The notes under the pieces were generated by a model. The model was not told where the DNA came from. It did no database searches and was given only the letters and a program-made list of their open reading frames with translations. Source: Candidatus Aenigmatarchaeota archaeon (GTDB lineage: Archaea > Aenigmatarchaeota > Aenigmatarchaeia > CG10238-14 > SCSR01). Taken from it: a stretch of DNA of 64,000 nucleotides. The position numbers and the translations under genes are program-made. The DNA lies in contig JAUWZS010000001.1 of the NCBI GenBank assembly GCA_030615205.1, positions 10,019 to 74,018 of the forward strand, in the 5' to 3' direction. Positions 1 to 64,000 of this stretch are shown one piece after another (the first letter of the stretch is position 1; each line of letters starts with the position of its first letter).

Positions 1-1114
1 CTAGAATTTTCCCCTCACTCCCCCTTATACCAAATCCACCCGGAACTATTATACCACCAAATGAATCTAACTCGGATAATTTAGATTCATCTTTTTCAAA
101 AGATTCACTTCCGATGTAGTCCCTCATAGGTTTTCTGTTGTTATGCCAAGCAGCATGCCTCACAGCTTCTATGATAGAAATATAAGAATCTACGAAACTC
201 TGGGCAAAATATTTTCCAACAATAGCGATTCTTACAGGTTCTGTTGTATTGTTTGCCTTTTTAACGAATTTTCGCCACTCATTCAAATCAGACTTTGTCG
301 GCAACAGTCCAGATCTTTTCAAGATTTTTTCTCCTACTTTCTGTTCATCAAGTACTAGCGGTAACTGATAAATATTCTCCAAATGCGGATTAGATATAAC
401 GCTTTCTTTTGGTACACCGCCGAATAGTGCAATCTTTTTTATAGCATTTTTTTCCATCTGTCTGCCTGTATCATACCTACAAATTATAAAATCTGGTTGT
501 ATGCCATGCTCTCTTAGTCTCTCAACCGAATGCTGTATAGGTTTTGTTTTGAGCTCTCCAATATTCTTAGGTTCAGGAACGTATCCTAAATGTACAAACT
601 GCACATTAGCAAAACCGTGATCAATCCTTATTTGTCTTATTGCTTCTAAAAATACATCTTCTTCGATATCCCCGACAGTTCCACCAATCTCAGTTAAAAC
701 AAAGTCAGCTTTAGTCTTTTTAGCAATAGTGTATATTCTTTCCTTTATTTCATCTGTTATATGGGGAACGATTTGCACACATCTTCCGAGAAAGTCTCCT
801 CTTCGTTCTTTATCTATAACTTTCCGATAAATCTGTCCTGTTGTTATATTGTGATCTTTTTTCAGGTTGATTCCAAGAAACCTTTCATAATGGCCAAAGT
901 CTTGGTCTATCTCCCCGCCATCATCTGTAACAAATACTTCACCATGTATAAATGGATTCATTGTGCCAGCATCTGCATTTATATACGGATCTATTTTGAT
1001 TGCTGTAACACTGTAACCTTTTGATTGGAGTAGTAGACCTATAGAAGCAGTTGCCACGCCTTTACCCAAGCCAGATAACACTCCACCTGTGATAAAGATA
1101 TAATTAGTGTTCAT
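1..1114 (-). CDS. pyrG: CTP synthase, N-terminal 371 codons (3' end runs off the window start)
   Basis: Hand translation from ATG at 1112-1114: MNTNYIFITGGVLSGLGKGVATASIGLLLQSKGYSVTAIKIDPYINADAGTMNPFIHGEVFVTDDGGE... The frame is open to position 2 and ends ...FGGIIVPGGFGIRGSEGKIL (amidotransferase part). It is absent from the ORF track because no stop lies inside the window. Confidence 0.9.
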   Translation of the reverse strand, partial: MNTNYIFITGGVLSGLGKGVATASIGLLLQSKGYSVTAIKIDPYINADAGTMNPFIHGEVFVTDDGGEIDQDFGHYERFLGINLKKDHNITTGQIYRKVIDKERRGDFLGRCVQIVPHITDEIKERIYTIAKKTKADFVLTEIGGTVGDIEEDVFLEAIRQIRIDHGFANVQFVHLGYVPEPKNIGELKTKPIQHSVERLREHGIQPDFIICRYDTGRQMEKNAIKKIALFGGVPKESVISNPHLENIYQLPLVLDEQKVGEKILKRSGLLPTKSDLNEWRKFVKKANNTTEPVRIAIVGKYFAQSFVDSYISIIEAVRHAAWHNNRKPMRDYIGSESFEKDESKLSELDSFGGIIVPGGFGIRGSEGKIL

Positions 1115-1193
1115 ATTAAATTATAACGATAGAAAAAAATAAAGCTTTGTTTTAAATTTTAAAATCTATTTAAATCCATCTAAATCTGTAAAA

Positions 1194-2339
1194 TCATTTC
1201 GCAAAAGCAATCTCTACAACATCGCCATTCTTCAATTCATAATCAGCAGCTAGTTTTCGCTTTGTACGCACATCAACGCCACATATGAACTTGTCGCCCA
1301 AGTCGGAATGAACTTTGTAGGCCAGTTCTTTTACTGTCATGCCGCTCGGTACGATGAGTGCGTCCGGCAACACGCGGCCGTCTTTGTCGCTAAGTTTGTT
1401 TCGGTCAGCAACAGGATAGACGACTATATTGCCAAGCAATTCGAACACAGCTTTATCCAAGCATTGCTGTACGCCTGTGGAGCCATATTTGCCCAATATT
1501 CGCAGTTTTATGAATTCGAGTGCTTTTCTCTGTTGCTCATTTAGGTCTGCTTTTGTGGTGAAGCTGTTACCAGGAAGATAATCGATGAACTCTTTCTCAT
1601 CAGCACGCTTCAGCGCAATCTCAGCCTCGGCGCTTGTCGGGATTAGTGGAGCAGCATCCCCATATTTCTCTTTTAGCGTTTGAAAATTCTCTTGCGCTTT
1701 TGAAAGGTCGATCTTGTTTGCTGCGATTATTATTGGCTTTGATATCCTGCGCAGCTCGCGGGCAAACGTGACTATGCTTTCTTTGTTTTTTAAGTCCAGC
1801 TCCAAACCTAACTCGTCAATTTTTTTCAGAGCCCGCTCAACATCGAATTTTTTGATTTCCAAACCAGTTAGCTGCTCGGATAAAATGTTCAACAAGTCGG
1901 ATTTGCCTGCTTTTGCAATCTGCTTTTCAAACTTCTTTAACGCCCGTCCAATCACACTCGCGAACCACAAATCAATTTCCTTTTCCAAAAATTCTATATC
2001 TTTTTGCGGATCGCCCTCGCCAGGTTTACCCTCTGCATCTGTCTCGCCAGTCGCATCAACAATATGCACAAGTGCTGAAGCTTGTCGCAGATCATCCAAG
2101 AATTGATTGCCCAAGCCACGACCTTCATGCGCGCCTGGTACAAGCCCAGCAACATCCACAATCTTAACAGGCACAAAACGTTTGCCGTTCTTGCAGAATC
2201 CATGATTAGGTTTGCATGTCACTCCAAATTCTTTGCACACGCAATTAATGATAACATAGCCTACGCCCACGTTCGGCTCAATTGTTGTAAAAGGTACGCT
2301 GGATATTTTAACGTCTATCATTGTCATTGCTTTGAACAT
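1194..2339 (-). CDS. Obg/YchF-type (Ygr210-like) GTPase; the P-loop is encoded upstream in another frame (apparent frameshift, full locus 1194..2385)
   Basis: G3 motif DVAGLVPGA and G4 motif NKID are present and a TGS-like C-terminus follows. The Walker A motif is missing from this ORF but is encoded at 2340-2385 (MIVGLV/GKPNSGKSS), offset by one base. Confidence 0.8.
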   Translation of the reverse strand: MFKAMTMIDVKISSVPFTTIEPNVGVGYVIINCVCKEFGVTCKPNHGFCKNGKRFVPVKIVDVAGLVPGAHEGRGLGNQFLDDLRQASALVHIVDATGETDAEGKPGEGDPQKDIEFLEKEIDLWFASVIGRALKKFEKQIAKAGKSDLLNILSEQLTGLEIKKFDVERALKKIDELGLELDLKNKESIVTFARELRRISKPIIIAANKIDLSKAQENFQTLKEKYGDAAPLIPTSAEAEIALKRADEKEFIDYLPGNSFTTKADLNEQQRKALEFIKLRILGKYGSTGVQQCLDKAVFELLGNIVVYPVADRNKLSDKDGRVLPDALIVPSGMTVKELAYKVHSDLGDKFICGVDVRTKRKLAADYELKNGDVVEIAFAK

Positions 2340-2454
2340 ACTTGATTTTCCACTATTAGGCTTGCCGAACTAGACCAACTATCATTTCAATCACTTAAAA
2401 AATCTTAGCAATTGAAATATATAGTATTATCTAATTGATAAAAAGTGAAAAGAC

Positions 2455-4272
2455 ATGGCGAAAAAGAAAGAGAAAGCAGATAGAATAGCAGTGATTGACC
2501 GTGAGCTGTGCAAACCGAAAAAATGCCAGTTAATTTGTCAGCGAAGCTGTCCGATTGTACGGTCGGGCGAAGATTGCATAGTTTACGAAACCGGCGCTGA
2601 TGGGAAAAAGAAGGTCAAAATCGACGAGTTTTTATGCATAGGTTGCGGTATCTGCGTCAAGCGCTGTCCGTACGCCGCGCTTTCTGTTGTAAATCTTCCG
2701 AAGCAGCTTACTGAATCACCTGTTCACCGTTTTGGTCCGAATGCTTTTGCATTGTATCGTTTGCCGTTCCCAAGTAAAAAGAAAGTCGTAGGTATAGTTG
2801 GGCCGAATGGAGTCGGAAAGACCACAGCACTTCGCATACTTTCAGGCGAGCTAAAGCCGAATCTTGGAAATTTTGAAAGCGGAACAGAAGTCGAAGCAGA
2901 TTTTTCAGAAGTAATAAAAATTTTTCGCGGCACAGAGCTGCAGGCATATTTGGAAAATTTGGCAGGTAAGGAATTACGCACATCTGTAAAACCGCAGCGT
3001 GTTGATCAAATACCAAAAGTTTTCAAAGGCAACATCTCCAAGCTTCTTGACACAGCAGACGAGCGGAAAATCGTAAACGACATGATAAAAGAATTTGGAC
3101 TGGAAGGTTTTCTAAACAGGGAAATCTCAAAACTATCTGGCGGCGAACTGCAGCGAGTGGCGATAATAGCATGCATAGCACGTGACGCAGATATTTATTA
3201 TTTTGACGAACCGATGAGTTTTCTTGATGTGTTTCAACGGCTCAAAATTGCAAAACTTATACGTAAATACTGTGAAGGCAGATCGGTTATGATTGTTGAT
3301 CACGATCTTGCGGCTTTGGATTTTCTTGCAGACCGTGTGCATATTTTTTATGGCGTGCCTAGTGTGTATGGGATTGTGTCAAAGCCTTACGGAATACGCG
3401 TTGGTATCAATACGTTCTTGGACGGTTACATAAAAGAGGATAATGTTAGATTCCGCGATGAAGCGATAAGTTTCCTAGACACTGCGATTATTGGAAGGTC
3501 TGTTTCTCCAAAGATTTTGGTTTCTTTCAGCAACATAAAGAAAAAATTCCGTGGCAAGGGCGCGTTCAAACTTGATGTGCACACTGGCGAAGTGCATGAA
3601 AAAGAAGTACTTGCAGTGCTCGGCGCGAACGCAATCGGAAAAACAACATTTGCAAAAATACTCGCAGGCGAACTCAAAGCAGACAGCGGTGATATAAGCA
3701 AAAGCGTGTCAATATCATACAAACCCCAATACATTAAAACTGAATTCGATGGAAAGGTGCACAAGCTGCTCGGCACAGTTGCAAAACTCACAGATTCGTA
3801 TAAAGCCGAGATAGTGCGACCGTTGAATTTGGAAAAGCTTCTCGAAAGACCAATCGCCGAGCTATCTGGCGGCGAACTGCAACGCATAGCAATCGCTCTC
3901 TGTCTTTCAAGAGATGCAGAGCTTTATTTATTAGACGAACCCTCGGCATTTTTGGATGTCGAGCAGCGTCTAGCACTCGCAAAACTGATAAACAAAATAG
4001 TAGAAGTTCGCGAGAAAAGCGCACTTGTTGTTGATCATGACCTGCTCTTCCTAAGCCAAGTAGGACATCGCGGTATGGTTTTCCTAGGCAAGCCTGGCAT
4101 TCACGGAGAGGTTGAAAAGATTGATGAACTGAAAGACGCGCTTAACAAATTCCTTGCATATGTCGGAGTTACTTTTCGTAAAGATCCTCAGACAGGCAGA
4201 CCTCGTGCAAACAAACCAAATTCACAGTTAGATAGAGAGCAAAAAGAAGCAGGAGACTACTTTTACATTTAA
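2455..4272 (+). CDS. abce1: ABCE1 / RNase L inhibitor-type ribosome recycling ATPase
   Basis: N-terminal double 4Fe-4S region (CQLICQRSCP, CIGCGICVKRCP). Two ABC cassettes are present (GPNGVGKTT, GANAIGKTT, two LSGGELQR signatures). Confidence 0.95.
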   Translation: MAKKKEKADRIAVIDRELCKPKKCQLICQRSCPIVRSGEDCIVYETGADGKKKVKIDEFLCIGCGICVKRCPYAALSVVNLPKQLTESPVHRFGPNAFALYRLPFPSKKKVVGIVGPNGVGKTTALRILSGELKPNLGNFESGTEVEADFSEVIKIFRGTELQAYLENLAGKELRTSVKPQRVDQIPKVFKGNISKLLDTADERKIVNDMIKEFGLEGFLNREISKLSGGELQRVAIIACIARDADIYYFDEPMSFLDVFQRLKIAKLIRKYCEGRSVMIVDHDLAALDFLADRVHIFYGVPSVYGIVSKPYGIRVGINTFLDGYIKEDNVRFRDEAISFLDTAIIGRSVSPKILVSFSNIKKKFRGKGAFKLDVHTGEVHEKEVLAVLGANAIGKTTFAKILAGELKADSGDISKSVSISYKPQYIKTEFDGKVHKLLGTVAKLTDSYKAEIVRPLNLEKLLERPIAELSGGELQRIAIALCLSRDAELYLLDEPSAFLDVEQRLALAKLINKIVEVREKSALVVDHDLLFLSQVGHRGMVFLGKPGIHGEVEKIDELKDALNKFLAYVGVTFRKDPQTGRPRANKPNSQLDREQKEAGDYFYI

Positions 4273-4281
4273 TAATTCCAC

Positions 4282-4611
4282 TTACTTGCAAAAACTTCTT
4301 ATCTCTGATACAAGCCGTTGGATGTTCTGTAGCTGCGAGGTTATTGATTCATATTGCATGCGCAAGTTTTCCATTTGCGATAGTACAAGATCTACTTCGG
4401 CTTTTATGCTGCCAGACGTGGTCGATAGTGGCACAGCAGGTGCTCTAGGAAGAGGTGGCAGTGCTGCTGGTGATGGCGCTGTTGGTGTTGGCATTGGCGT
4501 CGGTACTGGTTCTGTATATCTTGGTGGTGGAGCATACGGAGAAGTGCTGGGAAAACTCGGCTCGTCCAGCTTACTCTTCTTTTTTCTTCTAAGCTTATCG
4601 AATATACCCAT
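4282..4611 (-). CDS. hypothetical protein with a proline-rich centre and a C-terminal coiled coil
   Basis: 109-aa ORF. The sequence runs MGIFDKLRRKKK..., then a PxP-rich tract, then a heptad-like tail. An equally long mirror ORF exists on the + strand, so the strand choice is uncertain. Confidence 0.4.
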   Translation of the reverse strand: MGIFDKLRRKKKSKLDEPSFPSTSPYAPPPRYTEPVPTPMPTPTAPSPAALPPLPRAPAVPLSTTSGSIKAEVDLVLSQMENLRMQYESITSQLQNIQRLVSEIRSFCK

Positions 4612-4700
4612 AAAATAAATTGGTGTTCACGGTAAATTAAAGTTATTATTTTCAAAAGTTAACCAAATAAGTTATTATTCATCAAAAGTAAATCCTCATT

Positions 4701-5276
4701 ATGCCTAGCAAACAAAAAAAGACTAAGACTGTTATAGTTGTTTCTGGTCCTCCAGGCTCAGGAAGTACAACTGTTGCAAAAGCGCTGGCCAAAAGACTGC
4801 GTTTGAGATATTTTGTTCCGGGAAAGTTACATAAGAAATTAAGCAAGTCTAAAAAAGAAAGCGAAGCTGCTTTGGAAACGTGGCGTACGAAAAAAGGCAG
4901 GAGTAAAAAAACCCATAAAGAGCGAGACAAGCTGCAAATTAAAGAAGCGAAAAAGGGACGCATTGTCATTTGTGGCAAACTGTCTATTCATTTTCTGAGG
5001 GAGCTGAGCGATTATAAAATTTGGTTGGATGTCCCTTTGAAAGTGCGTGGGAGAAGAACTGCAAAGCGTGACGGCATAAGCGTAAAAAAAGCTATGGAAG
5101 AGATACGAGAACGACAGCGAATTGAACGTAGGGGGTGGAAAAGGATTTATGGTTTCGATTATTTTTATCAAAAGAAAATTGCTGATCTAGTTATCGATTC
5201 ATCTGAGCTGACATTGAAGCAAACAGTGAATAAAATATTAAAATTCATTAAATCTAAAAAATCAAGTAAGAATTAG
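4701..5276 (+). CDS. cmk: archaeal-type cytidylate (CMP) kinase with a lysine-rich insertion
   Basis: P-loop GPPGSGSTTVAKALAKRL. The block KIWLDVPLKVRGRRTAKRDGISVKKAMEEIRERQ matches the archaeal Cmk pattern as I recall it. Confidence 0.7.
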   Translation: MPSKQKKTKTVIVVSGPPGSGSTTVAKALAKRLRLRYFVPGKLHKKLSKSKKESEAALETWRTKKGRSKKTHKERDKLQIKEAKKGRIVICGKLSIHFLRELSDYKIWLDVPLKVRGRRTAKRDGISVKKAMEEIRERQRIERRGWKRIYGFDYFYQKKIADLVIDSSELTLKQTVNKILKFIKSKKSSKN

Positions 5277-6059
5277 AGTTCCTATACTCTCATCTCCGAG
5301 CATAACAGACTTTAAGTTATCAGGGATAAGACCACTTATTATCTGTGAGTTGGCTTTGACTTCTAGAAGTTTTTCAACTTTTTCTCTCATCGCGCCTGTA
5401 ACGTCTGTGGTTCTGCCGTCAGCAAATTCAACATTTTCAGTCACATGGAATCTTTTAATAAGCTTGGCATTTTTATGTTCATGCGGATCCTTATCATACA
5501 CACCCTCAACATTTGTCGCCATTATTATTTTATCTGCTTCCCATATATTCGCTATATCCCTTACTAATTCGTCACCCGAAACAACTCTATACCCCTGTTC
5601 GTTATTATCAGGTGCTATATCACCGTAAGTAGAAAATATCTTATCCCGTCCAATAATTTTTTTACCCATATCCCATAATTTATACACGCTGTATGTTTCA
5701 TCGATGCCTCGTGAATCAAATGGAGCGAAAGGTTCCATTTCTAATCCATACTCTCCCACGATTTTTATTAACTTATCATTCAAGTATTTCACAGAATCGT
5801 GAACTAACGTCTTATAACCCAGCTTATCCCAATTTTTGACAAGATTATGACCGAAAGGACCGACACCGTTTATAAGAACAAGTTCTATTTTCTTTTCCCT
5901 CAATACCTCGTATATTTCTTTTGCCAACCTCTTAACGTTTTCAATTCTTATATACTCGTCAGCGCGTCGCTTTATTTCTTCGATGCTCAAAGGAAAAACT
6001 TTCGCATCTTTTCTCGTTAGTATTGAACCGCCGAGCTTCAAAACTATTTTCTCTCCCAT
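5262..6059 (-). CDS. isopentenyl phosphate kinase (amino-acid kinase fold)
   Basis: Motifs LKLGGSILT and INGVGPFGH, plus a VTGAM-type C-terminal motif. Length is 265 aa. Confidence 0.75.
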   Translation of the reverse strand: MGEKIVLKLGGSILTRKDAKVFPLSIEEIKRRADEYIRIENVKRLAKEIYEVLREKKIELVLINGVGPFGHNLVKNWDKLGYKTLVHDSVKYLNDKLIKIVGEYGLEMEPFAPFDSRGIDETYSVYKLWDMGKKIIGRDKIFSTYGDIAPDNNEQGYRVVSGDELVRDIANIWEADKIIMATNVEGVYDKDPHEHKNAKLIKRFHVTENVEFADGRTTDVTGAMREKVEKLLEVKANSQIISGLIPDNLKSVMLGDESIGTLILT

Positions 6060-6110
6060 AACTTATCAAACGTAAATTTGTAAGAGAACAATAAAAAGAT
6101 GCTTTTTATG

Positions 6111-6665
6111 TTACGGTACTCTGCTGGCTGCACCAGTGAGCTCAGGCATTTCATACGGAATCCCTAGCTCGTCTCTTATAGCATTTGCTAGTTTGAATGT
6201 ACGTTCTTTCAATATCTGTATGTACCTTCTGCGCACATTGTTGTACATAAGTTTGTGATATAACCATATGAAAGGCATCGCTATGACTTTTTCGAATATG
6301 TTGCCGAATTTGTACTCTGTTGTGATTTCAGGCCTTATTTCCATGTAAAGCATGCCATTCGTACCATTCGGGTCAGATGGCTGTTTGCCAAATGTTCTGA
6401 TTTTCACTTCAAACGTTGTAAACCTGTCAAATTTGGCATCACCGAAACGAGATATGAAAAAGAAGTCCCTAGGCTCACATGTTACATCCCATCTGAAGTC
6501 ATCTTCAAAAACGTTCTTACCACGACCATGGAAGATAATCTGTAAGGTCTTAGGCATCATACCATAGATTCTAAACGGATTCGGACCTCTATAATCTATT
6601 GTTATTTTATCTTCCGGCGCAAGTACAAAATCAAAAATTTTATATGAACTCGGCATTCTAACCAA
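6111..6665 (-). CDS. hypothetical protein, paralog of 6750..7283
   Basis: 184 aa. It shares collinear motifs with the neighbour: ID(Y/F)..GPNP, F.WD, D(R/K)F, TEY and Y..V....RRY. Confidence 0.7.
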   Translation of the reverse strand: MVRMPSSYKIFDFVLAPEDKITIDYRGPNPFRIYGMMPKTLQIIFHGRGKNVFEDDFRWDVTCEPRDFFFISRFGDAKFDRFTTFEVKIRTFGKQPSDPNGTNGMLYMEIRPEITTEYKFGNIFEKVIAMPFIWLYHKLMYNNVRRRYIQILKERTFKLANAIRDELGIPYEMPELTGAASRVP

Positions 6666-6749
6666 TTAATAATTATATTTTTCCTAATTAATTCTTTTTA
6701 ACATAATTCTTTTTAACACTATCTCTAAAAGACTCGTCTAAAAGAAATT

Positions 6750-7283
6750 TTAATATCTAGCTTTTGTCAAAAGATTGAAAAATTCTTTCAATTCGTTCTG
6801 TATCTGTAAAATCGCATCTCTGCATTCAAGTATCCATCTGTACCTTCGCTCCTTGTAGAAAACGCGGTGGTAGAATGTTCGGAACATTTCGTAGAAGAAA
6901 CTGCGCTCCCATAGTGTATCCTGTGGGTATTCGGTCCTTACTATGCCTGTTATGGTGAAACTGACAGTGCCTTCTTTGCCGAATTCTTTACTGGGCTTTA
7001 AATCGCCTTTCATGGATATTTCGAAATACATGTAGCTGAATTTATCCAGATCCTTTACGACTTCGAAGGACGCACCAAACTTTTCTTCTGGTTTGGAGCG
7101 GTCCCAGTTGAACCCCTTTTCCTGGATGTTCTCTCGCGGTATGTTCAAGCTCCTTGTAAGAATATCTATAAGCTTAGGATAAGCTTTGTCAGGATTCGGT
7201 CCAGAATAACTGAAATCTATTTTAGGCCTATAAGTCAGGCAACGGTCTTCAAGCAGGAGTTTGGCTCTTGCAAATATTGGCAT
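6750..7283 (-). CDS. hypothetical protein, paralog of 6111..6665
   Basis: 177 aa with the same collinear motif set as 6111..6665. Confidence 0.7.
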   Translation of the reverse strand: MPIFARAKLLLEDRCLTYRPKIDFSYSGPNPDKAYPKLIDILTRSLNIPRENIQEKGFNWDRSKPEEKFGASFEVVKDLDKFSYMYFEISMKGDLKPSKEFGKEGTVSFTITGIVRTEYPQDTLWERSFFYEMFRTFYHRVFYKERRYRWILECRDAILQIQNELKEFFNLLTKARY

Positions 7284-7372
7284 TTAATCATCTTTCAAGC
7301 TTAACCACTCAAACAACAAACCACTCTATTACAATTTTATTAAAACAGCTATTAAAATATAATATAGATACT

Positions 7373-7534
7373 ATGCTGATGAAAATTTTCGGTGCACTTT
7401 CACTGCTTGTAGGTTTTTTTCTTTTGATTGGCGGTCCAGGCGACAGTAGTATACAAATAATAGCTTATGGGAACACAGCGCGTTTGCTTGGGTTAATATT
7501 GATATTAGTCGGCATAGTGCTGGTAACATTTTGA
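7373..7534 (+). CDS. small two-TM membrane protein
   Basis: MLMKIFGALSLLVGFFLLIGGPGD...LLGLILILVGIVLVTF. The ATG at 7373 is preferred to the track start at 7268, and an AT-rich TATA-like stretch lies just upstream. Confidence 0.45.
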   Translation: MLMKIFGALSLLVGFFLLIGGPGDSSIQIIAYGNTARLLGLILILVGIVLVTF

Positions 7535-7583
7535 TGGGTAAAATTCGAGGTAAAGTTTCAATTAAGGTGATTAAGGCGATCTT

Positions 7584-9344
7584 ATGGGAAGCGCAATAGC
7601 TACTCTGCTTAAAACACCAGAAGTCAAAGCAGGACATACACCAGATTGGAAAATACAGCCAAATGCTTATACAATAGAAGGAGAGCTTTATCATACATCG
7701 CCACTTAGTGTTAGCACAAACAGCATTGACTTTACATCATTCCCAGGCAAATGTAGTGGGCTTCTTTTCAGTCTTATGTTTTGGCTTAGTAAAGCAGGGC
7801 ACAAAGTTTTAAAAATCGAAGATAAAATGGAGATATCACCGATACATCAACAGTTCTACCAAATAACAATACAACAAAAGCAGACACTCGAAAGGCAGAT
7901 AAAAGAAGGGTTAGCAGGTGTATCAACTTCAATAACAGATTTCGAATTGCTTTTCCACGACTTACGGAAATACAAAGAGTTTATGGATTATTTCATAGGA
8001 AGGGAACATGCGCTGAAAACAAAGGACAACAAGCTGTTGATGAAGACCGAGCAGAGCTTGAAAGCGATATTCATAGACCAGGTGGATGTGCACACAGGTG
8101 AAGGTATTTCGCTGAAGCATATCGCTCCGCGTTGGCCGACAATTATTGCAGACTTTATGCAGATGAAAGACAAGGACACAGATCCGAAGAAGATTGCAAA
8201 AGACTACAAAGTTTCAGAAGCAGAGGGCGTTGTGCTTTCGACCAAAAACAAGCTGTATATCGAATGGAGAGGAACATTTGAAAAAACTGTGAAAGAGCGT
8301 TACCAGCGATTGCTAGGAATGGTACAGTCACGCAAGTTTTCAATCGACGAATACAAAACCATGCTAAAACCATACATAGAGAGGTACAGGTCTATAAAAG
8401 AAATGGGCAGAGAAGAAAGTGGTCGGAAATATCTTAGGGCTATCTCTTGGTTCCGACCAGGTGCGCAGGCAGTATCTTATGATTGGACAACTCTTTGGGC
8501 ATTTAAACCCATGTCACGGCCAGAACTTAGTAGGGTGTCCTACGAAAGAATGGAAGGCGATGAAAGTATATTGAAAATACGTTTCTGCCCGAGTTTTAAG
8601 AACGTAATTAAGAAAAACATAAAATTTCTGAGAGCCAACGAGTTGGGAAAGCTACCCCTATCGCCAACAGGAATAGAGCCTTTGGACAAATGGGTATGGG
8701 CCCTTTACAAGTACATAGAAGATTATTACAACGTCAGGTTCAGCCTGAAAGAATTTCTAGAAATCAGAAACGAGTTTGTAAAAGATAGTAAGTGGGGTGG
8801 CCAGAGCGAACCACATTTCAAATGCTTCGAAACAGACATAATGCGCATAATCTTACGGTTGCCGGATGGCACAGAATTGGAAGATATGACTTTCGCACCG
8901 ATTTTTTTCTTCTTGGATACCCAGAACATGATGCTATTGCGGTTTTTAGAAGTGAAAGCGCAGGAAAAAGCTTTGGAAAATTACATAAACGAAATGCTTG
9001 GCGATACAACAAAAGGCATAAGACTAGAAAAGCTTTCCGAAGAATATGAAAAGCTGTTCCACGTCTACCCTGAAGAAAAATCAGAAAAGGAAAAGGTGGC
9101 TGAAATATCAGCTGCAGAAGATTTGCGAGCAGCCAGGGAAAGAGCGCAAAAGCAAGTAATGAAAGAAGCAACAGAAATGAAAAGACCTTTCAAGTTTTTC
9201 AAAGGTGGGCCATATGAACCAAGATTCGATGATATGGTGACTGGACCGTATTTCGATGATATAGGTGCCAGTATGCAGAAAGTATGGACTTTTTTGAAAG
9301 CGAAGTTCGATGTGCCCGGATTCAAGATATTTGGTGCAAAATAA
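7584..9344 (+). CDS. large hypothetical protein (586 aa), no motif recognised
   Basis: Long uninterrupted ORF with AGGTGA 15 nt upstream of the ATG. The start is uncertain because an internal Met at MEISPIHQQ is possible. It has a helical/charged composition and an acidic-basic C-terminal tail. Confidence 0.7.
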   Translation: MGSAIATLLKTPEVKAGHTPDWKIQPNAYTIEGELYHTSPLSVSTNSIDFTSFPGKCSGLLFSLMFWLSKAGHKVLKIEDKMEISPIHQQFYQITIQQKQTLERQIKEGLAGVSTSITDFELLFHDLRKYKEFMDYFIGREHALKTKDNKLLMKTEQSLKAIFIDQVDVHTGEGISLKHIAPRWPTIIADFMQMKDKDTDPKKIAKDYKVSEAEGVVLSTKNKLYIEWRGTFEKTVKERYQRLLGMVQSRKFSIDEYKTMLKPYIERYRSIKEMGREESGRKYLRAISWFRPGAQAVSYDWTTLWAFKPMSRPELSRVSYERMEGDESILKIRFCPSFKNVIKKNIKFLRANELGKLPLSPTGIEPLDKWVWALYKYIEDYYNVRFSLKEFLEIRNEFVKDSKWGGQSEPHFKCFETDIMRIILRLPDGTELEDMTFAPIFFFLDTQNMMLLRFLEVKAQEKALENYINEMLGDTTKGIRLEKLSEEYEKLFHVYPEEKSEKEKVAEISAAEDLRAARERAQKQVMKEATEMKRPFKFFKGGPYEPRFDDMVTGPYFDDIGASMQKVWTFLKAKFDVPGFKIFGAK

Positions 9345-9390
9345 TTTGTAGAACTATGCCTACAACGCTTACGATGTATTAAATTTTCGA

Positions 9391-11331
9391 ATGGAGTTGT
9401 TTGACATCGAAGATAATAAAGAAAAACTTAAGCTTATGGTGGGGGTATCAAGTGGTCTTTATACAATCGCAAGACCCCCTGAGCTGGCATCTGTTGTCCG
9501 TAAATTAGGCTTTGGGCTAACACGCGGCACTAATGCAATTGAGATAGCTGGAGATGTGCCACACGAGATAGATTTCACTCAAGGTAAGGAATTGCGTCAC
9601 ATTGCAGAGAAGCAGGGTCTTACCCTATTACTTCACGGTTCTTTGACGGTCCCGATGGCCATGCCTGAACGTGGTGAGTGGCGTGATGCACAAAATCATA
9701 TACAGAAATCTATACGCTCAGCTGTTATGGGTGGGTGCAAATATGTGAACTTCCACGCCTGTTTGCATTTCTGGCTTGAGATGATGACATATGCTGGACG
9801 CAAACTAACAATGGCTTTCTGTGATCATGAAGGTAAGTTTATAGACAAGATTTTGAAAGAAAATGATAAATTGAGAAAATGGTTCATTGAGAAGAAATGG
9901 GATATTTATGGCGGTGACATACTGGACAATGACGAGAGGGTAAGAGCTCAAATAGAAGCTGATAGAAAAATAGAAGAATGGAGACGAAGAGAATTAGCAG
10001 AAAGATTAAGGAGAGGGTTGCAAGGCCTCCCCGAGGAAGCTAGAGGAAACATAGAGAACATAGTAGAGCGTATATTGACTACAGGTGTTATACCGATAGG
10101 TTTGCCAGAAAACATTAGAGGAGCTCTACAAAAGATTATTGAGGATATGAGAAGTGACGTTGCTGAACAGGGCGCTAAAGACAGAAAAAAAGCTTTTCAA
10201 GATGTGATAGAGAAAAAACTCGAAAAAGGAGGAAAGTGGGATAGTGAGGAACTGCGCGCTGTTGTTGGGATAATAGATGGGTATCATATAATAGCGCATT
10301 ATCTTTATTACAGCAACGATCCAATCTGGCAAAGAATGTATGAAATGTACAAAGATGTTTTAGAAAGTGGCAGGTATAAGACAGTAACGTATTTTAAGAA
10401 TGGGAAAAATTACACCTATTCCCCTCGCGGGTTAGAAGGTGAGGTTGATTATTGGTTAGATGCTGCTTGGGAAAAAGCTGAAAGTGAAAATGACAGGGAG
10501 TTCAAAGAATTCTACTATGCTGTGTGCGCTGCGAAATACATAGAAGGCCATATGTCCATTGCGCTAAAGTGGATGAAAGATGAGAGCCCTGAAGGGCTGA
10601 TAGGAGGTATAACGGCTGAAGTAAAAGATGTTGAAGAAATTGAGAAATTGAGAAAGAATGCAAAAGATATTAGAATCACATTGGAAATACCAGATGCACG
10701 CTCCCCTGAATACGCCGGGCTTTATCTAATATGCCGGCCGAAACAGATATATGCTGCTGTAAAAACTATGCTCGCTCGGCTCAACACTGATAAACTACTT
10801 ATGTTGATAGATTTCGAGCATATAGCTACGCAAGGATTTGATCCCTTGAACGAAATAAGAGATTTCGTAAAACTAGCACCCGATGCTGGTAAATACATAT
10901 TATCATTGCACGTTACAAAACCTACGCCGCTTCATCATCATATACAGGTAGAGATAGGAGATGTAGAGGTCTATAAACTGCTTTGGGAACTTGCAAAAGT
11001 AGGACTTGGAAAATATCACACAACTTATTTAATTTTTGAGCGTGGTGGTGAAAGAGATCCATTCAAACAAAGCGTCACAGCAATAAGGTTAATGGTAGAG
11101 CAACTGAATCAGGGAACTACACCAGAGAACCTGATAGGCAAACCGAAGTTTTTCGGAGTAGCTGGTCCTACACCAGGTTCAGAAGAGCGGCAGCGTGTTA
11201 TAATACAAGAGCATGCACGCGACCCAATAGAAGGTCTGTTGGTCGTCCCGGAAGAGACGTATACATCTCTTGGAAAAGCCGGTATCGCAAAGATTGGCAA
11301 AGAAAAATGGAAAAAAGAAGAGTTGAGGTAG
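9391..11331 (+). CDS. xylose-isomerase/endonuclease-IV-like TIM-barrel protein split by an insertion of about 300 aa
   Basis: The N-terminal part (NAIEIAG, LLLHGS, YVNFHAC) and the C-terminal part (ITLEIP, LIDFEHIATQGFD, LSLHVTKP..HHH, LIFERGG) resemble the AP_endonuc_2 barrel pattern. The middle is helical and charged. Confidence 0.5.
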   Translation: MELFDIEDNKEKLKLMVGVSSGLYTIARPPELASVVRKLGFGLTRGTNAIEIAGDVPHEIDFTQGKELRHIAEKQGLTLLLHGSLTVPMAMPERGEWRDAQNHIQKSIRSAVMGGCKYVNFHACLHFWLEMMTYAGRKLTMAFCDHEGKFIDKILKENDKLRKWFIEKKWDIYGGDILDNDERVRAQIEADRKIEEWRRRELAERLRRGLQGLPEEARGNIENIVERILTTGVIPIGLPENIRGALQKIIEDMRSDVAEQGAKDRKKAFQDVIEKKLEKGGKWDSEELRAVVGIIDGYHIIAHYLYYSNDPIWQRMYEMYKDVLESGRYKTVTYFKNGKNYTYSPRGLEGEVDYWLDAAWEKAESENDREFKEFYYAVCAAKYIEGHMSIALKWMKDESPEGLIGGITAEVKDVEEIEKLRKNAKDIRITLEIPDARSPEYAGLYLICRPKQIYAAVKTMLARLNTDKLLMLIDFEHIATQGFDPLNEIRDFVKLAPDAGKYILSLHVTKPTPLHHHIQVEIGDVEVYKLLWELAKVGLGKYHTTYLIFERGGERDPFKQSVTAIRLMVEQLNQGTTPENLIGKPKFFGVAGPTPGSEERQRVIIQEHARDPIEGLLVVPEETYTSLGKAGIAKIGKEKWKKEELR

Positions 11332-11411
11332 TAGGCAAATAATTAATCTTAATCTGAAATTAACTACTCAAAAGTGATGGTAATCTTTATATATCCTACG
11401 CAATAAAGCAT

Positions 11412-12359
11412 ATGTATATGTCTTCAGAAAAGCATACGTCCTCAGAAAAACCATCAAAACCAAAACTGTTGAGGCCTATGGACAAACTAGAAAAAGAACT
11501 AGAAGACACGAAGCTTGTTAGAATTGAAGAAGAAACAAAACACAAAACAAGTGGAAGTGTAAAGAAGGCTAAAGGCTCAGAGAGTGGTAGGGTTCCTGAA
11601 GAAATTTTTAAAAAAGTCGTCAAATTCACAAATGCTGCGCGAATGGAGTATGGAAACATAATCAAATCAGTTCTTATTTTCGGTTCTGCTGCACGGGGCA
11701 CAATGAAAAGGGGGTCGGACGCGGATGTATGGGTTGTTCTTGATGATACTGCTACAAAAAGCACAGCCGACCTGAACAAAATCAACACACACTTGTATCT
11801 TATTGCCCACGGACTCAAAGATCTGCATATCCAAACCACAACACTCACAGAATTCTGGCAATGGATGAAACTCGGGAGCCCGGAGCTTGTAAATTTTCTG
11901 CGCTACAGTTTGCCTATATACGACACTGGGTTCATCAAACCAGTCAAACAAATGCTGGAAATGGGTCTTATACCGCCAAGCGAAGAGGCAATAAAGCTGA
12001 AAGCTCGTACGGCCAAGACGAGGCTGAAAAAAGTCAAGCTAGATCTTAAATCAATGGTTTTTGACTTGCGTTACACTGCTCTGGATATCTGTCAGGCTGT
12101 TGCAATGCATTACTATAAAAAACAGCCGGACGCAAAAGATATGCCTAAAATTCTGAACAAATTGGTGAAAGACAAAAAGTTGGAGCGCGTATACGTCAAA
12201 AAATTCAAACAGCTGAACAAATTGTGGAAAGATATAGACCACGAAAAAGTTAAAGATATTAATGCAAAGTACGCAGAAAGCGCGCTGGTTCTGGCAAATG
12301 AAATTTTCAAAAGAATGAACAAACTTTTACCGAAAGGTATCCGAGCAGAACAGAAATGA
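11412..12359 (+). CDS. nucleotidyltransferase-domain protein with a HEPN-like C-terminal helical domain (Rx4H degenerate)
   Basis: Minimal NTase motif FGSAARGTMKRGSDADVWVV. It is a paralog of the next gene (TLTEFW..., GLIPPSEEAI). Confidence 0.75.
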   Translation: MYMSSEKHTSSEKPSKPKLLRPMDKLEKELEDTKLVRIEEETKHKTSGSVKKAKGSESGRVPEEIFKKVVKFTNAARMEYGNIIKSVLIFGSAARGTMKRGSDADVWVVLDDTATKSTADLNKINTHLYLIAHGLKDLHIQTTTLTEFWQWMKLGSPELVNFLRYSLPIYDTGFIKPVKQMLEMGLIPPSEEAIKLKARTAKTRLKKVKLDLKSMVFDLRYTALDICQAVAMHYYKKQPDAKDMPKILNKLVKDKKLERVYVKKFKQLNKLWKDIDHEKVKDINAKYAESALVLANEIFKRMNKLLPKGIRAEQK

Positions 12360-12380
12360 TGCAAGAGGGCGATTAAAAAA

Positions 12381-13589
12381 ATGAAAAGAAAGAGAAAACC
12401 TAACAAGAAGAAAGAGAAACCTCTGCTAACAAAAGAAGAAAGGGTAAAAGAAGTTAAAAAATTCACAAAAGAAGTCTTGAAAAAATACGGTAAGCTTATC
12501 AAATGTGTAGTTGTTATGGGTTCCGTTGCGCGTGAAGAGTTTAAGCCAAAGAGTGACATAGATGTTTTCGTAGTGATTGATGATACAGCAAAAAAAATGA
12601 CACGTAATATGCACGATCAAATAGACTCGGACATAGAAAAAATAGCAAAGAGCACTTCCAAAGTTTTGTCCATTCAGCCTAGCTACACACTAACAGAATT
12701 CTGGGACTATGCGCGCGTCTGCCACCCGATAATCTACAATTTTATTAAAGAGGGCATAGCCGTGTATGATGCTGGATTTTTCATGCCAATCAAGCGATTA
12801 TTGAAAATGGGTCGAATACCATCCACACGCGAAGCAATCGAAAGCTATATGGAAGGCGCGCCGAAGAAGCTGATGCGTGCAAAGACTGTGAAGCTGCTTA
12901 TGCTTGCCGAGGATTGCTATTATGCTATGCTTAATACAACGCAGGCTGTTTTGATGTTCATGGGCCTAGCTCCGCCTGTGCCGAATAAAGCATATGATGA
13001 TGTGAAAAAGTTCTTGGTTGAGCCTGGCATACTTGAGCCGAAATATGCTGAGTGGCTCAAGGAGATAATTAAAGTCCGCAAAAAGATCGAGCACAAAGAA
13101 ATGATGGATGCGAGCGGAGCATTTGTAGACGAATGGATAGACAAAGCAGAGAAATACGTAGAAAAGATGTTTGGGCTGTTAAACGCGCTAGAGCTCCGCA
13201 AGATGGAAAAAATCCTAGAGCGGACGCACGAAGTTATGTACAAAGCAGCTATAACTGCACTTAAGAGCTTAAAAAAGATGCCTGAGAGAGAATCGCAGAT
13301 TCCTCTTGTGTTTAAACGTGAGTTCATCGACGCAAAACTAATAGAGCCATATTATTATGATATTTGGAAGCGCATCGAAAGCATGAAAAAACAAGTAGAT
13401 ACAGATAAAAAGAAAATACGCGACATTCCGGAAAAAGAAGTCTATCAGATGCGTGAATACATCCGCAAAATGATACGGGACCTTGCAAAAGTGTTAAAGG
13501 AAAAGGGAATCAAAGATGTTGAAGAAGACGTAAAAGAAGAAATTGAAACACAGCCCAAAAAAGAAAATGCGAAAGAAAATAAAAATTAG
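12381..13589 (+). CDS. nucleotidyltransferase-HEPN fusion protein
   Basis: NTase motif MGSVAREEFKPKSDIDVFVV, followed downstream by VRKKIEH, which fits the HEPN Rx4-6H motif. The N-terminus is lysine-rich. Confidence 0.75.
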   Translation: MKRKRKPNKKKEKPLLTKEERVKEVKKFTKEVLKKYGKLIKCVVVMGSVAREEFKPKSDIDVFVVIDDTAKKMTRNMHDQIDSDIEKIAKSTSKVLSIQPSYTLTEFWDYARVCHPIIYNFIKEGIAVYDAGFFMPIKRLLKMGRIPSTREAIESYMEGAPKKLMRAKTVKLLMLAEDCYYAMLNTTQAVLMFMGLAPPVPNKAYDDVKKFLVEPGILEPKYAEWLKEIIKVRKKIEHKEMMDASGAFVDEWIDKAEKYVEKMFGLLNALELRKMEKILERTHEVMYKAAITALKSLKKMPERESQIPLVFKREFIDAKLIEPYYYDIWKRIESMKKQVDTDKKKIRDIPEKEVYQMREYIRKMIRDLAKVLKEKGIKDVEEDVKEEIETQPKKENAKENKN

Positions 13590-13591
13590 TT

Positions 13592-14629
13592 TTACTCGTC
13601 CTTAGCTCGCTTTTCGACTTCTTCCACAATTCCTAATTTTTCTATGAGCTCTTTATAGCGATTTCGGATTGTGACTTCAGTAACACCTACGATGTCTGCA
13701 ACCTCACGCTGCGTTCTCTTTTCGCCTCCTAACACACAAGCAACGTATATCGCAGCTGCTGAAACACCTGTTGGACCTTTTCCTGAAGTGATGTCAAATT
13801 TCTTAGCTTTTCTTAGAATCTCAATTGCTTTTGCCTGTACTTTGTCGCTCAATCCAAGCAGGCTACAAAAGCGTGGGACATAATGCACAGGGTTTGCAGG
13901 AAGAATTCTTATGCCAAGCTCCCTTGATATATATCGATATGTTCTACCGATTTCTCTTTTTTCAACCCCACTTGCTTCTGATATTTCTTCAAGAGTACGT
14001 GGTGTTTCGAATTCTCTGCTCACAGCATAAGTTATGGCCGCCACAACAGATTCTATACTTCTTCCGCGGACTAGGCCTTTGTTTACAGCTTGCTCGTAAT
14101 ATCTTGCTATTCTTTCATGTACAGGGTGAGGAAGACTCAAAAATGAAATTACTCTTTGTAACTCAGAAAGCGCAAATGAAAGATTCCTATCCTTAGATTT
14201 TATCAATCGTTTGTGCCATTTTGTCAATCTGTAATATTGCGCTCGCTTCTTTGCTGGGACTTTATACAGCTCGCCAAGACCTTTTCCAATTTCAGTTGTA
14301 AGCCCTTTGTCATGCTTAGTAAAAGTCAAAGGTGCTCCACCTCTAGCACGCCTGCTCATCTGTTCGCTGTCAAAAGCCCTCCACTCCTGTCCAGTATCAA
14401 CAATATCGTGCTTCATAATAAATCCACATTTGGCGCAGTATCTTTCGCCTCTAGAAGCATCCTCGATAAAACGTGTGTTGCCACATTCAGGACAAACATG
14501 CTCTCTTCTTATAGGAGTCACAAGAGCTTTCGTAGTTTTTTTTCTTTTTATAGTTTTTCTTTTTCTTGCTTTCGCAGGTTTTCTTTTTGTAGTTTTTCTA
14601 CTTGTCTTGGTTTTCTTCTTACGTGCCAT
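13592..14629 (-). CDS. tfb: transcription initiation factor IIB (TFB) with a K/R-rich N-terminal extension of about 35 aa
   Basis: Zn ribbon CPECGNTRFIEDASRGERYCAKCG, two cyclin-like repeats, and a C-terminal HTH (VTEVTIRNRYKEL). Confidence 0.95.
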   Translation of the reverse strand: MARKKKTKTSRKTTKRKPAKARKRKTIKRKKTTKALVTPIRREHVCPECGNTRFIEDASRGERYCAKCGFIMKHDIVDTGQEWRAFDSEQMSRRARGGAPLTFTKHDKGLTTEIGKGLGELYKVPAKKRAQYYRLTKWHKRLIKSKDRNLSFALSELQRVISFLSLPHPVHERIARYYEQAVNKGLVRGRSIESVVAAITYAVSREFETPRTLEEISEASGVEKREIGRTYRYISRELGIRILPANPVHYVPRFCSLLGLSDKVQAKAIEILRKAKKFDITSGKGPTGVSAAAIYVACVLGGEKRTQREVADIVGVTEVTIRNRYKELIEKLGIVEEVEKRAKDE

Positions 14630-14878
14630 TTTTTATCACTCTATAGTGAAACCCACAATTGAAACTTATTAAACTATGCACCAAAAGGTATTTAAAGCTT
14701 ACGTTTTTGACTATCTTCTTGTTCCTGCTCGCAGTTTCAAGCACGACGGACATTCTATCCATATGTGCACATTCTATCTTAACATTTGTACCTTAAAACT
14801 CCTATTTTACGCAAGAGATAAAATTATTGAAATGTAAATAAGATTATTGATTTTATTGATTAAAAAATTGGTGGAAGC

Positions 14879-15094
14879 ATGGTAAAAGACTTTCCTTTAA
14901 CTCCGTTGGAGCGTGTGATGCGAAAGGCTGGTGCAGAACGTGTCTCAGGACCTGCAATAAAAGAAATGAAAAACATAATGCTTGAAATCGCGGACAAGAT
15001 TTCAATGAACGCGATGGCCGCTGCAAAACATGCGAAACGTGTTACAATTAAAAGAGAAGATATAGTGCTGGCAACAAGATCTGACAGATCGTAA
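14879..15094 (+). CDS. archaeal histone (HMf-type histone fold)
   Basis: 71 aa, LPLTPLERVMRKAGAERVS....AKHAKRVTIKREDI. GGTGG lies upstream of the ATG. Confidence 0.9.
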   Translation: MVKDFPLTPLERVMRKAGAERVSGPAIKEMKNIMLEIADKISMNAMAAAKHAKRVTIKREDIVLATRSDRS

Positions 15095-15117
15095 AAAATC
15101 TGACAGGGTGTGAAAAA

Positions 15118-15504
15118 ATGAAAATTAGCGCGATTATAAATAAGCTTAAACCTGGCGGATTCATACTTATAGATGATGTACCGTGTCGCGTGGAAAAAGT
15201 ACAGACAAGTTCTACTGGTAAGCACGGACATGCAAAGGTACGAGTAGACGCAATCGGAATTTTAGATGGCCGCAGACGAAGCATGGTCAAACCGTCTGGC
15301 GAGACTGTTGGCGTACCAATAGTAAATAAACACATTGCGCAAATACTTGCAATAGTCGGCGAGAATGCCCAGCTCATGGACATGGAGAGTTATGAGGTGT
15401 TCGAACTTCCAATACCAGAGGCGCTTAAAGATCAGCTTGAAGCTGGTAAAGAGATCGCGTATTTTGAGCTTGTAGGAATAAAGACATTGAAACAAATCAA
15501 GTAA
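15118..15504 (+). CDS. eif5a: translation initiation factor 5A
   Basis: Hypusine-loop motif SSTGKHGHAKV; 128 aa. Confidence 0.95.
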   Translation: MKISAIINKLKPGGFILIDDVPCRVEKVQTSSTGKHGHAKVRVDAIGILDGRRRSMVKPSGETVGVPIVNKHIAQILAIVGENAQLMDMESYEVFELPIPEALKDQLEAGKEIAYFELVGIKTLKQIK

Positions 15505-15576
15505 AAAGTTTTATCAACAAACGAACAAATTTTTTTAAATAAGGTATTTTTAAAACGGAAAAAACAAAATAAATGT

Positions 15577-15963
15577 ATGTGCATGGAAAAAAAGATGATA
15601 GCCTTTACGGTCTTGTTAGGATTTCTAATAACTGTAGCAACGTCACTTGTCCCTAATATGTACGTTATCGGCGAATTTCCAGATGTGAGATGCGTTTCGA
15701 CTCCTATTGTTGGAGTCGGCTATTGGGGAGTACCTTTACCATGGATTAAGCAGGTAGTATATCCTGGAGCGCCTAAACAAATCATTCCATCGCATTTCAT
15801 ACTTGATGTGGTGTTCTGGATAGTGGTCGTGTTCGTGATAAAGCTGTTCTACCTTACAGTAATCAAAGGGCAAAAGCCGAGGAGAAAAACAATACGCAAG
15901 GCCAGGCGTAAAAAGAAGAAAAGAAAACCTAAGAGAAAAACAAGAAGAATGAGACGGAGATAG
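15577..15963 (+). CDS. membrane protein with an extremely basic C-terminal tail
   Basis: Two or three hydrophobic segments are followed by KGQKPRRKTIRKARRKKKKRKPKRKTRRMRRR. Confidence 0.6.
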   Translation: MCMEKKMIAFTVLLGFLITVATSLVPNMYVIGEFPDVRCVSTPIVGVGYWGVPLPWIKQVVYPGAPKQIIPSHFILDVVFWIVVVFVIKLFYLTVIKGQKPRRKTIRKARRKKKKRKPKRKTRRMRRR

Positions 15964-16070
15964 CTTTCGACTGCATAACTTTCTTTTATTTTATCTAATT
16001 TTTTACACAATTTAATTCATTTTTAAATTTTTAATCCTGGTAAACAAGAATTAAAAAGATAACTATCTAA

Positions 16071-16152
16071 ATGATTGAAATAAGGATTTGAAATAAATGA
16101 TTGAAAAAAAAAAGTTTGAAATAAAGGTCTGAAATGAGAATTTTAAATAAGG
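16071..16152. repeat. about six degenerate tandem copies of a TTGAAATAA(G/A)G-like motif
   Basis: The sequence reads atgattgaaataagg / atttgaaataaatg / attgaaaaaaaa / gtttgaaataaagg / tctgaaatgag / ttttaaataagg. It ends 10 nt before the topoisomerase IB start codon. Confidence 0.6.
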
Positions 16153-16161
16153 CAGATTTAA

Positions 16162-17886
16162 ATGAAGCGACTATTCCATAACGGAGTATTGGTGTCCAAG
16201 TACGGACCGAGAGGATTCCATGTGCGTATCAGAGGCAAGAGTATAAAGCTCAGCCCAGTGCAAGAAGAGATGGCTGTTGCTTGGGTGAAAAAACTGGGTA
16301 CAGACTACGTAAACGACAGCATATTTGTTAGAAACTTTTTCACAGATTTTGGAAAGGCACTTGGGATTGACGGAAAAGTCGCCAGAGAAGATTTTGATTT
16401 TTCTGAAATAGAGAGATTCGTCGAGCAGGAGAGAGAAAAGAAGCTTAGCATGTCTAAAGAAGAGAAGAAAGCACTTGCAGCACAGCGGAAAAAAATACGC
16501 GAAGCAAACAAAGAAAAACATGGATATGCAGAAGTAGATGGTGAGCGAGTCGAGATTTCAAATTATGTTGTTGAACCGAGCTCGATATTCATGGGCCGTG
16601 GCAAACATCCGTTGCGCGGCAGATGGAAACAAGGCGCAAGACAGAGCGATATAACATTAAACGTATCACCCGATTCAAAAATCCCTGCAGGTGATTGGAA
16701 AGAGATTATTTGGGACCCGAGCTGTATGTGGATCGCAAGATGGGACGACAAATTGACTGGGAAGAAAAAATACATCTGGCTTTCTGAAACATCGTATATT
16801 AGACAAAAAAAGGAAATTGACAAATTCGAAAAGGCAAACGAGCTGGCAAAGGAATACAACCGAATCAAAAAGCACATCATGGAGAATCTAAGCTCGGAAA
16901 ACCAAAAAAGGAGAAAGATAGCAACTGTTTGTTATTTGATAGACGTGCTTAACATAAGGATCGGTGATGAAAAAGACAAAGATGAAGCTGATACTGTTGG
17001 CGCTACTACTTTGACAAAGAAGAACATTATCATAAAATCTGGCAACATCATCGAATTCGATTTTATAGGGAAGGATTTTGTGCGATTGAAAAGAGAAATC
17101 AGGCTGCCTGACCAAGTCGTGAAGAACATCGATGAGCTGATCTCAGCTGCAACAAGCCCAAAATCTTGCATATTCAACGGCGTACGCTCTGAAAATGTGA
17201 GCCTTTTTTTGGACGAGATCGCGCCTGGGATGAGCTCAAAAGTTTTCAGAACATATCATACCACAGAAGCTGTAACAGGCTTTTTGAAAAAAGCTGATGT
17301 GGATAAAAACGATTCTGAGGCGCAGAAAAAACATGTTGCAAAGATGGCCAACCTTCAAGCTGCTATACTGTGCAACCACAAACGCAAAATCCCAAAAAGT
17401 TGGCAAGCCTCGTTGGATAGGAAAAAGCTGCGGCTAAAGTTGCGCAAAGTAAAGGCGAAAGAAGCTGTAAAGAAGCTGGAGCAGAAAGCAATTGAGCATG
17501 AGCGGAAATACGAAGAGAAACTGAAAAAATATCAAAACCAGCTCGCAGAAAGAGAAAAACAAGGAAAATCTGTCAAAAAGTTGAAAGAGCGCATCAAGAA
17601 ACTAAAGATAAAACACAAGGAGCGCATGAAAAAGCTTAATGAGCGTGTTGAAAATAGAAAACAACGCGACAAAGCTTACATAGAGAAACTGAAACTGCAG
17701 ATCAAGGAGCAAGAGGCAACTCGGGATTATAATTTGGCCACATCGCTGAAAAGCTACATAGACCCACGGGTGTATAAAAAATGGTTCGAGAAGTTCGGTT
17801 TTGATTGGAAGGATTATTACCCCAAAACGCTTCAACGCAAATTCTCCTGGATTGAAAAAGATAAAAAAGAAAAAACAATAAATTAA
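16162..17886 (+). CDS. DNA topoisomerase IB (eukaryotic-type Topo I)
   Basis: VEPSSIFMGRGKHPLRGRWKQ resembles eukaryotic EPPGLFRGRGNHP. ADTVGATTL resembles ADTVGCCSL. Also present are FRTYHT, a coiled-coil linker, and LATSLKSYIDPRV containing the catalytic-Tyr motif. Confidence 0.9.
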   Translation: MKRLFHNGVLVSKYGPRGFHVRIRGKSIKLSPVQEEMAVAWVKKLGTDYVNDSIFVRNFFTDFGKALGIDGKVAREDFDFSEIERFVEQEREKKLSMSKEEKKALAAQRKKIREANKEKHGYAEVDGERVEISNYVVEPSSIFMGRGKHPLRGRWKQGARQSDITLNVSPDSKIPAGDWKEIIWDPSCMWIARWDDKLTGKKKYIWLSETSYIRQKKEIDKFEKANELAKEYNRIKKHIMENLSSENQKRRKIATVCYLIDVLNIRIGDEKDKDEADTVGATTLTKKNIIIKSGNIIEFDFIGKDFVRLKREIRLPDQVVKNIDELISAATSPKSCIFNGVRSENVSLFLDEIAPGMSSKVFRTYHTTEAVTGFLKKADVDKNDSEAQKKHVAKMANLQAAILCNHKRKIPKSWQASLDRKKLRLKLRKVKAKEAVKKLEQKAIEHERKYEEKLKKYQNQLAEREKQGKSVKKLKERIKKLKIKHKERMKKLNERVENRKQRDKAYIEKLKLQIKEQEATRDYNLATSLKSYIDPRVYKKWFEKFGFDWKDYYPKTLQRKFSWIEKDKKEKTIN

Positions 17887-17895
17887 TAGAGTATT

Positions 17896-18168
17896 ATGGT
17901 GAAAAAGAAGCGGCGGAAAAGTTCTAAAAGATCTAAAAGGGCCAAAAGGCCTAAAAGACGCAGCAGTTCAAAAGTGCGAAGGCTGTACAGATCAGGAAAA
18001 AATAAGATAATAGGCGGAGTTTGCGGCGGCGTTGCTGAATATCTAGATGTGGACCCGGTGATAGTCCGGCTTCTATGGGCCATTGGTGCATTTGCCTGGG
18101 GCACTGCAATTCTTCTGTACATAATAGCATGGATAATAATGCCTAGAAATCCTGATCATAGATGGTAG
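17896..18168 (+). CDS. PspC-domain membrane protein with a K/R-rich N-terminus
   Basis: LYRSGKNKIIGGVCGGVAEYLDVDPVIVRLLWA is followed by a TM helix. Confidence 0.8.
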   Translation: MVKKKRRKSSKRSKRAKRPKRRSSSKVRRLYRSGKNKIIGGVCGGVAEYLDVDPVIVRLLWAIGAFAWGTAILLYIIAWIIMPRNPDHRW

Positions 18169-18171
18169 CAC

Positions 18172-18456
18172 ATGCTCAGAATTCACGCATTTGTCTCAGG
18201 AATGGTTCAAGGAGTCTCCTTCAGATCTGAAACGAAAAGAATAGCCAAAAATTTAGACATTAAAGGCTGGATTAAAAACTTACCAGACAATAGAGTTGAA
18301 ATTATAGCAGAAGGGGAAAAAGATAAGATTGATGTATTGATAGAATTTTTAAAGAAAGGGCCTCCAGCTGCAAAAGTAGATAACGTAGATGTGAAAATAG
18401 AAAATCATAAGGGTGAATTCAAAGATTTTAGTATTAAGTACTGGTCATCTCCTTAA
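18172..18456 (+). CDS. acyP: acylphosphatase
   Basis: VSGMVQGVSFRSETKRIAKNLDIKGWIKNLPDNRVE; 94 aa. Confidence 0.9.
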   Translation: MLRIHAFVSGMVQGVSFRSETKRIAKNLDIKGWIKNLPDNRVEIIAEGEKDKIDVLIEFLKKGPPAAKVDNVDVKIENHKGEFKDFSIKYWSSP

Positions 18457-18509
18457 GAATTATCAACGAAACTCGAAATCAAAAAAATTATGTTTTTATT
18501 TACGCTTAA

Positions 18510-19274
18510 ATGGAAAGTTATTATAGTGAATGTATGAACCCGTTTCTTTTAATAGCGCAGATAGGAATGTTGCTTGTCGGATTGGTTGCTGTGCTTTGGT
18601 GGAAAATAAACAAGAAGGTGAAGTGGAAGTATTTTTGTTTTGGAGCATTGTTGTGGATAATAGCCATAGTACCAAAAGTCATAATGGATTTTACAGTATC
18701 GGCTTATCTTTTAGTGTGGTTAAGCAGTTATGGAATTGCTGCGATGCTGGTTGGTATGGGACTATATGTTGGTCTTAGAACTGGATTTTTCGAATCTGGC
18801 TTTAGCTATCTGGCAATCGCAAAGACCAAATTCAGAAAAATGAAATTGAATGAAGCGCTGGCATTCGGCATAGGCTTCGGTTCGATAGAGGCGATTGCAA
18901 TAGGCCTTATAGGATTAATTAGTATGCTTGTTCTCATTTCAAATCCTGCACTGGTGGAACTTCTCCCGCCTGCCCAACAAGCAGCCTTAGATCTGCCGAC
19001 TATCCTAGTTTTTGCGCCAATTATAGAAAGGACGGCTGCAGTGATGATTCACGTGTTCAGTTCGATGCTTGTAGTCTATGCTGTTGTAAAAAGAAAAATA
19101 AATTACCTGTTCATTTCAATCTTGTTCAAAACTTTAGTGGATGGGATAATACCACTATTGACCTACGCCTTCGATTTAACAACAGTCACTGGGATATACA
19201 TGATTGAAATCCCGTTTGTTGTTCTCGGAGTGCTGGCCTTTTACGGAACAAAATTGGTCGCAAAGAAATTCTAA
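18510..19274 (+). CDS. polytopic membrane protein, possibly a YhfC-type intramembrane metalloprotease
   Basis: Six to seven TM segments. GFGSIEAIAIG and ERTAAVMIHVFSS resemble the conserved Glu/His pattern of the YhfC family, recalled from memory. Confidence 0.5.
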   Translation: MESYYSECMNPFLLIAQIGMLLVGLVAVLWWKINKKVKWKYFCFGALLWIIAIVPKVIMDFTVSAYLLVWLSSYGIAAMLVGMGLYVGLRTGFFESGFSYLAIAKTKFRKMKLNEALAFGIGFGSIEAIAIGLIGLISMLVLISNPALVELLPPAQQAALDLPTILVFAPIIERTAAVMIHVFSSMLVVYAVVKRKINYLFISILFKTLVDGIIPLLTYAFDLTTVTGIYMIEIPFVVLGVLAFYGTKLVAKKF

Positions 19275-19285
19275 TTCTAGAAAAA

Positions 19286-19963
19286 TTAGACAATCTTTAA
19301 AATCTCGCTGATATCATTTATCTCGTAGTCTGCTTTACCACGCTCTTCTCTGAATTGGCCGTACTTCGCAAGCACTGTATGCATGCCGAGCCTCTTTGCT
19401 GGCTTCACATCGCGGCTTATAGAATCTCCCACCATTAATATCTTGCTTGGTTTGAGTTTCAGTATCTTGAACGCTTTTTTAAACGGCATCTTCTTTAATT
19501 TCATCACACCTGTGTCTTCAAAAGCTATCACAAAATCAAAATATTTCTCCAGTCGCATGTCATAGAGCCTAGTCCAAGCCTGAAACTTGGGCGCGTCTGT
19601 AATTATCACCAGCTTATACTGCTTAGAAAGCGCGGCTAGTGTGCGACGCACGTTCGGATACGGTTTCAGCATACGTCGCTTGGCTTTTCTGTATGCAACA
19701 ACGCCGGCCGCCAGTATCCTAATATCCACGCTGCCAGCCGTCTTCTTCAGGAACTTGTCGAATATCTTTTGATCCTCTATGCCGTGCATCTTGAACAGCT
19801 CTTGGAGAACTGCCCATGCTTCTTTTTTATTCACTTTCAGCCCAGCTCGCACCATCGCTTTTATCGCTGCTTCGCTTGCTTTTCCTTTCATCCGCATAAA
19901 GTCTATCAGCGTGTTGTCCAGATCGAACACAATCGCTTTTATTTTTTTCATAGGTTTTTTCAC
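19286..19963 (-). CDS. HAD-superfamily hydrolase
   Basis: Motif I FDLDNTLIDF and motif IV MVGDSISRD. Confidence 0.85.
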   Translation of the reverse strand: MKKPMKKIKAIVFDLDNTLIDFMRMKGKASEAAIKAMVRAGLKVNKKEAWAVLQELFKMHGIEDQKIFDKFLKKTAGSVDIRILAAGVVAYRKAKRRMLKPYPNVRRTLAALSKQYKLVIITDAPKFQAWTRLYDMRLEKYFDFVIAFEDTGVMKLKKMPFKKAFKILKLKPSKILMVGDSISRDVKPAKRLGMHTVLAKYGQFREERGKADYEINDISEILKIV

Positions 19964-20274
19964 TCCGCTTGATCCAATTCTTTGGGAATAGGGTATAATC
20001 CTCCATCCCCTCCTTCTAAAAATATTAGTTTTTTAGATTTTATCATTAACTCGATTTTTCTGAATATCTCTCTTTTTATAATTCCCCTAGATTTTCTTGC
20101 TTTAGGAAGTCTATAGATACGCTCGTACTCGTCAACAACATCAGGTGCTAATATACCATTTTGTTCTTCAACTGCCCATAGGATAAATGCTCCAAGAGAT
20201 ACAGGTCTATAGGAAGATGATCTAGCGTAATTTCTTTTTGAGGGTACTGGGAATGCTCTATATGTAGGTAACAT
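19960..20274 (-). CDS. hypothetical protein
   Basis: 104-aa ORF with a 4-nt overlap onto the downstream HAD gene. No motif was recognised. Confidence 0.5.
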   Translation of the reverse strand: MLPTYRAFPVPSKRNYARSSSYRPVSLGAFILWAVEEQNGILAPDVVDEYERIYRLPKARKSRGIIKREIFRKIELMIKSKKLIFLEGGDGGLYPIPKELDQAE

Positions 20275-20319
20275 AGAAATTTGATAACATTTAAAACTTA
20301 AGAAATCTATGTGAGAAAA

Positions 20320-20412
20320 TTAATAACTCAACCGCACGAGCTTCGTCCCACATTCTGGGCATTTCTTATGTTTGTCGCTAAAACTTCGGTTGCATTTGTT
20401 GCAGTATTTCAT
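20320..20412 (-). CDS. 30-aa zinc-ribbon mini-protein
   Basis: Hand translation: MKYCNKCNRSFSDKHKKCPECGTKLVRLSY (CxxC...CxxC). It is below the ORF-track size cut-off. Confidence 0.4.
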   Translation of the reverse strand: MKYCNKCNRSFSDKHKKCPECGTKLVRLSY

Positions 20413-20519
20413 TAATTTACTTTTATTTTCGAGTTAATAATAAAGCAGGATATTTCATTCTAAGAAATGTTAGAAAAAAGTTGTGAACTACCATTTTTCG
20501 GATCAAACTATTTATCAAG

Positions 20520-23625
<3,106 letters not shown>

Positions 23626-24050
23626 CTTGACTAGTTTGATCCTATGGTAGTTTCATAATTAAATGGCTCATTTGAGACAGCTCGATCTTCAACCGCTAGC
23701 CACGCACATCTGTTCGCTTTTGTTTTTGTCCATGCGAACAACCCACTGTACGTTTGTCAGCCAGCGTCAGACGCTTCTGTTATATTCACAGCCTCAACTC
23801 TTCAACCCCGATGTTCAGTCAGGATTTGCATACTCAACAACAGCGCCAATGTCGCTATACATATAACTCATGTTATTGAGAATCCGCTCATACTGCAATC
23901 AAGCAGTGCACCTTTGCCACATAGCATCGCAAGGTGTCCTCTGTCATCATATCGAATCAGAAACAGAACACGCTCATCGCTAAACAAAGGTAAAACTGAG
24001 CGTTCCTACTCTTGCATAGCGACACCGGTAAGAATTATTTTGCACTGAGT

Positions 24051-24059
24051 ATTTATAAA
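24051..24059 (-). promoter_or_regulatory. TATA-like box (TTTATAAAT on the minus strand), candidate 23S promoter
   Basis: It sits about 420 nt upstream of the 23S 5' end, at the point where GC-richer leader-like sequence changes to AT-rich spacer. Confidence 0.3.
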
Positions 24060-24110
24060 GTTTATTGTTTTTGGAGCTTTGCACTTAAACCCCATCTTGC
24101 ACTTTAAGTC

Positions 24111-24160
24111 TGCGGGTTCAAATTCCACCTTGAGCGTCATAAGACTTAAATCTTTAAATT
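24111..24160 (+). repeat. tRNA 3'-half-like repeat unit, copy 1
   Basis: tgcgggttcaaattccaccttgagcgtc followed by acttaaatctttaa. It resembles the T-arm/acceptor of the tRNA at 62274 and the copy at 24992. Confidence 0.5.
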
Positions 24161-24175
24161 CCTATCTAAAAAAAC

Positions 24176-24565
24176 ATGGCACAATCATACTTTTCCAAAT
24201 TTGCAAAAGAACTATTGGATGTTCTTCATAAAAAGGGGTGGAATGTATATAGATCGCTTGATTTGATGAACGCAGAGGACATAATAAGACAGAACTTAGC
24301 TCAGTCTTTAGAGGTAGGTGGAAAATATGTACTTCTTCCTGTTGCAGATAATCCAAAAGACCCGAAACAGGTATTCGATGCATTGGAAAATCTTGCACAA
24401 AAACTTGATAGAAAAATGCCGACCATAACAGTGGGATGTGATTCTTATTCACTAACAGGATTCACGTTGAAGGAAAGTGATGTAAAAATTCATACACCTG
24501 AAGGAACAACCGTCTCTTACCCGATATTCATACGAGCTTTGGATTCTTTGATTCAAACAAAATAA
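24176..24565 (+). CDS. hypothetical protein
   Basis: 129-aa ORF with no motif recognised. Confidence 0.6.
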   Translation: MAQSYFSKFAKELLDVLHKKGWNVYRSLDLMNAEDIIRQNLAQSLEVGGKYVLLPVADNPKDPKQVFDALENLAQKLDRKMPTITVGCDSYSLTGFTLKESDVKIHTPEGTTVSYPIFIRALDSLIQTK

Positions 24566-24647
24566 TGTTGGGCTTTCTTAGCCCAGAGTGGCTTTGCACA
24601 TAAAGTCAAAATCAAGATTAAATATAAATATTGAAAATAAATTCTAA

Positions 24648-24956
24648 TTGATGTTTATGGAATTAAAAGAATTACAAAAATATGTAAGAGATTGGATTAA
24701 TAATGTAGGTGAGACTAATTGGACAAAATGGAATTATTTCTCAAGATTAGTAGAAGAGGTTGGGGAGGTTGGAGAACAGTTATCTTTGAGTGAAGGTGTT
24801 AAAAAACATAAAAAATTTGATAAAGATGTGCTTAAAGAAGAGATTGGTGATGTCCTGTTTGTCTTACTTGCATTATCAAATAAACTGGATATAGATTTAT
24901 CAGAGGCTTTTAATAAAGTTCGTGAAAAACATAAAAGAAAATTTGGCGATGTGTGA
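24648..24956 (+). CDS. MazG-like nucleotide pyrophosphohydrolase
   Basis: EEVGEVGEQL ... EEIGDVLFVLLALSNKLDIDL fits the EExxE...ExxD MazG pattern. The track start is TTG at 24648, and an ATG at 24651 is an alternative. Confidence 0.75.
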   Translation: MMFMELKELQKYVRDWINNVGETNWTKWNYFSRLVEEVGEVGEQLSLSEGVKKHKKFDKDVLKEEIGDVLFVLLALSNKLDIDLSEAFNKVREKHKRKFGDV

Positions 24957-24991
24957 ATATGAAAATAAGGGCAGTATGAATTCTCTTTCAG

Positions 24992-25045
24992 TGGCTTAAA
25001 ATCCTATCCTGGGCGTCTTAAAACTTAAAACTTAAATCTTTAATC
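24992..25045 (+). repeat. tRNA 3'-half-like repeat unit, copy 2
   Basis: tggcttaaaatcctatcctgggcgt followed by cttaaatctttaa. About 17 of 23 positions are identical to gggttcaaatcccatcgctggcg of the tRNA at 62274. Confidence 0.5.
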
Positions 25046-25069
25046 TTAGACTCAGTTATAGGTTAATAA

Positions 25070-25522
25070 TCAACTTGAATAATCTAACTTTTGTCTTTCT
25101 TCTTCAGAAATGTAGCCTTTCTTTTTAGCCCAACTCAATAAGGATAAGTTATGAATTACACCTGGTGGTCCTCTATCAAGTAATTTTAATGCTTCATGAT
25201 AAGTTTTTCCAAGAGACATATAGTAAGCCGCGCCTATAGCAACACTTCTGCTCGTTCCCGCTTCACAACAGACTAAAACTTTTCCTTTATCAATATATTT
25301 GTTAATGAATTCGATTGCAAGATCAAAAGCGTAATCAGAAATATAGTCATCGTCATATAGTTGCATTTCTAAGCAAGGTTTACCATCTCTTACTGTTTCC
25401 TCGCCTTTTCCATTTAAACAATTAATAACCGCGGCAGATTCGTTATAAGGAGAGGATTTTGTGTAGACCAAATCATCGAATGTCCCTATAACAATTTTTT
25501 TAGATTCCAAATTTTCTGACAT
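25070..25522 (-). CDS. dual-specificity (Cys-based) protein phosphatase
   Basis: The CX5R active site is VLVCCEAGTSRSVAIGAAYYM. Confidence 0.8.
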   Translation of the reverse strand: MSENLESKKIVIGTFDDLVYTKSSPYNESAAVINCLNGKGEETVRDGKPCLEMQLYDDDYISDYAFDLAIEFINKYIDKGKVLVCCEAGTSRSVAIGAAYYMSLGKTYHEALKLLDRGPPGVIHNLSLLSWAKKKGYISEEERQKLDYSS

Positions 25523-25592
25523 AGTTATTCAACTTACATTAAAAATATTTAATAATATGTTTATCATTTATTGAGCCCACAAAATTGAGGTG

Positions 25593-25617
25593 TTGTATCA
25601 ATTCTCATGCTGGGCGT
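25593..25617 (+). repeat. tRNA 3'-end-like fragment, copy 3
   Basis: ttgtatcaattctcatgctggGcgt compared with catcgctggcgt of the tRNA at 62274. Confidence 0.35.
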
Positions 25618-25658
25618 TTGAAACACTTTAATTCGGATAAAATAATCAATAAACTGTA

Positions 25659-25952
25659 TCATGCCATTTCTTGATTTTTCCCTAGTGCATGCTTGTACGT
25701 TTCGCGTCTTAATATAGCACTAGCTAATTTTGTTATTTCATTGTAGAATGGAGATGTACCACCACCAGTTAGAAACTCATTAGAAGCTGTTTCTGGATCT
25801 GAATAAATTTTAACAGCTTTAAGCAAAGACTCCCTTACAAAATCAGCACCATATCTAAGATTAAGTATCTTTATTCCATTCAGTATCTTTCTCTTTTCTA
25901 TAGACTCTATTCTCTCCAAATTCGCACGAATTTGAGGTATATCAATTATCAT
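25659..25952 (-). CDS. hypothetical protein
   Basis: 97-aa ORF with no motif recognised. Confidence 0.55.
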   Translation of the reverse strand: MIIDIPQIRANLERIESIEKRKILNGIKILNLRYGADFVRESLLKAVKIYSDPETASNEFLTGGGTSPFYNEITKLASAILRRETYKHALGKNQEMA

Positions 25953-26088
25953 TTGTTACGCCTCGTATAACTACTCTATAGTGACAATATATAAAGATTT
26001 CGGCAATGGCTTATATACGTTAACAGAAAGGCCTAAAAACAAATAGATACTCTCAACTGTAGAAGAAATCACTGTGCGCTGTAAAAAA

Positions 26089-26196
26089 CTAAAGTTTTAT
26101 TGTGCCCCTTGCCATCGTATGGGATTCTGCAACGTGTTTTTCTAGGTCAGCTCTGGTATCAAAAGTTGAATCACAAAACACACATTGTTCTGCCAT
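26089..26196 (-). CDS. 35-aa C2H2 zinc-finger mini-protein
   Basis: Hand translation: MAEQCVFCDSTFDTRADLEKHVAESHTMARGTIKL (CxxC-x12-HxxxxH). It is below the ORF-track cut-off. Confidence 0.45.
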   Translation of the reverse strand: MAEQCVFCDSTFDTRADLEKHVAESHTMARGTIKL

Positions 26197-26254
26197 GGCT
26201 CTCGCTACTTTATTAAAGGATGCTGAAAGATAAAAAGATTTGCGTATTGAAAAG

Positions 26255-26326
26255 TGGACCGACCGGGGCTCGAACCCGGAGCCTCTGCCTTGCAGGGACA
26301 GCGATCTACCATTGATCTATCGGCCC
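26255..26326 (-). tRNA. tRNA-Ala (UGC)
   Basis: Cloverleaf folded by hand, with a G3:U70 pair and A73. The anticodon stem is CTGTC/GGCAG and the loop is CCTGCAA, which places C rather than U at position 33. Confidence 0.85.
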
Positions 26327-26377
26327 ATGAATTATTATTTGTTATGACAAGTTATTTAAATTAACTTATCTTTTTTA

Positions 26378-26746
26378 TTACATCTTTTTTATTTCACCTT
26401 TAGAGGAAATAATTAATGGTCTAGATTCTGTTAAAGCTCTAGTGACTTTTTCTCTTGCACTTTCCAATAATCTCCACACTGTTCCACGCGAGGTCTCCAT
26501 CTTCTTTGCGACTTGTTCTTGTTTTAATTTTTCTAAATCAGTTAATCTCAGTACTTCGTATTCAGGATAAGTCAGCTCGATTGGTTGTGGATTTTTCATA
26601 GGAAGTGGCCTGAATTGTTTAGCATGTGGTATTTCTGATAAATATAAATCACCAAAAGGTCTTCCTGGACCTTCGCGTCTTAACGCCCACCTCCAACCTC
26701 TACCCCTTCCTCGCCCTCTTCCACGTCCTCTCCTTGGTCTTGGCAT
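26378..26746 (-). CDS. DUF134-family putative DNA-binding protein with an RG-repeat N-terminus
   Basis: MPRPRRGRGRGRGRGRGWRW... is followed by LTYPEYEVLRLTDLEKLKQEQVAKKMETSRGTVWRLLESAREKV (sigma-70 region-4-like HTH). The start is taken at the MPRPR Met, not the track start at 26791. Confidence 0.75.
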   Translation of the reverse strand: MPRPRRGRGRGRGRGRGWRWALRREGPGRPFGDLYLSEIPHAKQFRPLPMKNPQPIELTYPEYEVLRLTDLEKLKQEQVAKKMETSRGTVWRLLESAREKVTRALTESRPLIISSKGEIKKM

Positions 26747-26882
26747 AATAAAATAATGGAAATCGATAAATATAAATATTAGCATATGCACATAATTATT
26801 GTGTGTTATTGCACGTAATTAATAGTGTACAATAACACAAAAATAAAATAATAAAATAAAAATAGAAATGGAGGTGAAAAAT

Positions 26883-27170
26883 ATGCCAGGATTTGATAGA
26901 ACAGGCCCAAGAGGAGAAGGACCTTTAACTGGACGTGGTCTTGGACCATGCGGAAGAGGCTTAGGTTTTAGACGAGGTTTTGGTAGAGGCTTCGGTCGAG
27001 GACGTGGATTTGGATTCAGGCGAGCGTATGCGTATGATTATGGAGATGTTGCTCCAGTTGCACCAGCTTTGACAAAAGAACAGGAAAAAACTATGCTGGA
27101 AAGCGAGATGAAAATATTGCAGGAAGATCTCGAAGCTATAAAGAAAAGAATTAAGGAACTGGAAAAATAA
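26883..27170 (+). CDS. DUF5320-like protein with an RGG/FG-rich centre and a C-terminal coiled coil
   Basis: MPGFDRTGPRGEGPLTGRGLGPCGRGLGFRRGFGRGFGRGRGFGFRR... GGAGGTG lies 6 nt upstream. The track start at 26868 would include this SD. Confidence 0.7.
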   Translation: MPGFDRTGPRGEGPLTGRGLGPCGRGLGFRRGFGRGFGRGRGFGFRRAYAYDYGDVAPVAPALTKEQEKTMLESEMKILQEDLEAIKKRIKELEK

Positions 27171-27203
27171 GATTAGGCTGAAAAAAAAGAAGAGGTGAAA
27201 AAA

Positions 27204-27368
27204 ATGCCAAATGGTAGAGGAGGTATGAGAGGTTTTGCAATGGGACCAGATGGAGAATGTATATGCACTGATCCAAAATGTGGTTATACTATGTCACACG
27301 AAAGAGCAAAACCATGTTACGAAATGAAATGCCCTAAATGCGGAAGTTCTATGGTAAGAAAAAGTTAA
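27204..27368 (+). CDS. 54-aa zinc-ribbon protein with a DUF5320-like N-terminus
   Basis: Hand translation: MPNGRGGMRGFAMGPDGECICTDPKCGYTMSHERAKPCYEMKCPKCGSSMVRKS. GAGGTG lies upstream. It is below the ORF-track cut-off. Confidence 0.6.
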   Translation: MPNGRGGMRGFAMGPDGECICTDPKCGYTMSHERAKPCYEMKCPKCGSSMVRKS

Positions 27369-27441
27369 GACTAGGAGTAACGTAATTTTCTTTCGACCGT
27401 TCGTATTGATGCCTGAGGTAGAAACCCAACACACAAATATT

Positions 27442-29150
<1,709 letters not shown>

Positions 29151-29391
29151 GGCGGGTTTCTACCTCTAGGTTTCACCATCGAACGGCCGGAATTTAAAAA
29201 TCCGCAACCGGACAATTGAAAACCTACCCAGAACGCTACTCTGGATTTAAGCTTTCTATAACGTGAACTAAAAGAAGTATTTCATCTTTCTGCTGCAACT
29301 GTCATCATCAGTTCCAGCTCAGTCCCAAATTGCAAAAGGGACCAAATCTAACTTCAACGCCGTTCACGTGCAAAGTATAATTAGGAGATGA

Positions 29392-29401
29392 TTATATTTA
29401 A
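29392..29401 (-). promoter_or_regulatory. TATA-like box (TTTAAATATA on the minus strand), candidate 16S promoter
   Basis: It is about 240 nt upstream of the 16S 5' end and is the only strong TATA-like element in the spacer. Confidence 0.3.
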
Positions 29402-29420
29402 AGGTTTGGAAATCAAGAAA

Positions 29421-29978
29421 TCAAGCAGCCCTTAATCTACTGAAGATTTCTCCCTCAAATCTCAATAGAGCGTCTACAGCTGATTTAACTCCTCTGTCTT
29501 TCTTTTTGTCTTTTACAAGAGCGTCTGTTATAGTGGCTCCAAACTCGTGCAAATATCTCAAAAATAAGAACCCATCATATTTTATGTCAAGAAAATTTGG
29601 CTCTTCATAGTCCCAGCCAACCTTCCAATCATTTGGAATATGCTCTTTTATTTTATCAACTAGCCTCTTGCATTGGTAGTAGGACGGCACAAAAAGTATT
29701 TTTTTCCAACCACGCTCTTCACAAATTTCCATAGAATGTGTGACATTTTCTTCTGTGCTTGTAGCTTTTTCATCTATTATGATATGATTATCTTCTACTC
29801 CTTCATTTTTTAGATATTCGTACATGACGTTGTATTGCCGAACACCCGTGATTATTATGTGAGGGTTGTATCCTTTTTCTTTTAGTTCTCTGTATGATTT
29901 TAACGCTGGTCTTAGTCTGTCTTCTGAGCCCCTTGGTCCACCAGGCACAATTATTGCTATGTCATTTTCTCTTTTCAT
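29421..29978 (-). CDS. DUF218 (YdcF/ElyC-like) domain protein
   Basis: IIITGV...IIDEKATSTEENV...FVPSYYQCKR fits the DUF218 pattern (S.nT.EN). Confidence 0.65.
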   Translation of the reverse strand: MKRENDIAIIVPGGPRGSEDRLRPALKSYRELKEKGYNPHIIITGVRQYNVMYEYLKNEGVEDNHIIIDEKATSTEENVTHSMEICEERGWKKILFVPSYYQCKRLVDKIKEHIPNDWKVGWDYEEPNFLDIKYDGFLFLRYLHEFGATITDALVKDKKKDRGVKSAVDALLRFEGEIFSRLRAA

Positions 29979-30009
29979 GATAAAACGTCAGAAAATTAGA
30001 TATTTAAAA

Positions 30010-30771
30010 CTAAGTATTGTCCATAGGTCTATAGCCCAACATTTCTATAGCTGGTGAAAGATCGTAAACTTTGTATTTGTTGTTCGATGTTGCATAAAAT
30101 ATTGAAAAATTAGGTAAATCCTTTTCTATACACAATCTTACAAATTGAGTACAGTCTCTATGACTAAGATATATTGAGTCATAGCTTGGTACACCTACGT
30201 CTGATGTGTCTGCTGCATTTATACCACCAAATCTTATGCATATAACCTTCAGCCCACGCTCTGCATATTTTCTACTTATATCTTCCATCCACAGTTTTGT
30301 TTCACCATATGGACTGTCCGGATTTTGTGAATCAATCTCAATCAAGAGAAGCTTTTTTGGTAATTTTCCATAGTCTTCACGTGCAATAAAACAATAAGGC
30401 TCTTTTTTCCAATCTACACCAGCCGCGTGCACAGAACTTGCCATTATCACTCTAGGATGCGGCTCAACTTCCAAGGCTGCTTTGTAGACGTTCTTTATCA
30501 TACTTTTATTTTCTGGTAATGCTACAGCACTTGTAATATCTTCTTCCGTATTCCACGCAAGATGAATAACTGCATCGTGTCCATTCAAAATTTCTTTAAA
30601 TCTTTTATATTCTTTTGCCAAGTCTAACTGGTAAAAATTTGGCGAGTGGATAGGTTTTATGTCTACAAGAGTAAGTTCATATTCTTTCAAGTGTTTTCTT
30701 AAAACTGTTCCTATTACTCCTACAGCACCTGTTATTAAAACCTTTTTTCTCATGAGATGAATACTAAACAA
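30010..30771 (-). CDS. NAD-dependent epimerase/dehydratase family protein
   Basis: Rossmann motif KKVLITGAVGVIGTVL and a YxxxK-like YGETK. The probable start is MRKKVL at 30753. Confidence 0.8.
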   Translation of the reverse strand: MFSIHLMRKKVLITGAVGVIGTVLRKHLKEYELTLVDIKPIHSPNFYQLDLAKEYKRFKEILNGHDAVIHLAWNTEEDITSAVALPENKSMIKNVYKAALEVEPHPRVIMASSVHAAGVDWKKEPYCFIAREDYGKLPKKLLLIEIDSQNPDSPYGETKLWMEDISRKYAERGLKVICIRFGGINAADTSDVGVPSYDSIYLSHRDCTQFVRLCIEKDLPNFSIFYATSNNKYKVYDLSPAIEMLGYRPMDNT

Positions 30772-30795
30772 TAAACTTTAAGAATTCAAATGGAG

Positions 30796-30867
30796 GGCCC
30801 GAACCGGGGATCGAACCCGGGTCAAGGGATCCACAGTCCCCTACTCTACCATTGAGCTATTCGGGCC
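30796..30867 (-). tRNA. tRNA-His (GUG) with a genome-encoded G-1
   Basis: Anticodon loop CTGTGGA. The extra 5' G pairs with C73. Confidence 0.9.
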
Positions 30868-30877
30868 ATTATTTGAT

Positions 30878-31016
30878 GCTGGTGGTGGGATTTGAACCCA
30901 CGACCTCCGCGAATCACCTTTTATCTTTGTATTTCATTCGGCTGCTCTCGAAACAACCGTCAACGCTCATAAAAGTTTATGAGCACGGCGTTATAGCCAG
31001 ACTAAACTACACCAGC
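30878..31016 (-). tRNA. tRNA with CAU anticodon (elongator Met or Ile2) carrying a canonical-position intron of about 65 nt
   Basis: Acceptor GCTGGTG/CACCAGC, anticodon stem CCGTG/CGCGG, and loop CTCATA followed by the intron. The intron begins with a sequence complementary to the anticodon region (ctcataaacttttatgag). Confidence 0.85.
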
Positions 31017-31129
31017 TTAAACATTGGCGTAATTAACGTAAATAACTTACATTAACTTAACCTAATAAAATATTATTAAATTTAAATAAATTAAGAGTAG
31101 GGAAAATTAAAACAGTCTATGGAGGAGCG

Positions 31130-31765
31130 ATGTTGATGAAGATAATTGTTGTATCTGTTCCTGGAGCTGGTAAATCTACTATCTTAGAGCTTGTAAAGAA
31201 AAAGGTGCCTAGAGTAAAAATTGTGAGTGTTGGAGATGTAATGTTTGAACTTGCAAAGAAAAAATTCAAATTAAAAGATAGGGATGAAATAAGAAAGAAG
31301 TTGTCGATAAAAGATTGGAAATATGTTCAGGGGTTAACAGCCAAGAAAATTTCTAAAATAAAAAGCAAAATATTGATTATAGACACTCACTTGGCCCTAA
31401 AATCCCCTCATGGTTATTTTCCAGGATTACCAGATTATATTGTGAAGCTAATTAAGCCAGATAGATTAATCGTGTTAGAATTTAACCCAGATGATGTTCT
31501 TGCAAGAAGAAAGAAGGATTTGAAATTGAAAAAACCAGAGTCCACAGAAATAGGAACAATTAGAGTGCCGAGAAAAAAAAGAGATATAGAAACAAAAAAA
31601 GCTATAGAAGAGCATCAAAAAATTAATAGGGAATATGCGTATGTAGTTGGAAACGTTGCAAATTGTACTGTAAAAATTATTGACTTAAGATTTAAACAAA
31701 AAAAATCATATGAACAAGCATATAAAGGAGCAGAAAAAATTATCGAGGAATTGAAAAATGATTGA
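31130..31765 (+). CDS. adkA: archaeal-type adenylate kinase
   Basis: VSVPGAGKST P-loop. DTHLALKSPHGYFPGLPDYIV matches the archaeal AdkA pattern DTH..v.TP.GYLPGLP. Confidence 0.85.
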   Translation: MLMKIIVVSVPGAGKSTILELVKKKVPRVKIVSVGDVMFELAKKKFKLKDRDEIRKKLSIKDWKYVQGLTAKKISKIKSKILIIDTHLALKSPHGYFPGLPDYIVKLIKPDRLIVLEFNPDDVLARRKKDLKLKKPESTEIGTIRVPRKKRDIETKKAIEEHQKINREYAYVVGNVANCTVKIIDLRFKQKKSYEQAYKGAEKIIEELKND

Positions 31766-32309
31766 AAGAACTTTAATCCTAATAAAATCTGATGCTATTG
31801 AAAGAAATCTAACTGAAGAAATTATAAAGAGGTACGAAGACGTTGGGTTAAGAGTAATCGCAAAGAAAACGGTAAAAGCCGACAAAGAGCTTGCAGCAAA
31901 ACATTATCCAGATTCCGAATCGCAGATTGTTGGTATGGGAAACAAAACTTTGCAGGCAGCGAGGGACGCTGGGAAGCCAAACAGCGTAAAAGAGATATTT
32001 GGTACAGAAAATCCAAAAGAAATTGGAATGATATTGAGGGAATGGCTGATTGAATCCATAACATCTGCTCCAGTGATTGCAATTGTGCTTGAAGGGGAAA
32101 ACGCTATACAAAAAACAAGGAAGGTTACCGGCTTCACAGATCCGTCAAAGGCAGAAAAGGGGACTATACGCGGCGACTTTGGTGATGATTCTATAGACAA
32201 ATCAAACAGTGAAAGAAGAGCAACAAAAAATCTTGTGCATGCATCTGGCAACAAAGAAGAAGCTGAAAGAGAAATACGTCTTTGGTTCAAACCAGAAGAA
32301 TTAGAATAA
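31758..32309 (+). CDS. ndk: nucleoside diphosphate kinase (with an internal insertion)
   Basis: ERTLILIKSDAIERNL and NLVHASGNKEEAEREIRLWF, the latter containing the active-site His. Confidence 0.9.
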   Translation: MIERTLILIKSDAIERNLTEEIIKRYEDVGLRVIAKKTVKADKELAAKHYPDSESQIVGMGNKTLQAARDAGKPNSVKEIFGTENPKEIGMILREWLIESITSAPVIAIVLEGENAIQKTRKVTGFTDPSKAEKGTIRGDFGDDSIDKSNSERRATKNLVHASGNKEEAEREIRLWFKPEELE

Positions 32310-32313
32310 GGTT

Positions 32314-33291
32314 TCACATCCTTTCATTCAACGCAGCATAAACTATCGGCAACAGCACAGTAGCATCGCCTTCGACATTCACGAATTTCGCATCTTTTCC
32401 AATTTTTCCCCACGAAACAGCCTCACGCGGCCGCGCACCTGACAAACTGCCGTCCCACTCAACTGCTGTGCTGATGTACACCGCATAGTCAAGTCCGCCT
32501 TTCTTAAGTTGATTCCACCATAAGGCATGATGTTTGCTTATACCGCCACCGATAACCAATGCACCCGAGCGCTTCGCATTCCATACCTTGTCGCTGAGCA
32601 GCGTCTCGTCCGCGAGAAGATTTATTTTTAAGTCGTGGTCTTGCGCGAACTGCCAGATATGGTACCCTACAGCGCCATCCGTGATTCCGGGCACGATTAG
32701 CGGTATTTTATTCTTCCAACACCAGTAGACAATCGAATCTTCTTTGCGTTCTTGCGCTTCTGGATCATCGTCTATCAGCCGGCCAAACTCCCAAACCAAT
32801 TCGTGGGTGGATATGCCCTTCTTCTTTTGCTCCTCAGTGAGATTGCTATGGATAACCTTCAAGAACTTCGATATCTTATCTTCCAGTATTATGCCGTATG
32901 AGTCGTCTGTCACAAGTACGTTGCCTATCCTGCTTATCCCTTTGTCTTTCAGTTCTCTATCGTCCATTAAAAATTCACCATGATGATAATCCCTATACAC
33001 GCGGGCGATGTCGTGGTCGAGCGTGCCAGATGCTGTTATAATTATGTCGAACATTTTATGCCGGATGAAATCTTTAACAACACCGCGCGTGCCAGTCGCG
33101 TTGATGCATGACGGGAATGAAAAGAAGCGTAGGCAATCCTTGTCCTTTATCATGCTTTCAATAATGTCCACGCCGACTGCAAGTTTCTTTGCTGTAAAAC
33201 CACCGGCTGCTTTAAATTGTGCTATAAGCTCGTTTACGTTTGTTTTACCGTTGAGTTTAATGTCTTTTACTGGTTCTGTATCAGGCTTCAT
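32314..33291 (-). CDS. dys: deoxyhypusine synthase
   Basis: The blocks FSFPSCINATGTRG, IITASGTLDHDI, GGGISKHH and EAVSWGKI are typical of DHS. Confidence 0.9.
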   Translation of the reverse strand: MKPDTEPVKDIKLNGKTNVNELIAQFKAAGGFTAKKLAVGVDIIESMIKDKDCLRFFSFPSCINATGTRGVVKDFIRHKMFDIIITASGTLDHDIARVYRDYHHGEFLMDDRELKDKGISRIGNVLVTDDSYGIILEDKISKFLKVIHSNLTEEQKKKGISTHELVWEFGRLIDDDPEAQERKEDSIVYWCWKNKIPLIVPGITDGAVGYHIWQFAQDHDLKINLLADETLLSDKVWNAKRSGALVIGGGISKHHALWWNQLKKGGLDYAVYISTAVEWDGSLSGARPREAVSWGKIGKDAKFVNVEGDATVLLPIVYAALNERM

Positions 33292-33337
33292 AGAGAATAA
33301 AGTAACTCTAATAATATAAAAATGTTAATTATAATTT

Positions 33338-35050
33338 ATGCCAAAGACAATCTCGATGGAAAAAGAAGTTGTCACGCTGCTGAAAAGCGCAGGAGTAGAA
33401 AGTATAGAAGAAAAACTAGAGCGACCGCCGGATCCGAAATTTGGTGATTTGGCGTTTCCATGCTTTGATCTTGCTAAAGTACAAAAGAAAAGCCCGCATG
33501 ATATAGCAAAAGATATTGCTGAAAATCTAAAACTCGAGGTCGCGGAAAACATTCTGAGAGCTGAAGCAAAGGGCGGTTATATTAATTTTTTCTTTGATTG
33601 GGAAAAAATATCATCGGAAATTTTGAAAGAAATTATAACAAAGGATAAAAAATACGGCCGACCTACAAAACTGAAAAAAGAAAAAATAATGGTTGAATAT
33701 TCCCAGCCAAATCCTATCCACTCCATGCATATAGGCCACGCACGCGGTACTTTCCTAGGCGATGCACTTGCAAACCTCTTCGAATTTATGGGACATAAAG
33801 TAATACGTGCGAACTACATAAACAACTGCGGCCTGCAAGTGATGAAACTTGCAACAGCACTACAATTATGGGCAAAAGGGAAAAGGCCGGACGAGAAGCC
33901 TGATCTTTGGCTTTGGAAATATTACATCAAATACCATGAAGAAGTAAAGAAAGACCAGTCGATTGAAGCTAAGGCACGCGAAAATCTAAGGCTGGTTGAC
34001 GTGGAGAAAGACAAAACGGCGACAGCGCTGCGTGATAAGATTGTTAAATGGTGTGTGAAGGGATTCAAAGAGACGTACAAGAACGTAGGCATAGAATTTG
34101 ATGTTTATTTGTACGAAGGTGATTTTCGTGATGCTGGCAAAAAAATCGTTGAAAGTGCCATTAAGAAAAAGCTGGCTTTTGAGAGCGAAGAGAAAACAAT
34201 TGTTGCTGATTTGGAAAAACACGGATTGCCTAGTTTTGTAATTTTGAGGTCTGATGGCACTGGCCTTTATCAGACAAGCGATTTGGGCATGACTGTCCAC
34301 AAATTCGAAAAATACAAACTCGATAAGTCTATATGGGCTGTTGCGTCTGCGCAGAATTTGTACTTCAAACAACTTTTCAAACTACTCGAATTGCTTGGAT
34401 ACAAATGGGCTAAGAATTGTATTCATTTCTCTTTCGACTTGGTCAGATTGCCAGAAGGAAAAATGTCATCTCGTGAAGGTAAAGCTATACTTTTGGACGA
34501 AGTTATCAAAAAACTTGGAGATATGGCTTATGAAGAAGTGAACAAACGTAATCCTGAAGAATCGGAAGAAGGCAAGAAAAAGGCAGCACAATCCATAGGG
34601 ATAGGTGCGCTAAAATATGCAATAGAAAAAGTAGAACCAGATAAAGGAATTACTTTTGATTTTCAGAAGATGCTGAGCTTCGAAGGAAACACAGGTCCGT
34701 ATATACAATATGCGCATACACGTTGCGCTTCGATACTGAATAAAACCGGAACATGGAAACCGAATTTTAAAACTAAGGCATTAAAAAAAGAAGAAAAAGA
34801 CTTGATTAAACTGCTGGCGGATTTCCCAAAAATCGTCGAACAGACTGCAAAAGAGATGCGTGTGAACCAGATTTGTAATTATGCTTATGACATCGCTACA
34901 ACATTCAGCACGTTCTACCAATTCTGTCCGGTGCTTAAAGCAGATACAGACGAGCAAAAGGGTTTTCGTTTATCGCTCGTCGCCGCAACGAAAATAGTTT
35001 TGAGAAATGCGTTGTCTATTCTAGGAATGGATGCGCTAGAGAAGATGTGA
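33338..35050 (+). CDS. argS: arginyl-tRNA synthetase
   Basis: SQPNPIHSMHIGHARGTFLGDAL (HIGH motif), MSSREGK (KMSKS-like), and a C-terminal DALEKM. Confidence 0.95.
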   Translation: MPKTISMEKEVVTLLKSAGVESIEEKLERPPDPKFGDLAFPCFDLAKVQKKSPHDIAKDIAENLKLEVAENILRAEAKGGYINFFFDWEKISSEILKEIITKDKKYGRPTKLKKEKIMVEYSQPNPIHSMHIGHARGTFLGDALANLFEFMGHKVIRANYINNCGLQVMKLATALQLWAKGKRPDEKPDLWLWKYYIKYHEEVKKDQSIEAKARENLRLVDVEKDKTATALRDKIVKWCVKGFKETYKNVGIEFDVYLYEGDFRDAGKKIVESAIKKKLAFESEEKTIVADLEKHGLPSFVILRSDGTGLYQTSDLGMTVHKFEKYKLDKSIWAVASAQNLYFKQLFKLLELLGYKWAKNCIHFSFDLVRLPEGKMSSREGKAILLDEVIKKLGDMAYEEVNKRNPEESEEGKKKAAQSIGIGALKYAIEKVEPDKGITFDFQKMLSFEGNTGPYIQYAHTRCASILNKTGTWKPNFKTKALKKEEKDLIKLLADFPKIVEQTAKEMRVNQICNYAYDIATTFSTFYQFCPVLKADTDEQKGFRLSLVAATKIVLRNALSILGMDALEKM

Positions 35051-35057
35051 AATTAGA

Positions 35058-35912
35058 TTACCAGAACTTTGGAAGACCTGTAGCCTTTAATGCTTCAGCT
35101 CTTCTAGCTTTTGGAATATAATCTTGTAACGCTTTATCAGCATCAAATTTGTTACTATTTTCTAGTTGATCTTTCCATAATTTATTTAGAACCTCGTTAA
35201 TTTCTGTTGCATTAGAAATACCCGCTCCTCTTAACAAGGTTCTCCACGATATTCTTACTAAATACCCTAAATCTCTTTCTATCTGAGATTTGTGGCACTT
35301 CAAAGCTTCTTTAACTTTTTCCCAAGGTTCACCTGTTATATCTATTAAATGTGTTGGATCTTCCATTAAATTCATTATCTCATACTGAAATAATCTATTA
35401 ACACGATGAGGCTTACCAAAATCTAGTTGAGATGGTCTCTCACCTCTAAAACTAGCGTTTATTACAGCTTTATAGATATTTCTATGATCTTTATGTGTGT
35501 CATGCTCGTAAGGGATTAACAGTGCAGATGGTCCTAGATCTCTTATAGCTCTAATCAATCCGAATTTTAAATATTCGTTGTCAGCGTCAATCTTACCATC
35601 AACAACACTGGCTTGTTCAGGAGTATAACCCAAATCTGAAAGATACTTATGAAAATCTATAAGTTCAAAACCAAGTACTTTCTGCGAGTCTTGTATTTCT
35701 TTAAGTCTTGTTTTCCCTATATCTTCTTTTTGAGTTAAATCGCCGTACCCAGCTGTACCACGGCTCATTAATAGTCCATAAACATTACAATCATTCTGAA
35801 CGCATTCGTAAATATATCCACCCGCAAAGATTTCGTCATCAGGATGGGGCAAAACAATTATAATATTTGGATTGTATTTTGGGTCTGTTAGCTCAGTTCC
35901 CAAGTTCACCAT
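35058..35912 (-). CDS. PIG-L/LmbE-family N-acetylglucosaminyl deacetylase
   Basis: IIIVLPHPDDEIFAGG together with downstream HKDH. Confidence 0.8.
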   Translation of the reverse strand: MVNLGTELTDPKYNPNIIIVLPHPDDEIFAGGYIYECVQNDCNVYGLLMSRGTAGYGDLTQKEDIGKTRLKEIQDSQKVLGFELIDFHKYLSDLGYTPEQASVVDGKIDADNEYLKFGLIRAIRDLGPSALLIPYEHDTHKDHRNIYKAVINASFRGERPSQLDFGKPHRVNRLFQYEIMNLMEDPTHLIDITGEPWEKVKEALKCHKSQIERDLGYLVRISWRTLLRGAGISNATEINEVLNKLWKDQLENSNKFDADKALQDYIPKARRAEALKATGLPKFW

Positions 35913-35963
35913 ATTTTCACCACTATTAGATAGTAAAAAAGACTATATAAATTTAACTAATTT

Positions 35964-37307
35964 TCAATATTTTACATCTTTCAATTCTTCGTACAACTGC
36001 TCTAAGAATTTTTTATCGTTTGCTGCTTTAACAACATCGTTGATTTTTTCCTTTGCTATTTTCTTTTTTCCAGCTGAGCCGAGAAGTGTGAAAGGTTCGA
36101 TGTTGCAATTTACAATCGCATTCGGTGTTGTCCATCCAAATGGTCCCATGAGCATACCTGGATAAATTATTGTTCCGATGCCTGTTTGTGTCCAGTCTGC
36201 GATAAATGTTCCTATCTTACGTTGGCCTGTGCTGACAACTTGTCCTTTGACGAGAACTTTAACGCCTTTTTTATCGTGTCTGAGGTTTGCAGTTTTCGTA
36301 CCAGCGCCAAGATTGCAATGCTCACCGATTACACTGTTGCCAACGTACGAAAGATGTGGCACCTTGGAATTATCCATAATTAAGGAATTCTTTATTTCTA
36401 CGCCATTGCCGATACGACAGTTGCGGCCAATTGATGTGCTGCCACGGATGTAGCAGTTCGGGCCTATGATCGAACCGTCGCCGATAACTACATTGCCTTC
36501 TATATGCACACCAGGCTTTATCTCCACAGCTTCGCCAAGGATTATATTGTTTCTGCTGCCTTCGTTTGCAATCCGTTGTTCGATCTTCATTCTGTTGGCC
36601 TCGAACAAATCCCACAGAGTTGAAACACCTTGCCAAGCAGGTATTTTACACGCATACACACGAGAGGTCTCCATAGCCATCTTTATTATCGCGTCCGTTA
36701 GCTCATGCTCACCACGTTCCGAGTTTTCAATCTTTTCCAAGTATTCGAAAATTTTGGGCGAGAAAACATATGCGCCTGTGTTCACAATATTGCTTGGCGG
36801 ATTTGATGATTTTTCGGCTATACCTTCAAGAACCCCTTCGCTATTTGTAACAAGCACCCCATAGCTTTCTGGATGCCCAGATTCAAACGCCCCTACAACC
36901 GCTAAAGCATTTTGTTTTTGAAAAGTATTCAACAGCACAGAAAAAGTGCCACTACCGAAAACCTCGTCGCCGTTTACCATTATGAAATTATCATTTATCT
37001 TTCCGCTCATAGTTTTTAATGCATCACCTGTTCCGCCGATGCGGTGTTGATGTACAAAAGTTATTTTTACCCCAACAGGACACCACGTCGCGAAAAAAGA
37101 TTTAATCTTTTCTTCAAGATAGTTAGTGACAATAAAAATCTCGTCTATTGTTGTGCCTTCTGCTTCAAGTGCCAACAGGTCTTCGACTATATATTGTATC
37201 ATCGGCTTGTTTGCAAGCGGGAGAAGGACCTTAGGCTTTGTGTATGTTAACGGCTGTAGCCGCGTGCCTCTGCCGGCTGCAAGTATTACTGCTTTCATGT
37301 TTATCAC
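35964..37307 (-). CDS. glmU: bifunctional sugar-1-phosphate nucleotidylyltransferase/acetyltransferase (archaeal GlmU-like)
   Basis: MKAVILAAGRGTRLQPLTYTKPKVLLP plus C-terminal hexapeptide repeats (left-handed beta-helix). Confidence 0.85.
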   Translation of the reverse strand: MINMKAVILAAGRGTRLQPLTYTKPKVLLPLANKPMIQYIVEDLLALEAEGTTIDEIFIVTNYLEEKIKSFFATWCPVGVKITFVHQHRIGGTGDALKTMSGKINDNFIMVNGDEVFGSGTFSVLLNTFQKQNALAVVGAFESGHPESYGVLVTNSEGVLEGIAEKSSNPPSNIVNTGAYVFSPKIFEYLEKIENSERGEHELTDAIIKMAMETSRVYACKIPAWQGVSTLWDLFEANRMKIEQRIANEGSRNNIILGEAVEIKPGVHIEGNVVIGDGSIIGPNCYIRGSTSIGRNCRIGNGVEIKNSLIMDNSKVPHLSYVGNSVIGEHCNLGAGTKTANLRHDKKGVKVLVKGQVVSTGQRKIGTFIADWTQTGIGTIIYPGMLMGPFGWTTPNAIVNCNIEPFTLLGSAGKKKIAKEKINDVVKAANDKKFLEQLYEELKDVKY

Positions 37308-37346
37308 TGTTTTATTCAGTGCTACTAAAAGTTTTAACTCTTTCGA

Positions 37347-38693
37347 TCATTGTGGTATTGTCTTTATGATATTGTCTGCAATCTGTTTTATGTTTTCGAA
37401 TTCACTCTTATTAGAGGATTCATAACCCATGGAAATTTTTGCTTCGGTATTTGATGGCCTAAATAGCATCCATCCATTGTCAAAATTAACTCTTACACCA
37501 TCCATTGTTATGATATCAAATCCTTGAGAAGAGAGTTTGTCTTTTAGTTGCTCTATGAAATAGAACTTTTCTTCTTCTTTAACTGGGATTCTTGCCGCAT
37601 AGTTATAAAAACGTGGGTATCTTTTTATTAAATCTGATAATTTTTTGCCACTATTTTTCACTATCTTTAAAATTTTCAGACCAGCAATCAGTGCATCATC
37701 AGTATAATTGGCTTCTTTGAAAAAATAATGACCAGCTACTTCACCAGACACTAAAGCGCCCTTTTCGAAAGATTTTTCTGCAATGTACGTATGGCCGGCT
37801 TTCCATGTAATTGGATTTCCTCCAAATTCCTTTATCACATCATCCACCAACTTCGAACAAAGAACATCATGAACAATTATCCCATTTTTATTTTCTTTTA
37901 ACGTATCTTCGACCATCAAAGAGAATATATGATTAGTGTTCACCACATTCCCATCTTCATCTACAATATTGATTCTATCGCCGTCGCCGTCAAACGCAAA
38001 TCCCAGGTTGGCTCCTGTCTCTTTTACTTTTAATTCCAAATCTACAATGAATTTTTTGTCCATAGGATCAGGGGTATGATTTGGGAAATTACCATCTGGT
38101 TCACAATAAAGCTCGATTACCTCAGCTCCGCACGCTCTCAGGATTCTAGAATATATCTTACCAGCAGCACCATTCGATCCATCAACAACAACTTTTATGC
38201 CTTTCAGATTAATCGGAAACAAAGATGTTATAAATTTAACATATTCGTTAAAAACATCTATTCTTTTGATTTGTCCTGCGCCTTCTCTGAATTTTTTAGT
38301 CTCGACCAATTCCTTTATTTTATTGAGACCATCCTCAAAACTAATTGGTATGCCTTTAATGTCCGAAAACTTAAATCCATTATTTCCCTTTGTGAGATGG
38401 GATGCTGTTACTGCTATGCTAGACCCGTATCCTAACTTGTAACAAGCAAAGTAAACCATTGGCGTAGGGACAATCCCTATATCAGTAACATTCGCTCCTG
38501 ATTCAACAAGACCTTTGATCAAACTCCTTTTTATAGATGGTGTACTCAGTCTTGCGTCCCCGCCAACAACCACATTATCACTATAAATTGTTGCAAACGC
38601 CCTGCCGATTAGGTAAGCAACTTCTTCATTCAGCTCACTAGGATACTTCCCTCGGACATCGTATGCTCTGAATATATTTTTTTGATTACTCAT
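37347..38693 (-). CDS. glmM: phosphoglucosamine/phosphomannomutase
   Basis: FRAYDVRG, AVTASHLTKGNNGFKF (phosphoserine loop) and FDGDGDR (metal loop). Confidence 0.9.
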   Translation of the reverse strand: MSNQKNIFRAYDVRGKYPSELNEEVAYLIGRAFATIYSDNVVVGGDARLSTPSIKRSLIKGLVESGANVTDIGIVPTPMVYFACYKLGYGSSIAVTASHLTKGNNGFKFSDIKGIPISFEDGLNKIKELVETKKFREGAGQIKRIDVFNEYVKFITSLFPINLKGIKVVVDGSNGAAGKIYSRILRACGAEVIELYCEPDGNFPNHTPDPMDKKFIVDLELKVKETGANLGFAFDGDGDRINIVDEDGNVVNTNHIFSLMVEDTLKENKNGIIVHDVLCSKLVDDVIKEFGGNPITWKAGHTYIAEKSFEKGALVSGEVAGHYFFKEANYTDDALIAGLKILKIVKNSGKKLSDLIKRYPRFYNYAARIPVKEEEKFYFIEQLKDKLSSQGFDIITMDGVRVNFDNGWMLFRPSNTEAKISMGYESSNKSEFENIKQIADNIIKTIPQ

Positions 38694-40468
38694 TTCACTG
38701 TCACACTCTTTGCTAGATTTCTTGGTTTGTCTGGATCGCAGCCGCGGAGCACAGCAAGCTGGTACGACAAAATCTGTATTGGGATTATTTGTATTATTGG
38801 GTTGAGGTCGCCTACATCTGGTACTTTGATGAAAAAATCGAAGACATCCTTGTTTTTCTTTGAATCAATTCCTATTATGTAACCCCCGCGCGCCTTTATC
38901 TCCATTGCATTTGATATTATCTCTTTCTCATTTTCCTTTGATGAAAATACTATGCATGGTGTGCCTTGCTCTATGAGCGCGATTGTCCCGTGCTTTAGTT
39001 CGCCACCACTGAAGCCCTCGGCATGTATGTATGACACTTCCTTTATTTTTAGCGCTGCTTCTAGGGATGTTGGGAACTGCAGCCCACGGCCGATTGTGAA
39101 AATATGATTCTTGTCTTTCAATTCTTCTGCAAGTTTCATTAGATACTTTCTGGTGTTCGCTGCTGTGAGATTGTATATTATGTTCCACAAATATTCCAGA
39201 TTCTTCTTCCCTTCATCATATTTCCCTGCTATGGTATATGCAAGCAGTGCGAGCACTGTAAGCTGGGCTGTGTATGTTTTTGTAGACAGCACGCATATCT
39301 CTGGACCAGCATTAAGCATCAAAGCCCTGTCCGAGTTCCGATGCAAAGATGAGCCTACTACGTTCACTAGCGACATGACCTTGCTTCCTTTCTGCCTAGC
39401 TGTTTTTACTGCATCAAGCACATCAATTGTCTCACCGCTTTGTGACACAGCGATTACCAGCGTACCAGGTGTTAGAAAATTCTCGTAGTTTGAGAATTCT
39501 GACCCGAGTACAACATTAATGTGCAGTTTAGTGATCTTCGAAAAGAGATAGCTGGCTGTAAGGCATGCGTGGTACGAGCTACCGCACGCTACCAAAAATA
39601 CACCTTTTGCTTTTTTCATTTCGTCTGCTATTTCGAAAAGAATTTCCTTGTCCTGATTAGCAGCACTTTTAACAGTCTGCACCTGCTCGGATATTTCTTT
39701 CATCATAAAATGGTCAAAGTTTCCTTTTTTAGCCTGCTCAATATCCCAATCTATGCTATGCAACGGCCTTCCAACTTCTTTACCATCTTCAAGGTTAAAA
39801 AACTTTACTCTGTTACTGTCCAAAACAACAAAATCGCTATCATGAATATAGATCACATTCTTTGTATGCTCTAAAAATGCTGGTATATCGCTTGCAATGA
39901 AATTCTCTCCGTTACCCACACCTACAACAAGAGGCGAACCGTTCCTAGCAGCTACTATCTTTCTTTCACCCTCAAACATCGCTAGGACAGCACAATAACC
40001 ATCAAACTGCTTTATCGCATCAATGGCTGCATGTTCGAAATCCTTTCCCTTTCTCATCTCAAATTCTATAAGGTTTGGTATAATCTCAGTGTCGGTTTCG
40101 CTATAAAAGGTAAATCCGTTTTCCTTTAGCATTGTCAGAAGCTCTTGATAATTTTCAACTATACCGTTATGTATGACAAGGATTTTTTTATTGTTTGAAA
40201 TGTGCGGGTGTGCATTTGTCTGTGTGACACCGCCGTGCGTAGCCCAGCGTGTGTGACCGATACCGATATTTCCTTGCATGGAAAGGAAGTTTAACCTTTT
40301 GTTTATATCATCCACAAGTCCGATATCCTTCTTTATTTGCACTCCATTGCTCCCATCGAATATTGCCATACCTGCTGAGTCATAACCACGATATTCTAAC
40401 CTTTTTAATCCGTCAAAAATTATTGGAGCAGCCTGTCTCTTGCCAATATAACCGATAATCCCGCACAT
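38690..40468 (-). CDS. glmS: glutamine--fructose-6-phosphate aminotransferase
   Basis: MCGIIGYIG N-terminal nucleophile, two SIS domains, and a C-terminal LAKSVTVK. Confidence 0.95.
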   Translation of the reverse strand: MCGIIGYIGKRQAAPIIFDGLKRLEYRGYDSAGMAIFDGSNGVQIKKDIGLVDDINKRLNFLSMQGNIGIGHTRWATHGGVTQTNAHPHISNNKKILVIHNGIVENYQELLTMLKENGFTFYSETDTEIIPNLIEFEMRKGKDFEHAAIDAIKQFDGYCAVLAMFEGERKIVAARNGSPLVVGVGNGENFIASDIPAFLEHTKNVIYIHDSDFVVLDSNRVKFFNLEDGKEVGRPLHSIDWDIEQAKKGNFDHFMMKEISEQVQTVKSAANQDKEILFEIADEMKKAKGVFLVACGSSYHACLTASYLFSKITKLHINVVLGSEFSNYENFLTPGTLVIAVSQSGETIDVLDAVKTARQKGSKVMSLVNVVGSSLHRNSDRALMLNAGPEICVLSTKTYTAQLTVLALLAYTIAGKYDEGKKNLEYLWNIIYNLTAANTRKYLMKLAEELKDKNHIFTIGRGLQFPTSLEAALKIKEVSYIHAEGFSGGELKHGTIALIEQGTPCIVFSSKENEKEIISNAMEIKARGGYIIGIDSKKNKDVFDFFIKVPDVGDLNPIIQIIPIQILSYQLAVLRGCDPDKPRNLAKSVTVK

Positions 40469-40499
40469 AGAAAATCACATTAATTCGATCATCTTGTAA

Positions 40500-40637
40500 T
40501 CACTCATCTATTAATGCTTGTCTGCCCTTTACAAAACTACATTTGCATTTTTGGCATTCATATGCATTTGGGTAATTTATATCGACTAGTCTTATGTTGT
40601 CTGATTTGCATTTTGGGCATTCGATTTGGAATTCCAT
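40500..40637 (-). CDS. 45-aa zinc-ribbon mini-protein
   Basis: Hand translation: MEFQIECPKCKSDNIRLVDINYPNAYECQKCKCSFVKGRQALIDE. It is below the ORF-track cut-off. Confidence 0.4.
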   Translation of the reverse strand: MEFQIECPKCKSDNIRLVDINYPNAYECQKCKCSFVKGRQALIDE

Positions 40638-40745
40638 TTTTCTCACGCGCACTTTTTCCACACGTTTCGTGTTTTTTATATTTATTCGCAGCCTGAAGTC
40701 AAAGTTCGAACAAATTAAACAAAGTTTGGAATTTTAAATTAAAGT

Positions 40746-40807
40746 GGCAAAGGAGTAACAGAGGGTGTGGCGGCCAAAATGGAACAGTATCCTCTGTGGG
40801 GTTTGCC
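40746..40807. ncRNA. GC-rich nested hairpin, candidate small structured RNA
   Basis: The outer stem is ggcaaa/tttgcc (40746-51 / 40802-07) and the inner stem is acagagg/cctctgt (40758-64 / 40791-97). It is a local GC island in an AT-rich spacer with no ORF. The strand and the RNA class are unknown. Confidence 0.25.
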
Positions 40808-41005
40808 TTCCTCTCCCTCCTTTACCTTTTATTTTCTATTTTCAATGTCTATAAAAGAAATCTAAAAGAGTTGCTTTAATGGCCCAGCAAATCAGCGAAG
40901 AGAAAGCTTAAAAAGCTTAAACCACTAAAAAAACATTTATAATAGTATAATTAGTATTATAATTTGAAGAACACGTAATTATAGATCAAGTGTGTGTGAT
41001 CAATC

Positions 41006-41983
41006 ATGTATTTCGTAGAAGAGACAAAAAACGGGCAGAAAGCATACAAAGCTCTGCAATTAAAGCCAAAAAGTTTTAATGTTCTTAACAGTGATTTAGC
41101 ACAGAGAATTTTAGATGAACTCGCTAAGAGACCAAGTTGTGCTATGGACGTCGCTAGGCGGCTTAAAGAACATGAACAGAAAATTTATTACCACCTTCGA
41201 AGGTTGGAAGGCGCGGGAATAATAACTCTCAAACGAACAGAGGTGCGAGTTGGCGCTGTTGCAAAGATTTATTCTGTGTCGCATCCATTTCTTGCGATAA
41301 AATTATTCGATGGTGAGCATCTAACAGACGTAAAAACAAAGGTGAGGGAAATAGAATTTTTCAGACCTTTCATCAAAGAAGGCAGACTAGACGCGACGAT
41401 TGTTGTTGGTTCACCTGATCCTCACGGTAAATATAGCGTCCAAGCCTTGGATGGCTCGGCTGGGATAGACTTGGCACTATTTCTTGGTACATTCTTAAAA
41501 AATGCAAAGCCAAACTACAAACTTGATACAGAAATAACAGAAAAAGATATGAATGGTAATCTCATCATTATTGGCGGGCCAAAGGCAAACATAATCATCG
41601 ACAAATTTAACAAAGAATTGCCAATCTATTTTGATGCAAAGCATGATTTCAACATAGTCTCAAGCCTTACAAAGTCTGTATACAGCAGCGACGATGTTGG
41701 GATAATAATAAAAATGAAAAATCCACTAGCAAAAACCAAATCAAGGAGGACCAAAAGTAAACTTAAAAGTAAAAGCGAAACAAATGACAAATATAACGAG
41801 AAATATATACTTGTTCTGTCAGGCATACGTTTCAAAGGAACACGCGCGGCAATAATCGCTTTAATTAAACATATGCGTGAAGTCCAAATGGGAAACCGTT
41901 TTGACGAGGGTGTAGCGCGTGTTGTGCGTGGAATAGATAAAGATGCTGATGGAAGAATAGACGATGTAGAGTTCTTAGAATAG
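41006..41983 (+). CDS. ArsR-like winged-helix regulator with a large uncharacterised C-terminal domain
   Basis: LAQRILDELAKRPSCAMDVARRLKEHEQKIYYHLRRLEGAGIITL. The C-terminal domain contains an inserted K/S-rich tract. Confidence 0.7.
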   Translation: MYFVEETKNGQKAYKALQLKPKSFNVLNSDLAQRILDELAKRPSCAMDVARRLKEHEQKIYYHLRRLEGAGIITLKRTEVRVGAVAKIYSVSHPFLAIKLFDGEHLTDVKTKVREIEFFRPFIKEGRLDATIVVGSPDPHGKYSVQALDGSAGIDLALFLGTFLKNAKPNYKLDTEITEKDMNGNLIIIGGPKANIIIDKFNKELPIYFDAKHDFNIVSSLTKSVYSSDDVGIIIKMKNPLAKTKSRRTKSKLKSKSETNDKYNEKYILVLSGIRFKGTRAAIIALIKHMREVQMGNRFDEGVARVVRGIDKDADGRIDDVEFLE

Positions 41984-42029
41984 AAGATAATGGAAAGTGT
42001 AATAAGTTTATACTGTTTTAAATATTACG

Positions 42030-42770
42030 ATGAGAAAAATAACACCACTATCTTCCTATGTTAAAGGATATATACTTTTTAAGAAAGGTTATGTTACTGT
42101 TGGTTCTTGCGGATTTGTAGAAGTTAAGAGTGAAAGATTTCCTGAAGGGATGCCTCATATACTAAGATTTTTTAGTGATGACCTTCTTGATTATGAGCAT
42201 ACTTGTGGCGCTACAGCAAAGAATCCTGGTCTTTTATGCAAACATACAATCGCATCTCAATTTGCAAAATTCCCAAAGTTGATAGTTCCACCACATAAAG
42301 AAGTTGTAAATGTATTTGAGCATTACCGAAAAAGTAAAATGCCTTCTTATATTTTTGATAAAGATGCAAAGCTATATGAAGTAGAGATAGACTTAACAGA
42401 TCCAGAACTTGCTGGATATCTTTGGACATGTCTATTAGCAAGGTTTATGAGCAGACGACTTCTAAGACTCAAGAAAAGTGCTGTTAAAAACACTTGTAGA
42501 AATTTAGTCAAAAATGAAAAATATCTTACAGCAAAATTGAAATATTTAATTTCTTCAGAAGATAAAGAAGATCCAATACATAGAGTTCTTTGCGAATGTA
42601 ATGGTAAAAGTTTAGGCGATATTATATTGGAAAATGAAGAAGAGGGAATAGAAAATACAAAGGCGATTATATATAGAGCATTCAAAGAAGATTTACTTCT
42701 TCCAAAAAAGTTAGGAGAAACTTACCTTAAGGCTTATCAACAATATGATGATTTGGGTTTAGTTCTTTAA
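42030..42770 (+). CDS. hypothetical protein (weak SWIM-like Cys/His patch)
   Basis: 246-aa ORF. EHTCGATAKNPGLLCKHTIA only partly fits the CxCxnCxH pattern. Confidence 0.55.
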   Translation: MRKITPLSSYVKGYILFKKGYVTVGSCGFVEVKSERFPEGMPHILRFFSDDLLDYEHTCGATAKNPGLLCKHTIASQFAKFPKLIVPPHKEVVNVFEHYRKSKMPSYIFDKDAKLYEVEIDLTDPELAGYLWTCLLARFMSRRLLRLKKSAVKNTCRNLVKNEKYLTAKLKYLISSEDKEDPIHRVLCECNGKSLGDIILENEEEGIENTKAIIYRAFKEDLLLPKKLGETYLKAYQQYDDLGLVL

Positions 42771-43024
42771 ATTTCTCCGGCATGTGCATTAACCCAATTC
42801 TTTATTGCCGATTTTGCCTCTACTGCCGTTTTTGTTTCATCAGGCAGAGTCCGTTTGATGGTTATCGGTATGATTTGATTTTTAAACTCTTCTTTCGCAA
42901 TTTCAATTGGAGAAGTCTTTTCTGTTTTTGTGAGCACTGGCGCACCAAGTGCGATCTGAAGAGATCTCGCACCAATAAGCCTCGCAACTTCAAACCTCGT
43001 GAATTCGTCATTTGGCCAAAGCAA
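42767..43024 (-). CDS. rpoK: RNA polymerase subunit K (Rpo6)
   Basis: TRFEVARLIGARSLQIALGAPVL. Confidence 0.9.
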   Translation of the reverse strand: MLWPNDEFTRFEVARLIGARSLQIALGAPVLTKTEKTSPIEIAKEEFKNQIIPITIKRTLPDETKTAVEAKSAIKNWVNAHAGEI

Positions 43025-43051
43025 TTACTCAACCTCTATCGATTTTACTTT

Positions 43052-43246
43052 TTATGTTTTGAACTGGCTTATTTCCTTCATTATATCAACGCTCGACATA
43101 AATATCTGTCTGCAACAATAACGATCCAATCCGAGATCAGTCATTACCTTTCCGGAATCTTCACCCTCTTCTACACGTCTTTTATACTCTTCTAACAAAT
43201 GACTAATAACTTTTCCGCAAGTGAAGCATCGAACAGGAATCATCAT
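43052..43246 (-). CDS. rpoN: RNA polymerase subunit N (Rpo10)
   Basis: MMIPVRCFTCGKVI...LGLDRYCCRQIF. Confidence 0.95.
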   Translation of the reverse strand: MMIPVRCFTCGKVISHLLEEYKRRVEEGEDSGKVMTDLGLDRYCCRQIFMSSVDIMKEISQFKT

Positions 43247-43325
43247 TTTATCAACATCGCATATTCATCTTAACATATTCATTCAACACTGTATTCATCT
43301 TTTTAGATTCTTCTGACTTAAATTT

Positions 43326-43805
43326 TTACCTCTTGCTCCTCTGTTTATGCCTTCGACTCCCTTTTCTGCTGCGTGATGGTTTGTGAGGCTCTGTACGCCT
43401 AGGGTCGTAAACTAAAAGGTTTCTATCAAAATCCAAAAATTTATTTTTCAAGTTTTTGTCTTTTGAAAATTCAACCAAGCCACGAGCAATTGCCAACCTA
43501 CAAGCTTCGGCCTGCGCTGATATACCACCGCCTTTTACATTTATAGTGATGTCTACATTCTTCGCGACTTGTTCTCCGATTAAAAGAGGCTCTCTCAACC
43601 ACAAACGCAATACTTCCGTAGCCCAAAGCTCCAATGGCTTTGAGTTTATTGATATTTTCCCTTTTCCAGGTTCGATTTTTGCCCTGGCAACAGCCTTTTT
43701 CCTTTTCCCAGTTGTAAAGAAGTAATTAATCTCTGCCTTTTTCTTTTTCTTCCCCCTCTTAGATTTTCCCTTTGTCTTTTTCTGTGCCTTTTTTCCCTCT
43801 GCCAT
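43326..43805 (-). CDS. rps9: ribosomal protein uS9 with a lysine-rich N-terminal extension
   Basis: GGGISAQAEACRLAIARGL and a C-terminal ...RRHKQRSKR. The start is taken at MAEGKK (43805) so that it does not overlap uL13; the track ORF starts at 43853. Confidence 0.9.
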   Translation of the reverse strand: MAEGKKAQKKTKGKSKRGKKKKKAEINYFFTTGKRKKAVARAKIEPGKGKISINSKPLELWATEVLRLWLREPLLIGEQVAKNVDITINVKGGGISAQAEACRLAIARGLVEFSKDKNLKNKFLDFDRNLLVYDPRRTEPHKPSRSRKGSRRHKQRSKR

Positions 43806-43809
43806 TATT

Positions 43810-44238
43810 TCACCATCTTTTTTTCGCACCCAATAGAACAGACAATTCGCCAAGTGTCATGCTCTTTGTTCTAAGCTTTGACGCATCAGCGACCTTTTCC
43901 TTTTCAAATTTGCCTGTGCTGTTTTTTAACTCAGTCGGTATTCCTATATACACACGCAGACTCTTGTAAGCCTTCCTGCCGCATGCTTTCTTCCATGGCA
44001 GCATACCACGAACAGCACGCCTGAACATACCATCAGGTGTACGAGGAAAGAACGGACCTTTTATAGGGTCCCCGCGTTTTACACGGATTTGATAATGCGA
44101 AACAGTCGCTCTCTTGCTACCGGAAAGAACAGCCTTTTCAGCATTTACAACCAGAACCCTCTTGCCATTGAGCAGCTTTTTTGCAATTACCGAACTCAGA
44201 CGACCGAGAATTTGTCCCTCTGCATCATAAATTATCAT
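43810..44238 (-). CDS. rpl13: ribosomal protein uL13
   Basis: MIIYDAEGQILGRLSSVIAKKLLNGKRVLVVNAEKAVLSG. Confidence 0.95.
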   Translation of the reverse strand: MIIYDAEGQILGRLSSVIAKKLLNGKRVLVVNAEKAVLSGSKRATVSHYQIRVKRGDPIKGPFFPRTPDGMFRRAVRGMLPWKKACGRKAYKSLRVYIGIPTELKNSTGKFEKEKVADASKLRTKSMTLGELSVLLGAKKRW

Positions 44239-44247
44239 ATATTACAC

Positions 44248-44604
44248 CTATCCTACCATAATTCTTATTTTTGACCCCTTAGGATTCTTTTTAAAAAGCT
44301 CTTCGATTGTCATTGTGGAGCCCTTCGATTTTTTTATTTTCTCTACTGCTGTTGAACTAAAGCGCCATGCAGCAATAGTTACTGGCTTGTTGATTTCGCC
44401 GCCTGCAAGAACGATTCCAGGCACTACAATCGTCTCTCCACCTTTTGCATGCCTGTTTATCAACGAAACATTCACTTCTATCTTTTTCCTGCGCGCACTG
44501 CCGAGCTTTTTTGCAACATCTTTCCATGCTGCCGATTTTGTCTTTTGGAGTCTATTTATCAGCGTGCGCATATGTACATTCGTCGGACCTGTTCGTTTTA
44601 CCAT
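44248..44604 (-). CDS. rpl18e: ribosomal protein eL18 (L18e)
   Basis: TGPTNVHMRTLINRL...VVPGIVLAGGEINKPVTIAAWRFS. The gene order is the conserved L18e-L13-S9-RpoN-RpoK. Confidence 0.9.
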   Translation of the reverse strand: MVKRTGPTNVHMRTLINRLQKTKSAAWKDVAKKLGSARRKKIEVNVSLINRHAKGGETIVVPGIVLAGGEINKPVTIAAWRFSSTAVEKIKKSKGSTMTIEELFKKNPKGSKIRIMVG

Positions 44605-44782
44605 GGTTACACCCTAAGTTCTTCAAATCGATATTAAGAATTTTAATTATTAATCTTAATATAAATCTTTAACATCTCTTTAACATAAAACTTCGGAAGT
44701 TAAACTTAAAAATTATAGGTAATGGTTATCCAACAAGGAGAATTCTTCAAGGAAATTTATATTTCACGTAAAATTATTTAGA

Positions 44783-44796
44783 TTTGAAAGTCTAAT
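44783..44796. repeat. left arm of a perfect 14-bp inverted repeat bracketing 44835..45890
   Basis: tttgaaagtctaat, with its reverse complement attagactttcaaa at 45895-45908. Confidence 0.8.
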
Positions 44797-44834
44797 TGTG
44801 GAAAGATTTAAGAATTTAACTCTTTATTGTCTTA

Positions 44835-45890
44835 TTGATTAGAATGACAACGCCATTAGGATTATGCAAAGGGGTTACAAAATACATCTACAATAAAGTA
44901 TTTGAATTAAGAGCGAAGAGAGTTGTAGAAAGACGAGGGCCCAATCATCCTATTTATGATCATGAGATGGATGCAGAGAATGCTGGTCTTCATTTTCTAT
45001 TAAAAGAGAGTGAAAGACATCCTGATTTAAAAATGGCCCTTGGTTTTGAATTAAGGCCTAAATGGTATTGTATTCAAAATGGGTTGAAAGAAGAAGGAGA
45101 TATAGAGTTTGTTAAAGAATTTAATCCTGACATATGTCTTTTATCCGATCCTATAGATGGAAGTAAGGCAGATGTTCCCGCCTATGAAAGTAGATTTGGT
45201 AAACCAATAATTGATGGAGGATTATATGAAGTCTTTAGTACTGTGATAGGATTTTTTGTTGATAAACCAACACTTAAAGAGGCAGAGTGTTGTGCAATTC
45301 AAAGATGGGACGGTAAACAATATTTTGCTAATAAACATGAGGCATTGGTAGGATATGAGGGAGAGGAAGCGGTGGTAAAGGCAAAACCATTAGATGAGAT
45401 AAATTTAAGAACAAAACTATATACAGCTGCGCATTATGCTCATGCTGCACCCATAGCTTATTTCGCTGTTGAAACTATTAGAGAAGAGTTACAAATTCCA
45501 GAAAAACAAAGTCCGGGAGTAAGGTCGACTGGTTCTACAACTTATGAAATGCTTCAACCTACGATGACAAAGAGTATAGCTTTTGATATAAGAGATGAAG
45601 TTAAAAGAGTTTTGGAAAAATACGGGCGAAAGATGGAAAGAGGAGCATATACACACGATTTTGCACCACCTGGATTTTTTGCTAAAAGAGCTGACGTAAT
45701 AACCCTAAACTTGGATGGTACAGAACTTGATTGTAATTTACTTGAGTACAAAACAGGATCTTATTTTGTATCTCCCCAAGGAGGAGCAGGAAATAAAATA
45801 TTAAAAATTTTACAGAATAAGGTTCTTCCGAAAATACCAGAAAAAGCAGAAGAGTGGATTGACTGGTATCCAGTATCTTCAGAAAATTAA
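44835..45890 (+). CDS. divergent FBPase/IMPase-superfamily-like protein
   Basis: E..D..(n)..LLSDPIDGSKA fits the DP(I/L)DG(S/T) metal-binding motif, and a late THDFAPPG may replace the WD..A motif. The track start is TTG at 44835, and an ATG at 44844 is an alternative. Confidence 0.5.
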   Translation: MIRMTTPLGLCKGVTKYIYNKVFELRAKRVVERRGPNHPIYDHEMDAENAGLHFLLKESERHPDLKMALGFELRPKWYCIQNGLKEEGDIEFVKEFNPDICLLSDPIDGSKADVPAYESRFGKPIIDGGLYEVFSTVIGFFVDKPTLKEAECCAIQRWDGKQYFANKHEALVGYEGEEAVVKAKPLDEINLRTKLYTAAHYAHAAPIAYFAVETIREELQIPEKQSPGVRSTGSTTYEMLQPTMTKSIAFDIRDEVKRVLEKYGRKMERGAYTHDFAPPGFFAKRADVITLNLDGTELDCNLLEYKTGSYFVSPQGGAGNKILKILQNKVLPKIPEKAEEWIDWYPVSSEN

Positions 45891-45894
45891 TAAG

Positions 45895-45908
45895 ATTAGA
45901 CTTTCAAA
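45895..45908. repeat. right arm of the 14-bp inverted repeat
   Basis: attagactttcaaa begins 5 nt after the stop codon of 44835..45890. Confidence 0.8.
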
Positions 45909-46019
45909 ATAAAAAACTTTGGGCTCGAACAAGAAGATTTTTTTCAAGGAAATCCACATATCAAGAAGAATATCTTAGAAGCACTTGTTGGTTAAAAATT
46001 ATCAGATTTTAATTTCGAG

Positions 46020-46112
46020 TGCGGCTGGCGGGATTTGAACCCGCGTTGCGAGCTTTCTCCGCTTTTGCTCAGCATGGGAAGCTCGAGTCTTACCAGACTG
46101 GACCACAACCGC
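46020..46112 (-). tRNA. tRNA-Gly (CCC) with a canonical-position intron of about 20 nt
   Basis: Acceptor GCGGTTG/CAGCCGC, A73, and anticodon stem CGAGC/GCTCG. The loop is TTCCCA, then the intron tgctgagcaaaagcggagaa, then A. Confidence 0.85.
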
Positions 46113-46232
46113 TTTAATGCTCGGCAATAAATATTAAAATTTCTTCTATACTTAAAAGTAAAAAAAAAGAAGGAAAAGATTTCTATCTGTTGGTTGTTTG
46201 TATTATTTTGTATTACTGTAGATTACGTTAGG

Positions 46233-46871
46233 TTACTTTAGAATTTGTTTTAATTTTTTCTTTGCAATTACTGCAATTACGTCTTTTAGTCCAAGCCCTA
46301 TTGCTATTGCAAGGCCAATACCGATTGAACCAACTATTACTAGCAGTAAGTTGTTGATTAGTGTTGCATCGATTCCAACTAGTGGTAGTGCAAGCGCAAA
46401 TGCTATGTATATTACCAGCCAGAATAGAATCTTACCCATTATGGCTGAGTATATTATTTTGCTCTTTTCAATTTGTTTCTGCACATATCCGGCGATGACA
46501 TAACCAACTATTACTAGGATTACTGCTCCTAATAAACCGGGTATGAAATTGAGTATCATACCAACGAAGTCGATTAACGCTTGGACTCCCAATGCTTCAA
46601 CTGAAGCTTTTATGAAGACTAGATATATGACCCACTCGAATATTACTGGAAATATATCACTGAGTCTTAGCATAGATCCTCTTTTTGATATATACTGGTC
46701 TATTTTGAATCTGAGCATTAGCTCTTTCACTATCCTGCCTACTAATGATCCTATTCCCCAACCTATTGCCAGCAGTATCACAGCTGCAACAATTTTCGGG
46801 AAGAATAGTATTACTGAATTTAAGAACATCTCCAAAGGTTGTGTCAATGGTTCTATTACTTCCCAAGCCAT
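46233..46871 (-). CDS. polytopic membrane protein (conserved-TM-helix repeat type)
   Basis: 212 aa with five to six TM segments. The N-terminal pattern resembles TM_helix repeat proteins associated with mechanosensitive channels (weak). Confidence 0.6.
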   Translation of the reverse strand: MAWEVIEPLTQPLEMFLNSVILFFPKIVAAVILLAIGWGIGSLVGRIVKELMLRFKIDQYISKRGSMLRLSDIFPVIFEWVIYLVFIKASVEALGVQALIDFVGMILNFIPGLLGAVILVIVGYVIAGYVQKQIEKSKIIYSAIMGKILFWLVIYIAFALALPLVGIDATLINNLLLVIVGSIGIGLAIAIGLGLKDVIAVIAKKKLKQILK

Positions 46872-46988
46872 TTTATTACCTAAATTAAATTAGGTTCTTG
46901 GTATTAAAAGTAATTGCGAGCTACGAGTAACGCTCATCTGATCTTCAAGAAGTTTTAAAAATTCTTAAGATTTCTACAAAAATTTGAA

Positions 46989-47071
46989 CGCCGAGGCTGG
47001 GATTTGAACCCAGATGTCCAAAGGACGCTGGTTTTCGAGACCAGTGCACTACCTGGTTATGCGACCTCGGC
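46989..47071 (-). tRNA. tRNA-Ser (CGA)
   Basis: Class II tRNA with a long variable arm (CGTCCTTTGGACAT), loop CTCGAAA and G73. Confidence 0.9.
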
Positions 47072-47089
47072 ATTTATTGATATTAGGTG

Positions 47090-47503
47090 TTATTTCTTCT
47101 TTTTTCGCGGTTTTTTCTTGTCACGCTTAATTTTATGTGTGAGGTTTATTAATAAATCTGTTCCTGCGACGACTAGAGCCGGTTGCATGCCGAGTGAGAA
47201 AAATGCTGTAGCAAAAACTGCAGTAGGCTTTACAATGAGCCGATAAGGCCTGTCCACCTCGATTATTATAATCAGCAGCTCAGATATGAAAAGCAGAAGA
47301 AGCATCCACGAGAACATGCCAAACGCGTCACCAAAAACCGGAAAGAAAAAGTTAAGTACAAACACACCAAGCTTTGCCATCATCCCCATCATATCAAAGC
47401 CAAGTATGAAAAGGGCTATGCGAACCAGCATATCAAGCGCGAAAGGATTAAACCAAGCGATTAGTGCAATTATCAGTCCAGCAATTGTCAGCAAAACCTT
47501 CAT
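47090..47503 (-). CDS. membrane protein with a K-rich C-terminal tail
   Basis: 137 aa with four TM segments, ending KIKRDKKKPRKKKK. Confidence 0.6.
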   Translation of the reverse strand: MKVLLTIAGLIIALIAWFNPFALDMLVRIALFILGFDMMGMMAKLGVFVLNFFFPVFGDAFGMFSWMLLLLFISELLIIIIEVDRPYRLIVKPTAVFATAFFSLGMQPALVVAGTDLLINLTHKIKRDKKKPRKKKK

Positions 47504-47818
47504 TCAAATCAGCCACAACAGAGCTAAAATAGCAACAACTATAACTAATGCTATGCCAATGGCCAAAAGGGTCCTTGAACTTTTAAAAATGAATTTTGTT
47601 ATTAAAATAAAAACAATCGCGCCGATTACGATGGCTAGAATAAATCCGAATATTCCGAGCGTTGAGAAAAACATAAGCGAAAGTACAAGTTCGCCAAGCT
47701 TCCCAATAATAAAAAATATTGTTTGTAAAACTCCGTTGATTATCCCGTATAAGAGTTCTGCGATTAGTATAAGCGGTGATTTCATTTTTTCCACCAGTAT
47801 TAGATTTTCACTTATCAA
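47504..47818 (-). CDS. small membrane protein
   Basis: 104 aa with three TM segments. It abuts the downstream membrane-protein gene. Confidence 0.55.
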   Translation of the reverse strand: MISENLILVEKMKSPLILIAELLYGIINGVLQTIFFIIGKLGELVLSLMFFSTLGIFGFILAIVIGAIVFILITKFIFKSSRTLLAIGIALVIVVAILALLWLI

Positions 47819-48500
47819 TTAATTTCGCGTTTTCACAAATAAGATAACCGCTTGCCGTGTTCTCATCCCAGATTTTTTTTATGTTGCCTAGCTCTATGCG
47901 TTTGTTAAAGAATGGCGCATCGGCCACAAAAGTTTCTGCTTCACCGCCTTCAAATATTATATTTATCCCATATTTTTCATGCAAGTCTTTTAAATCTTCG
48001 ATACATTTTTCATCAATCTTTCTTCCAAGCCAGCTTTCGTCCATGCCAGCAGTTGCAACCCCAGTAATAATGATTTCAAACCCCGCGTCAATCTCTTCTC
48101 TTAGTAGCCTCTCTTCGTTTTTGTGCCATAATGGCGTGATGCTCTTCACTCCAAGCTCTTTACACACAGCATCAATTCTATCTTTTTGGTACCGGCTTAA
48201 AACAGCTCCGGATATAACAGCATCAATCTCGCCTATAATCGGTTTTATCGCTGCGATCAAATCTTCAAGTTCTTTCTCCTTTTCGCCACTCGTTTTTTTC
48301 GTGATTTGTTTTATTCCTATTGCTTTTGCTTGAAGCTTTGTCAATTCGATGCATGGGTGGTGAAACATCCAAGAATCTTTTCTTTCTGGTATAATTGTGA
48401 CTAAGTATTTCACTTCCCAACCTTGTTCAAGTACCACGTGTGTTGCAAAGGTGGAATCTTTTCCTCCGCTGAATAAAACGGCAACTTGCATATCAATCAT
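47808..48500 (-). CDS. dph6: diphthine--ammonia ligase / MJ0570-type ATP pyrophosphatase (diphthamide synthase)
   Basis: VAVLFSGGKDSTFA (PP-loop), followed by WMFHHP. Confidence 0.8.
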   Translation of the reverse strand: MIDMQVAVLFSGGKDSTFATHVVLEQGWEVKYLVTIIPERKDSWMFHHPCIELTKLQAKAIGIKQITKKTSGEKEKELEDLIAAIKPIIGEIDAVISGAVLSRYQKDRIDAVCKELGVKSITPLWHKNEERLLREEIDAGFEIIITGVATAGMDESWLGRKIDEKCIEDLKDLHEKYGINIIFEGGEAETFVADAPFFNKRIELGNIKKIWDENTASGYLICENAKLIDK

Positions 48501-48529
48501 TTAATAATTTAAAATCGTAAAATTTAACT

Positions 48530-48943
48530 ATGGTTGTATTTCAAGACAAGTTCGAGATATCGACTTCGAAAAGAACAGAATTAGTAGATGTGACAAATAA
48601 AGTTGAGAGCATTGTTGGCAAAAGCAAAATAAAAAATGGTATCTGTGTCGTATTCGTGCCACATGCAACAGCTGCTGTGATGCTAAATGAGAATGAGCGA
48701 GGTTTGGTCAGCGATATTATAAATAAAGTCGAAAAAGAGTTCCCAGCAGGCGCAGGCTACAGGCATGACAGAATAGACGACAATGCAGATTCGCATCTCG
48801 CTAGCGCTTTTATCGGCCAATCTAAAACACTGCCCGTGAATAATGGTCAATTGATACGTGGTACGTGGCAGCAGATATTTGTACTTGAAGTGGATGGACC
48901 GAGAAGTAGTAGAAATGTTGTCGTAACTGTGATCGGCGAATGA
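48530..48943 (+). CDS. YjbQ/UPF0047-family protein
   Basis: VDVTNKVESIV...GICVVFVPHATAAVMLNENE...DSHL fits the pattern of the family. Confidence 0.8.
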   Translation: MVVFQDKFEISTSKRTELVDVTNKVESIVGKSKIKNGICVVFVPHATAAVMLNENERGLVSDIINKVEKEFPAGAGYRHDRIDDNADSHLASAFIGQSKTLPVNNGQLIRGTWQQIFVLEVDGPRSSRNVVVTVIGE

Positions 48944-48976
48944 GTTTTAAATTGTAAAAAACTAATTCTGTGTTGT

Positions 48977-50533
48977 ATGGATAGGCATAAAGCAAGGTAT
49001 GAAATAACTACGCCGTTTGAATCGCGCGAGTACCAGACTACGATTGCGCAAAAGGCTGTAGAGAGGAACACGCTGGTAGTGCTGCCGACAGGCATGGGCA
49101 AGACTTTGATTGCTGTGCTTGTGGGAATAGAACGATTGAACAAGTATCCGAGCGATAAAATAATGATAATGGCGCCGACACGGCCGCTCAACGCTCAGCA
49201 CACTAAAAGTTTTGAAAAATTTACAACAGTGCCTAAAGAGGACATCGCATTAATTACTGGAAAATACCTGCCAGCAAAGCGTGAGCAGATGTACAAAGAC
49301 GCTACCATAATCGCTGCCACACCACAATGCATACGAAACGATTTGAAGAACGGTCGGCTTGATTTGGCTGATTTCTCATTCATAATTTTCGATGAAGCGC
49401 ACCGTGCTGTAAAAGGATATGCATATACATACATTGCAAAAAAGTACATGTTGCAAGCTGAGCATCCGCTTATTCTCGGTTTGACCGCATCGCCTGGCAG
49501 CTCGCGAGCGAAAATAAACGAAATCACTGAGAATCTGTTCATAAAAGCTGCTGAAATACGGAGTGAAACGGATGGCGACGTGCAACCGTATGTGCAGGAT
49601 ATAGAACGTGAATGGGTTTATGTTGATTTTCCGGAAAAATATAAAAAAATAAAATCTCTTTTAGAAGAGTGCTTGAAAGACGATGTACATTGGTTGAAAG
49701 AGAAGCATTACATATTTACGTACAAGCCCAGCAAGAAAATGCTTTTAGACCTGCAACGCAGAGTTGGCTCCAGATATTCAAAAGGGTCGAAGCACTTTGG
49801 TACAATGTGGGCAATGATACGTTCGGCCGAGGCAATCAAGCTGGAGCACGCAATCGAGCTGCTTGAGACACAGGGTATTCCATTTCTGCACGACTACTTT
49901 GAAAAGATAAAGTCGAGCAAAAAACGCACGGACCGGAGACTGATAAAAAACAGGCGAATAGAAGAAGCGATGAAAACAATTGACAAACTTTACAAATCCG
50001 GCGAAGAGCACCCAAAAATGAAAAAAATGCGAACGCTTGTGAAAACCTTAGCAAAACCAGACATAAAAATAATCGTGTTCGCAAATTATCGTGCAACTGT
50101 TGAAAAAATAAAAAATATGCTTAAAGCTGAAGGGATATCTGCGCATGAATTTATCGGACAGACAACAAAAAACGGCAAAGGGATGAAGCAGGAAGAGCAG
50201 ATTGATGTGCTCAACCGCTTCCGCAATGGCGAGTTCAGTGCTCTGGTTGCAACATGCGTGGGCGAGGAAGGTCTAGATGTTCCAGCAGTTGATTATGCGA
50301 TTTTTTACGAGCCTGTACCAAGCGAGATACGTAGCATACAAAGACGCGGACGGGTCGGTAGGCAGATTGCAGGTAAAGTTATTTTTCTGATAACAAAAGA
50401 AACGCGCGACGAAGCGTACTACTGGTCTGCTTTGCATAAAGAAAAGAGAATGAAGAAAATCTTACGTGGTTTGCAAGATGGTAAAAAACTCAATAAGAAA
50501 AAATCTTTATTGGACTGGACGATGGAAAAATAA
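48977..50533 (+). CDS. hef: Hef/FANCM-type SF2 helicase (the helicase half only)
   Basis: REYQ, LPTGMGKT (motif I), FDEAHRAV (motif II), TASPG (motif III), and QRRGRVGR (motif VI). Confidence 0.9.
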   Translation: MDRHKARYEITTPFESREYQTTIAQKAVERNTLVVLPTGMGKTLIAVLVGIERLNKYPSDKIMIMAPTRPLNAQHTKSFEKFTTVPKEDIALITGKYLPAKREQMYKDATIIAATPQCIRNDLKNGRLDLADFSFIIFDEAHRAVKGYAYTYIAKKYMLQAEHPLILGLTASPGSSRAKINEITENLFIKAAEIRSETDGDVQPYVQDIEREWVYVDFPEKYKKIKSLLEECLKDDVHWLKEKHYIFTYKPSKKMLLDLQRRVGSRYSKGSKHFGTMWAMIRSAEAIKLEHAIELLETQGIPFLHDYFEKIKSSKKRTDRRLIKNRRIEEAMKTIDKLYKSGEEHPKMKKMRTLVKTLAKPDIKIIVFANYRATVEKIKNMLKAEGISAHEFIGQTTKNGKGMKQEEQIDVLNRFRNGEFSALVATCVGEEGLDVPAVDYAIFYEPVPSEIRSIQRRGRVGRQIAGKVIFLITKETRDEAYYWSALHKEKRMKKILRGLQDGKKLNKKKSLLDWTMEK

Positions 50534-50557
50534 GTAGAAAAAAAAGTGGTATCTTAA

Positions 50558-51211
50558 ATGCAATCTCAGAAAATTTTCAAGCTTAAAGGAAAAGCTGTTG
50601 TAGTATGCGACTATAGAGAGAAAGAAGTTGCTAGCTTTCTAAAACTTTTCGGTGCGCATGTCAACAAAACTTCGCTGAGCATCGGTGATTTTGTTTGTTC
50701 TGACCGCGTTGTTGTTGAACGCAAAGAACATGGAGATTTTATCTCTTCTATAATCGACGGCCGTATTTTCGAGCAAGCAAATAGTATGAAGGAGGAATTC
50801 GGAAAACCTATTTTTATTATAGAGGGTAATTCAAATCGCAGCATAAGCATAAACGCACTCAAAGCAGCTATTGCAACGCTTGCAACGAATTTTGATGCAT
50901 CTGTAATCTCAACAAAAAATCAAAAAGACACAGCACTCACAGTTTTCTGGATTGCAAAAAAAGAGCAACAAGGAGCCGGCCGCGGAATTTCGATAAAAGT
51001 TGGAAAAAAATCTAAAGACGAACGCAAGCTACAAGAACAAATCGTATGCGGCCTACCAGGTGTGAGCACTATAATTTGTAAGCGCTTGCTTGAGCATTTT
51101 GGCAGCGTAGAGGGAGCTTTTGCAGCAAGTGAGAAAGAGCTGCGAGATGTTAAGGGTGTTGGGAAAAAACTCGCCAAGCGCATCAGAAAAATTTTGGAGA
51201 AGAGGTATTAG
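50558..51211 (+). CDS. ERCC4/XPF-type nuclease with a C-terminal (HhH)2 (the nuclease half of Hef)
   Basis: VVCDYREK, GDFV...VVERKEHGDF (the GDxnERKxxxD motif), and LPGVS...VKGVGKKLAKRI. Confidence 0.9.
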   Translation: MQSQKIFKLKGKAVVVCDYREKEVASFLKLFGAHVNKTSLSIGDFVCSDRVVVERKEHGDFISSIIDGRIFEQANSMKEEFGKPIFIIEGNSNRSISINALKAAIATLATNFDASVISTKNQKDTALTVFWIAKKEQQGAGRGISIKVGKKSKDERKLQEQIVCGLPGVSTIICKRLLEHFGSVEGAFAASEKELRDVKGVGKKLAKRIRKILEKRY

Positions 51212-51839
51212 AAGCGGTGAGAACATAACAATAATAGCGACAATAGTCGGAATCGATCCAGGTACAAACACTGGCATAGCTGTGCTCGATCTGCACGGTC
51301 GCCTAATTCATCTGTCAAGCAAACGCAATATTGGAAAAAGCGAAATTATAAGAAGGGTAACAAAATTCGGAAAACCGTTGATTGTAACTGTGGATGTGGC
51401 ACCAGCGCCGAGGAATGTTGAGAGAATAGCAAGTTCTATGGGTAGTATTTTATTCCTATTAGAAAAATCTATATCAACTAAAGAAAAGAACGACATTGTC
51501 AAACGATTCAAAAGGAAGTACAAAAAGGAATTTGGAATAGAGCTGAAAATTGGAAATAGACATGAACGAGATGCGCTCGCTGCATCTGTAAAAGCATGGA
51601 AAGGTAACAACTATTTGTTACGGAAAGTGAACAATGCACTGCACAGGCGTGGCTTGGAAAGAATATTCGACAATGTTGTAGAGATATTGGTAAAGGGTGA
51701 AAGTGAAAACATAACGAATGCTATAAGCGAAGTTTTGAAAGGTAGGAAATTGAGAAAAAGAATAAAGAGGAGGGCACATGCCAAAAAGAGGAAAAAGAAG
51801 AGAATTCGAGTTAAGCGAAAGAGGCGTGGAAAAGGTTGA
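51120..51839 (+). CDS. DUF460 (COG2433) RNase-H-fold putative nuclease with a K/R-rich C-terminal tail
   Basis: IVGIDPGTNTGIAVLDLHG...PLIVTVDVAPAPRNVERIA...NRHERDALAASVKAW. The start is uncertain: the only in-frame starts (51120, 51147) overlap the upstream gene by 65-92 nt. Confidence 0.7.
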   Translation: MQQVRKSCEMLRVLGKNSPSASEKFWRRGIRSGENITIIATIVGIDPGTNTGIAVLDLHGRLIHLSSKRNIGKSEIIRRVTKFGKPLIVTVDVAPAPRNVERIASSMGSILFLLEKSISTKEKNDIVKRFKRKYKKEFGIELKIGNRHERDALAASVKAWKGNNYLLRKVNNALHRRGLERIFDNVVEILVKGESENITNAISEVLKGRKLRKRIKRRAHAKKRKKKRIRVKRKRRGKG

Positions 51840-51840
51840 G

Positions 51841-52362
51841 ATGCTGGCAGACTTTTTGATAAAGTTCAATCTGCTTGCAATCCCTATGTACATAGTCCTT
51901 TTCTTAGGCATAGAACTTTATCCGTTGCAGATAGCTCTGACCGATTTAGTTCATGGAATTATTACAGCGCTAGGATATGAGGCTGTGAAAAATGGTATAA
52001 TGCTGACGTTTGTAAACCCACCGTTCGCCGCTACAATTGTAATGGGCATTGACTGCACAGCTTGGAAAAGCATGTACGCTCTTGCTGCGCTGATGCTTGC
52101 AAGCCCGGTTGCAAATGATAAGAAGAAGTTGAAATATATTCTGCTCGGCATATTGTTTGTATTCGTGCTAAATATAATTCGATTGGTTACAACAGTTTTA
52201 ATCGGCTACCAATTCGGTATGGGTTATCTGGACATTGTGCACACATTGCTTTGGCGTGAGGGTATGATATTCGCTGTTATTGCTATTTGGCTACTATGGA
52301 TTAAAAAGCAAAAAGTAATATTTAGAAAAAAACAAACCATTCTTAGAAAGCTATTGCATTAG
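51841..52362 (+). CDS. small exosortase/archaeosortase-family membrane protein
   Basis: The conserved Cys (GIDCTAWKS), Arg (LNIIRLV) and His (DIVHTLLWREG) appear in the family order across five TM segments. The start is taken at MLADF (51841), directly after the upstream stop; the track start is 51778. Confidence 0.6.
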   Translation: MLADFLIKFNLLAIPMYIVLFLGIELYPLQIALTDLVHGIITALGYEAVKNGIMLTFVNPPFAATIVMGIDCTAWKSMYALAALMLASPVANDKKKLKYILLGILFVFVLNIIRLVTTVLIGYQFGMGYLDIVHTLLWREGMIFAVIAIWLLWIKKQKVIFRKKQTILRKLLH

Positions 52363-52372
52363 AGGTGTATTT

Positions 52373-53917
52373 TTGCCTAAAAGAAGAACTACAAAAGTTC
52401 CGGAAGACTTTGCTAGGATAGAAAATAAATTCAAGCTTAGTCTTGTGAATATGGAAAAGCGTTTTGTGGAATTGGAAATGACCATTTCTGAGCTCAGTGA
52501 GCGATTAAAAGCTGGGCAAATAGAATCAATTAAAGTTTTGAACCAGCGTGTTGAAGGTATAGAAGATCTAATACTGGTTGAACAGGCCGGGCTGGGTGAG
52601 CTGAAAAAAATGATGGAACGTGCTGATACAAGATTTCAAACAGCCATCGAACTAGACAAAAGACTTGAGAGCCGACTTGAAGGAAAGCTGAAAGGGAAGC
52701 TTGAAGAGGAGCTTGAACATAAGCTCAGTACTGTTGAAAATAAAATGGCTGATGTGAAGAAGAGTCTAGCTAGCGTAGAAGAACTTGCGAAAACTGCTGC
52801 CGAGAAGGCAGAAAAGCCCAGCGAATTGCCCGATGAAACTAAAGAAAGAATCTCGCTTATTGAAAAAGAAATCGCCAAAATCAAGACCAGTTCTCCAGTC
52901 GAAAGCATCAGCCCATTAGAAATTGGTGAGCTTAGGACCAGGATGAAGGAGTTGGAAGCGCAGACATCAGTCACCGGACAATTGGTAAATGATTTGAAAA
53001 GCGTCATAGATGAAAAAATCAAAGCAGCTGTTAAAGACGTCCAATTTGGCACAGCAGGATTTGAATTTATGAATTCTAAAATAGAGTCACTTAAAGCCGG
53101 TATAGATGTGTTGGGTGATAAAAGAATCGAAATAGATATGAAAATGAGCGGTTTAGAAGAAAAAATCAGCTTATTGGAGAGACGTGGAAAAGACTCGCTG
53201 CCGGATAAACTGCTTGACGAAGTAAAAACGAGTAAACGAGAGCTCAGCACGAACAAGGTAAAGATAGAATCTCTGGAAAGAGTTGTACGAGAACTGACTG
53301 CACATATGCAAAAAATAGAAAATACGGCGAAGAGATTTGAAAGTTTAGAACGATTAACAAATCTAAAGAAAGAAGTAGATGAAAAACTCAGGAGGTTCAA
53401 ATTCCTAGAAGAGGGGATGTCAAAGCTTTCGGATCGTGTAGAGTTTATGTACAACGACTTGGACAAACGCTTGATGAGTATAAAGAACCAGAAAAAGGAT
53501 ATAGATCATCTCTCTGGCAACATCTCTGAGCTAATAAAAACTATTGAACAGATTAGGATAGATATGAAAAACCGTGTTGATAGAAAAGACCTGGAAAAGA
53601 AGTTGCTTGCTGTTGAAGATAAAATTGGATATGAACTGGAGAAGATGAAAGCGCAAGAAGCCAAATGGAAAAAAGAAAAAGAGCTGCCAGAAGATCTCAA
53701 AAACGCAGTAGATAACTTGAGTATGAGGATGTCCGAAATTGAAAGGGCATTGGAAATGGTTCAATCGTCTATTAGCGAATTGCCTCAAAGAGCACAGCCG
53801 CCGCCAGCGTATGATGCTCATTTGAAAGAGCTTGTCAATAAGCTTGTATTTTTAGAAAGCAAGTTGGCTGCAATGGAGTCCACATTCCAAAAACCTCGGC
53901 CTGTAGTTCTTGAATGA
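52373..53917 (+). CDS. long coiled-coil protein (514 aa)
   Basis: Heptad-rich E/K/L composition throughout and no enzymatic motif. The TTG start is preceded by GAGGTG. Confidence 0.7.
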   Translation: MPKRRTTKVPEDFARIENKFKLSLVNMEKRFVELEMTISELSERLKAGQIESIKVLNQRVEGIEDLILVEQAGLGELKKMMERADTRFQTAIELDKRLESRLEGKLKGKLEEELEHKLSTVENKMADVKKSLASVEELAKTAAEKAEKPSELPDETKERISLIEKEIAKIKTSSPVESISPLEIGELRTRMKELEAQTSVTGQLVNDLKSVIDEKIKAAVKDVQFGTAGFEFMNSKIESLKAGIDVLGDKRIEIDMKMSGLEEKISLLERRGKDSLPDKLLDEVKTSKRELSTNKVKIESLERVVRELTAHMQKIENTAKRFESLERLTNLKKEVDEKLRRFKFLEEGMSKLSDRVEFMYNDLDKRLMSIKNQKKDIDHLSGNISELIKTIEQIRIDMKNRVDRKDLEKKLLAVEDKIGYELEKMKAQEAKWKKEKELPEDLKNAVDNLSMRMSEIERALEMVQSSISELPQRAQPPPAYDAHLKELVNKLVFLESKLAAMESTFQKPRPVVLE

Positions 53918-54029
53918 TTTTAATCTCTTCGAATGATTTTAATGTATAGTAAAATCTGTAAGATTTTTAAGTCTTTAATAGGGAGACCAAGCTGATTATA
54001 AAAATAGGAGTTATAATGGAGGATTATTC

Positions 54030-56138
54030 ATGACTACTAACATAATAATAACCGAAAAACCAGACGCCTCGAGAAAAATAGCGGAGGCTCTTTCCGGAAA
54101 ATACGATAAATCTCTAAAGAAAAAAGAAAAACGAAGAGCATACTGGTACGAATTCAGAAAAGGAAAGAACAAATTCTTTATAGTTCCAGCTGTAGGCCAT
54201 GTATTCGCGCTTGACACAGTAAAAGATGGTAAGGGTTGGAGCTATCCGACTTTTAAAACCCAATGGGTGCCCAGCTTTCAGAAAAAAGGATCGGAATTCT
54301 CTGAAAAATATTACAGAAACATCGAAGATGTCTTATCAAAAATATCAGAAAATGATTCAAAGGCTAATTTTATCATTGCCACAGATTATGACAGAGAAGG
54401 CAGCGTGATTGGGTATAACATTCTCAGATTTTTAGGAAAAAGAGATGATGCTGAGCGCATGAAGTTCTCCACACTCACAAAAGATGAACTAATAGAATCT
54501 TATGAAACCCGCTCTAAACATCTGGATTTTGGACAAATCGAATCCGGGCTCACACGGGTCTATTTGGATTTTTATTGGGGCATCAACCTGACACGCGCAC
54601 TAACACTTGCAATGAAAAGCGTAGCTGACAGGGGATTCGCAATCCTGTCAACAGGCCGCGTGCAAGGACCAACATTGGCTATGCTGCTTGAGAAAGAGCT
54701 GGAGGTTCGCCAATTCAGACCTAAACCATTCTGGCAACTGGAAGCAATAATCAAAATAAATAAAGCAGAGTTCGTTGCAACATATGAAAAAGAGAGAATA
54801 TGGGAAAAAGAGGACGCTGTGAGCATATACAAAGCGTGTAAGGCCCGTGATGCAAAAGCGATTGTAAAAAACATAAAAAAACGAAAGTACAAACAAAAAC
54901 CGCCTGTTCCATTCAACACAACAGACATGCAATCCGAAGCATATACACAATTCAAATATTCGCCAAAGCAGACACTAAGCATTGTTGAAAGCCTGTACCA
55001 AGCCGGAGCAATATCGTACCCCCGTTCGTCATCGCAAAAGCTGCCGCCTAGTATAAACTACAAACGAATCCTTCAAGCACTTGCAAAGCTTAAGCTGTAC
55101 GAAGCATTCGCAAAAGAATTATTGAAAAAATCCAAGCTCATTCCAAACGAAGGCAAACGCACAGATCTAGCACATCCAGCAATATATCCTACATTTGAAC
55201 CGCCCGCGCTCGCAAAACTAACCGGACAACAAAAAAGAATGTATGATTTAATTGTCCGGCGATTCATAGCTGTGTTCGCAAAACACGCACTCCGCGAAAG
55301 CATCACCGTAGACCTGGACATAGAAAACAATAAATTCAGACTCAATGGCAAAACAACAATCGAACCCGGGTGGACAAAATACTATGGAAAATATTTGGCA
55401 TTTGAAGAACAGCAGCTACCAGACCTAAAAGTCGGCGATGAGCTGGATATAAAGAAAATTGATATGTTCGAGAAAGAAACGCAACCGCCTGGACGTTTCA
55501 GCCAAGGTTCGATATTAAAAGAAATGGAAAAGCATGGCATCGGAACGCGTGCCACTCGCGCTGAAATCTTGCAAACACTCTACAACCGCAAATACATAAC
55601 AGGCAAAAGCATAAACGTAACAAAGCTCGGAGAGACTGTAACAACTGTACTGAAAAAACATTGTCCTCGAATACTCAGCGAAGAACTCACGCGACGATTT
55701 GAAGAAGAAATGGAAGAAGTCTACAACAGCAAGAAAAAACGCGAGCAAGTTGTCAAAGAAGCTAAAAACATATTAATAGAAACTCTCAGCGAATTCAAAA
55801 ACAACGAAAAAGAAATCGGTAAACAACTGCTTGACGGCTTGATCGAATCGAGAAAAGAAGAGTATAGAATAGGCGTATGTCCTAAATGCAGCAGTGAATT
55901 GAGAATAATAGTTTCCAAACGTACTAGAAAACGTTTCGTTGGTTGTAGCAGTTATCCTGAATGCAAAACAGCATTTCCACTTCCTCAGAGAGGATTTATA
56001 ACAAAACTCAACACAGCCTGCAAAGACTGCGGACTGCCAATGATACAAATCAAGCGAAAAGGTAGGCGGCCATATCGTATGTGCATAAATCATGAATGCA
56101 AATCAAAGGAAAATTGGGGAAAGAAAAAGAAAAAATAA
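54030..56138 (+). CDS. topA: type IA DNA topoisomerase (TopA/Topo III-like) with C-terminal zinc ribbons
   Basis: Toprim motifs IIITEKPDASRKIA and ATDYDREGS, the catalytic Tyr in GAISYPRSSS, and CPKCSS...CSSYPEC and C..C...C.H ribbons. Confidence 0.95.
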   Translation: MTTNIIITEKPDASRKIAEALSGKYDKSLKKKEKRRAYWYEFRKGKNKFFIVPAVGHVFALDTVKDGKGWSYPTFKTQWVPSFQKKGSEFSEKYYRNIEDVLSKISENDSKANFIIATDYDREGSVIGYNILRFLGKRDDAERMKFSTLTKDELIESYETRSKHLDFGQIESGLTRVYLDFYWGINLTRALTLAMKSVADRGFAILSTGRVQGPTLAMLLEKELEVRQFRPKPFWQLEAIIKINKAEFVATYEKERIWEKEDAVSIYKACKARDAKAIVKNIKKRKYKQKPPVPFNTTDMQSEAYTQFKYSPKQTLSIVESLYQAGAISYPRSSSQKLPPSINYKRILQALAKLKLYEAFAKELLKKSKLIPNEGKRTDLAHPAIYPTFEPPALAKLTGQQKRMYDLIVRRFIAVFAKHALRESITVDLDIENNKFRLNGKTTIEPGWTKYYGKYLAFEEQQLPDLKVGDELDIKKIDMFEKETQPPGRFSQGSILKEMEKHGIGTRATRAEILQTLYNRKYITGKSINVTKLGETVTTVLKKHCPRILSEELTRRFEEEMEEVYNSKKKREQVVKEAKNILIETLSEFKNNEKEIGKQLLDGLIESRKEEYRIGVCPKCSSELRIIVSKRTRKRFVGCSSYPECKTAFPLPQRGFITKLNTACKDCGLPMIQIKRKGRRPYRMCINHECKSKENWGKKKKK

Positions 56139-56169
56139 ATTTATTAGTTCTAAAAATCCAATTCTAATC

Positions 56170-56412
56170 ATGGTAAAGCGTAAGAGATCTGTGAAGAAAT
56201 TGAAAACTAGAAATAATATAACAATAAAATTGTTGCCGCTGTTTATAATAACCGTTTGCATAGTATTCTCGTTCTTGTTTACTGTTATGATGGTACCATT
56301 AGGTAACGTAACAGCAGATATAAAATCCCTATTTCTGATGCTTCTGGTCGTTAGCACAACAGTCGCTTCAGCAGTTTCGATAATATTCTATACCTTCTTT
56401 TTAAAGAAGTAG
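56170..56412 (+). CDS. small two-TM membrane protein with a basic N-terminus
   Basis: MVKRKRSVKKLKTRNN is followed by two hydrophobic helices. The internal Met is preferred over the track start at 56092, which overlaps topA. Confidence 0.5.
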   Translation: MVKRKRSVKKLKTRNNITIKLLPLFIITVCIVFSFLFTVMMVPLGNVTADIKSLFLMLLVVSTTVASAVSIIFYTFFLKK

Positions 56413-56422
56413 ATCCGATAAG

Positions 56423-56452
56423 TTAACAGAACCAAAAACCGTGTTCTGTTAA
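56423..56452. repeat. 30-nt hairpin element, copy 1 (TTAACAGAAC-N10-GTTCTGTTAA)
   Basis: The 10-bp arms are perfect and the spacer is caaaaaccgt. A near-identical copy lies at 59133-59162. Confidence 0.9.
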
Positions 56453-56653
56453 TTTGAGGGGTTCTGGATGAACTGTTAACTGCGGGGCTTTTGCACTATG
56501 ACTTAGTCCAATTTGGAATGCTCATCTTTATAAATAATCATACACCATAACTTACTAACATAATTTAAACTCCAACAGAAAGAAACTTGTGTTGTTCTAA
56601 CTCACGAACAGCGTTTTCTGAAGTTGGATAATAATTAGTTGGAGGTATATTTA

Positions 56654-57631
56654 ATGAGTTTAAGAGTTCGTAACAAAGGATTTGAAGTTCACAGAACCTT
56701 AAAAGGACAGTTCTGTGGCAGAGTTGTCGATATAAAAATTGATGGTGTTACCATAGAAACACCAAAAACAGTCCCAAGCAAAAAAGAGCTTGAATATTTT
56801 TCTCAAGCTGATAGGCGAACAGCAGATTTGTCTGTAGTTCAATATGTTACACAAATGAGACATTTTGGAGGATTCCAAAGTTCTGCAGACCAGACAAGAG
56901 AAAAACTGTTATATGAATCGTTTCTTCGAGCGAACCAAGGTAGCATTGTAGATTTCTTTCTCCAATATCCACACCGTTTTAATTTGACTAACAGACAACA
57001 AGCTATGGCTATGGATTTACAAAACGACACTGTCTCAAAATTTGTTTCTCACTTTGAACAAAATAGAAATCAGAAAGCAGATGTTTTCGAAAAGGAAATC
57101 ATATTGCTAAGGAAAACATACAACGACAAGATATTTACCCCGAGCGTTCATATGAAAACAGAAAAGGAGGGACTCATAAGAAAAAAGGTTAAGGTAGTGT
57201 TGAATAACGGTTTTCAGAGAGTGAATGTCATTTACGCTTCAATACTTGAAAACCCATCAAATTGGTTCGCACTTTCTAACTTAATTTATGACAAAGACTT
57301 ATGGGTTAACGTGGTTGGGGTTTTACCACGAATGACAATAAAAGAAAAAACTGCTATGATTCCTTGGACATTCCTCTTTGGAGCTAATACAACATCTTTA
57401 GCTAAAGCTTGGGGTGGTGGTTCAGCGTATCCACGCCATTTAAACAGAGATACATCTTGCTTTGATATAGTGGACAGGAATATTTCATATCCAAAATCAA
57501 GAGCAGAAAATGTTAAAGAAACTGAAATAGTAAGTCAAGATATTAAAAATAGTATATTGCAACAAAACTTATTCAGAAATCTTGTTCGTAACAGAGCAGG
57601 ACTTAGGGATATCATTAACAGACTGCGCTAA
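56654..57631 (+). CDS. hypothetical protein with collinear TGT/DpdA-like (tRNA/DNA-guanine transglycosylase) motifs
   Basis: GGAGGT lies 8 nt upstream of ATG 56654 (the track uses TTG 56639). [28 protein letters not shown] resembles the Tgt N-terminus FEL...GRLVF.[20 protein letters not shown] resembles DSGGFQ, and VVGVLPRMT resembles FDCVLPTR. The Tgt sequences are recalled from memory. Confidence 0.35.
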   Translation: [325 protein letters not shown]

Positions 57632-57898
57632 TGGATGTGAACCTATTACATCCATAATTTCTTTTTTGAATTTTTTAGTTCTCGCTTGGATTAGATTTCT
57701 ACAGTGGGTTTCTTGTAGACCATCTTTAAAGGAGTTGAAAGGAAGGCAATTTAATCTTTCTTTTTTTTCTTTATTACAATTTACGCAAATTTTCTTTCGA
57801 TAGTCCCAATTATATTTTAGAAGTCTTTGCTCCAAAAGAAATCCTTGATTATTCCATTCTTTAATATCCTGAGAAATATTTTTAGTTCTTGTTATCAT
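57569..57898 (-). CDS. hypothetical Cys/His-containing protein (possible zinc finger)
   Basis: 109 aa with ICVNCNKEKK...ETHC. Its 3' end overlaps the convergent 56654..57631 ORF by 63 nt. Confidence 0.45.
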   Translation of the reverse strand: MITRTKNISQDIKEWNNQGFLLEQRLLKYNWDYRKKICVNCNKEKKERLNCLPFNSFKDGLQETHCRNLIQARTKKFKKEIMDVIGSHPLAQSVNDIPKSCSVTNKISE

Positions 57899-57912
57899 AT
57901 TAGTAATATTAG

Positions 57913-57956
57913 TATTTTTAGTATAAATACTATTTCTACTATTTTTAGTATAAATA
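57913..57956. promoter_or_regulatory. two perfect 17-bp direct repeats (tatttttagtataaata), each containing a TATA-like box
   Basis: The copies lie at 57913-57929 and 57940-57956, in the divergent spacer between 57898(-) and 57991(+). Confidence 0.6.
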
Positions 57957-57990
57957 GTAGATTTAATATACTACGATTTAAATTATAATT

Positions 57991-58158
57991 ATGGGTGAAA
58001 AGATTTTGGATACATCAGAAATAGAGAAAAAAAGAAATTATCAATTGACTTTAAAAAGACGTGTTAGAGAAGCATTAGGTATTAAAAATCAAGCTAAAAA
58101 AGTTGAACTAAAATTTATTTTAGATGGTAAAAAAGTTGTAATAAAGAAAAATGAATAA
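57991..58158 (+). CDS. AbrB/SpoVT/MazE-type DNA-binding mini-protein (55 aa)
   Basis: Hand translation: MGEKILDTSEIEKKRNYQLTLKRRVREALGIKNQAKKVELKFILDGKKVVIKKNE. It fits the swapped-hairpin pattern y.vtiPk.vReaLgik. Confidence 0.55.
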   Translation: MGEKILDTSEIEKKRNYQLTLKRRVREALGIKNQAKKVELKFILDGKKVVIKKNE

Positions 58159-58165
58159 GTTTTTG

Positions 58166-58324
58166 CTATTTTTTCTTAATCCAATCCTTTATCGCTTCGG
58201 ATAGGGCTATTGTTATGTTACCCTTCTTGAACCCAAGTTTTTTTACGACAGCTTCTCTGAATCTCTTGTCAAGTTCTACATAGACTCGCAGTATAGTTTT
58301 GTGATTGAGGCGAACGGAACTAAC
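58166..58324 (-). pseudogene. ribbon-helix-helix (CopG/Arc-like) reading frame with no ATG/GTG/TTG start
   Basis: Hand translation: ...KTILRVYVELDKRFREAVVKKLGFKKGNITIALSEAIKDWIKKK*. The frame is open back to a TAA at about 58370 but contains no canonical start codon. Confidence 0.35.
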
Positions 58325-58568
58325 GTTAGGAAAAATATAAATAGGAATGTCAACAAAAAATAAGTAAGATTAGCAGGGAGGACATCGCTGACCATCCCTG
58401 CCAGTTATCATTAGAACGATGTTCTAACTCACTAAATAAAAGTTGGATTTCGTGCATATATAAAATAGTTAGTTTGGCGCGGTTTGGACGGTAGTTCTAC
58501 TTGATTCTTGGCTCATAAGGTCAGCACCTCCTTGAAAATCTGTTAAAAGAATGGAGGTGAAAGAAAAA

Positions 58569-58730
58569 ATGGCTAAGAAATACAATCCATACGAAGCAGC
58601 TGCTCGATATTATAGTCTGACTAAAAAGCTAATAAAAGACCACGATACTAAAATGATGGAACAGTTAGATAATATCAAAACAAGTCTTACCGAGATTAAA
58701 GAAGCTTTGAAAATAGAGCAAAAAGCTTAG
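58569..58730 (+). CDS. 53-aa helical hypothetical protein
   Basis: GGAGGTG lies 9 nt upstream. The translation is MAKKYNPYEAAARYYSLTKKLIKDHDTKMMEQLDNIKTSLTEIKEALKIEQKA. Confidence 0.45.
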   Translation: MAKKYNPYEAAARYYSLTKKLIKDHDTKMMEQLDNIKTSLTEIKEALKIEQKA

Positions 58731-59017
58731 TCTTTAAAGGCGGTTTTGGGGATTGAGACTTCTGTTTCTTTTCCCATACTTCTGAAAATTAATGATATCT
58801 TCTCAGAACTGTTGCTTATGAACAGATATCTATCGGGCTCATCTTTTCGAATTGAAAAACTATCAGCTTCTTTTGATACAACTTTTTCAATTAGCGGGAG
58901 AATTTCAAAATTGATTTGTTCTTCAATCCTCTTAATAATCTGCATAGCTTCAGATGAAGAAATCGGCTTCTCCATCATAGCGTTCTCTTGTTTTTTAAGA
59001 ATTAGGTTGGCACTCAT
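58727..59017 (-). CDS. hypothetical protein
   Basis: 96-aa ORF, convergent with the 53-aa ORF and overlapping it by 4 nt. Confidence 0.5.
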   Translation of the reverse strand: MSANLILKKQENAMMEKPISSSEAMQIIKRIEEQINFEILPLIEKVVSKEADSFSIRKDEPDRYLFISNSSEKISLIFRSMGKETEVSIPKTAFKD

Positions 59018-59132
59018 AATATCACTATATTATTTATGGGATAAGTATTATACCTCGCTTTCGATGGGGGGCAAGTCCGATGAGCCCCGATGGTTAACAA
59101 CACTTTACTTTCACCTCAAAAGCCCTGCTAAA

Positions 59133-59162
59133 TTAACAGAACATCAAACCGGGTTCTGTTAA
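59133..59162. repeat. 30-nt hairpin element, copy 2 (TTAACAGAAC-N10-GTTCTGTTAA)
   Basis: The arms are the same perfect 10-bp sequences as copy 1. The spacer atcaaaccgg compared with caaaaaccgt indicates direct orientation. Confidence 0.9.
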
Positions 59163-59299
59163 GTCTTTAATTGGTAAGCAAAATTTGACATCTTTGTTCA
59201 ATTCCGATTGGTAGAATCTGTTAAATCTCAATTGTTAAAAATCGATTGGTTTTTATGGCTTTGCATAAAGTTAACTTAATCAATTGCAATTAGTTATTT

Positions 59300-59866
59300 A
59301 TGAAAATCGTAGCAGAATATTCTTTTAAGGGTGGGAAAGAATTTATAGAAAAAAATCATTTAGCCGAGCTTAAAGAAATTAAAGAGGTTGTATCTTCAGT
59401 TGATGCACCATCTTGCAAAACAAAGGAAAGTAAAGAAAAAACTATGAAAGGTAGAATGTTGTATTCTCCGATAAAGTTAAATAATATCTTTTTTGATGGG
59501 TTCAAAAAAAGAGGGTGGAATACGGTTAGAATTCAAGTTAATACCACTGTTCCTGAAATAAACAAGACACATAAAGGATTCAGGGAAATCGACATGATAA
59601 AAAATAAATTGGGTGTAGAAATCCAATTTGGAAAGTATGCCTTTATGGTATATAATGTTTCAGCGAAGATGACAATCTTTTCGAAACAAAGTATAATCGA
59701 TTCAGGTGTAGAAATAGTACCTATGTTAAGTTTGGCGAAAGAAATGTCAACTGGTGTATCTTATTTCGAACAGATGAAAACAGATTTGGAGATGAGGGGT
59801 GAAAGTGATATTGATATACCAGTCCTAATTTTGGGCATTGACAAAGATAAATTGAATAAACAATAG
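59300..59866 (+). CDS. BglII/BstYI-family type II restriction endonuclease
   Basis: REIDMIKNKLGVEIQFGKYAF resembles BglII TDIDFGKRDTLVEVQFSNYPF (D-x9-E-x-Q). TGVSYFEQMKTDL resembles SSLYYEQAQNQL, and IDIPVLILGI resembles FDVPIRLVGL. The BglII sequence is recalled from memory. Confidence 0.8.
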   Translation: MKIVAEYSFKGGKEFIEKNHLAELKEIKEVVSSVDAPSCKTKESKEKTMKGRMLYSPIKLNNIFFDGFKKRGWNTVRIQVNTTVPEINKTHKGFREIDMIKNKLGVEIQFGKYAFMVYNVSAKMTIFSKQSIIDSGVEIVPMLSLAKEMSTGVSYFEQMKTDLEMRGESDIDIPVLILGIDKDKLNKQ

Positions 59867-60715
59867 TTACTTCTTTACTTCAAATTTAGTAAAATCTCCA
59901 AGTTTTCTTTGTTCGATATATTTTTTCAATCTGCCCCAAGTAACATCAATATATTTTTTCTTTGTTTCTGCACCTATAACTCTTCTACCTAATCTCAACG
60001 CTACTACGGCGGTAGTTCCAGAACCCAAGAATGGGTCAAATACCCAATCATCTCTTTTAGTAGTAGCTAAAATGATTCTCTCTATAAGAGCTTCAGGATA
60101 TTGAGCAGGATGTAAAGTCTTTTCAGGGATGTTAGCATGTACGTTTGAAATATCCCACACATCGCCAGGATTCTTACCCAAAGGGTGAGACGATACTTTA
60201 CCCTTATTTGGGCCCTTGTAAGCTTTTTTCTTAGGATATAGTTGTGGTACTCGAATATCATCCAAGTTAAAAATATAATTATCAGATTTTGTGAACCATA
60301 ACACAGTTTCATATCTTCCAGAAAGTCTCTTTTTAGCATGTAAACCATGACGGAAATGCCACACGATTCGATTGCGTAATTTCATTCCTAGGTTTTTGAA
60401 AATAGGATATAATAAAGTATCTAGAGGTATTATTTCGCCCTTATTTATATAATTCCCGACTTCCCAACATATACTTCCATTCTCTGCGAGTATTTTGTGG
60501 CATTTATTTATTATTTCTTGATGCCATTTTACATAATCATCTAGACTCATTATTTTTTCATATTCTTTGCCAATATTGTAGGGCGGTGATGTAACTATAA
60601 GAGTAACAAATTCTTTGGGAATTTCTTTCATTAATTCTTTACAATCCCCATGAAAAATTACCAAGTTCACTCTTGGATCAAATGTTTTCGCGACTTTAAT
60701 AGAAGTATTTTTCAT
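59867..60715 (-). CDS. beta-class N4-cytosine/N6-adenine DNA methyltransferase
   Basis: TSPPYNIG (motif IV) lies N-terminal and DPFLGSGTTAVVA (motif I) lies C-terminal. It sits tail-to-tail with the endonuclease gene with no spacer. Confidence 0.9.
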   Translation of the reverse strand: MKNTSIKVAKTFDPRVNLVIFHGDCKELMKEIPKEFVTLIVTSPPYNIGKEYEKIMSLDDYVKWHQEIINKCHKILAENGSICWEVGNYINKGEIIPLDTLLYPIFKNLGMKLRNRIVWHFRHGLHAKKRLSGRYETVLWFTKSDNYIFNLDDIRVPQLYPKKKAYKGPNKGKVSSHPLGKNPGDVWDISNVHANIPEKTLHPAQYPEALIERIILATTKRDDWVFDPFLGSGTTAVVALRLGRRVIGAETKKKYIDVTWGRLKKYIEQRKLGDFTKFEVKK

Positions 60716-60987
60716 TTACGCACCTTTTTATTTTTAGCCAGTTCTTTAAAAGCTTTATCCAACGATTTTAACTTGTACACTCTCTTTCTTGCATCCTTCG
60801 GGTCAAAATTCACTTTCAACCAACCAAGTTTTCTAAGCTCAGAGAGTGCAACGTTGAGCGAACCTTGATTGTCCTTCAAAATCTTCTTAGCAGTCCCAAA
60901 ATCAAACTCTTTAGTCTTGAGTTTAGACCACAATATCGCGTATCTTTTCATTAGCCATCTTGGGAGAGGTTTTGCCATCAAGAACAC
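60712..60987 (-). CDS. winged-helix protein upstream of the methyltransferase (possible R-M controller)
   Basis: 91 aa with FGTAKKILKDNQGSLNVALSELRKLGWLKV. It overlaps the MTase start by 4 nt. Confidence 0.6.
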   Translation of the reverse strand: MFLMAKPLPRWLMKRYAILWSKLKTKEFDFGTAKKILKDNQGSLNVALSELRKLGWLKVNFDPKDARKRVYKLKSLDKAFKELAKNKKVRK

Positions 60988-61029
60988 CTAAGTAATTGCT
61001 AATTATATTAAAAAGGATAAATAAATAGA

Positions 61030-61839
61030 TTACTCTCCATAGGCCAGCAATATCTTATTTATTAGCCCATGTAGTTTTTTCCAGTTTCCAACTCTCTCAG
61101 ATGCGACACTAACAAGATACTTGTAAGCCTCATCTAACCATTTTCGTGCTTTTGAATTTAAAATTACTCTCAAGTACAGGTGATGCTGGCTAATCATATC
61201 ATTACTAAACCTTCGATATACTCCACTAGCTAATTTTTGCTTTTTAATGTGCCAGGCTAGTGGTGCCCTTCTTTCAACCCTTAATACAAGCGAGTTCAGC
61301 TCTTTTAAATTCAAAGATTTTCTCTTGCGTGTTCCTTTAAGGAGCATTAAACTTTTCATGTCTCTTATGCAGCTTACCATATGCGTATCAAAAAACCCTT
61401 TCACAAAAATAGGATTGAATAAGAAGAGTTTTGAATCAATAATAGTATCGTTTAAGACCATCTCTGTAGAATGTGCTCTGCCCTCTGGAGATCCATTCAA
61501 CAAATAATCCTCTCCCAATACATCATATCTGAACCAGTCACCAATTGAATCGGCTTTTAACGTCGGGTGCAGAAGTTCGTGTCCAGTGAGATATGTGAGC
61601 CTATTTATTAATGTTTCTTTCTTACATCTTGGATCGAAGAATAAGGGAGGCTCCAAACATATTTTAACACCTCTGAATTTCTCTGCAGATGATGTTTCAT
61701 AGGCCCACATAGGCAAGTATTCAACCTGTATATTATTTTGGTTGCAGAGAGCTGCAACATTATTTACAATTTCCTTTAAATCTACACCTACTTCTTTTGC
61801 CCAATTTCTGACTAGACTATCTATTAATACTTTATTCAT
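61030..61839 (-). CDS. HExxH putative zinc metallopeptidase (ImmA/IrrE-like context)
   Basis: LTGHELLHPTL. The start is taken at MNKVLIDS (61839), which forms an ATGA overlap with the upstream wHTH gene; the track start is 61914. Confidence 0.55.
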   Translation of the reverse strand: MNKVLIDSLVRNWAKEVGVDLKEIVNNVAALCNQNNIQVEYLPMWAYETSSAEKFRGVKICLEPPLFFDPRCKKETLINRLTYLTGHELLHPTLKADSIGDWFRYDVLGEDYLLNGSPEGRAHSTEMVLNDTIIDSKLFLFNPIFVKGFFDTHMVSCIRDMKSLMLLKGTRKRKSLNLKELNSLVLRVERRAPLAWHIKKQKLASGVYRRFSNDMISQHHLYLRVILNSKARKWLDEAYKYLVSVASERVGNWKKLHGLINKILLAYGE

Positions 61840-62153
61840 TTGGCTTCCCTCTTTCTCTGCTCTAATGTGAAAAGTCTTACCTTCTGCATGTGGTTGAATA
61901 TCACATTTAACCAATCGTAAACTTTTCTATTTAATAGAAAAAGCTTGAATTTGCCTCGTTCTTCCGAATGAAGCAGTCCTAGTCTTTCAAAGTCGTTTAG
62001 TGCTCTATTAAGCGATGCCTGGGGTATTCCAAGTGTGCTATTAATCTCCACGGCCGAAAATCTCTTGTCTGGATGATTTCTGAAGAATTCCAGAACTTTT
62101 TGTTTAGTTCCTGTCCCAAAGAATTGGTCATATTCGTATGTTTTATATTTCAT
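61836..62153 (-). CDS. winged-helix DNA-binding protein
   Basis: KVLEFFRNHPDKRFSAVEINSTLGIPQASLNRALNDFERLGLL. Confidence 0.7.
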   Translation of the reverse strand: MKYKTYEYDQFFGTGTKQKVLEFFRNHPDKRFSAVEINSTLGIPQASLNRALNDFERLGLLHSEERGKFKLFLLNRKVYDWLNVIFNHMQKVRLFTLEQRKREAK

Positions 62154-62273
62154 TTAATTCACCAATCACCATCTTTGAATTCCTAATTCTAATTTCAAAT
62201 TCGGAAACATTTAAATAGATAGGGTTGTAAGTTAATATTGAAAACCAACTTTGGAATTAAAAAAGGATAAAGA

Positions 62274-62357
62274 GCCAGTGTGGCCGAACCAGGTAAGGCA
62301 ACCAGTTGCAGGCTGGTATCCTTCGCGGATATGTGGGTTCAAATCCCATCGCTGGCG
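62274..62357 (+). tRNA. class II tRNA (Ser-like body, long variable arm, G73) with an apparent GCA anticodon
   Basis: Acceptor GCCAGTG/CGCTGGC, D region with AACCAGGTA as in the tRNA-Ser at 46989, and a perfect anticodon stem ACCAG/CTGGT. The loop is TTGCAGG, the variable arm is ATCCTTCGCGGATAT, and the T arm is GTGGG-TTCAAAT-CCCAT. Confidence 0.75.
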
Positions 62358-62471
62358 TAAAAGGTCCAATAATCTATATAAGGAGGTTAAAATTAATAAG
62401 CTTGTCTTTCAGACCAAGTAACCATAACATTTATATATATGTAATTACTTATATTATTAGTAATTACATAG

Positions 62472-62996
62472 GTGAATAAGATGATTGAAAGATGTATATT
62501 AGACATAGAAACGGAGAACCTTGATCCGAAGCAGGGGCAAATAGTCTGCATTGGAATAAAAGATTGTGGAAGTGGCAAGAGTACAGTCTTCTATGATGAA
62601 AACGAAGAACAGATGCTGAGAGACTTTCTCAGCTACTTCCACAGAAAGGGGTTCAAGGAAATAATCGGATATAATGTTCTTTTTGACATCAGGTTCATAT
62701 TCGGTAGGTGTCTCAAGTATGGGTTGGTATCGAACGGGTTTTTTACTGCTAGGCACACAGACTTGATGCACATAATGAAATCGGTTAAGCCTGTTTGGAG
62801 CATGAACAGGCCTGGCACGCTCGACGAGTGGACCGAGTTCCTATTCGGTTCTGGCAAGATACGACTGCCTGATAATATTAAGAACTTGTTTGAGCAGGGG
62901 AAAATCAGCCAGATAATACAGTACAACAAGAGAGATGTGGAAATAACCTATCGCCTATGGAAAAGAGTGAACAAGGTGTTGGACAATGGAAACTGA
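62472..62996 (+). CDS. DEDD-type 3'-5' exonuclease (RNase H fold, PolB-exonuclease-like)
   Basis: ILDIETENLD (Exo I), YNVLFDIRF (Exo II) and YNKRDVEITYRLW (Exo III, DEDDy). The track start is GTG at 62472, and an ATG at 62481 is an alternative. Confidence 0.75.
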   Translation: MNKMIERCILDIETENLDPKQGQIVCIGIKDCGSGKSTVFYDENEEQMLRDFLSYFHRKGFKEIIGYNVLFDIRFIFGRCLKYGLVSNGFFTARHTDLMHIMKSVKPVWSMNRPGTLDEWTEFLFGSGKIRLPDNIKNLFEQGKISQIIQYNKRDVEITYRLWKRVNKVLDNGN

Positions 62997-64000
62997 ATGT
63001 AATTCCTGCAAGGGCAAAAACGTAATCAGATACGGGTTTAGAAACAACAAGAAAGGGAAGACCCAGGTTTACATGTGCAAATCGTGCAAGAGGATATTCT
63101 CACAAAATACCACTTTCAGCAAAATGAAACATAGGGAGACAGTCATCACGACTGCTATAGATCTTTATTTCAAGAATGTTTCGTTGAGAAAAATACAAGA
63201 CCATCTACAACAGGTTCACGAAGCAAAAGTAAGCCACGTGACAATTTTGAACTGGGTAAGGAAGTACTCCGAGATAGTTGAAGAGTTTACTGAAAAACTA
63301 AAAGTTGATGGCTCAGATACGATACTAGCAGATGAGATGATGGTTAATGTTAAGGGAAGATGGGTTTGGTTTTGGAGTGTTATGGATAAGAGGACTAAGT
63401 TTATCACATCTACTTGTTTATCAAGAACGAGAACCCTTTCCCACGCTGTTAAACTTTTCAAAGATGCAAAAATAAGAACTAAACATATACCAAAAATCGT
63501 TGTCACTGATGGTATGAATGCTTACATGAAAGCTGTTAGGAAAAATTTCTGGCGATACCCGACCAAGCATATGAGGCTCGTGAAGTTCTGGGATAAAGTT
63601 AACAACAATCCAATTGAAAGATATCATGGTACAGTTCGAGAGCGGACTAAAGTTATGAGAGGCTTCAAGCAAATGAACTCTGCGAACGTAATTATGAGTG
63701 GTTTCATAAACTATTACAACTTTGTCCGCCCGCATATGTCGTTGAACGGCCTTACGCCTGCCCAAGCGTCTGGAATAAATCTCGGATTGAATGGTGGGAA
63801 CAGGTGGAATGAACTCATAAAGTTAGCTGTGGATTATAAAAATGGTGCTTACGAAATACCAAAAGAACACGCAACAGTCACTCACAAACTTAGCACCACG
63901 CCAAGACCTTTCATTGTCAGGATATTTGACAAGGATGGTAAGGAGTTAGACCCGAAAGATTTAGGTTACAAGAAACGTTTCGAAAGTAGGGAAAAGGCTG
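62986..64000 (+). CDS. IS6-family-like DDE transposase with an N-terminal zinc finger (3' end runs off the window)
   Basis: Hand translation: METECNSCKGKNVIRYGF...YMCKSCKRIF...ADEMMVNVKG...VVTDGMNAY...NNPIERYHGTVRER. The spacing between the second D and E is 34 aa. The frame is open to position 64000 and is absent from the ORF track because there is no stop. Confidence 0.8.
   Translation, partial: METECNSCKGKNVIRYGFRNNKKGKTQVYMCKSCKRIFSQNTTFSKMKHRETVITTAIDLYFKNVSLRKIQDHLQQVHEAKVSHVTILNWVRKYSEIVEEFTEKLKVDGSDTILADEMMVNVKGRWVWFWSVMDKRTKFITSTCLSRTRTLSHAVKLFKDAKIRTKHIPKIVVTDGMNAYMKAVRKNFWRYPTKHMRLVKFWDKVNNNPIERYHGTVRERTKVMRGFKQMNSANVIMSGFINYYNFVRPHMSLNGLTPAQASGINLGLNGGNRWNELIKLAVDYKNGAYEIPKEHATVTHKLSTTPRPFIVRIFDKDGKELDPKDLGYKKRFESREKA

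Follow-up and report, generated by a model that had tools for sequence, protein, structure and literature searches.

The window analysed here, the whole stretch of 64,000 nucleotides, holds a low-GC island beside tRNA-Cys, and its rRNA identifies the DNA as archaeal. The gene under study, hereafter the barrel gene, is a real and conserved open reading frame that begins with ATG at 56654 and whose stop codon ends at 57631. This ATG is favoured as the start because the alternative TTG at 56639 sits just 5′ of a GGAGGT that resembles a ribosome-binding site. A small partner gene on the opposite strand was overlooked in the first-pass annotation of this DNA. The locus comprises:

56423-56452: left copy of a hairpin repeat with a 10-bp perfect stem, 11 nt past the stop of the ORF at 56092-56412
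56641-56646, plus strand: GGAGGT, RBS-like, 7 nt 5′ of the ATG at 56654, from direct reading of the sequence
56654-57631, plus strand: barrel gene, encoding a predicted TGT-fold (beta/alpha)8-barrel protein of 325 aa, from the reading of the ORF, its relatives, AF2 and Foldseek
57569-57898, minus strand: partner gene, encoding a basic Cys3-His protein of 109 aa with a pI of 9.5, from blastp to the neighbours of relatives
59133-59162: right copy of the hairpin repeat, between the ORF at 58727-59017 (minus strand) and the REase gene
59300-59866: BglII-like REase gene, part of a type II R-M pair
59867-60715: N4/N6 MTase gene, part of the same pair

The surroundings of the barrel gene had been described in the first-pass annotation as a repeat-bounded cassette beside an R-M system, in a window that lacks genes for preQ0 synthesis. 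The R-M system is present as a type II pair 1.7 kb downstream, and our searches by tblastn and HMM with bacterial and phage queries recovered no homologue of folE, queD, queC or queE in the window. The same queries recovered no tgt or dpdA homologue there, we found no canonical TGT, DpdA or second barrel copy elsewhere in the window, and no que or dpd gene was found in the window or in eight related loci (L001-L005 and L013-L015). The repeat is likewise real: its 30 nt read TTAACAGAAC-N10-GTTCTGTTAA and occur in two copies, where 0.01 matches are expected by chance. Its role as a boundary is not established, because the hairpin was not found in the loci of relatives and the low-GC island reaches beyond the repeat. 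The idea that the hairpins are the terminal repeats of a mobile cassette was dropped, given this absence from relatives and a comparison of flanks that was ambiguous in orientation, and it is uncertain whether the hairpins belong to the module described below.

The two-gene module and its genomic setting

The barrel protein belongs to a rare family that carries no annotation. A library of 1.84 billion proteins yielded 47 relatives, and searches of Pfam, NCBIfam, PADLOC, PHROGs and the PDB sequences returned nothing usable for the protein or for its relatives. In the search for the family, tblastn against 50,697 phage records gave 0 matches; pattern scans for copies of the module found none in IMG/VR or in the GTDB representative genomes, and one short contig matched in the metagenome scan. 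The module is also absent from PADLOC.

The partner gene adjoins the barrel gene in all 13 modules with enough flank (the window, L001, L002, two copies in L003, L004, L005, L013, L014 and L016-L019), in two orientations. In the window the two genes converge and share 63 nt at their 3′ ends, within the 63-75 nt range of the window's clade; in clade-B loci both run in the same direction and are either 54-80 nt apart or overlap by 4 nt. The window partner is 59-62% identical to the convergent ORFs of L001 and L002 and matches the ORF directly 3′ of clade-B barrel genes (blastp E ~1e-9 to 1e-11). Its invariant residues are Y33, R34, K36, C41, C51, C66, K76, F77, K79, H88 and P89, and it has no match in NCBIfam, PHROGs, PADLOC or the PDB and none above the cutoff in Pfam. 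The barrel and partner genes co-diverge, one locus (L003) holds two diverged copies of the pair, and these two genes are the only ones common to all the loci examined; together they form a self-contained two-gene module. A fusion of the partner domain to the barrel was sought among family members and was not found.

Both products are basic: the barrel protein has a pI of 9.9 (net charge +17) against a family median of 8.8, and the partner proteins range from 8.7 to 9.9. High pI values are common in AT-rich genomes. The module sits in variable low-GC islands of archaeal-type contigs, near integrases, R-M, TIR or AIPR genes. For instance, the context in L003 includes AIPR, TIR, DUF3800 and HNH-methylase genes, L004 carries an integrase annotated by Pfam, to which an ORF of L014 is similar (30% identity, E = 1e-7). 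The association of the module with defence is drawn from a handful of such loci.

Predicted fold and candidate residue equivalences

A template-free AF2 model built on 58 relatives reached a pLDDT of 96.1 and a pTM of 0.94 (an earlier model from three sequences, with a pLDDT of 35, was discarded). In the predicted layout, a sheet of three strands within residues 3-35 is followed by eight alternating strand-helix units, a short hairpin at 261-272 and three C-terminal helices. The three initial strands (3-14, 19-29 and 32-35) precede barrel strand 1 in the manner of a TGT-type N-terminal lid. When the model was compared with the PDB by Foldseek, the best 12 matches were all bacterial TGTs (tRNA-guanine transglycosylases) or mouse QTRT1 (E from 2.1e-9 to 1.6e-6, TM 0.53-0.61, rmsd ~6-7 Å), whereas the best TIM barrel of another kind matched at E = 1.6e-4. 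No DpdA chain was among the top 50 PDB matches, and phage DpdA-type models match the barrel model only at E ~0.01. Since the AF2 model is confident and the top 12 PDB matches are all TGTs, the call of a TGT-type fold holds, and at the level of the fold the modelled protein is a member of the TGT superfamily. The first-pass guess of a TGT-type barrel is thus borne out at the level of predicted structure, by the very combination of structure prediction and Foldseek that it had proposed (TGTs in the first 12 places, E from 2e-9).

The profile comparison that the same annotation had proposed, against Pfam TGT and DpdA models, gave no significant match. Pfam TGT (PF01702) has 0 matches to the barrel protein at E up to 10, TGT and DpdA HMMs score family members at noise level, and hhalign comparisons of the family with E. 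coli Tgt, with an alignment of 6 TGT sequences and with one of 21 phage DpdA sequences returned probabilities below 1%. The family-TGT score in hhalign was equalled or beaten by 19 of 100 column-shuffled controls. A homology search seeded with phage 9g DpdA yielded close relatives only (at least 70% identity), so that this profile was not broadened, and the family aligns to it at noise level. The sequence likeness of the barrel family to TGT is not above chance; homology is argued from the predicted structure and a modest TM-score.

The first-pass annotation was also right that no zinc site is visible. The structural zinc site of TGT and DpdA (CxCxxC plus a His of the last barrel helix) is lacking in the barrel protein, whose only cysteines are C21 and C269, and most family members lack it too. 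Only two divergent proteins have a related motif, which reads C-x3-C-x2-C-x25-H in P0049 and C-x2-C-x24-H in P0038. In both, the motif follows the hairpin behind strand 8 and precedes the last barrel helix, in the position and with the spacing of the zinc site of TGT and DpdA, which in DpdA reads CXCX2CX22H (PMC10164549). Compared by hhalign with a family profile built without them, P0038 and P0049 score a probability of 98.8% (E = 6e-17), which marks them as bona fide divergent members of the family. The sole match of Pfam TGT among 41 relatives, at E = 0.05 and below the cutoff, falls on this type of zinc motif (profile positions 289-352 of 357). These forms look like intermediates in the evolution of the zinc subdomain of TGTs.

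The first-pass annotation had reached its TGT guess from three short motifs, and all three of the peptides that it quoted are present. Of the E. coli Tgt strings that it had quoted for comparison, the N-terminus and TDSGGFQ agree exactly with the K-12 tgt product; MFDCVLPTR was wrong and should read MFDCVMPTR. The segments concerned, all on the plus strand, are:

56678-56779: motif 1, residues 9-42 (AF2 secondary structure; hhalign)
56858-56881: motif 2, RHFGGFQS, residues 69-76, between the predicted strand 61-67 and helix 77-93
56939-56971: barrel strand 3, GSIVD100FFLQYP, third strand in the AF2 order; D100 codon at 56951-56953
57047-57073: end of strand 4 and following loop, S132-H-F-E135-Q-N-R-N-Q140, consensus SDxExxxNQ (conservation; hhalign)
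57308-57337: motif 3 (NVVGV), residues 219-228, barrel strand 7 (AF2 strand order; consensus WCNVVG)
57371-57415: barrel strand 8, FLFG243ANTTS248LAKAWG; S248 codon at 57395-57397 (G243 conservation; hhalign)

Motif 1 plausibly stands, as it fits the three-stranded beta-sheet followed by ETP that is found in TGTs; its P37 is kept in 92% of the family, and a low-stringency, statistically non-significant hhalign alignment places it collinear with residues 1-31 of E. coli Tgt. The other two matches fare worse. The resemblance of motif 2 to TDSGGFQ is probably due to chance: in the model it links strand 2 to helix 2 as a variable loop or short helix, where the pLDDT is lower than in any other block (86), and RHFGGFQS reads RNFGAFQN and KRLYLFQN in homologues of 65% identity and is unconserved across the family as well. 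The equation of motif 3 with MFDCV is probably false, since NVVGV forms strand 7 and MFDCV belongs to strand 8 of TGT; in the model, the topological counterpart of motif 3 is TGT LMGVG. The claim that His-Phe and Val/Gly occupy the two catalytic positions is therefore probably wrong, motif 2 lying in an unconserved loop and motif 3 in strand 7, and strand order points instead to D100 and S248. A correct guess at a fold from motif spotting can evidently stand on motif matches of which two in three are wrong.

In TGTs and DpdA, strand 3 ends with the Asp that acts as general acid/base (D102 in Z. mobilis TGT, D95 in DpdA) and strand 8 with the nucleophile Asp (D280 and D256, respectively). Our equivalences to such positions combine strand order with a non-significant alignment and may be offset by a few residues. 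The strand IVD100FFLQY is the likely counterpart of TGT PILTDSGGFQ: the non-significant hhalign alignment pairs D100 with D89 of E. coli Tgt, and clade-B relatives read NPILTDITLYY at strand 3 where E. coli reads GPILTDSGGFQ. D100, an Asp in 32 of 48 full-length members (67%), is on this basis a candidate general acid/base. At the end of strand 4, E135 is a candidate counterpart of the base-recognising Asp in TGT FDEC, and it is paired, again non-significantly, with D143 of E. coli Tgt. Conservation in this segment is 81% for E135 and 88% for Q140, and position 133, a His here, is Asp in 71% of the family. If the invariant G243 corresponds to the G of GIDMFD, S248 would occupy the position of the TGT nucleophile, as in the non-significant pairing of G243..S248 with G..D264 of E. 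coli Tgt. Position 248 is Ser in 31, Gly in 11 and Cys in 4 of the 48 members. Although the register may be off by a few residues, the nucleophile Asp of TGT and DpdA is missing, the segment offering no alternative Asp; the six commonest residues per column over positions 243-254 in the 48 members include one D (245) and one E (250). With D100 absent in one third of the family and S248 replaced by Gly in one quarter, neither residue is universally catalytic. Elsewhere, Q123 and G243 are kept in 100% of members, P163 in 98%, W204 in 96%, and N191 and N219 in 85% each.

Proposed activity and competing explanations

A predicted TGT fold that lacks the zinc site and the key Asp, encoded beside a partner that always adjoins it, may represent a new nucleic-acid-targeting pair on mobile or defence islands. 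The explanation that we prefer, and hold tentatively at slightly short of an even call, is that the barrel protein represents a very divergent branch of the TGT superfamily, one with a dedicated partner, and acts on a nucleic-acid base or reads it. The barrel would keep a TGT-like base pocket, with D100 and E135 at the ends of strands 3 and 4, respectively, and a ring of polar residues that is well conserved. In strand 8, Ser or Gly would stand in place of the covalent Asp nucleophile, which makes classical double-displacement base exchange unlikely, and the insertions with which TGT and DpdA bind tRNA or DNA are predicted to be reduced to short loops. The most likely activity would be to recognise a guanine-like base flipped out of DNA or RNA, and then either to remove it hydrolytically, as a glycosylase does, or to leave it chemically untouched. 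The partner might provide in trans the zinc and nucleic-acid binding of the C-terminal subdomain of TGT and DpdA, and the biological role would lie in conflict between mobile element and host, as defence or counter-defence. A more specific form of this proposal, in which the pair is an archaeal defence or counter-defence system that excises or detects guanine or 7-deazaguanine bases in invading DNA, as a mirror image of DpdA in which the TGT pocket would attack modified genomes instead of producing them, is speculative and, in our estimate, quite unlikely. The module offers a two-gene target for asking whether chemistry of the TGT type is used by archaeal mobile elements in genome conflicts, and whether the TGT fold can remove bases hydrolytically as a glycosylase or read modified ones.

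The loss of the nucleophile Asp and of the zinc site, together with obligate pairing with one small protein, would also suit a catalytically dead scaffold or sensor that binds a base, a nucleotide or its partner and acts as a regulator or chaperone in the manner of QTRT2. Non-catalytic QTRT2 and Cap10 provide precedents (bioRxiv 10.1101/2025.04.06.647259). However, the polar residues at the strand ends are strongly conserved, as would be expected of an active site or of a pocket for a specific ligand, and both proteins are strongly basic; Cap10 itself retains the catalytic Asp, and no CD-NTase or QueC-like gene was found near the barrel gene in the examined loci. We regard this alternative as unlikely, if the strongest of those that compete with a base-directed branch.

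A generic TIM-barrel enzyme (a hydrolase, aldolase or other metabolic enzyme), whose likeness to TGT is convergent and whose small neighbour is an unrelated regulator, would account for the lack of sequence-level similarity to TGT and for the modest structural match (the TM-scores and rmsd given above), and TIM barrels in general match the model at E of 1e-4 to 1e-3. This explanation is improbable in view of the five-order gap in E between TGTs and other barrels, the predicted TGT-specific lid, the TGT-type zinc motif in the right place in a divergent subclade, the PILTD of clade B at strand 3 and the location of the gene in islands rather than in metabolic operons.

The first inference of the first-pass annotation, a functional DpdA- or TGT-like transglycosylase that inserts a host-made 7-deazaguanine into DNA or RNA by means of non-canonical residues, draws on the TGT fold, on the candidate residues D100 and E135 at the general-acid and base-recognition positions, and on the placement of the gene on mobile islands beside R-M genes. 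The missing que genes are not decisive against it, because phages and archaeal viruses are known that carry DpdA alone and use host preQ0 (PMC6884629). What makes it hardly probable is that an acidic residue at or around the nucleophile position is essentially absent from the family, that the zinc site is missing, that a lid is predicted which DpdA lacks, that no DpdB-like ATPase lies near the barrel gene and that DpdA-type models match so poorly.

Least likely of all is an addiction or toxin-antitoxin-like cassette under antisense control, with the fold incidental to a toxic activity: its compact two-gene form on mobile islands, the convergent overlap of the window clade and the island with two copies would suit it, but no similarity to known toxins or antitoxins was found, a 325-aa barrel is atypical of such a component, and the co-directional genes of clade B mean that antisense overlap is not a conserved feature.

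Relation to known TGT-superfamily systems

The closest structural relatives of the barrel protein are TGT and QTRT1, with which it shares the (beta/alpha)8 barrel and the predicted three-stranded N-terminal lid. Strand 1 opens with ETP in both, and the candidate equivalents D100 and E135 would give the barrel protein, like TGT, an Asp close to where strand 3 finishes and an acidic residue where strand 4 does. Both also have a long final helix, whose (S/T)-H-N-type motif is present in most members of the barrel family, the window protein being without it. The differences are substantial. The insertions after strands 3 and 8 with which TGT grips the anticodon loop correspond to segments of only ~8 and ~30 residues in the barrel family; TGT has a CxCxxC..H zinc subdomain and a nucleophile Asp, whereas the barrel protein lacks the zinc subdomain and its family has Ser or Gly in place of the Asp. 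Moreover, TGT is encoded by a housekeeping gene, whereas the barrel gene is island-borne and has a dedicated small partner.

The label DpdA-like, used in the first-pass annotation, is a poor fit. DpdA is the transglycosylase that places 7-deazaguanines in DNA, encoded in bacterial dpd islands and in phages. It has no N-terminal sheet lid, retains the zinc site and the two Asp residues, carries the specific insertions 1, 2 and 8 and, in bacteria, acts together with the DpdB ATPase; neither Asp is dispensable in DpdA, and all TGTs conserve the two (PMC10164549). The barrel protein shares with DpdA the TGT superfamily, the mobile or defence setting and the size of the phage forms (~300-320 aa). 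None of the DpdA-specific features (insertions 1, 2 and 8, the zinc site, both Asp residues, DpdB) is seen in the barrel protein, the segment after strand 8 being only ~30 residues long, and it does not qualify as a DpdA.

Cap10 of the defence system type IV CBASS is a TGT-family barrel stripped of its zinc site and of its surfaces for nucleic acid; it forms a complex with a specific partner protein and holds the partner's modified N-terminus in the TGT pocket (bioRxiv 10.1101/2025.04.06.647259). It retains the base-reading residues D73, S74 and D122 as well as the catalytic D248, whereas the barrel protein lacks the nucleophile; its gene accompanies those of a CD-NTase and the QueC-like Cap9, whereas the barrel has as its partner a small Cys3-His protein for which no relatives could be detected. 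Having neither the operon with CD-NTase and Cap9 nor the catalytic Asp, the barrel protein does not belong with Cap10. QTRT2, the eukaryotic TGT subunit without a catalytic nucleophile, works only with a second subunit. It is a full-length paralogue in which the zinc site is present, and its partner is a catalytic TGT paralogue, whereas the window holds no catalytic paralogue.

To our knowledge, the TGT superfamily comprises five kinds (the bacterial, archaeal and eukaryotic tRNA enzymes, the DNA-modifying DpdA and Cap10, which is directed at a protein), all of which keep the Asp pair. If our proposal is true, the barrel family would form a sixth, partnered branch, in which the nucleophile is missing and the zinc module has been lost or, hypothetically, outsourced to a separate small protein, and would show that the base-flipping pocket has been re-used once again.

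A rare protein family carried by variable islands

The window is marked as archaeal by its rRNA genes, and the gene under study lies in a low-GC stretch of approximately 56.0-62.0 kb (GC 0.32-0.35 versus 0.39-0.41 in the flanks). The ORF and the GGAGGT positioned 7 nt 5' of its ATG were read directly from the sequence. The main features are as follows:

20521-23622, archaeal LSU rRNA (Rfam)
27573-29149, archaeal SSU rRNA (Rfam)
56654 (ATG) to 57631 (stop), gene of the 325-residue protein, hereafter the barrel
57569-57898, minus strand, gene of a basic 109-residue protein, hereafter the partner
59300-59866, BglII-like endonuclease of a type II restriction-modification (R-M) pair, 1.7 kb 3' of the barrel gene
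59867-60715, N4/N6 methyltransferase of the same pair, convergent with the endonuclease
62274-62357, tRNA-Cys, at which the low-GC stretch ends

The type II pair is the R-M neighbor that the first-pass annotation had described. The remainder of the island (59300-62153) also encodes a winged-helix-like protein of 91 residues, a family-less protein of 294 residues and a MarR-like protein of 105 residues; neither an integrase nor a tRNA-derived direct repeat was seen there. Elsewhere in the window, the approximately 4-kb gap between the rRNA genes (23650-27550) contains tRNA-Ala and several protein-coding ORFs of 96-150 residues, an unusual content for an rRNA operon spacer, and GC falls to 0.33 at 24-26 kb. 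Two Rfam tRNAs, of 140 nt (30877-31016, missed by ARAGORN) and 93 nt (46020-46112), presumably contain introns.

Searches of Pfam, NCBIfam, PADLOC, PHROGs, PDB sequences and 50,697 phage records returned nothing for the barrel. Beyond the barrel, a word-indexed search of 5.8 billion proteins returned only two homologues, 65-66% identical to it; exhaustive phmmer against 1.84 billion cluster representatives gave 47 relatives at 20-34% identity, nearly all of 310-340 residues. When 41 members were scanned against Pfam, no family was assigned apart from one RsmH chimera and chance-level matches. The barrel belongs to a real, conserved but rare and unannotated family. The chimera (P0026, 404 residues) has an RsmH/MraW methyltransferase at residues 2-232 (Pfam E = 2e-71) and, from residue ~227, the C-terminal half of the barrel family beginning at strand 5; this protein may have arisen by gene fusion or may be an artefact of assembly.

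The barrel-partner pair is cargo of variable islands. On L003, part of a 746-kb metagenomic contig, AIPR, HNH, DUF3800 and HNH-methylase genes flank two diverged copies of the whole module (3334-4628 and 8001-9363; barrels ~40% identical, within 5 kb) that are interleaved with a TIR-domain gene. Locus L001 has an N4/N6 methylase and L004 a nearby Pfam-annotated phage-type integrase, which an ORF of L014 resembles (30% identity, E = 1e-7). The module is not in PADLOC, and pattern scans of IMG/VR and GTDB representative genomes found no copy.

The first-pass annotation had also placed the barrel gene inside a repeat-bounded cassette. Two copies of a 30-nt hairpin, TTAACAGAAC-N10-GTTCTGTTAA, with a perfect 10-bp stem (56423-56452 and 59133-59162, 2.7 kb apart; 0.01 expected by chance) do enclose the module together with three small ORFs, and further CTGTTAA(C) copies lie near ~56474 and ~59220. 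A boundary role is unsupported, however: we do not count the hairpins as part of the module because no copy was found in the relatives' loci, they do not line up with the compositional island and the orientation of their flanks is ambiguous.

Predicted fold and relation to tRNA-guanine transglycosylases

The first-pass annotation had likened the protein to tRNA-guanine transglycosylase (TGT) and to its DNA-modifying relative DpdA on the basis of three peptides, all found in the barrel, and of E. coli Tgt strings, which were compared here with K-12 tgt. Profiles yield no significant similarity. The family profile gave hhalign probabilities below 1% against all three references used, namely E. 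coli Tgt, an alignment of 6 TGTs and one of phage 9g DpdA; the full-length low-stringency score of 16.2 was equalled in 19 of 100 column-shuffled controls, and TGT/DpdA HMM-versus-sequence scores were at noise level. The argument for homology therefore comes from predicted structure and from a zinc-bearing subclade.

AlphaFold2 gave pLDDT 35 from 3 sequences and, template-free from a 58-sequence alignment, a confident model (pLDDT 96.1, pTM 0.94). An N-terminal lid of three antiparallel strands (3-14, 19-29, 32-35) leads into a barrel in which strand and helix alternate strictly eight times (strands ~38-42, 61-67, 98-104, 130-132, 160-166, 189-193, 217-223 and 246-249), followed by a hairpin (261-272) and then three helices. 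In Foldseek against the PDB, the best 12 matches are all TGTs (TM 0.53-0.61), namely the Zymomonas mobilis enzyme, at E from 2.1e-9 to 3.9e-7, and a eukaryotic TGT, mouse QTRT1, at 1.8e-7 and 1.6e-6, whereas the best other barrels (BexX, DusC, IGPS, dehydroquinase) start from E = 1.6e-4 at TM ~0.44. No DpdA entry is among the top 50, and in a viral model library phage "queuine tRNA-ribosyltransferases" of DpdA type reach E ~0.01 at best. The sheet lid is shared with TGTs and is not found in DpdA (PMC10164549). The ranking and the lid together support "TGT-like" and leave "DpdA-like" a misfit.

The barrel has only C21 and C269 and, as had been noted, no CxCxxC..H zinc site. Two divergent members have a TGT-like signature: P0038 and P0049, which match a family profile built without them (hhalign 98.8%, E = 6e-17, residues 8-295), carry insertions past the post-strand-8 hairpin with C-x2-C-x24-H and C-x3-C-x2-C-x25-H, respectively. 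The TGT/DpdA zinc site, CXCX2CX22H, takes its His from the last barrel helix (PMC10164549), and the insertions match it in position and spacing. The sole weak Pfam TGT match of the family (P0038 residues 309-371, profile 289-352 of 357, E = 0.05) is exactly this Cys/His segment. We read both proteins as intermediates retaining the ancestral zinc site. That the family belongs to the TGT superfamily is considered probable.

Residue equivalences to TGT follow from strand order and the non-significant hhalign alignment, not from superposition, and they would move the catalytic positions, formerly placed at His-Phe and Val/Gly, to D100 and S248. The first peptide (N-terminal strands and ETP) fits the lid, the start of strand 1 and the collinear alignment. 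The second, RHFGGFQS (residues 69-76), was probably wrongly equated with TDSGGFQ: the model puts it in its lowest-confidence region, after strand 2 and before helix 2, and even the 65%-identical homologues differ there, with RNFGAFQN and KRLYLFQN. The third barrel strand is instead GSIVD100FFLQY (consensus I-x-D-x-x-[LF]-[QY]-[YF]; D in 32 of 48 members), which in clade B, a separate set of relatives, reads NPILTDITLYY against E. coli GPILTDSGGFQ. Given this strand position, the clade-B PILTD and the alignment of D100 with Tgt D89, the general acid/base Asp seems to be retained. S-H-F-E135 (family SDxE...NQ), where strand 4 ends, aligns with Tgt FDEC. The third peptide, NVVGV, taken for MFDCV, probably corresponds to LMGVG, as it forms strand 7 and the nucleophile strand is strand 8, G243-A-N-T-T-S248. 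Aligning G243, which never varies, with the Gly of GIDMFD would put S248 in the place of the nucleophile Asp. Of 48 members, 31 have S at this position, 11 have G and 4 have C, and residues 243-254 are almost devoid of acidic side chains throughout the family.

An obligate small partner

The first-pass annotation missed the obligate small partner of the barrel. The two genes are convergent, with 3' ends overlapping by 63 nt (57569-57631) in the variable C-terminal tail of the partner. The 65%-identical relatives L001 and L002 have convergent partner ORFs (59-62% identical; overlaps of 63-75 nt), and in clade B a co-directional ORF of 107-140 residues lies immediately downstream (blastp E ~1e-9 to 1e-11 against the window partner). 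With the clade-B loci fetched (L003 with two copies, L004, L005, L013, L014 and L016-L019), the partner adjoins the barrel gene in 13 of 13 modules, and in an all-versus-all ORF comparison of the window with seven related loci only these two genes are common to all. Barrel and partner also co-diverge: 65% and 62% identity between window and L001, ~40% and 32-36% between L003 copy 1 and clade B, and 93% and 85% between L004 and L014. The partner matches nothing above cutoff in Pfam and nothing in NCBIfam, PHROGs, PADLOC or PDB; its invariant residues (Y33, R34, K36, C41, C51, C66, K76, F77, K79, H88, P89) form a Cys3-His set in Lys/Arg-rich surroundings.

Just 5' of the partner ATG (57898), two direct copies of TATTTATACTAAAAATA lie ~32 nt apart (57915-57969, minus strand); they hold a TATA-box-like TTTATA and so could be a promoter or operator. 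The L005 barrel gene is broken into an N-terminal ORF (8001-8573) and a C-terminal ORF (8649-8978) upstream of a whole partner, either as a pseudogene or through assembly error (the record name labels the contig 7x).

Proposed mode of action

We tentatively propose, at somewhat less than even confidence, that a pocket of guanine type persists in the barrel, made up of D100, E135 and a ring of conserved polar residues, but that the covalent Asp-ribose intermediate could not form. Base exchange would then be less likely than reading a flipped-out base or removing it by hydrolysis. The basic Cys3-His partner may replace in trans the zinc and nucleic-acid-binding subdomain, and the pair may serve in defense or counter-defense.

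One rival is a non-canonical transglycosylase. A search of the window, L001-L005 and L013-L015 found no homologue of folE, queD, queC, queE, tgt or dpdA, in agreement with the earlier remark that the window has no preQ0 synthesis genes; since viruses carrying DpdA alone are known (PMC6884629), base exchange is compatible with the missing que genes, but the near lack of acidic residues around the nucleophile position speaks against it. Loss of the nucleophile Asp would suit a dead scaffold or sensor, against which the strong conservation of polar residues at strand ends weighs. A TIM-barrel enzyme unrelated to TGT would agree with the silent profiles and sits poorly with the Foldseek ranking and the zinc-bearing members. 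An addiction cassette would fit the compact gene pair, but a barrel of 325 residues would be atypical for one of its components, and clade B does not keep the convergent overlap.

The family is placed as a new, partnered variant inside the TGT superfamily, with a function that is proposed. A precedent is Cap10, a zinc-less TGT-family protein refitted around a partner in a defense system (bioRxiv 10.1101/2025.04.06.647259), but Cap10 keeps the catalytic Asp, whereas the barrel family would have S, G or C at that position.
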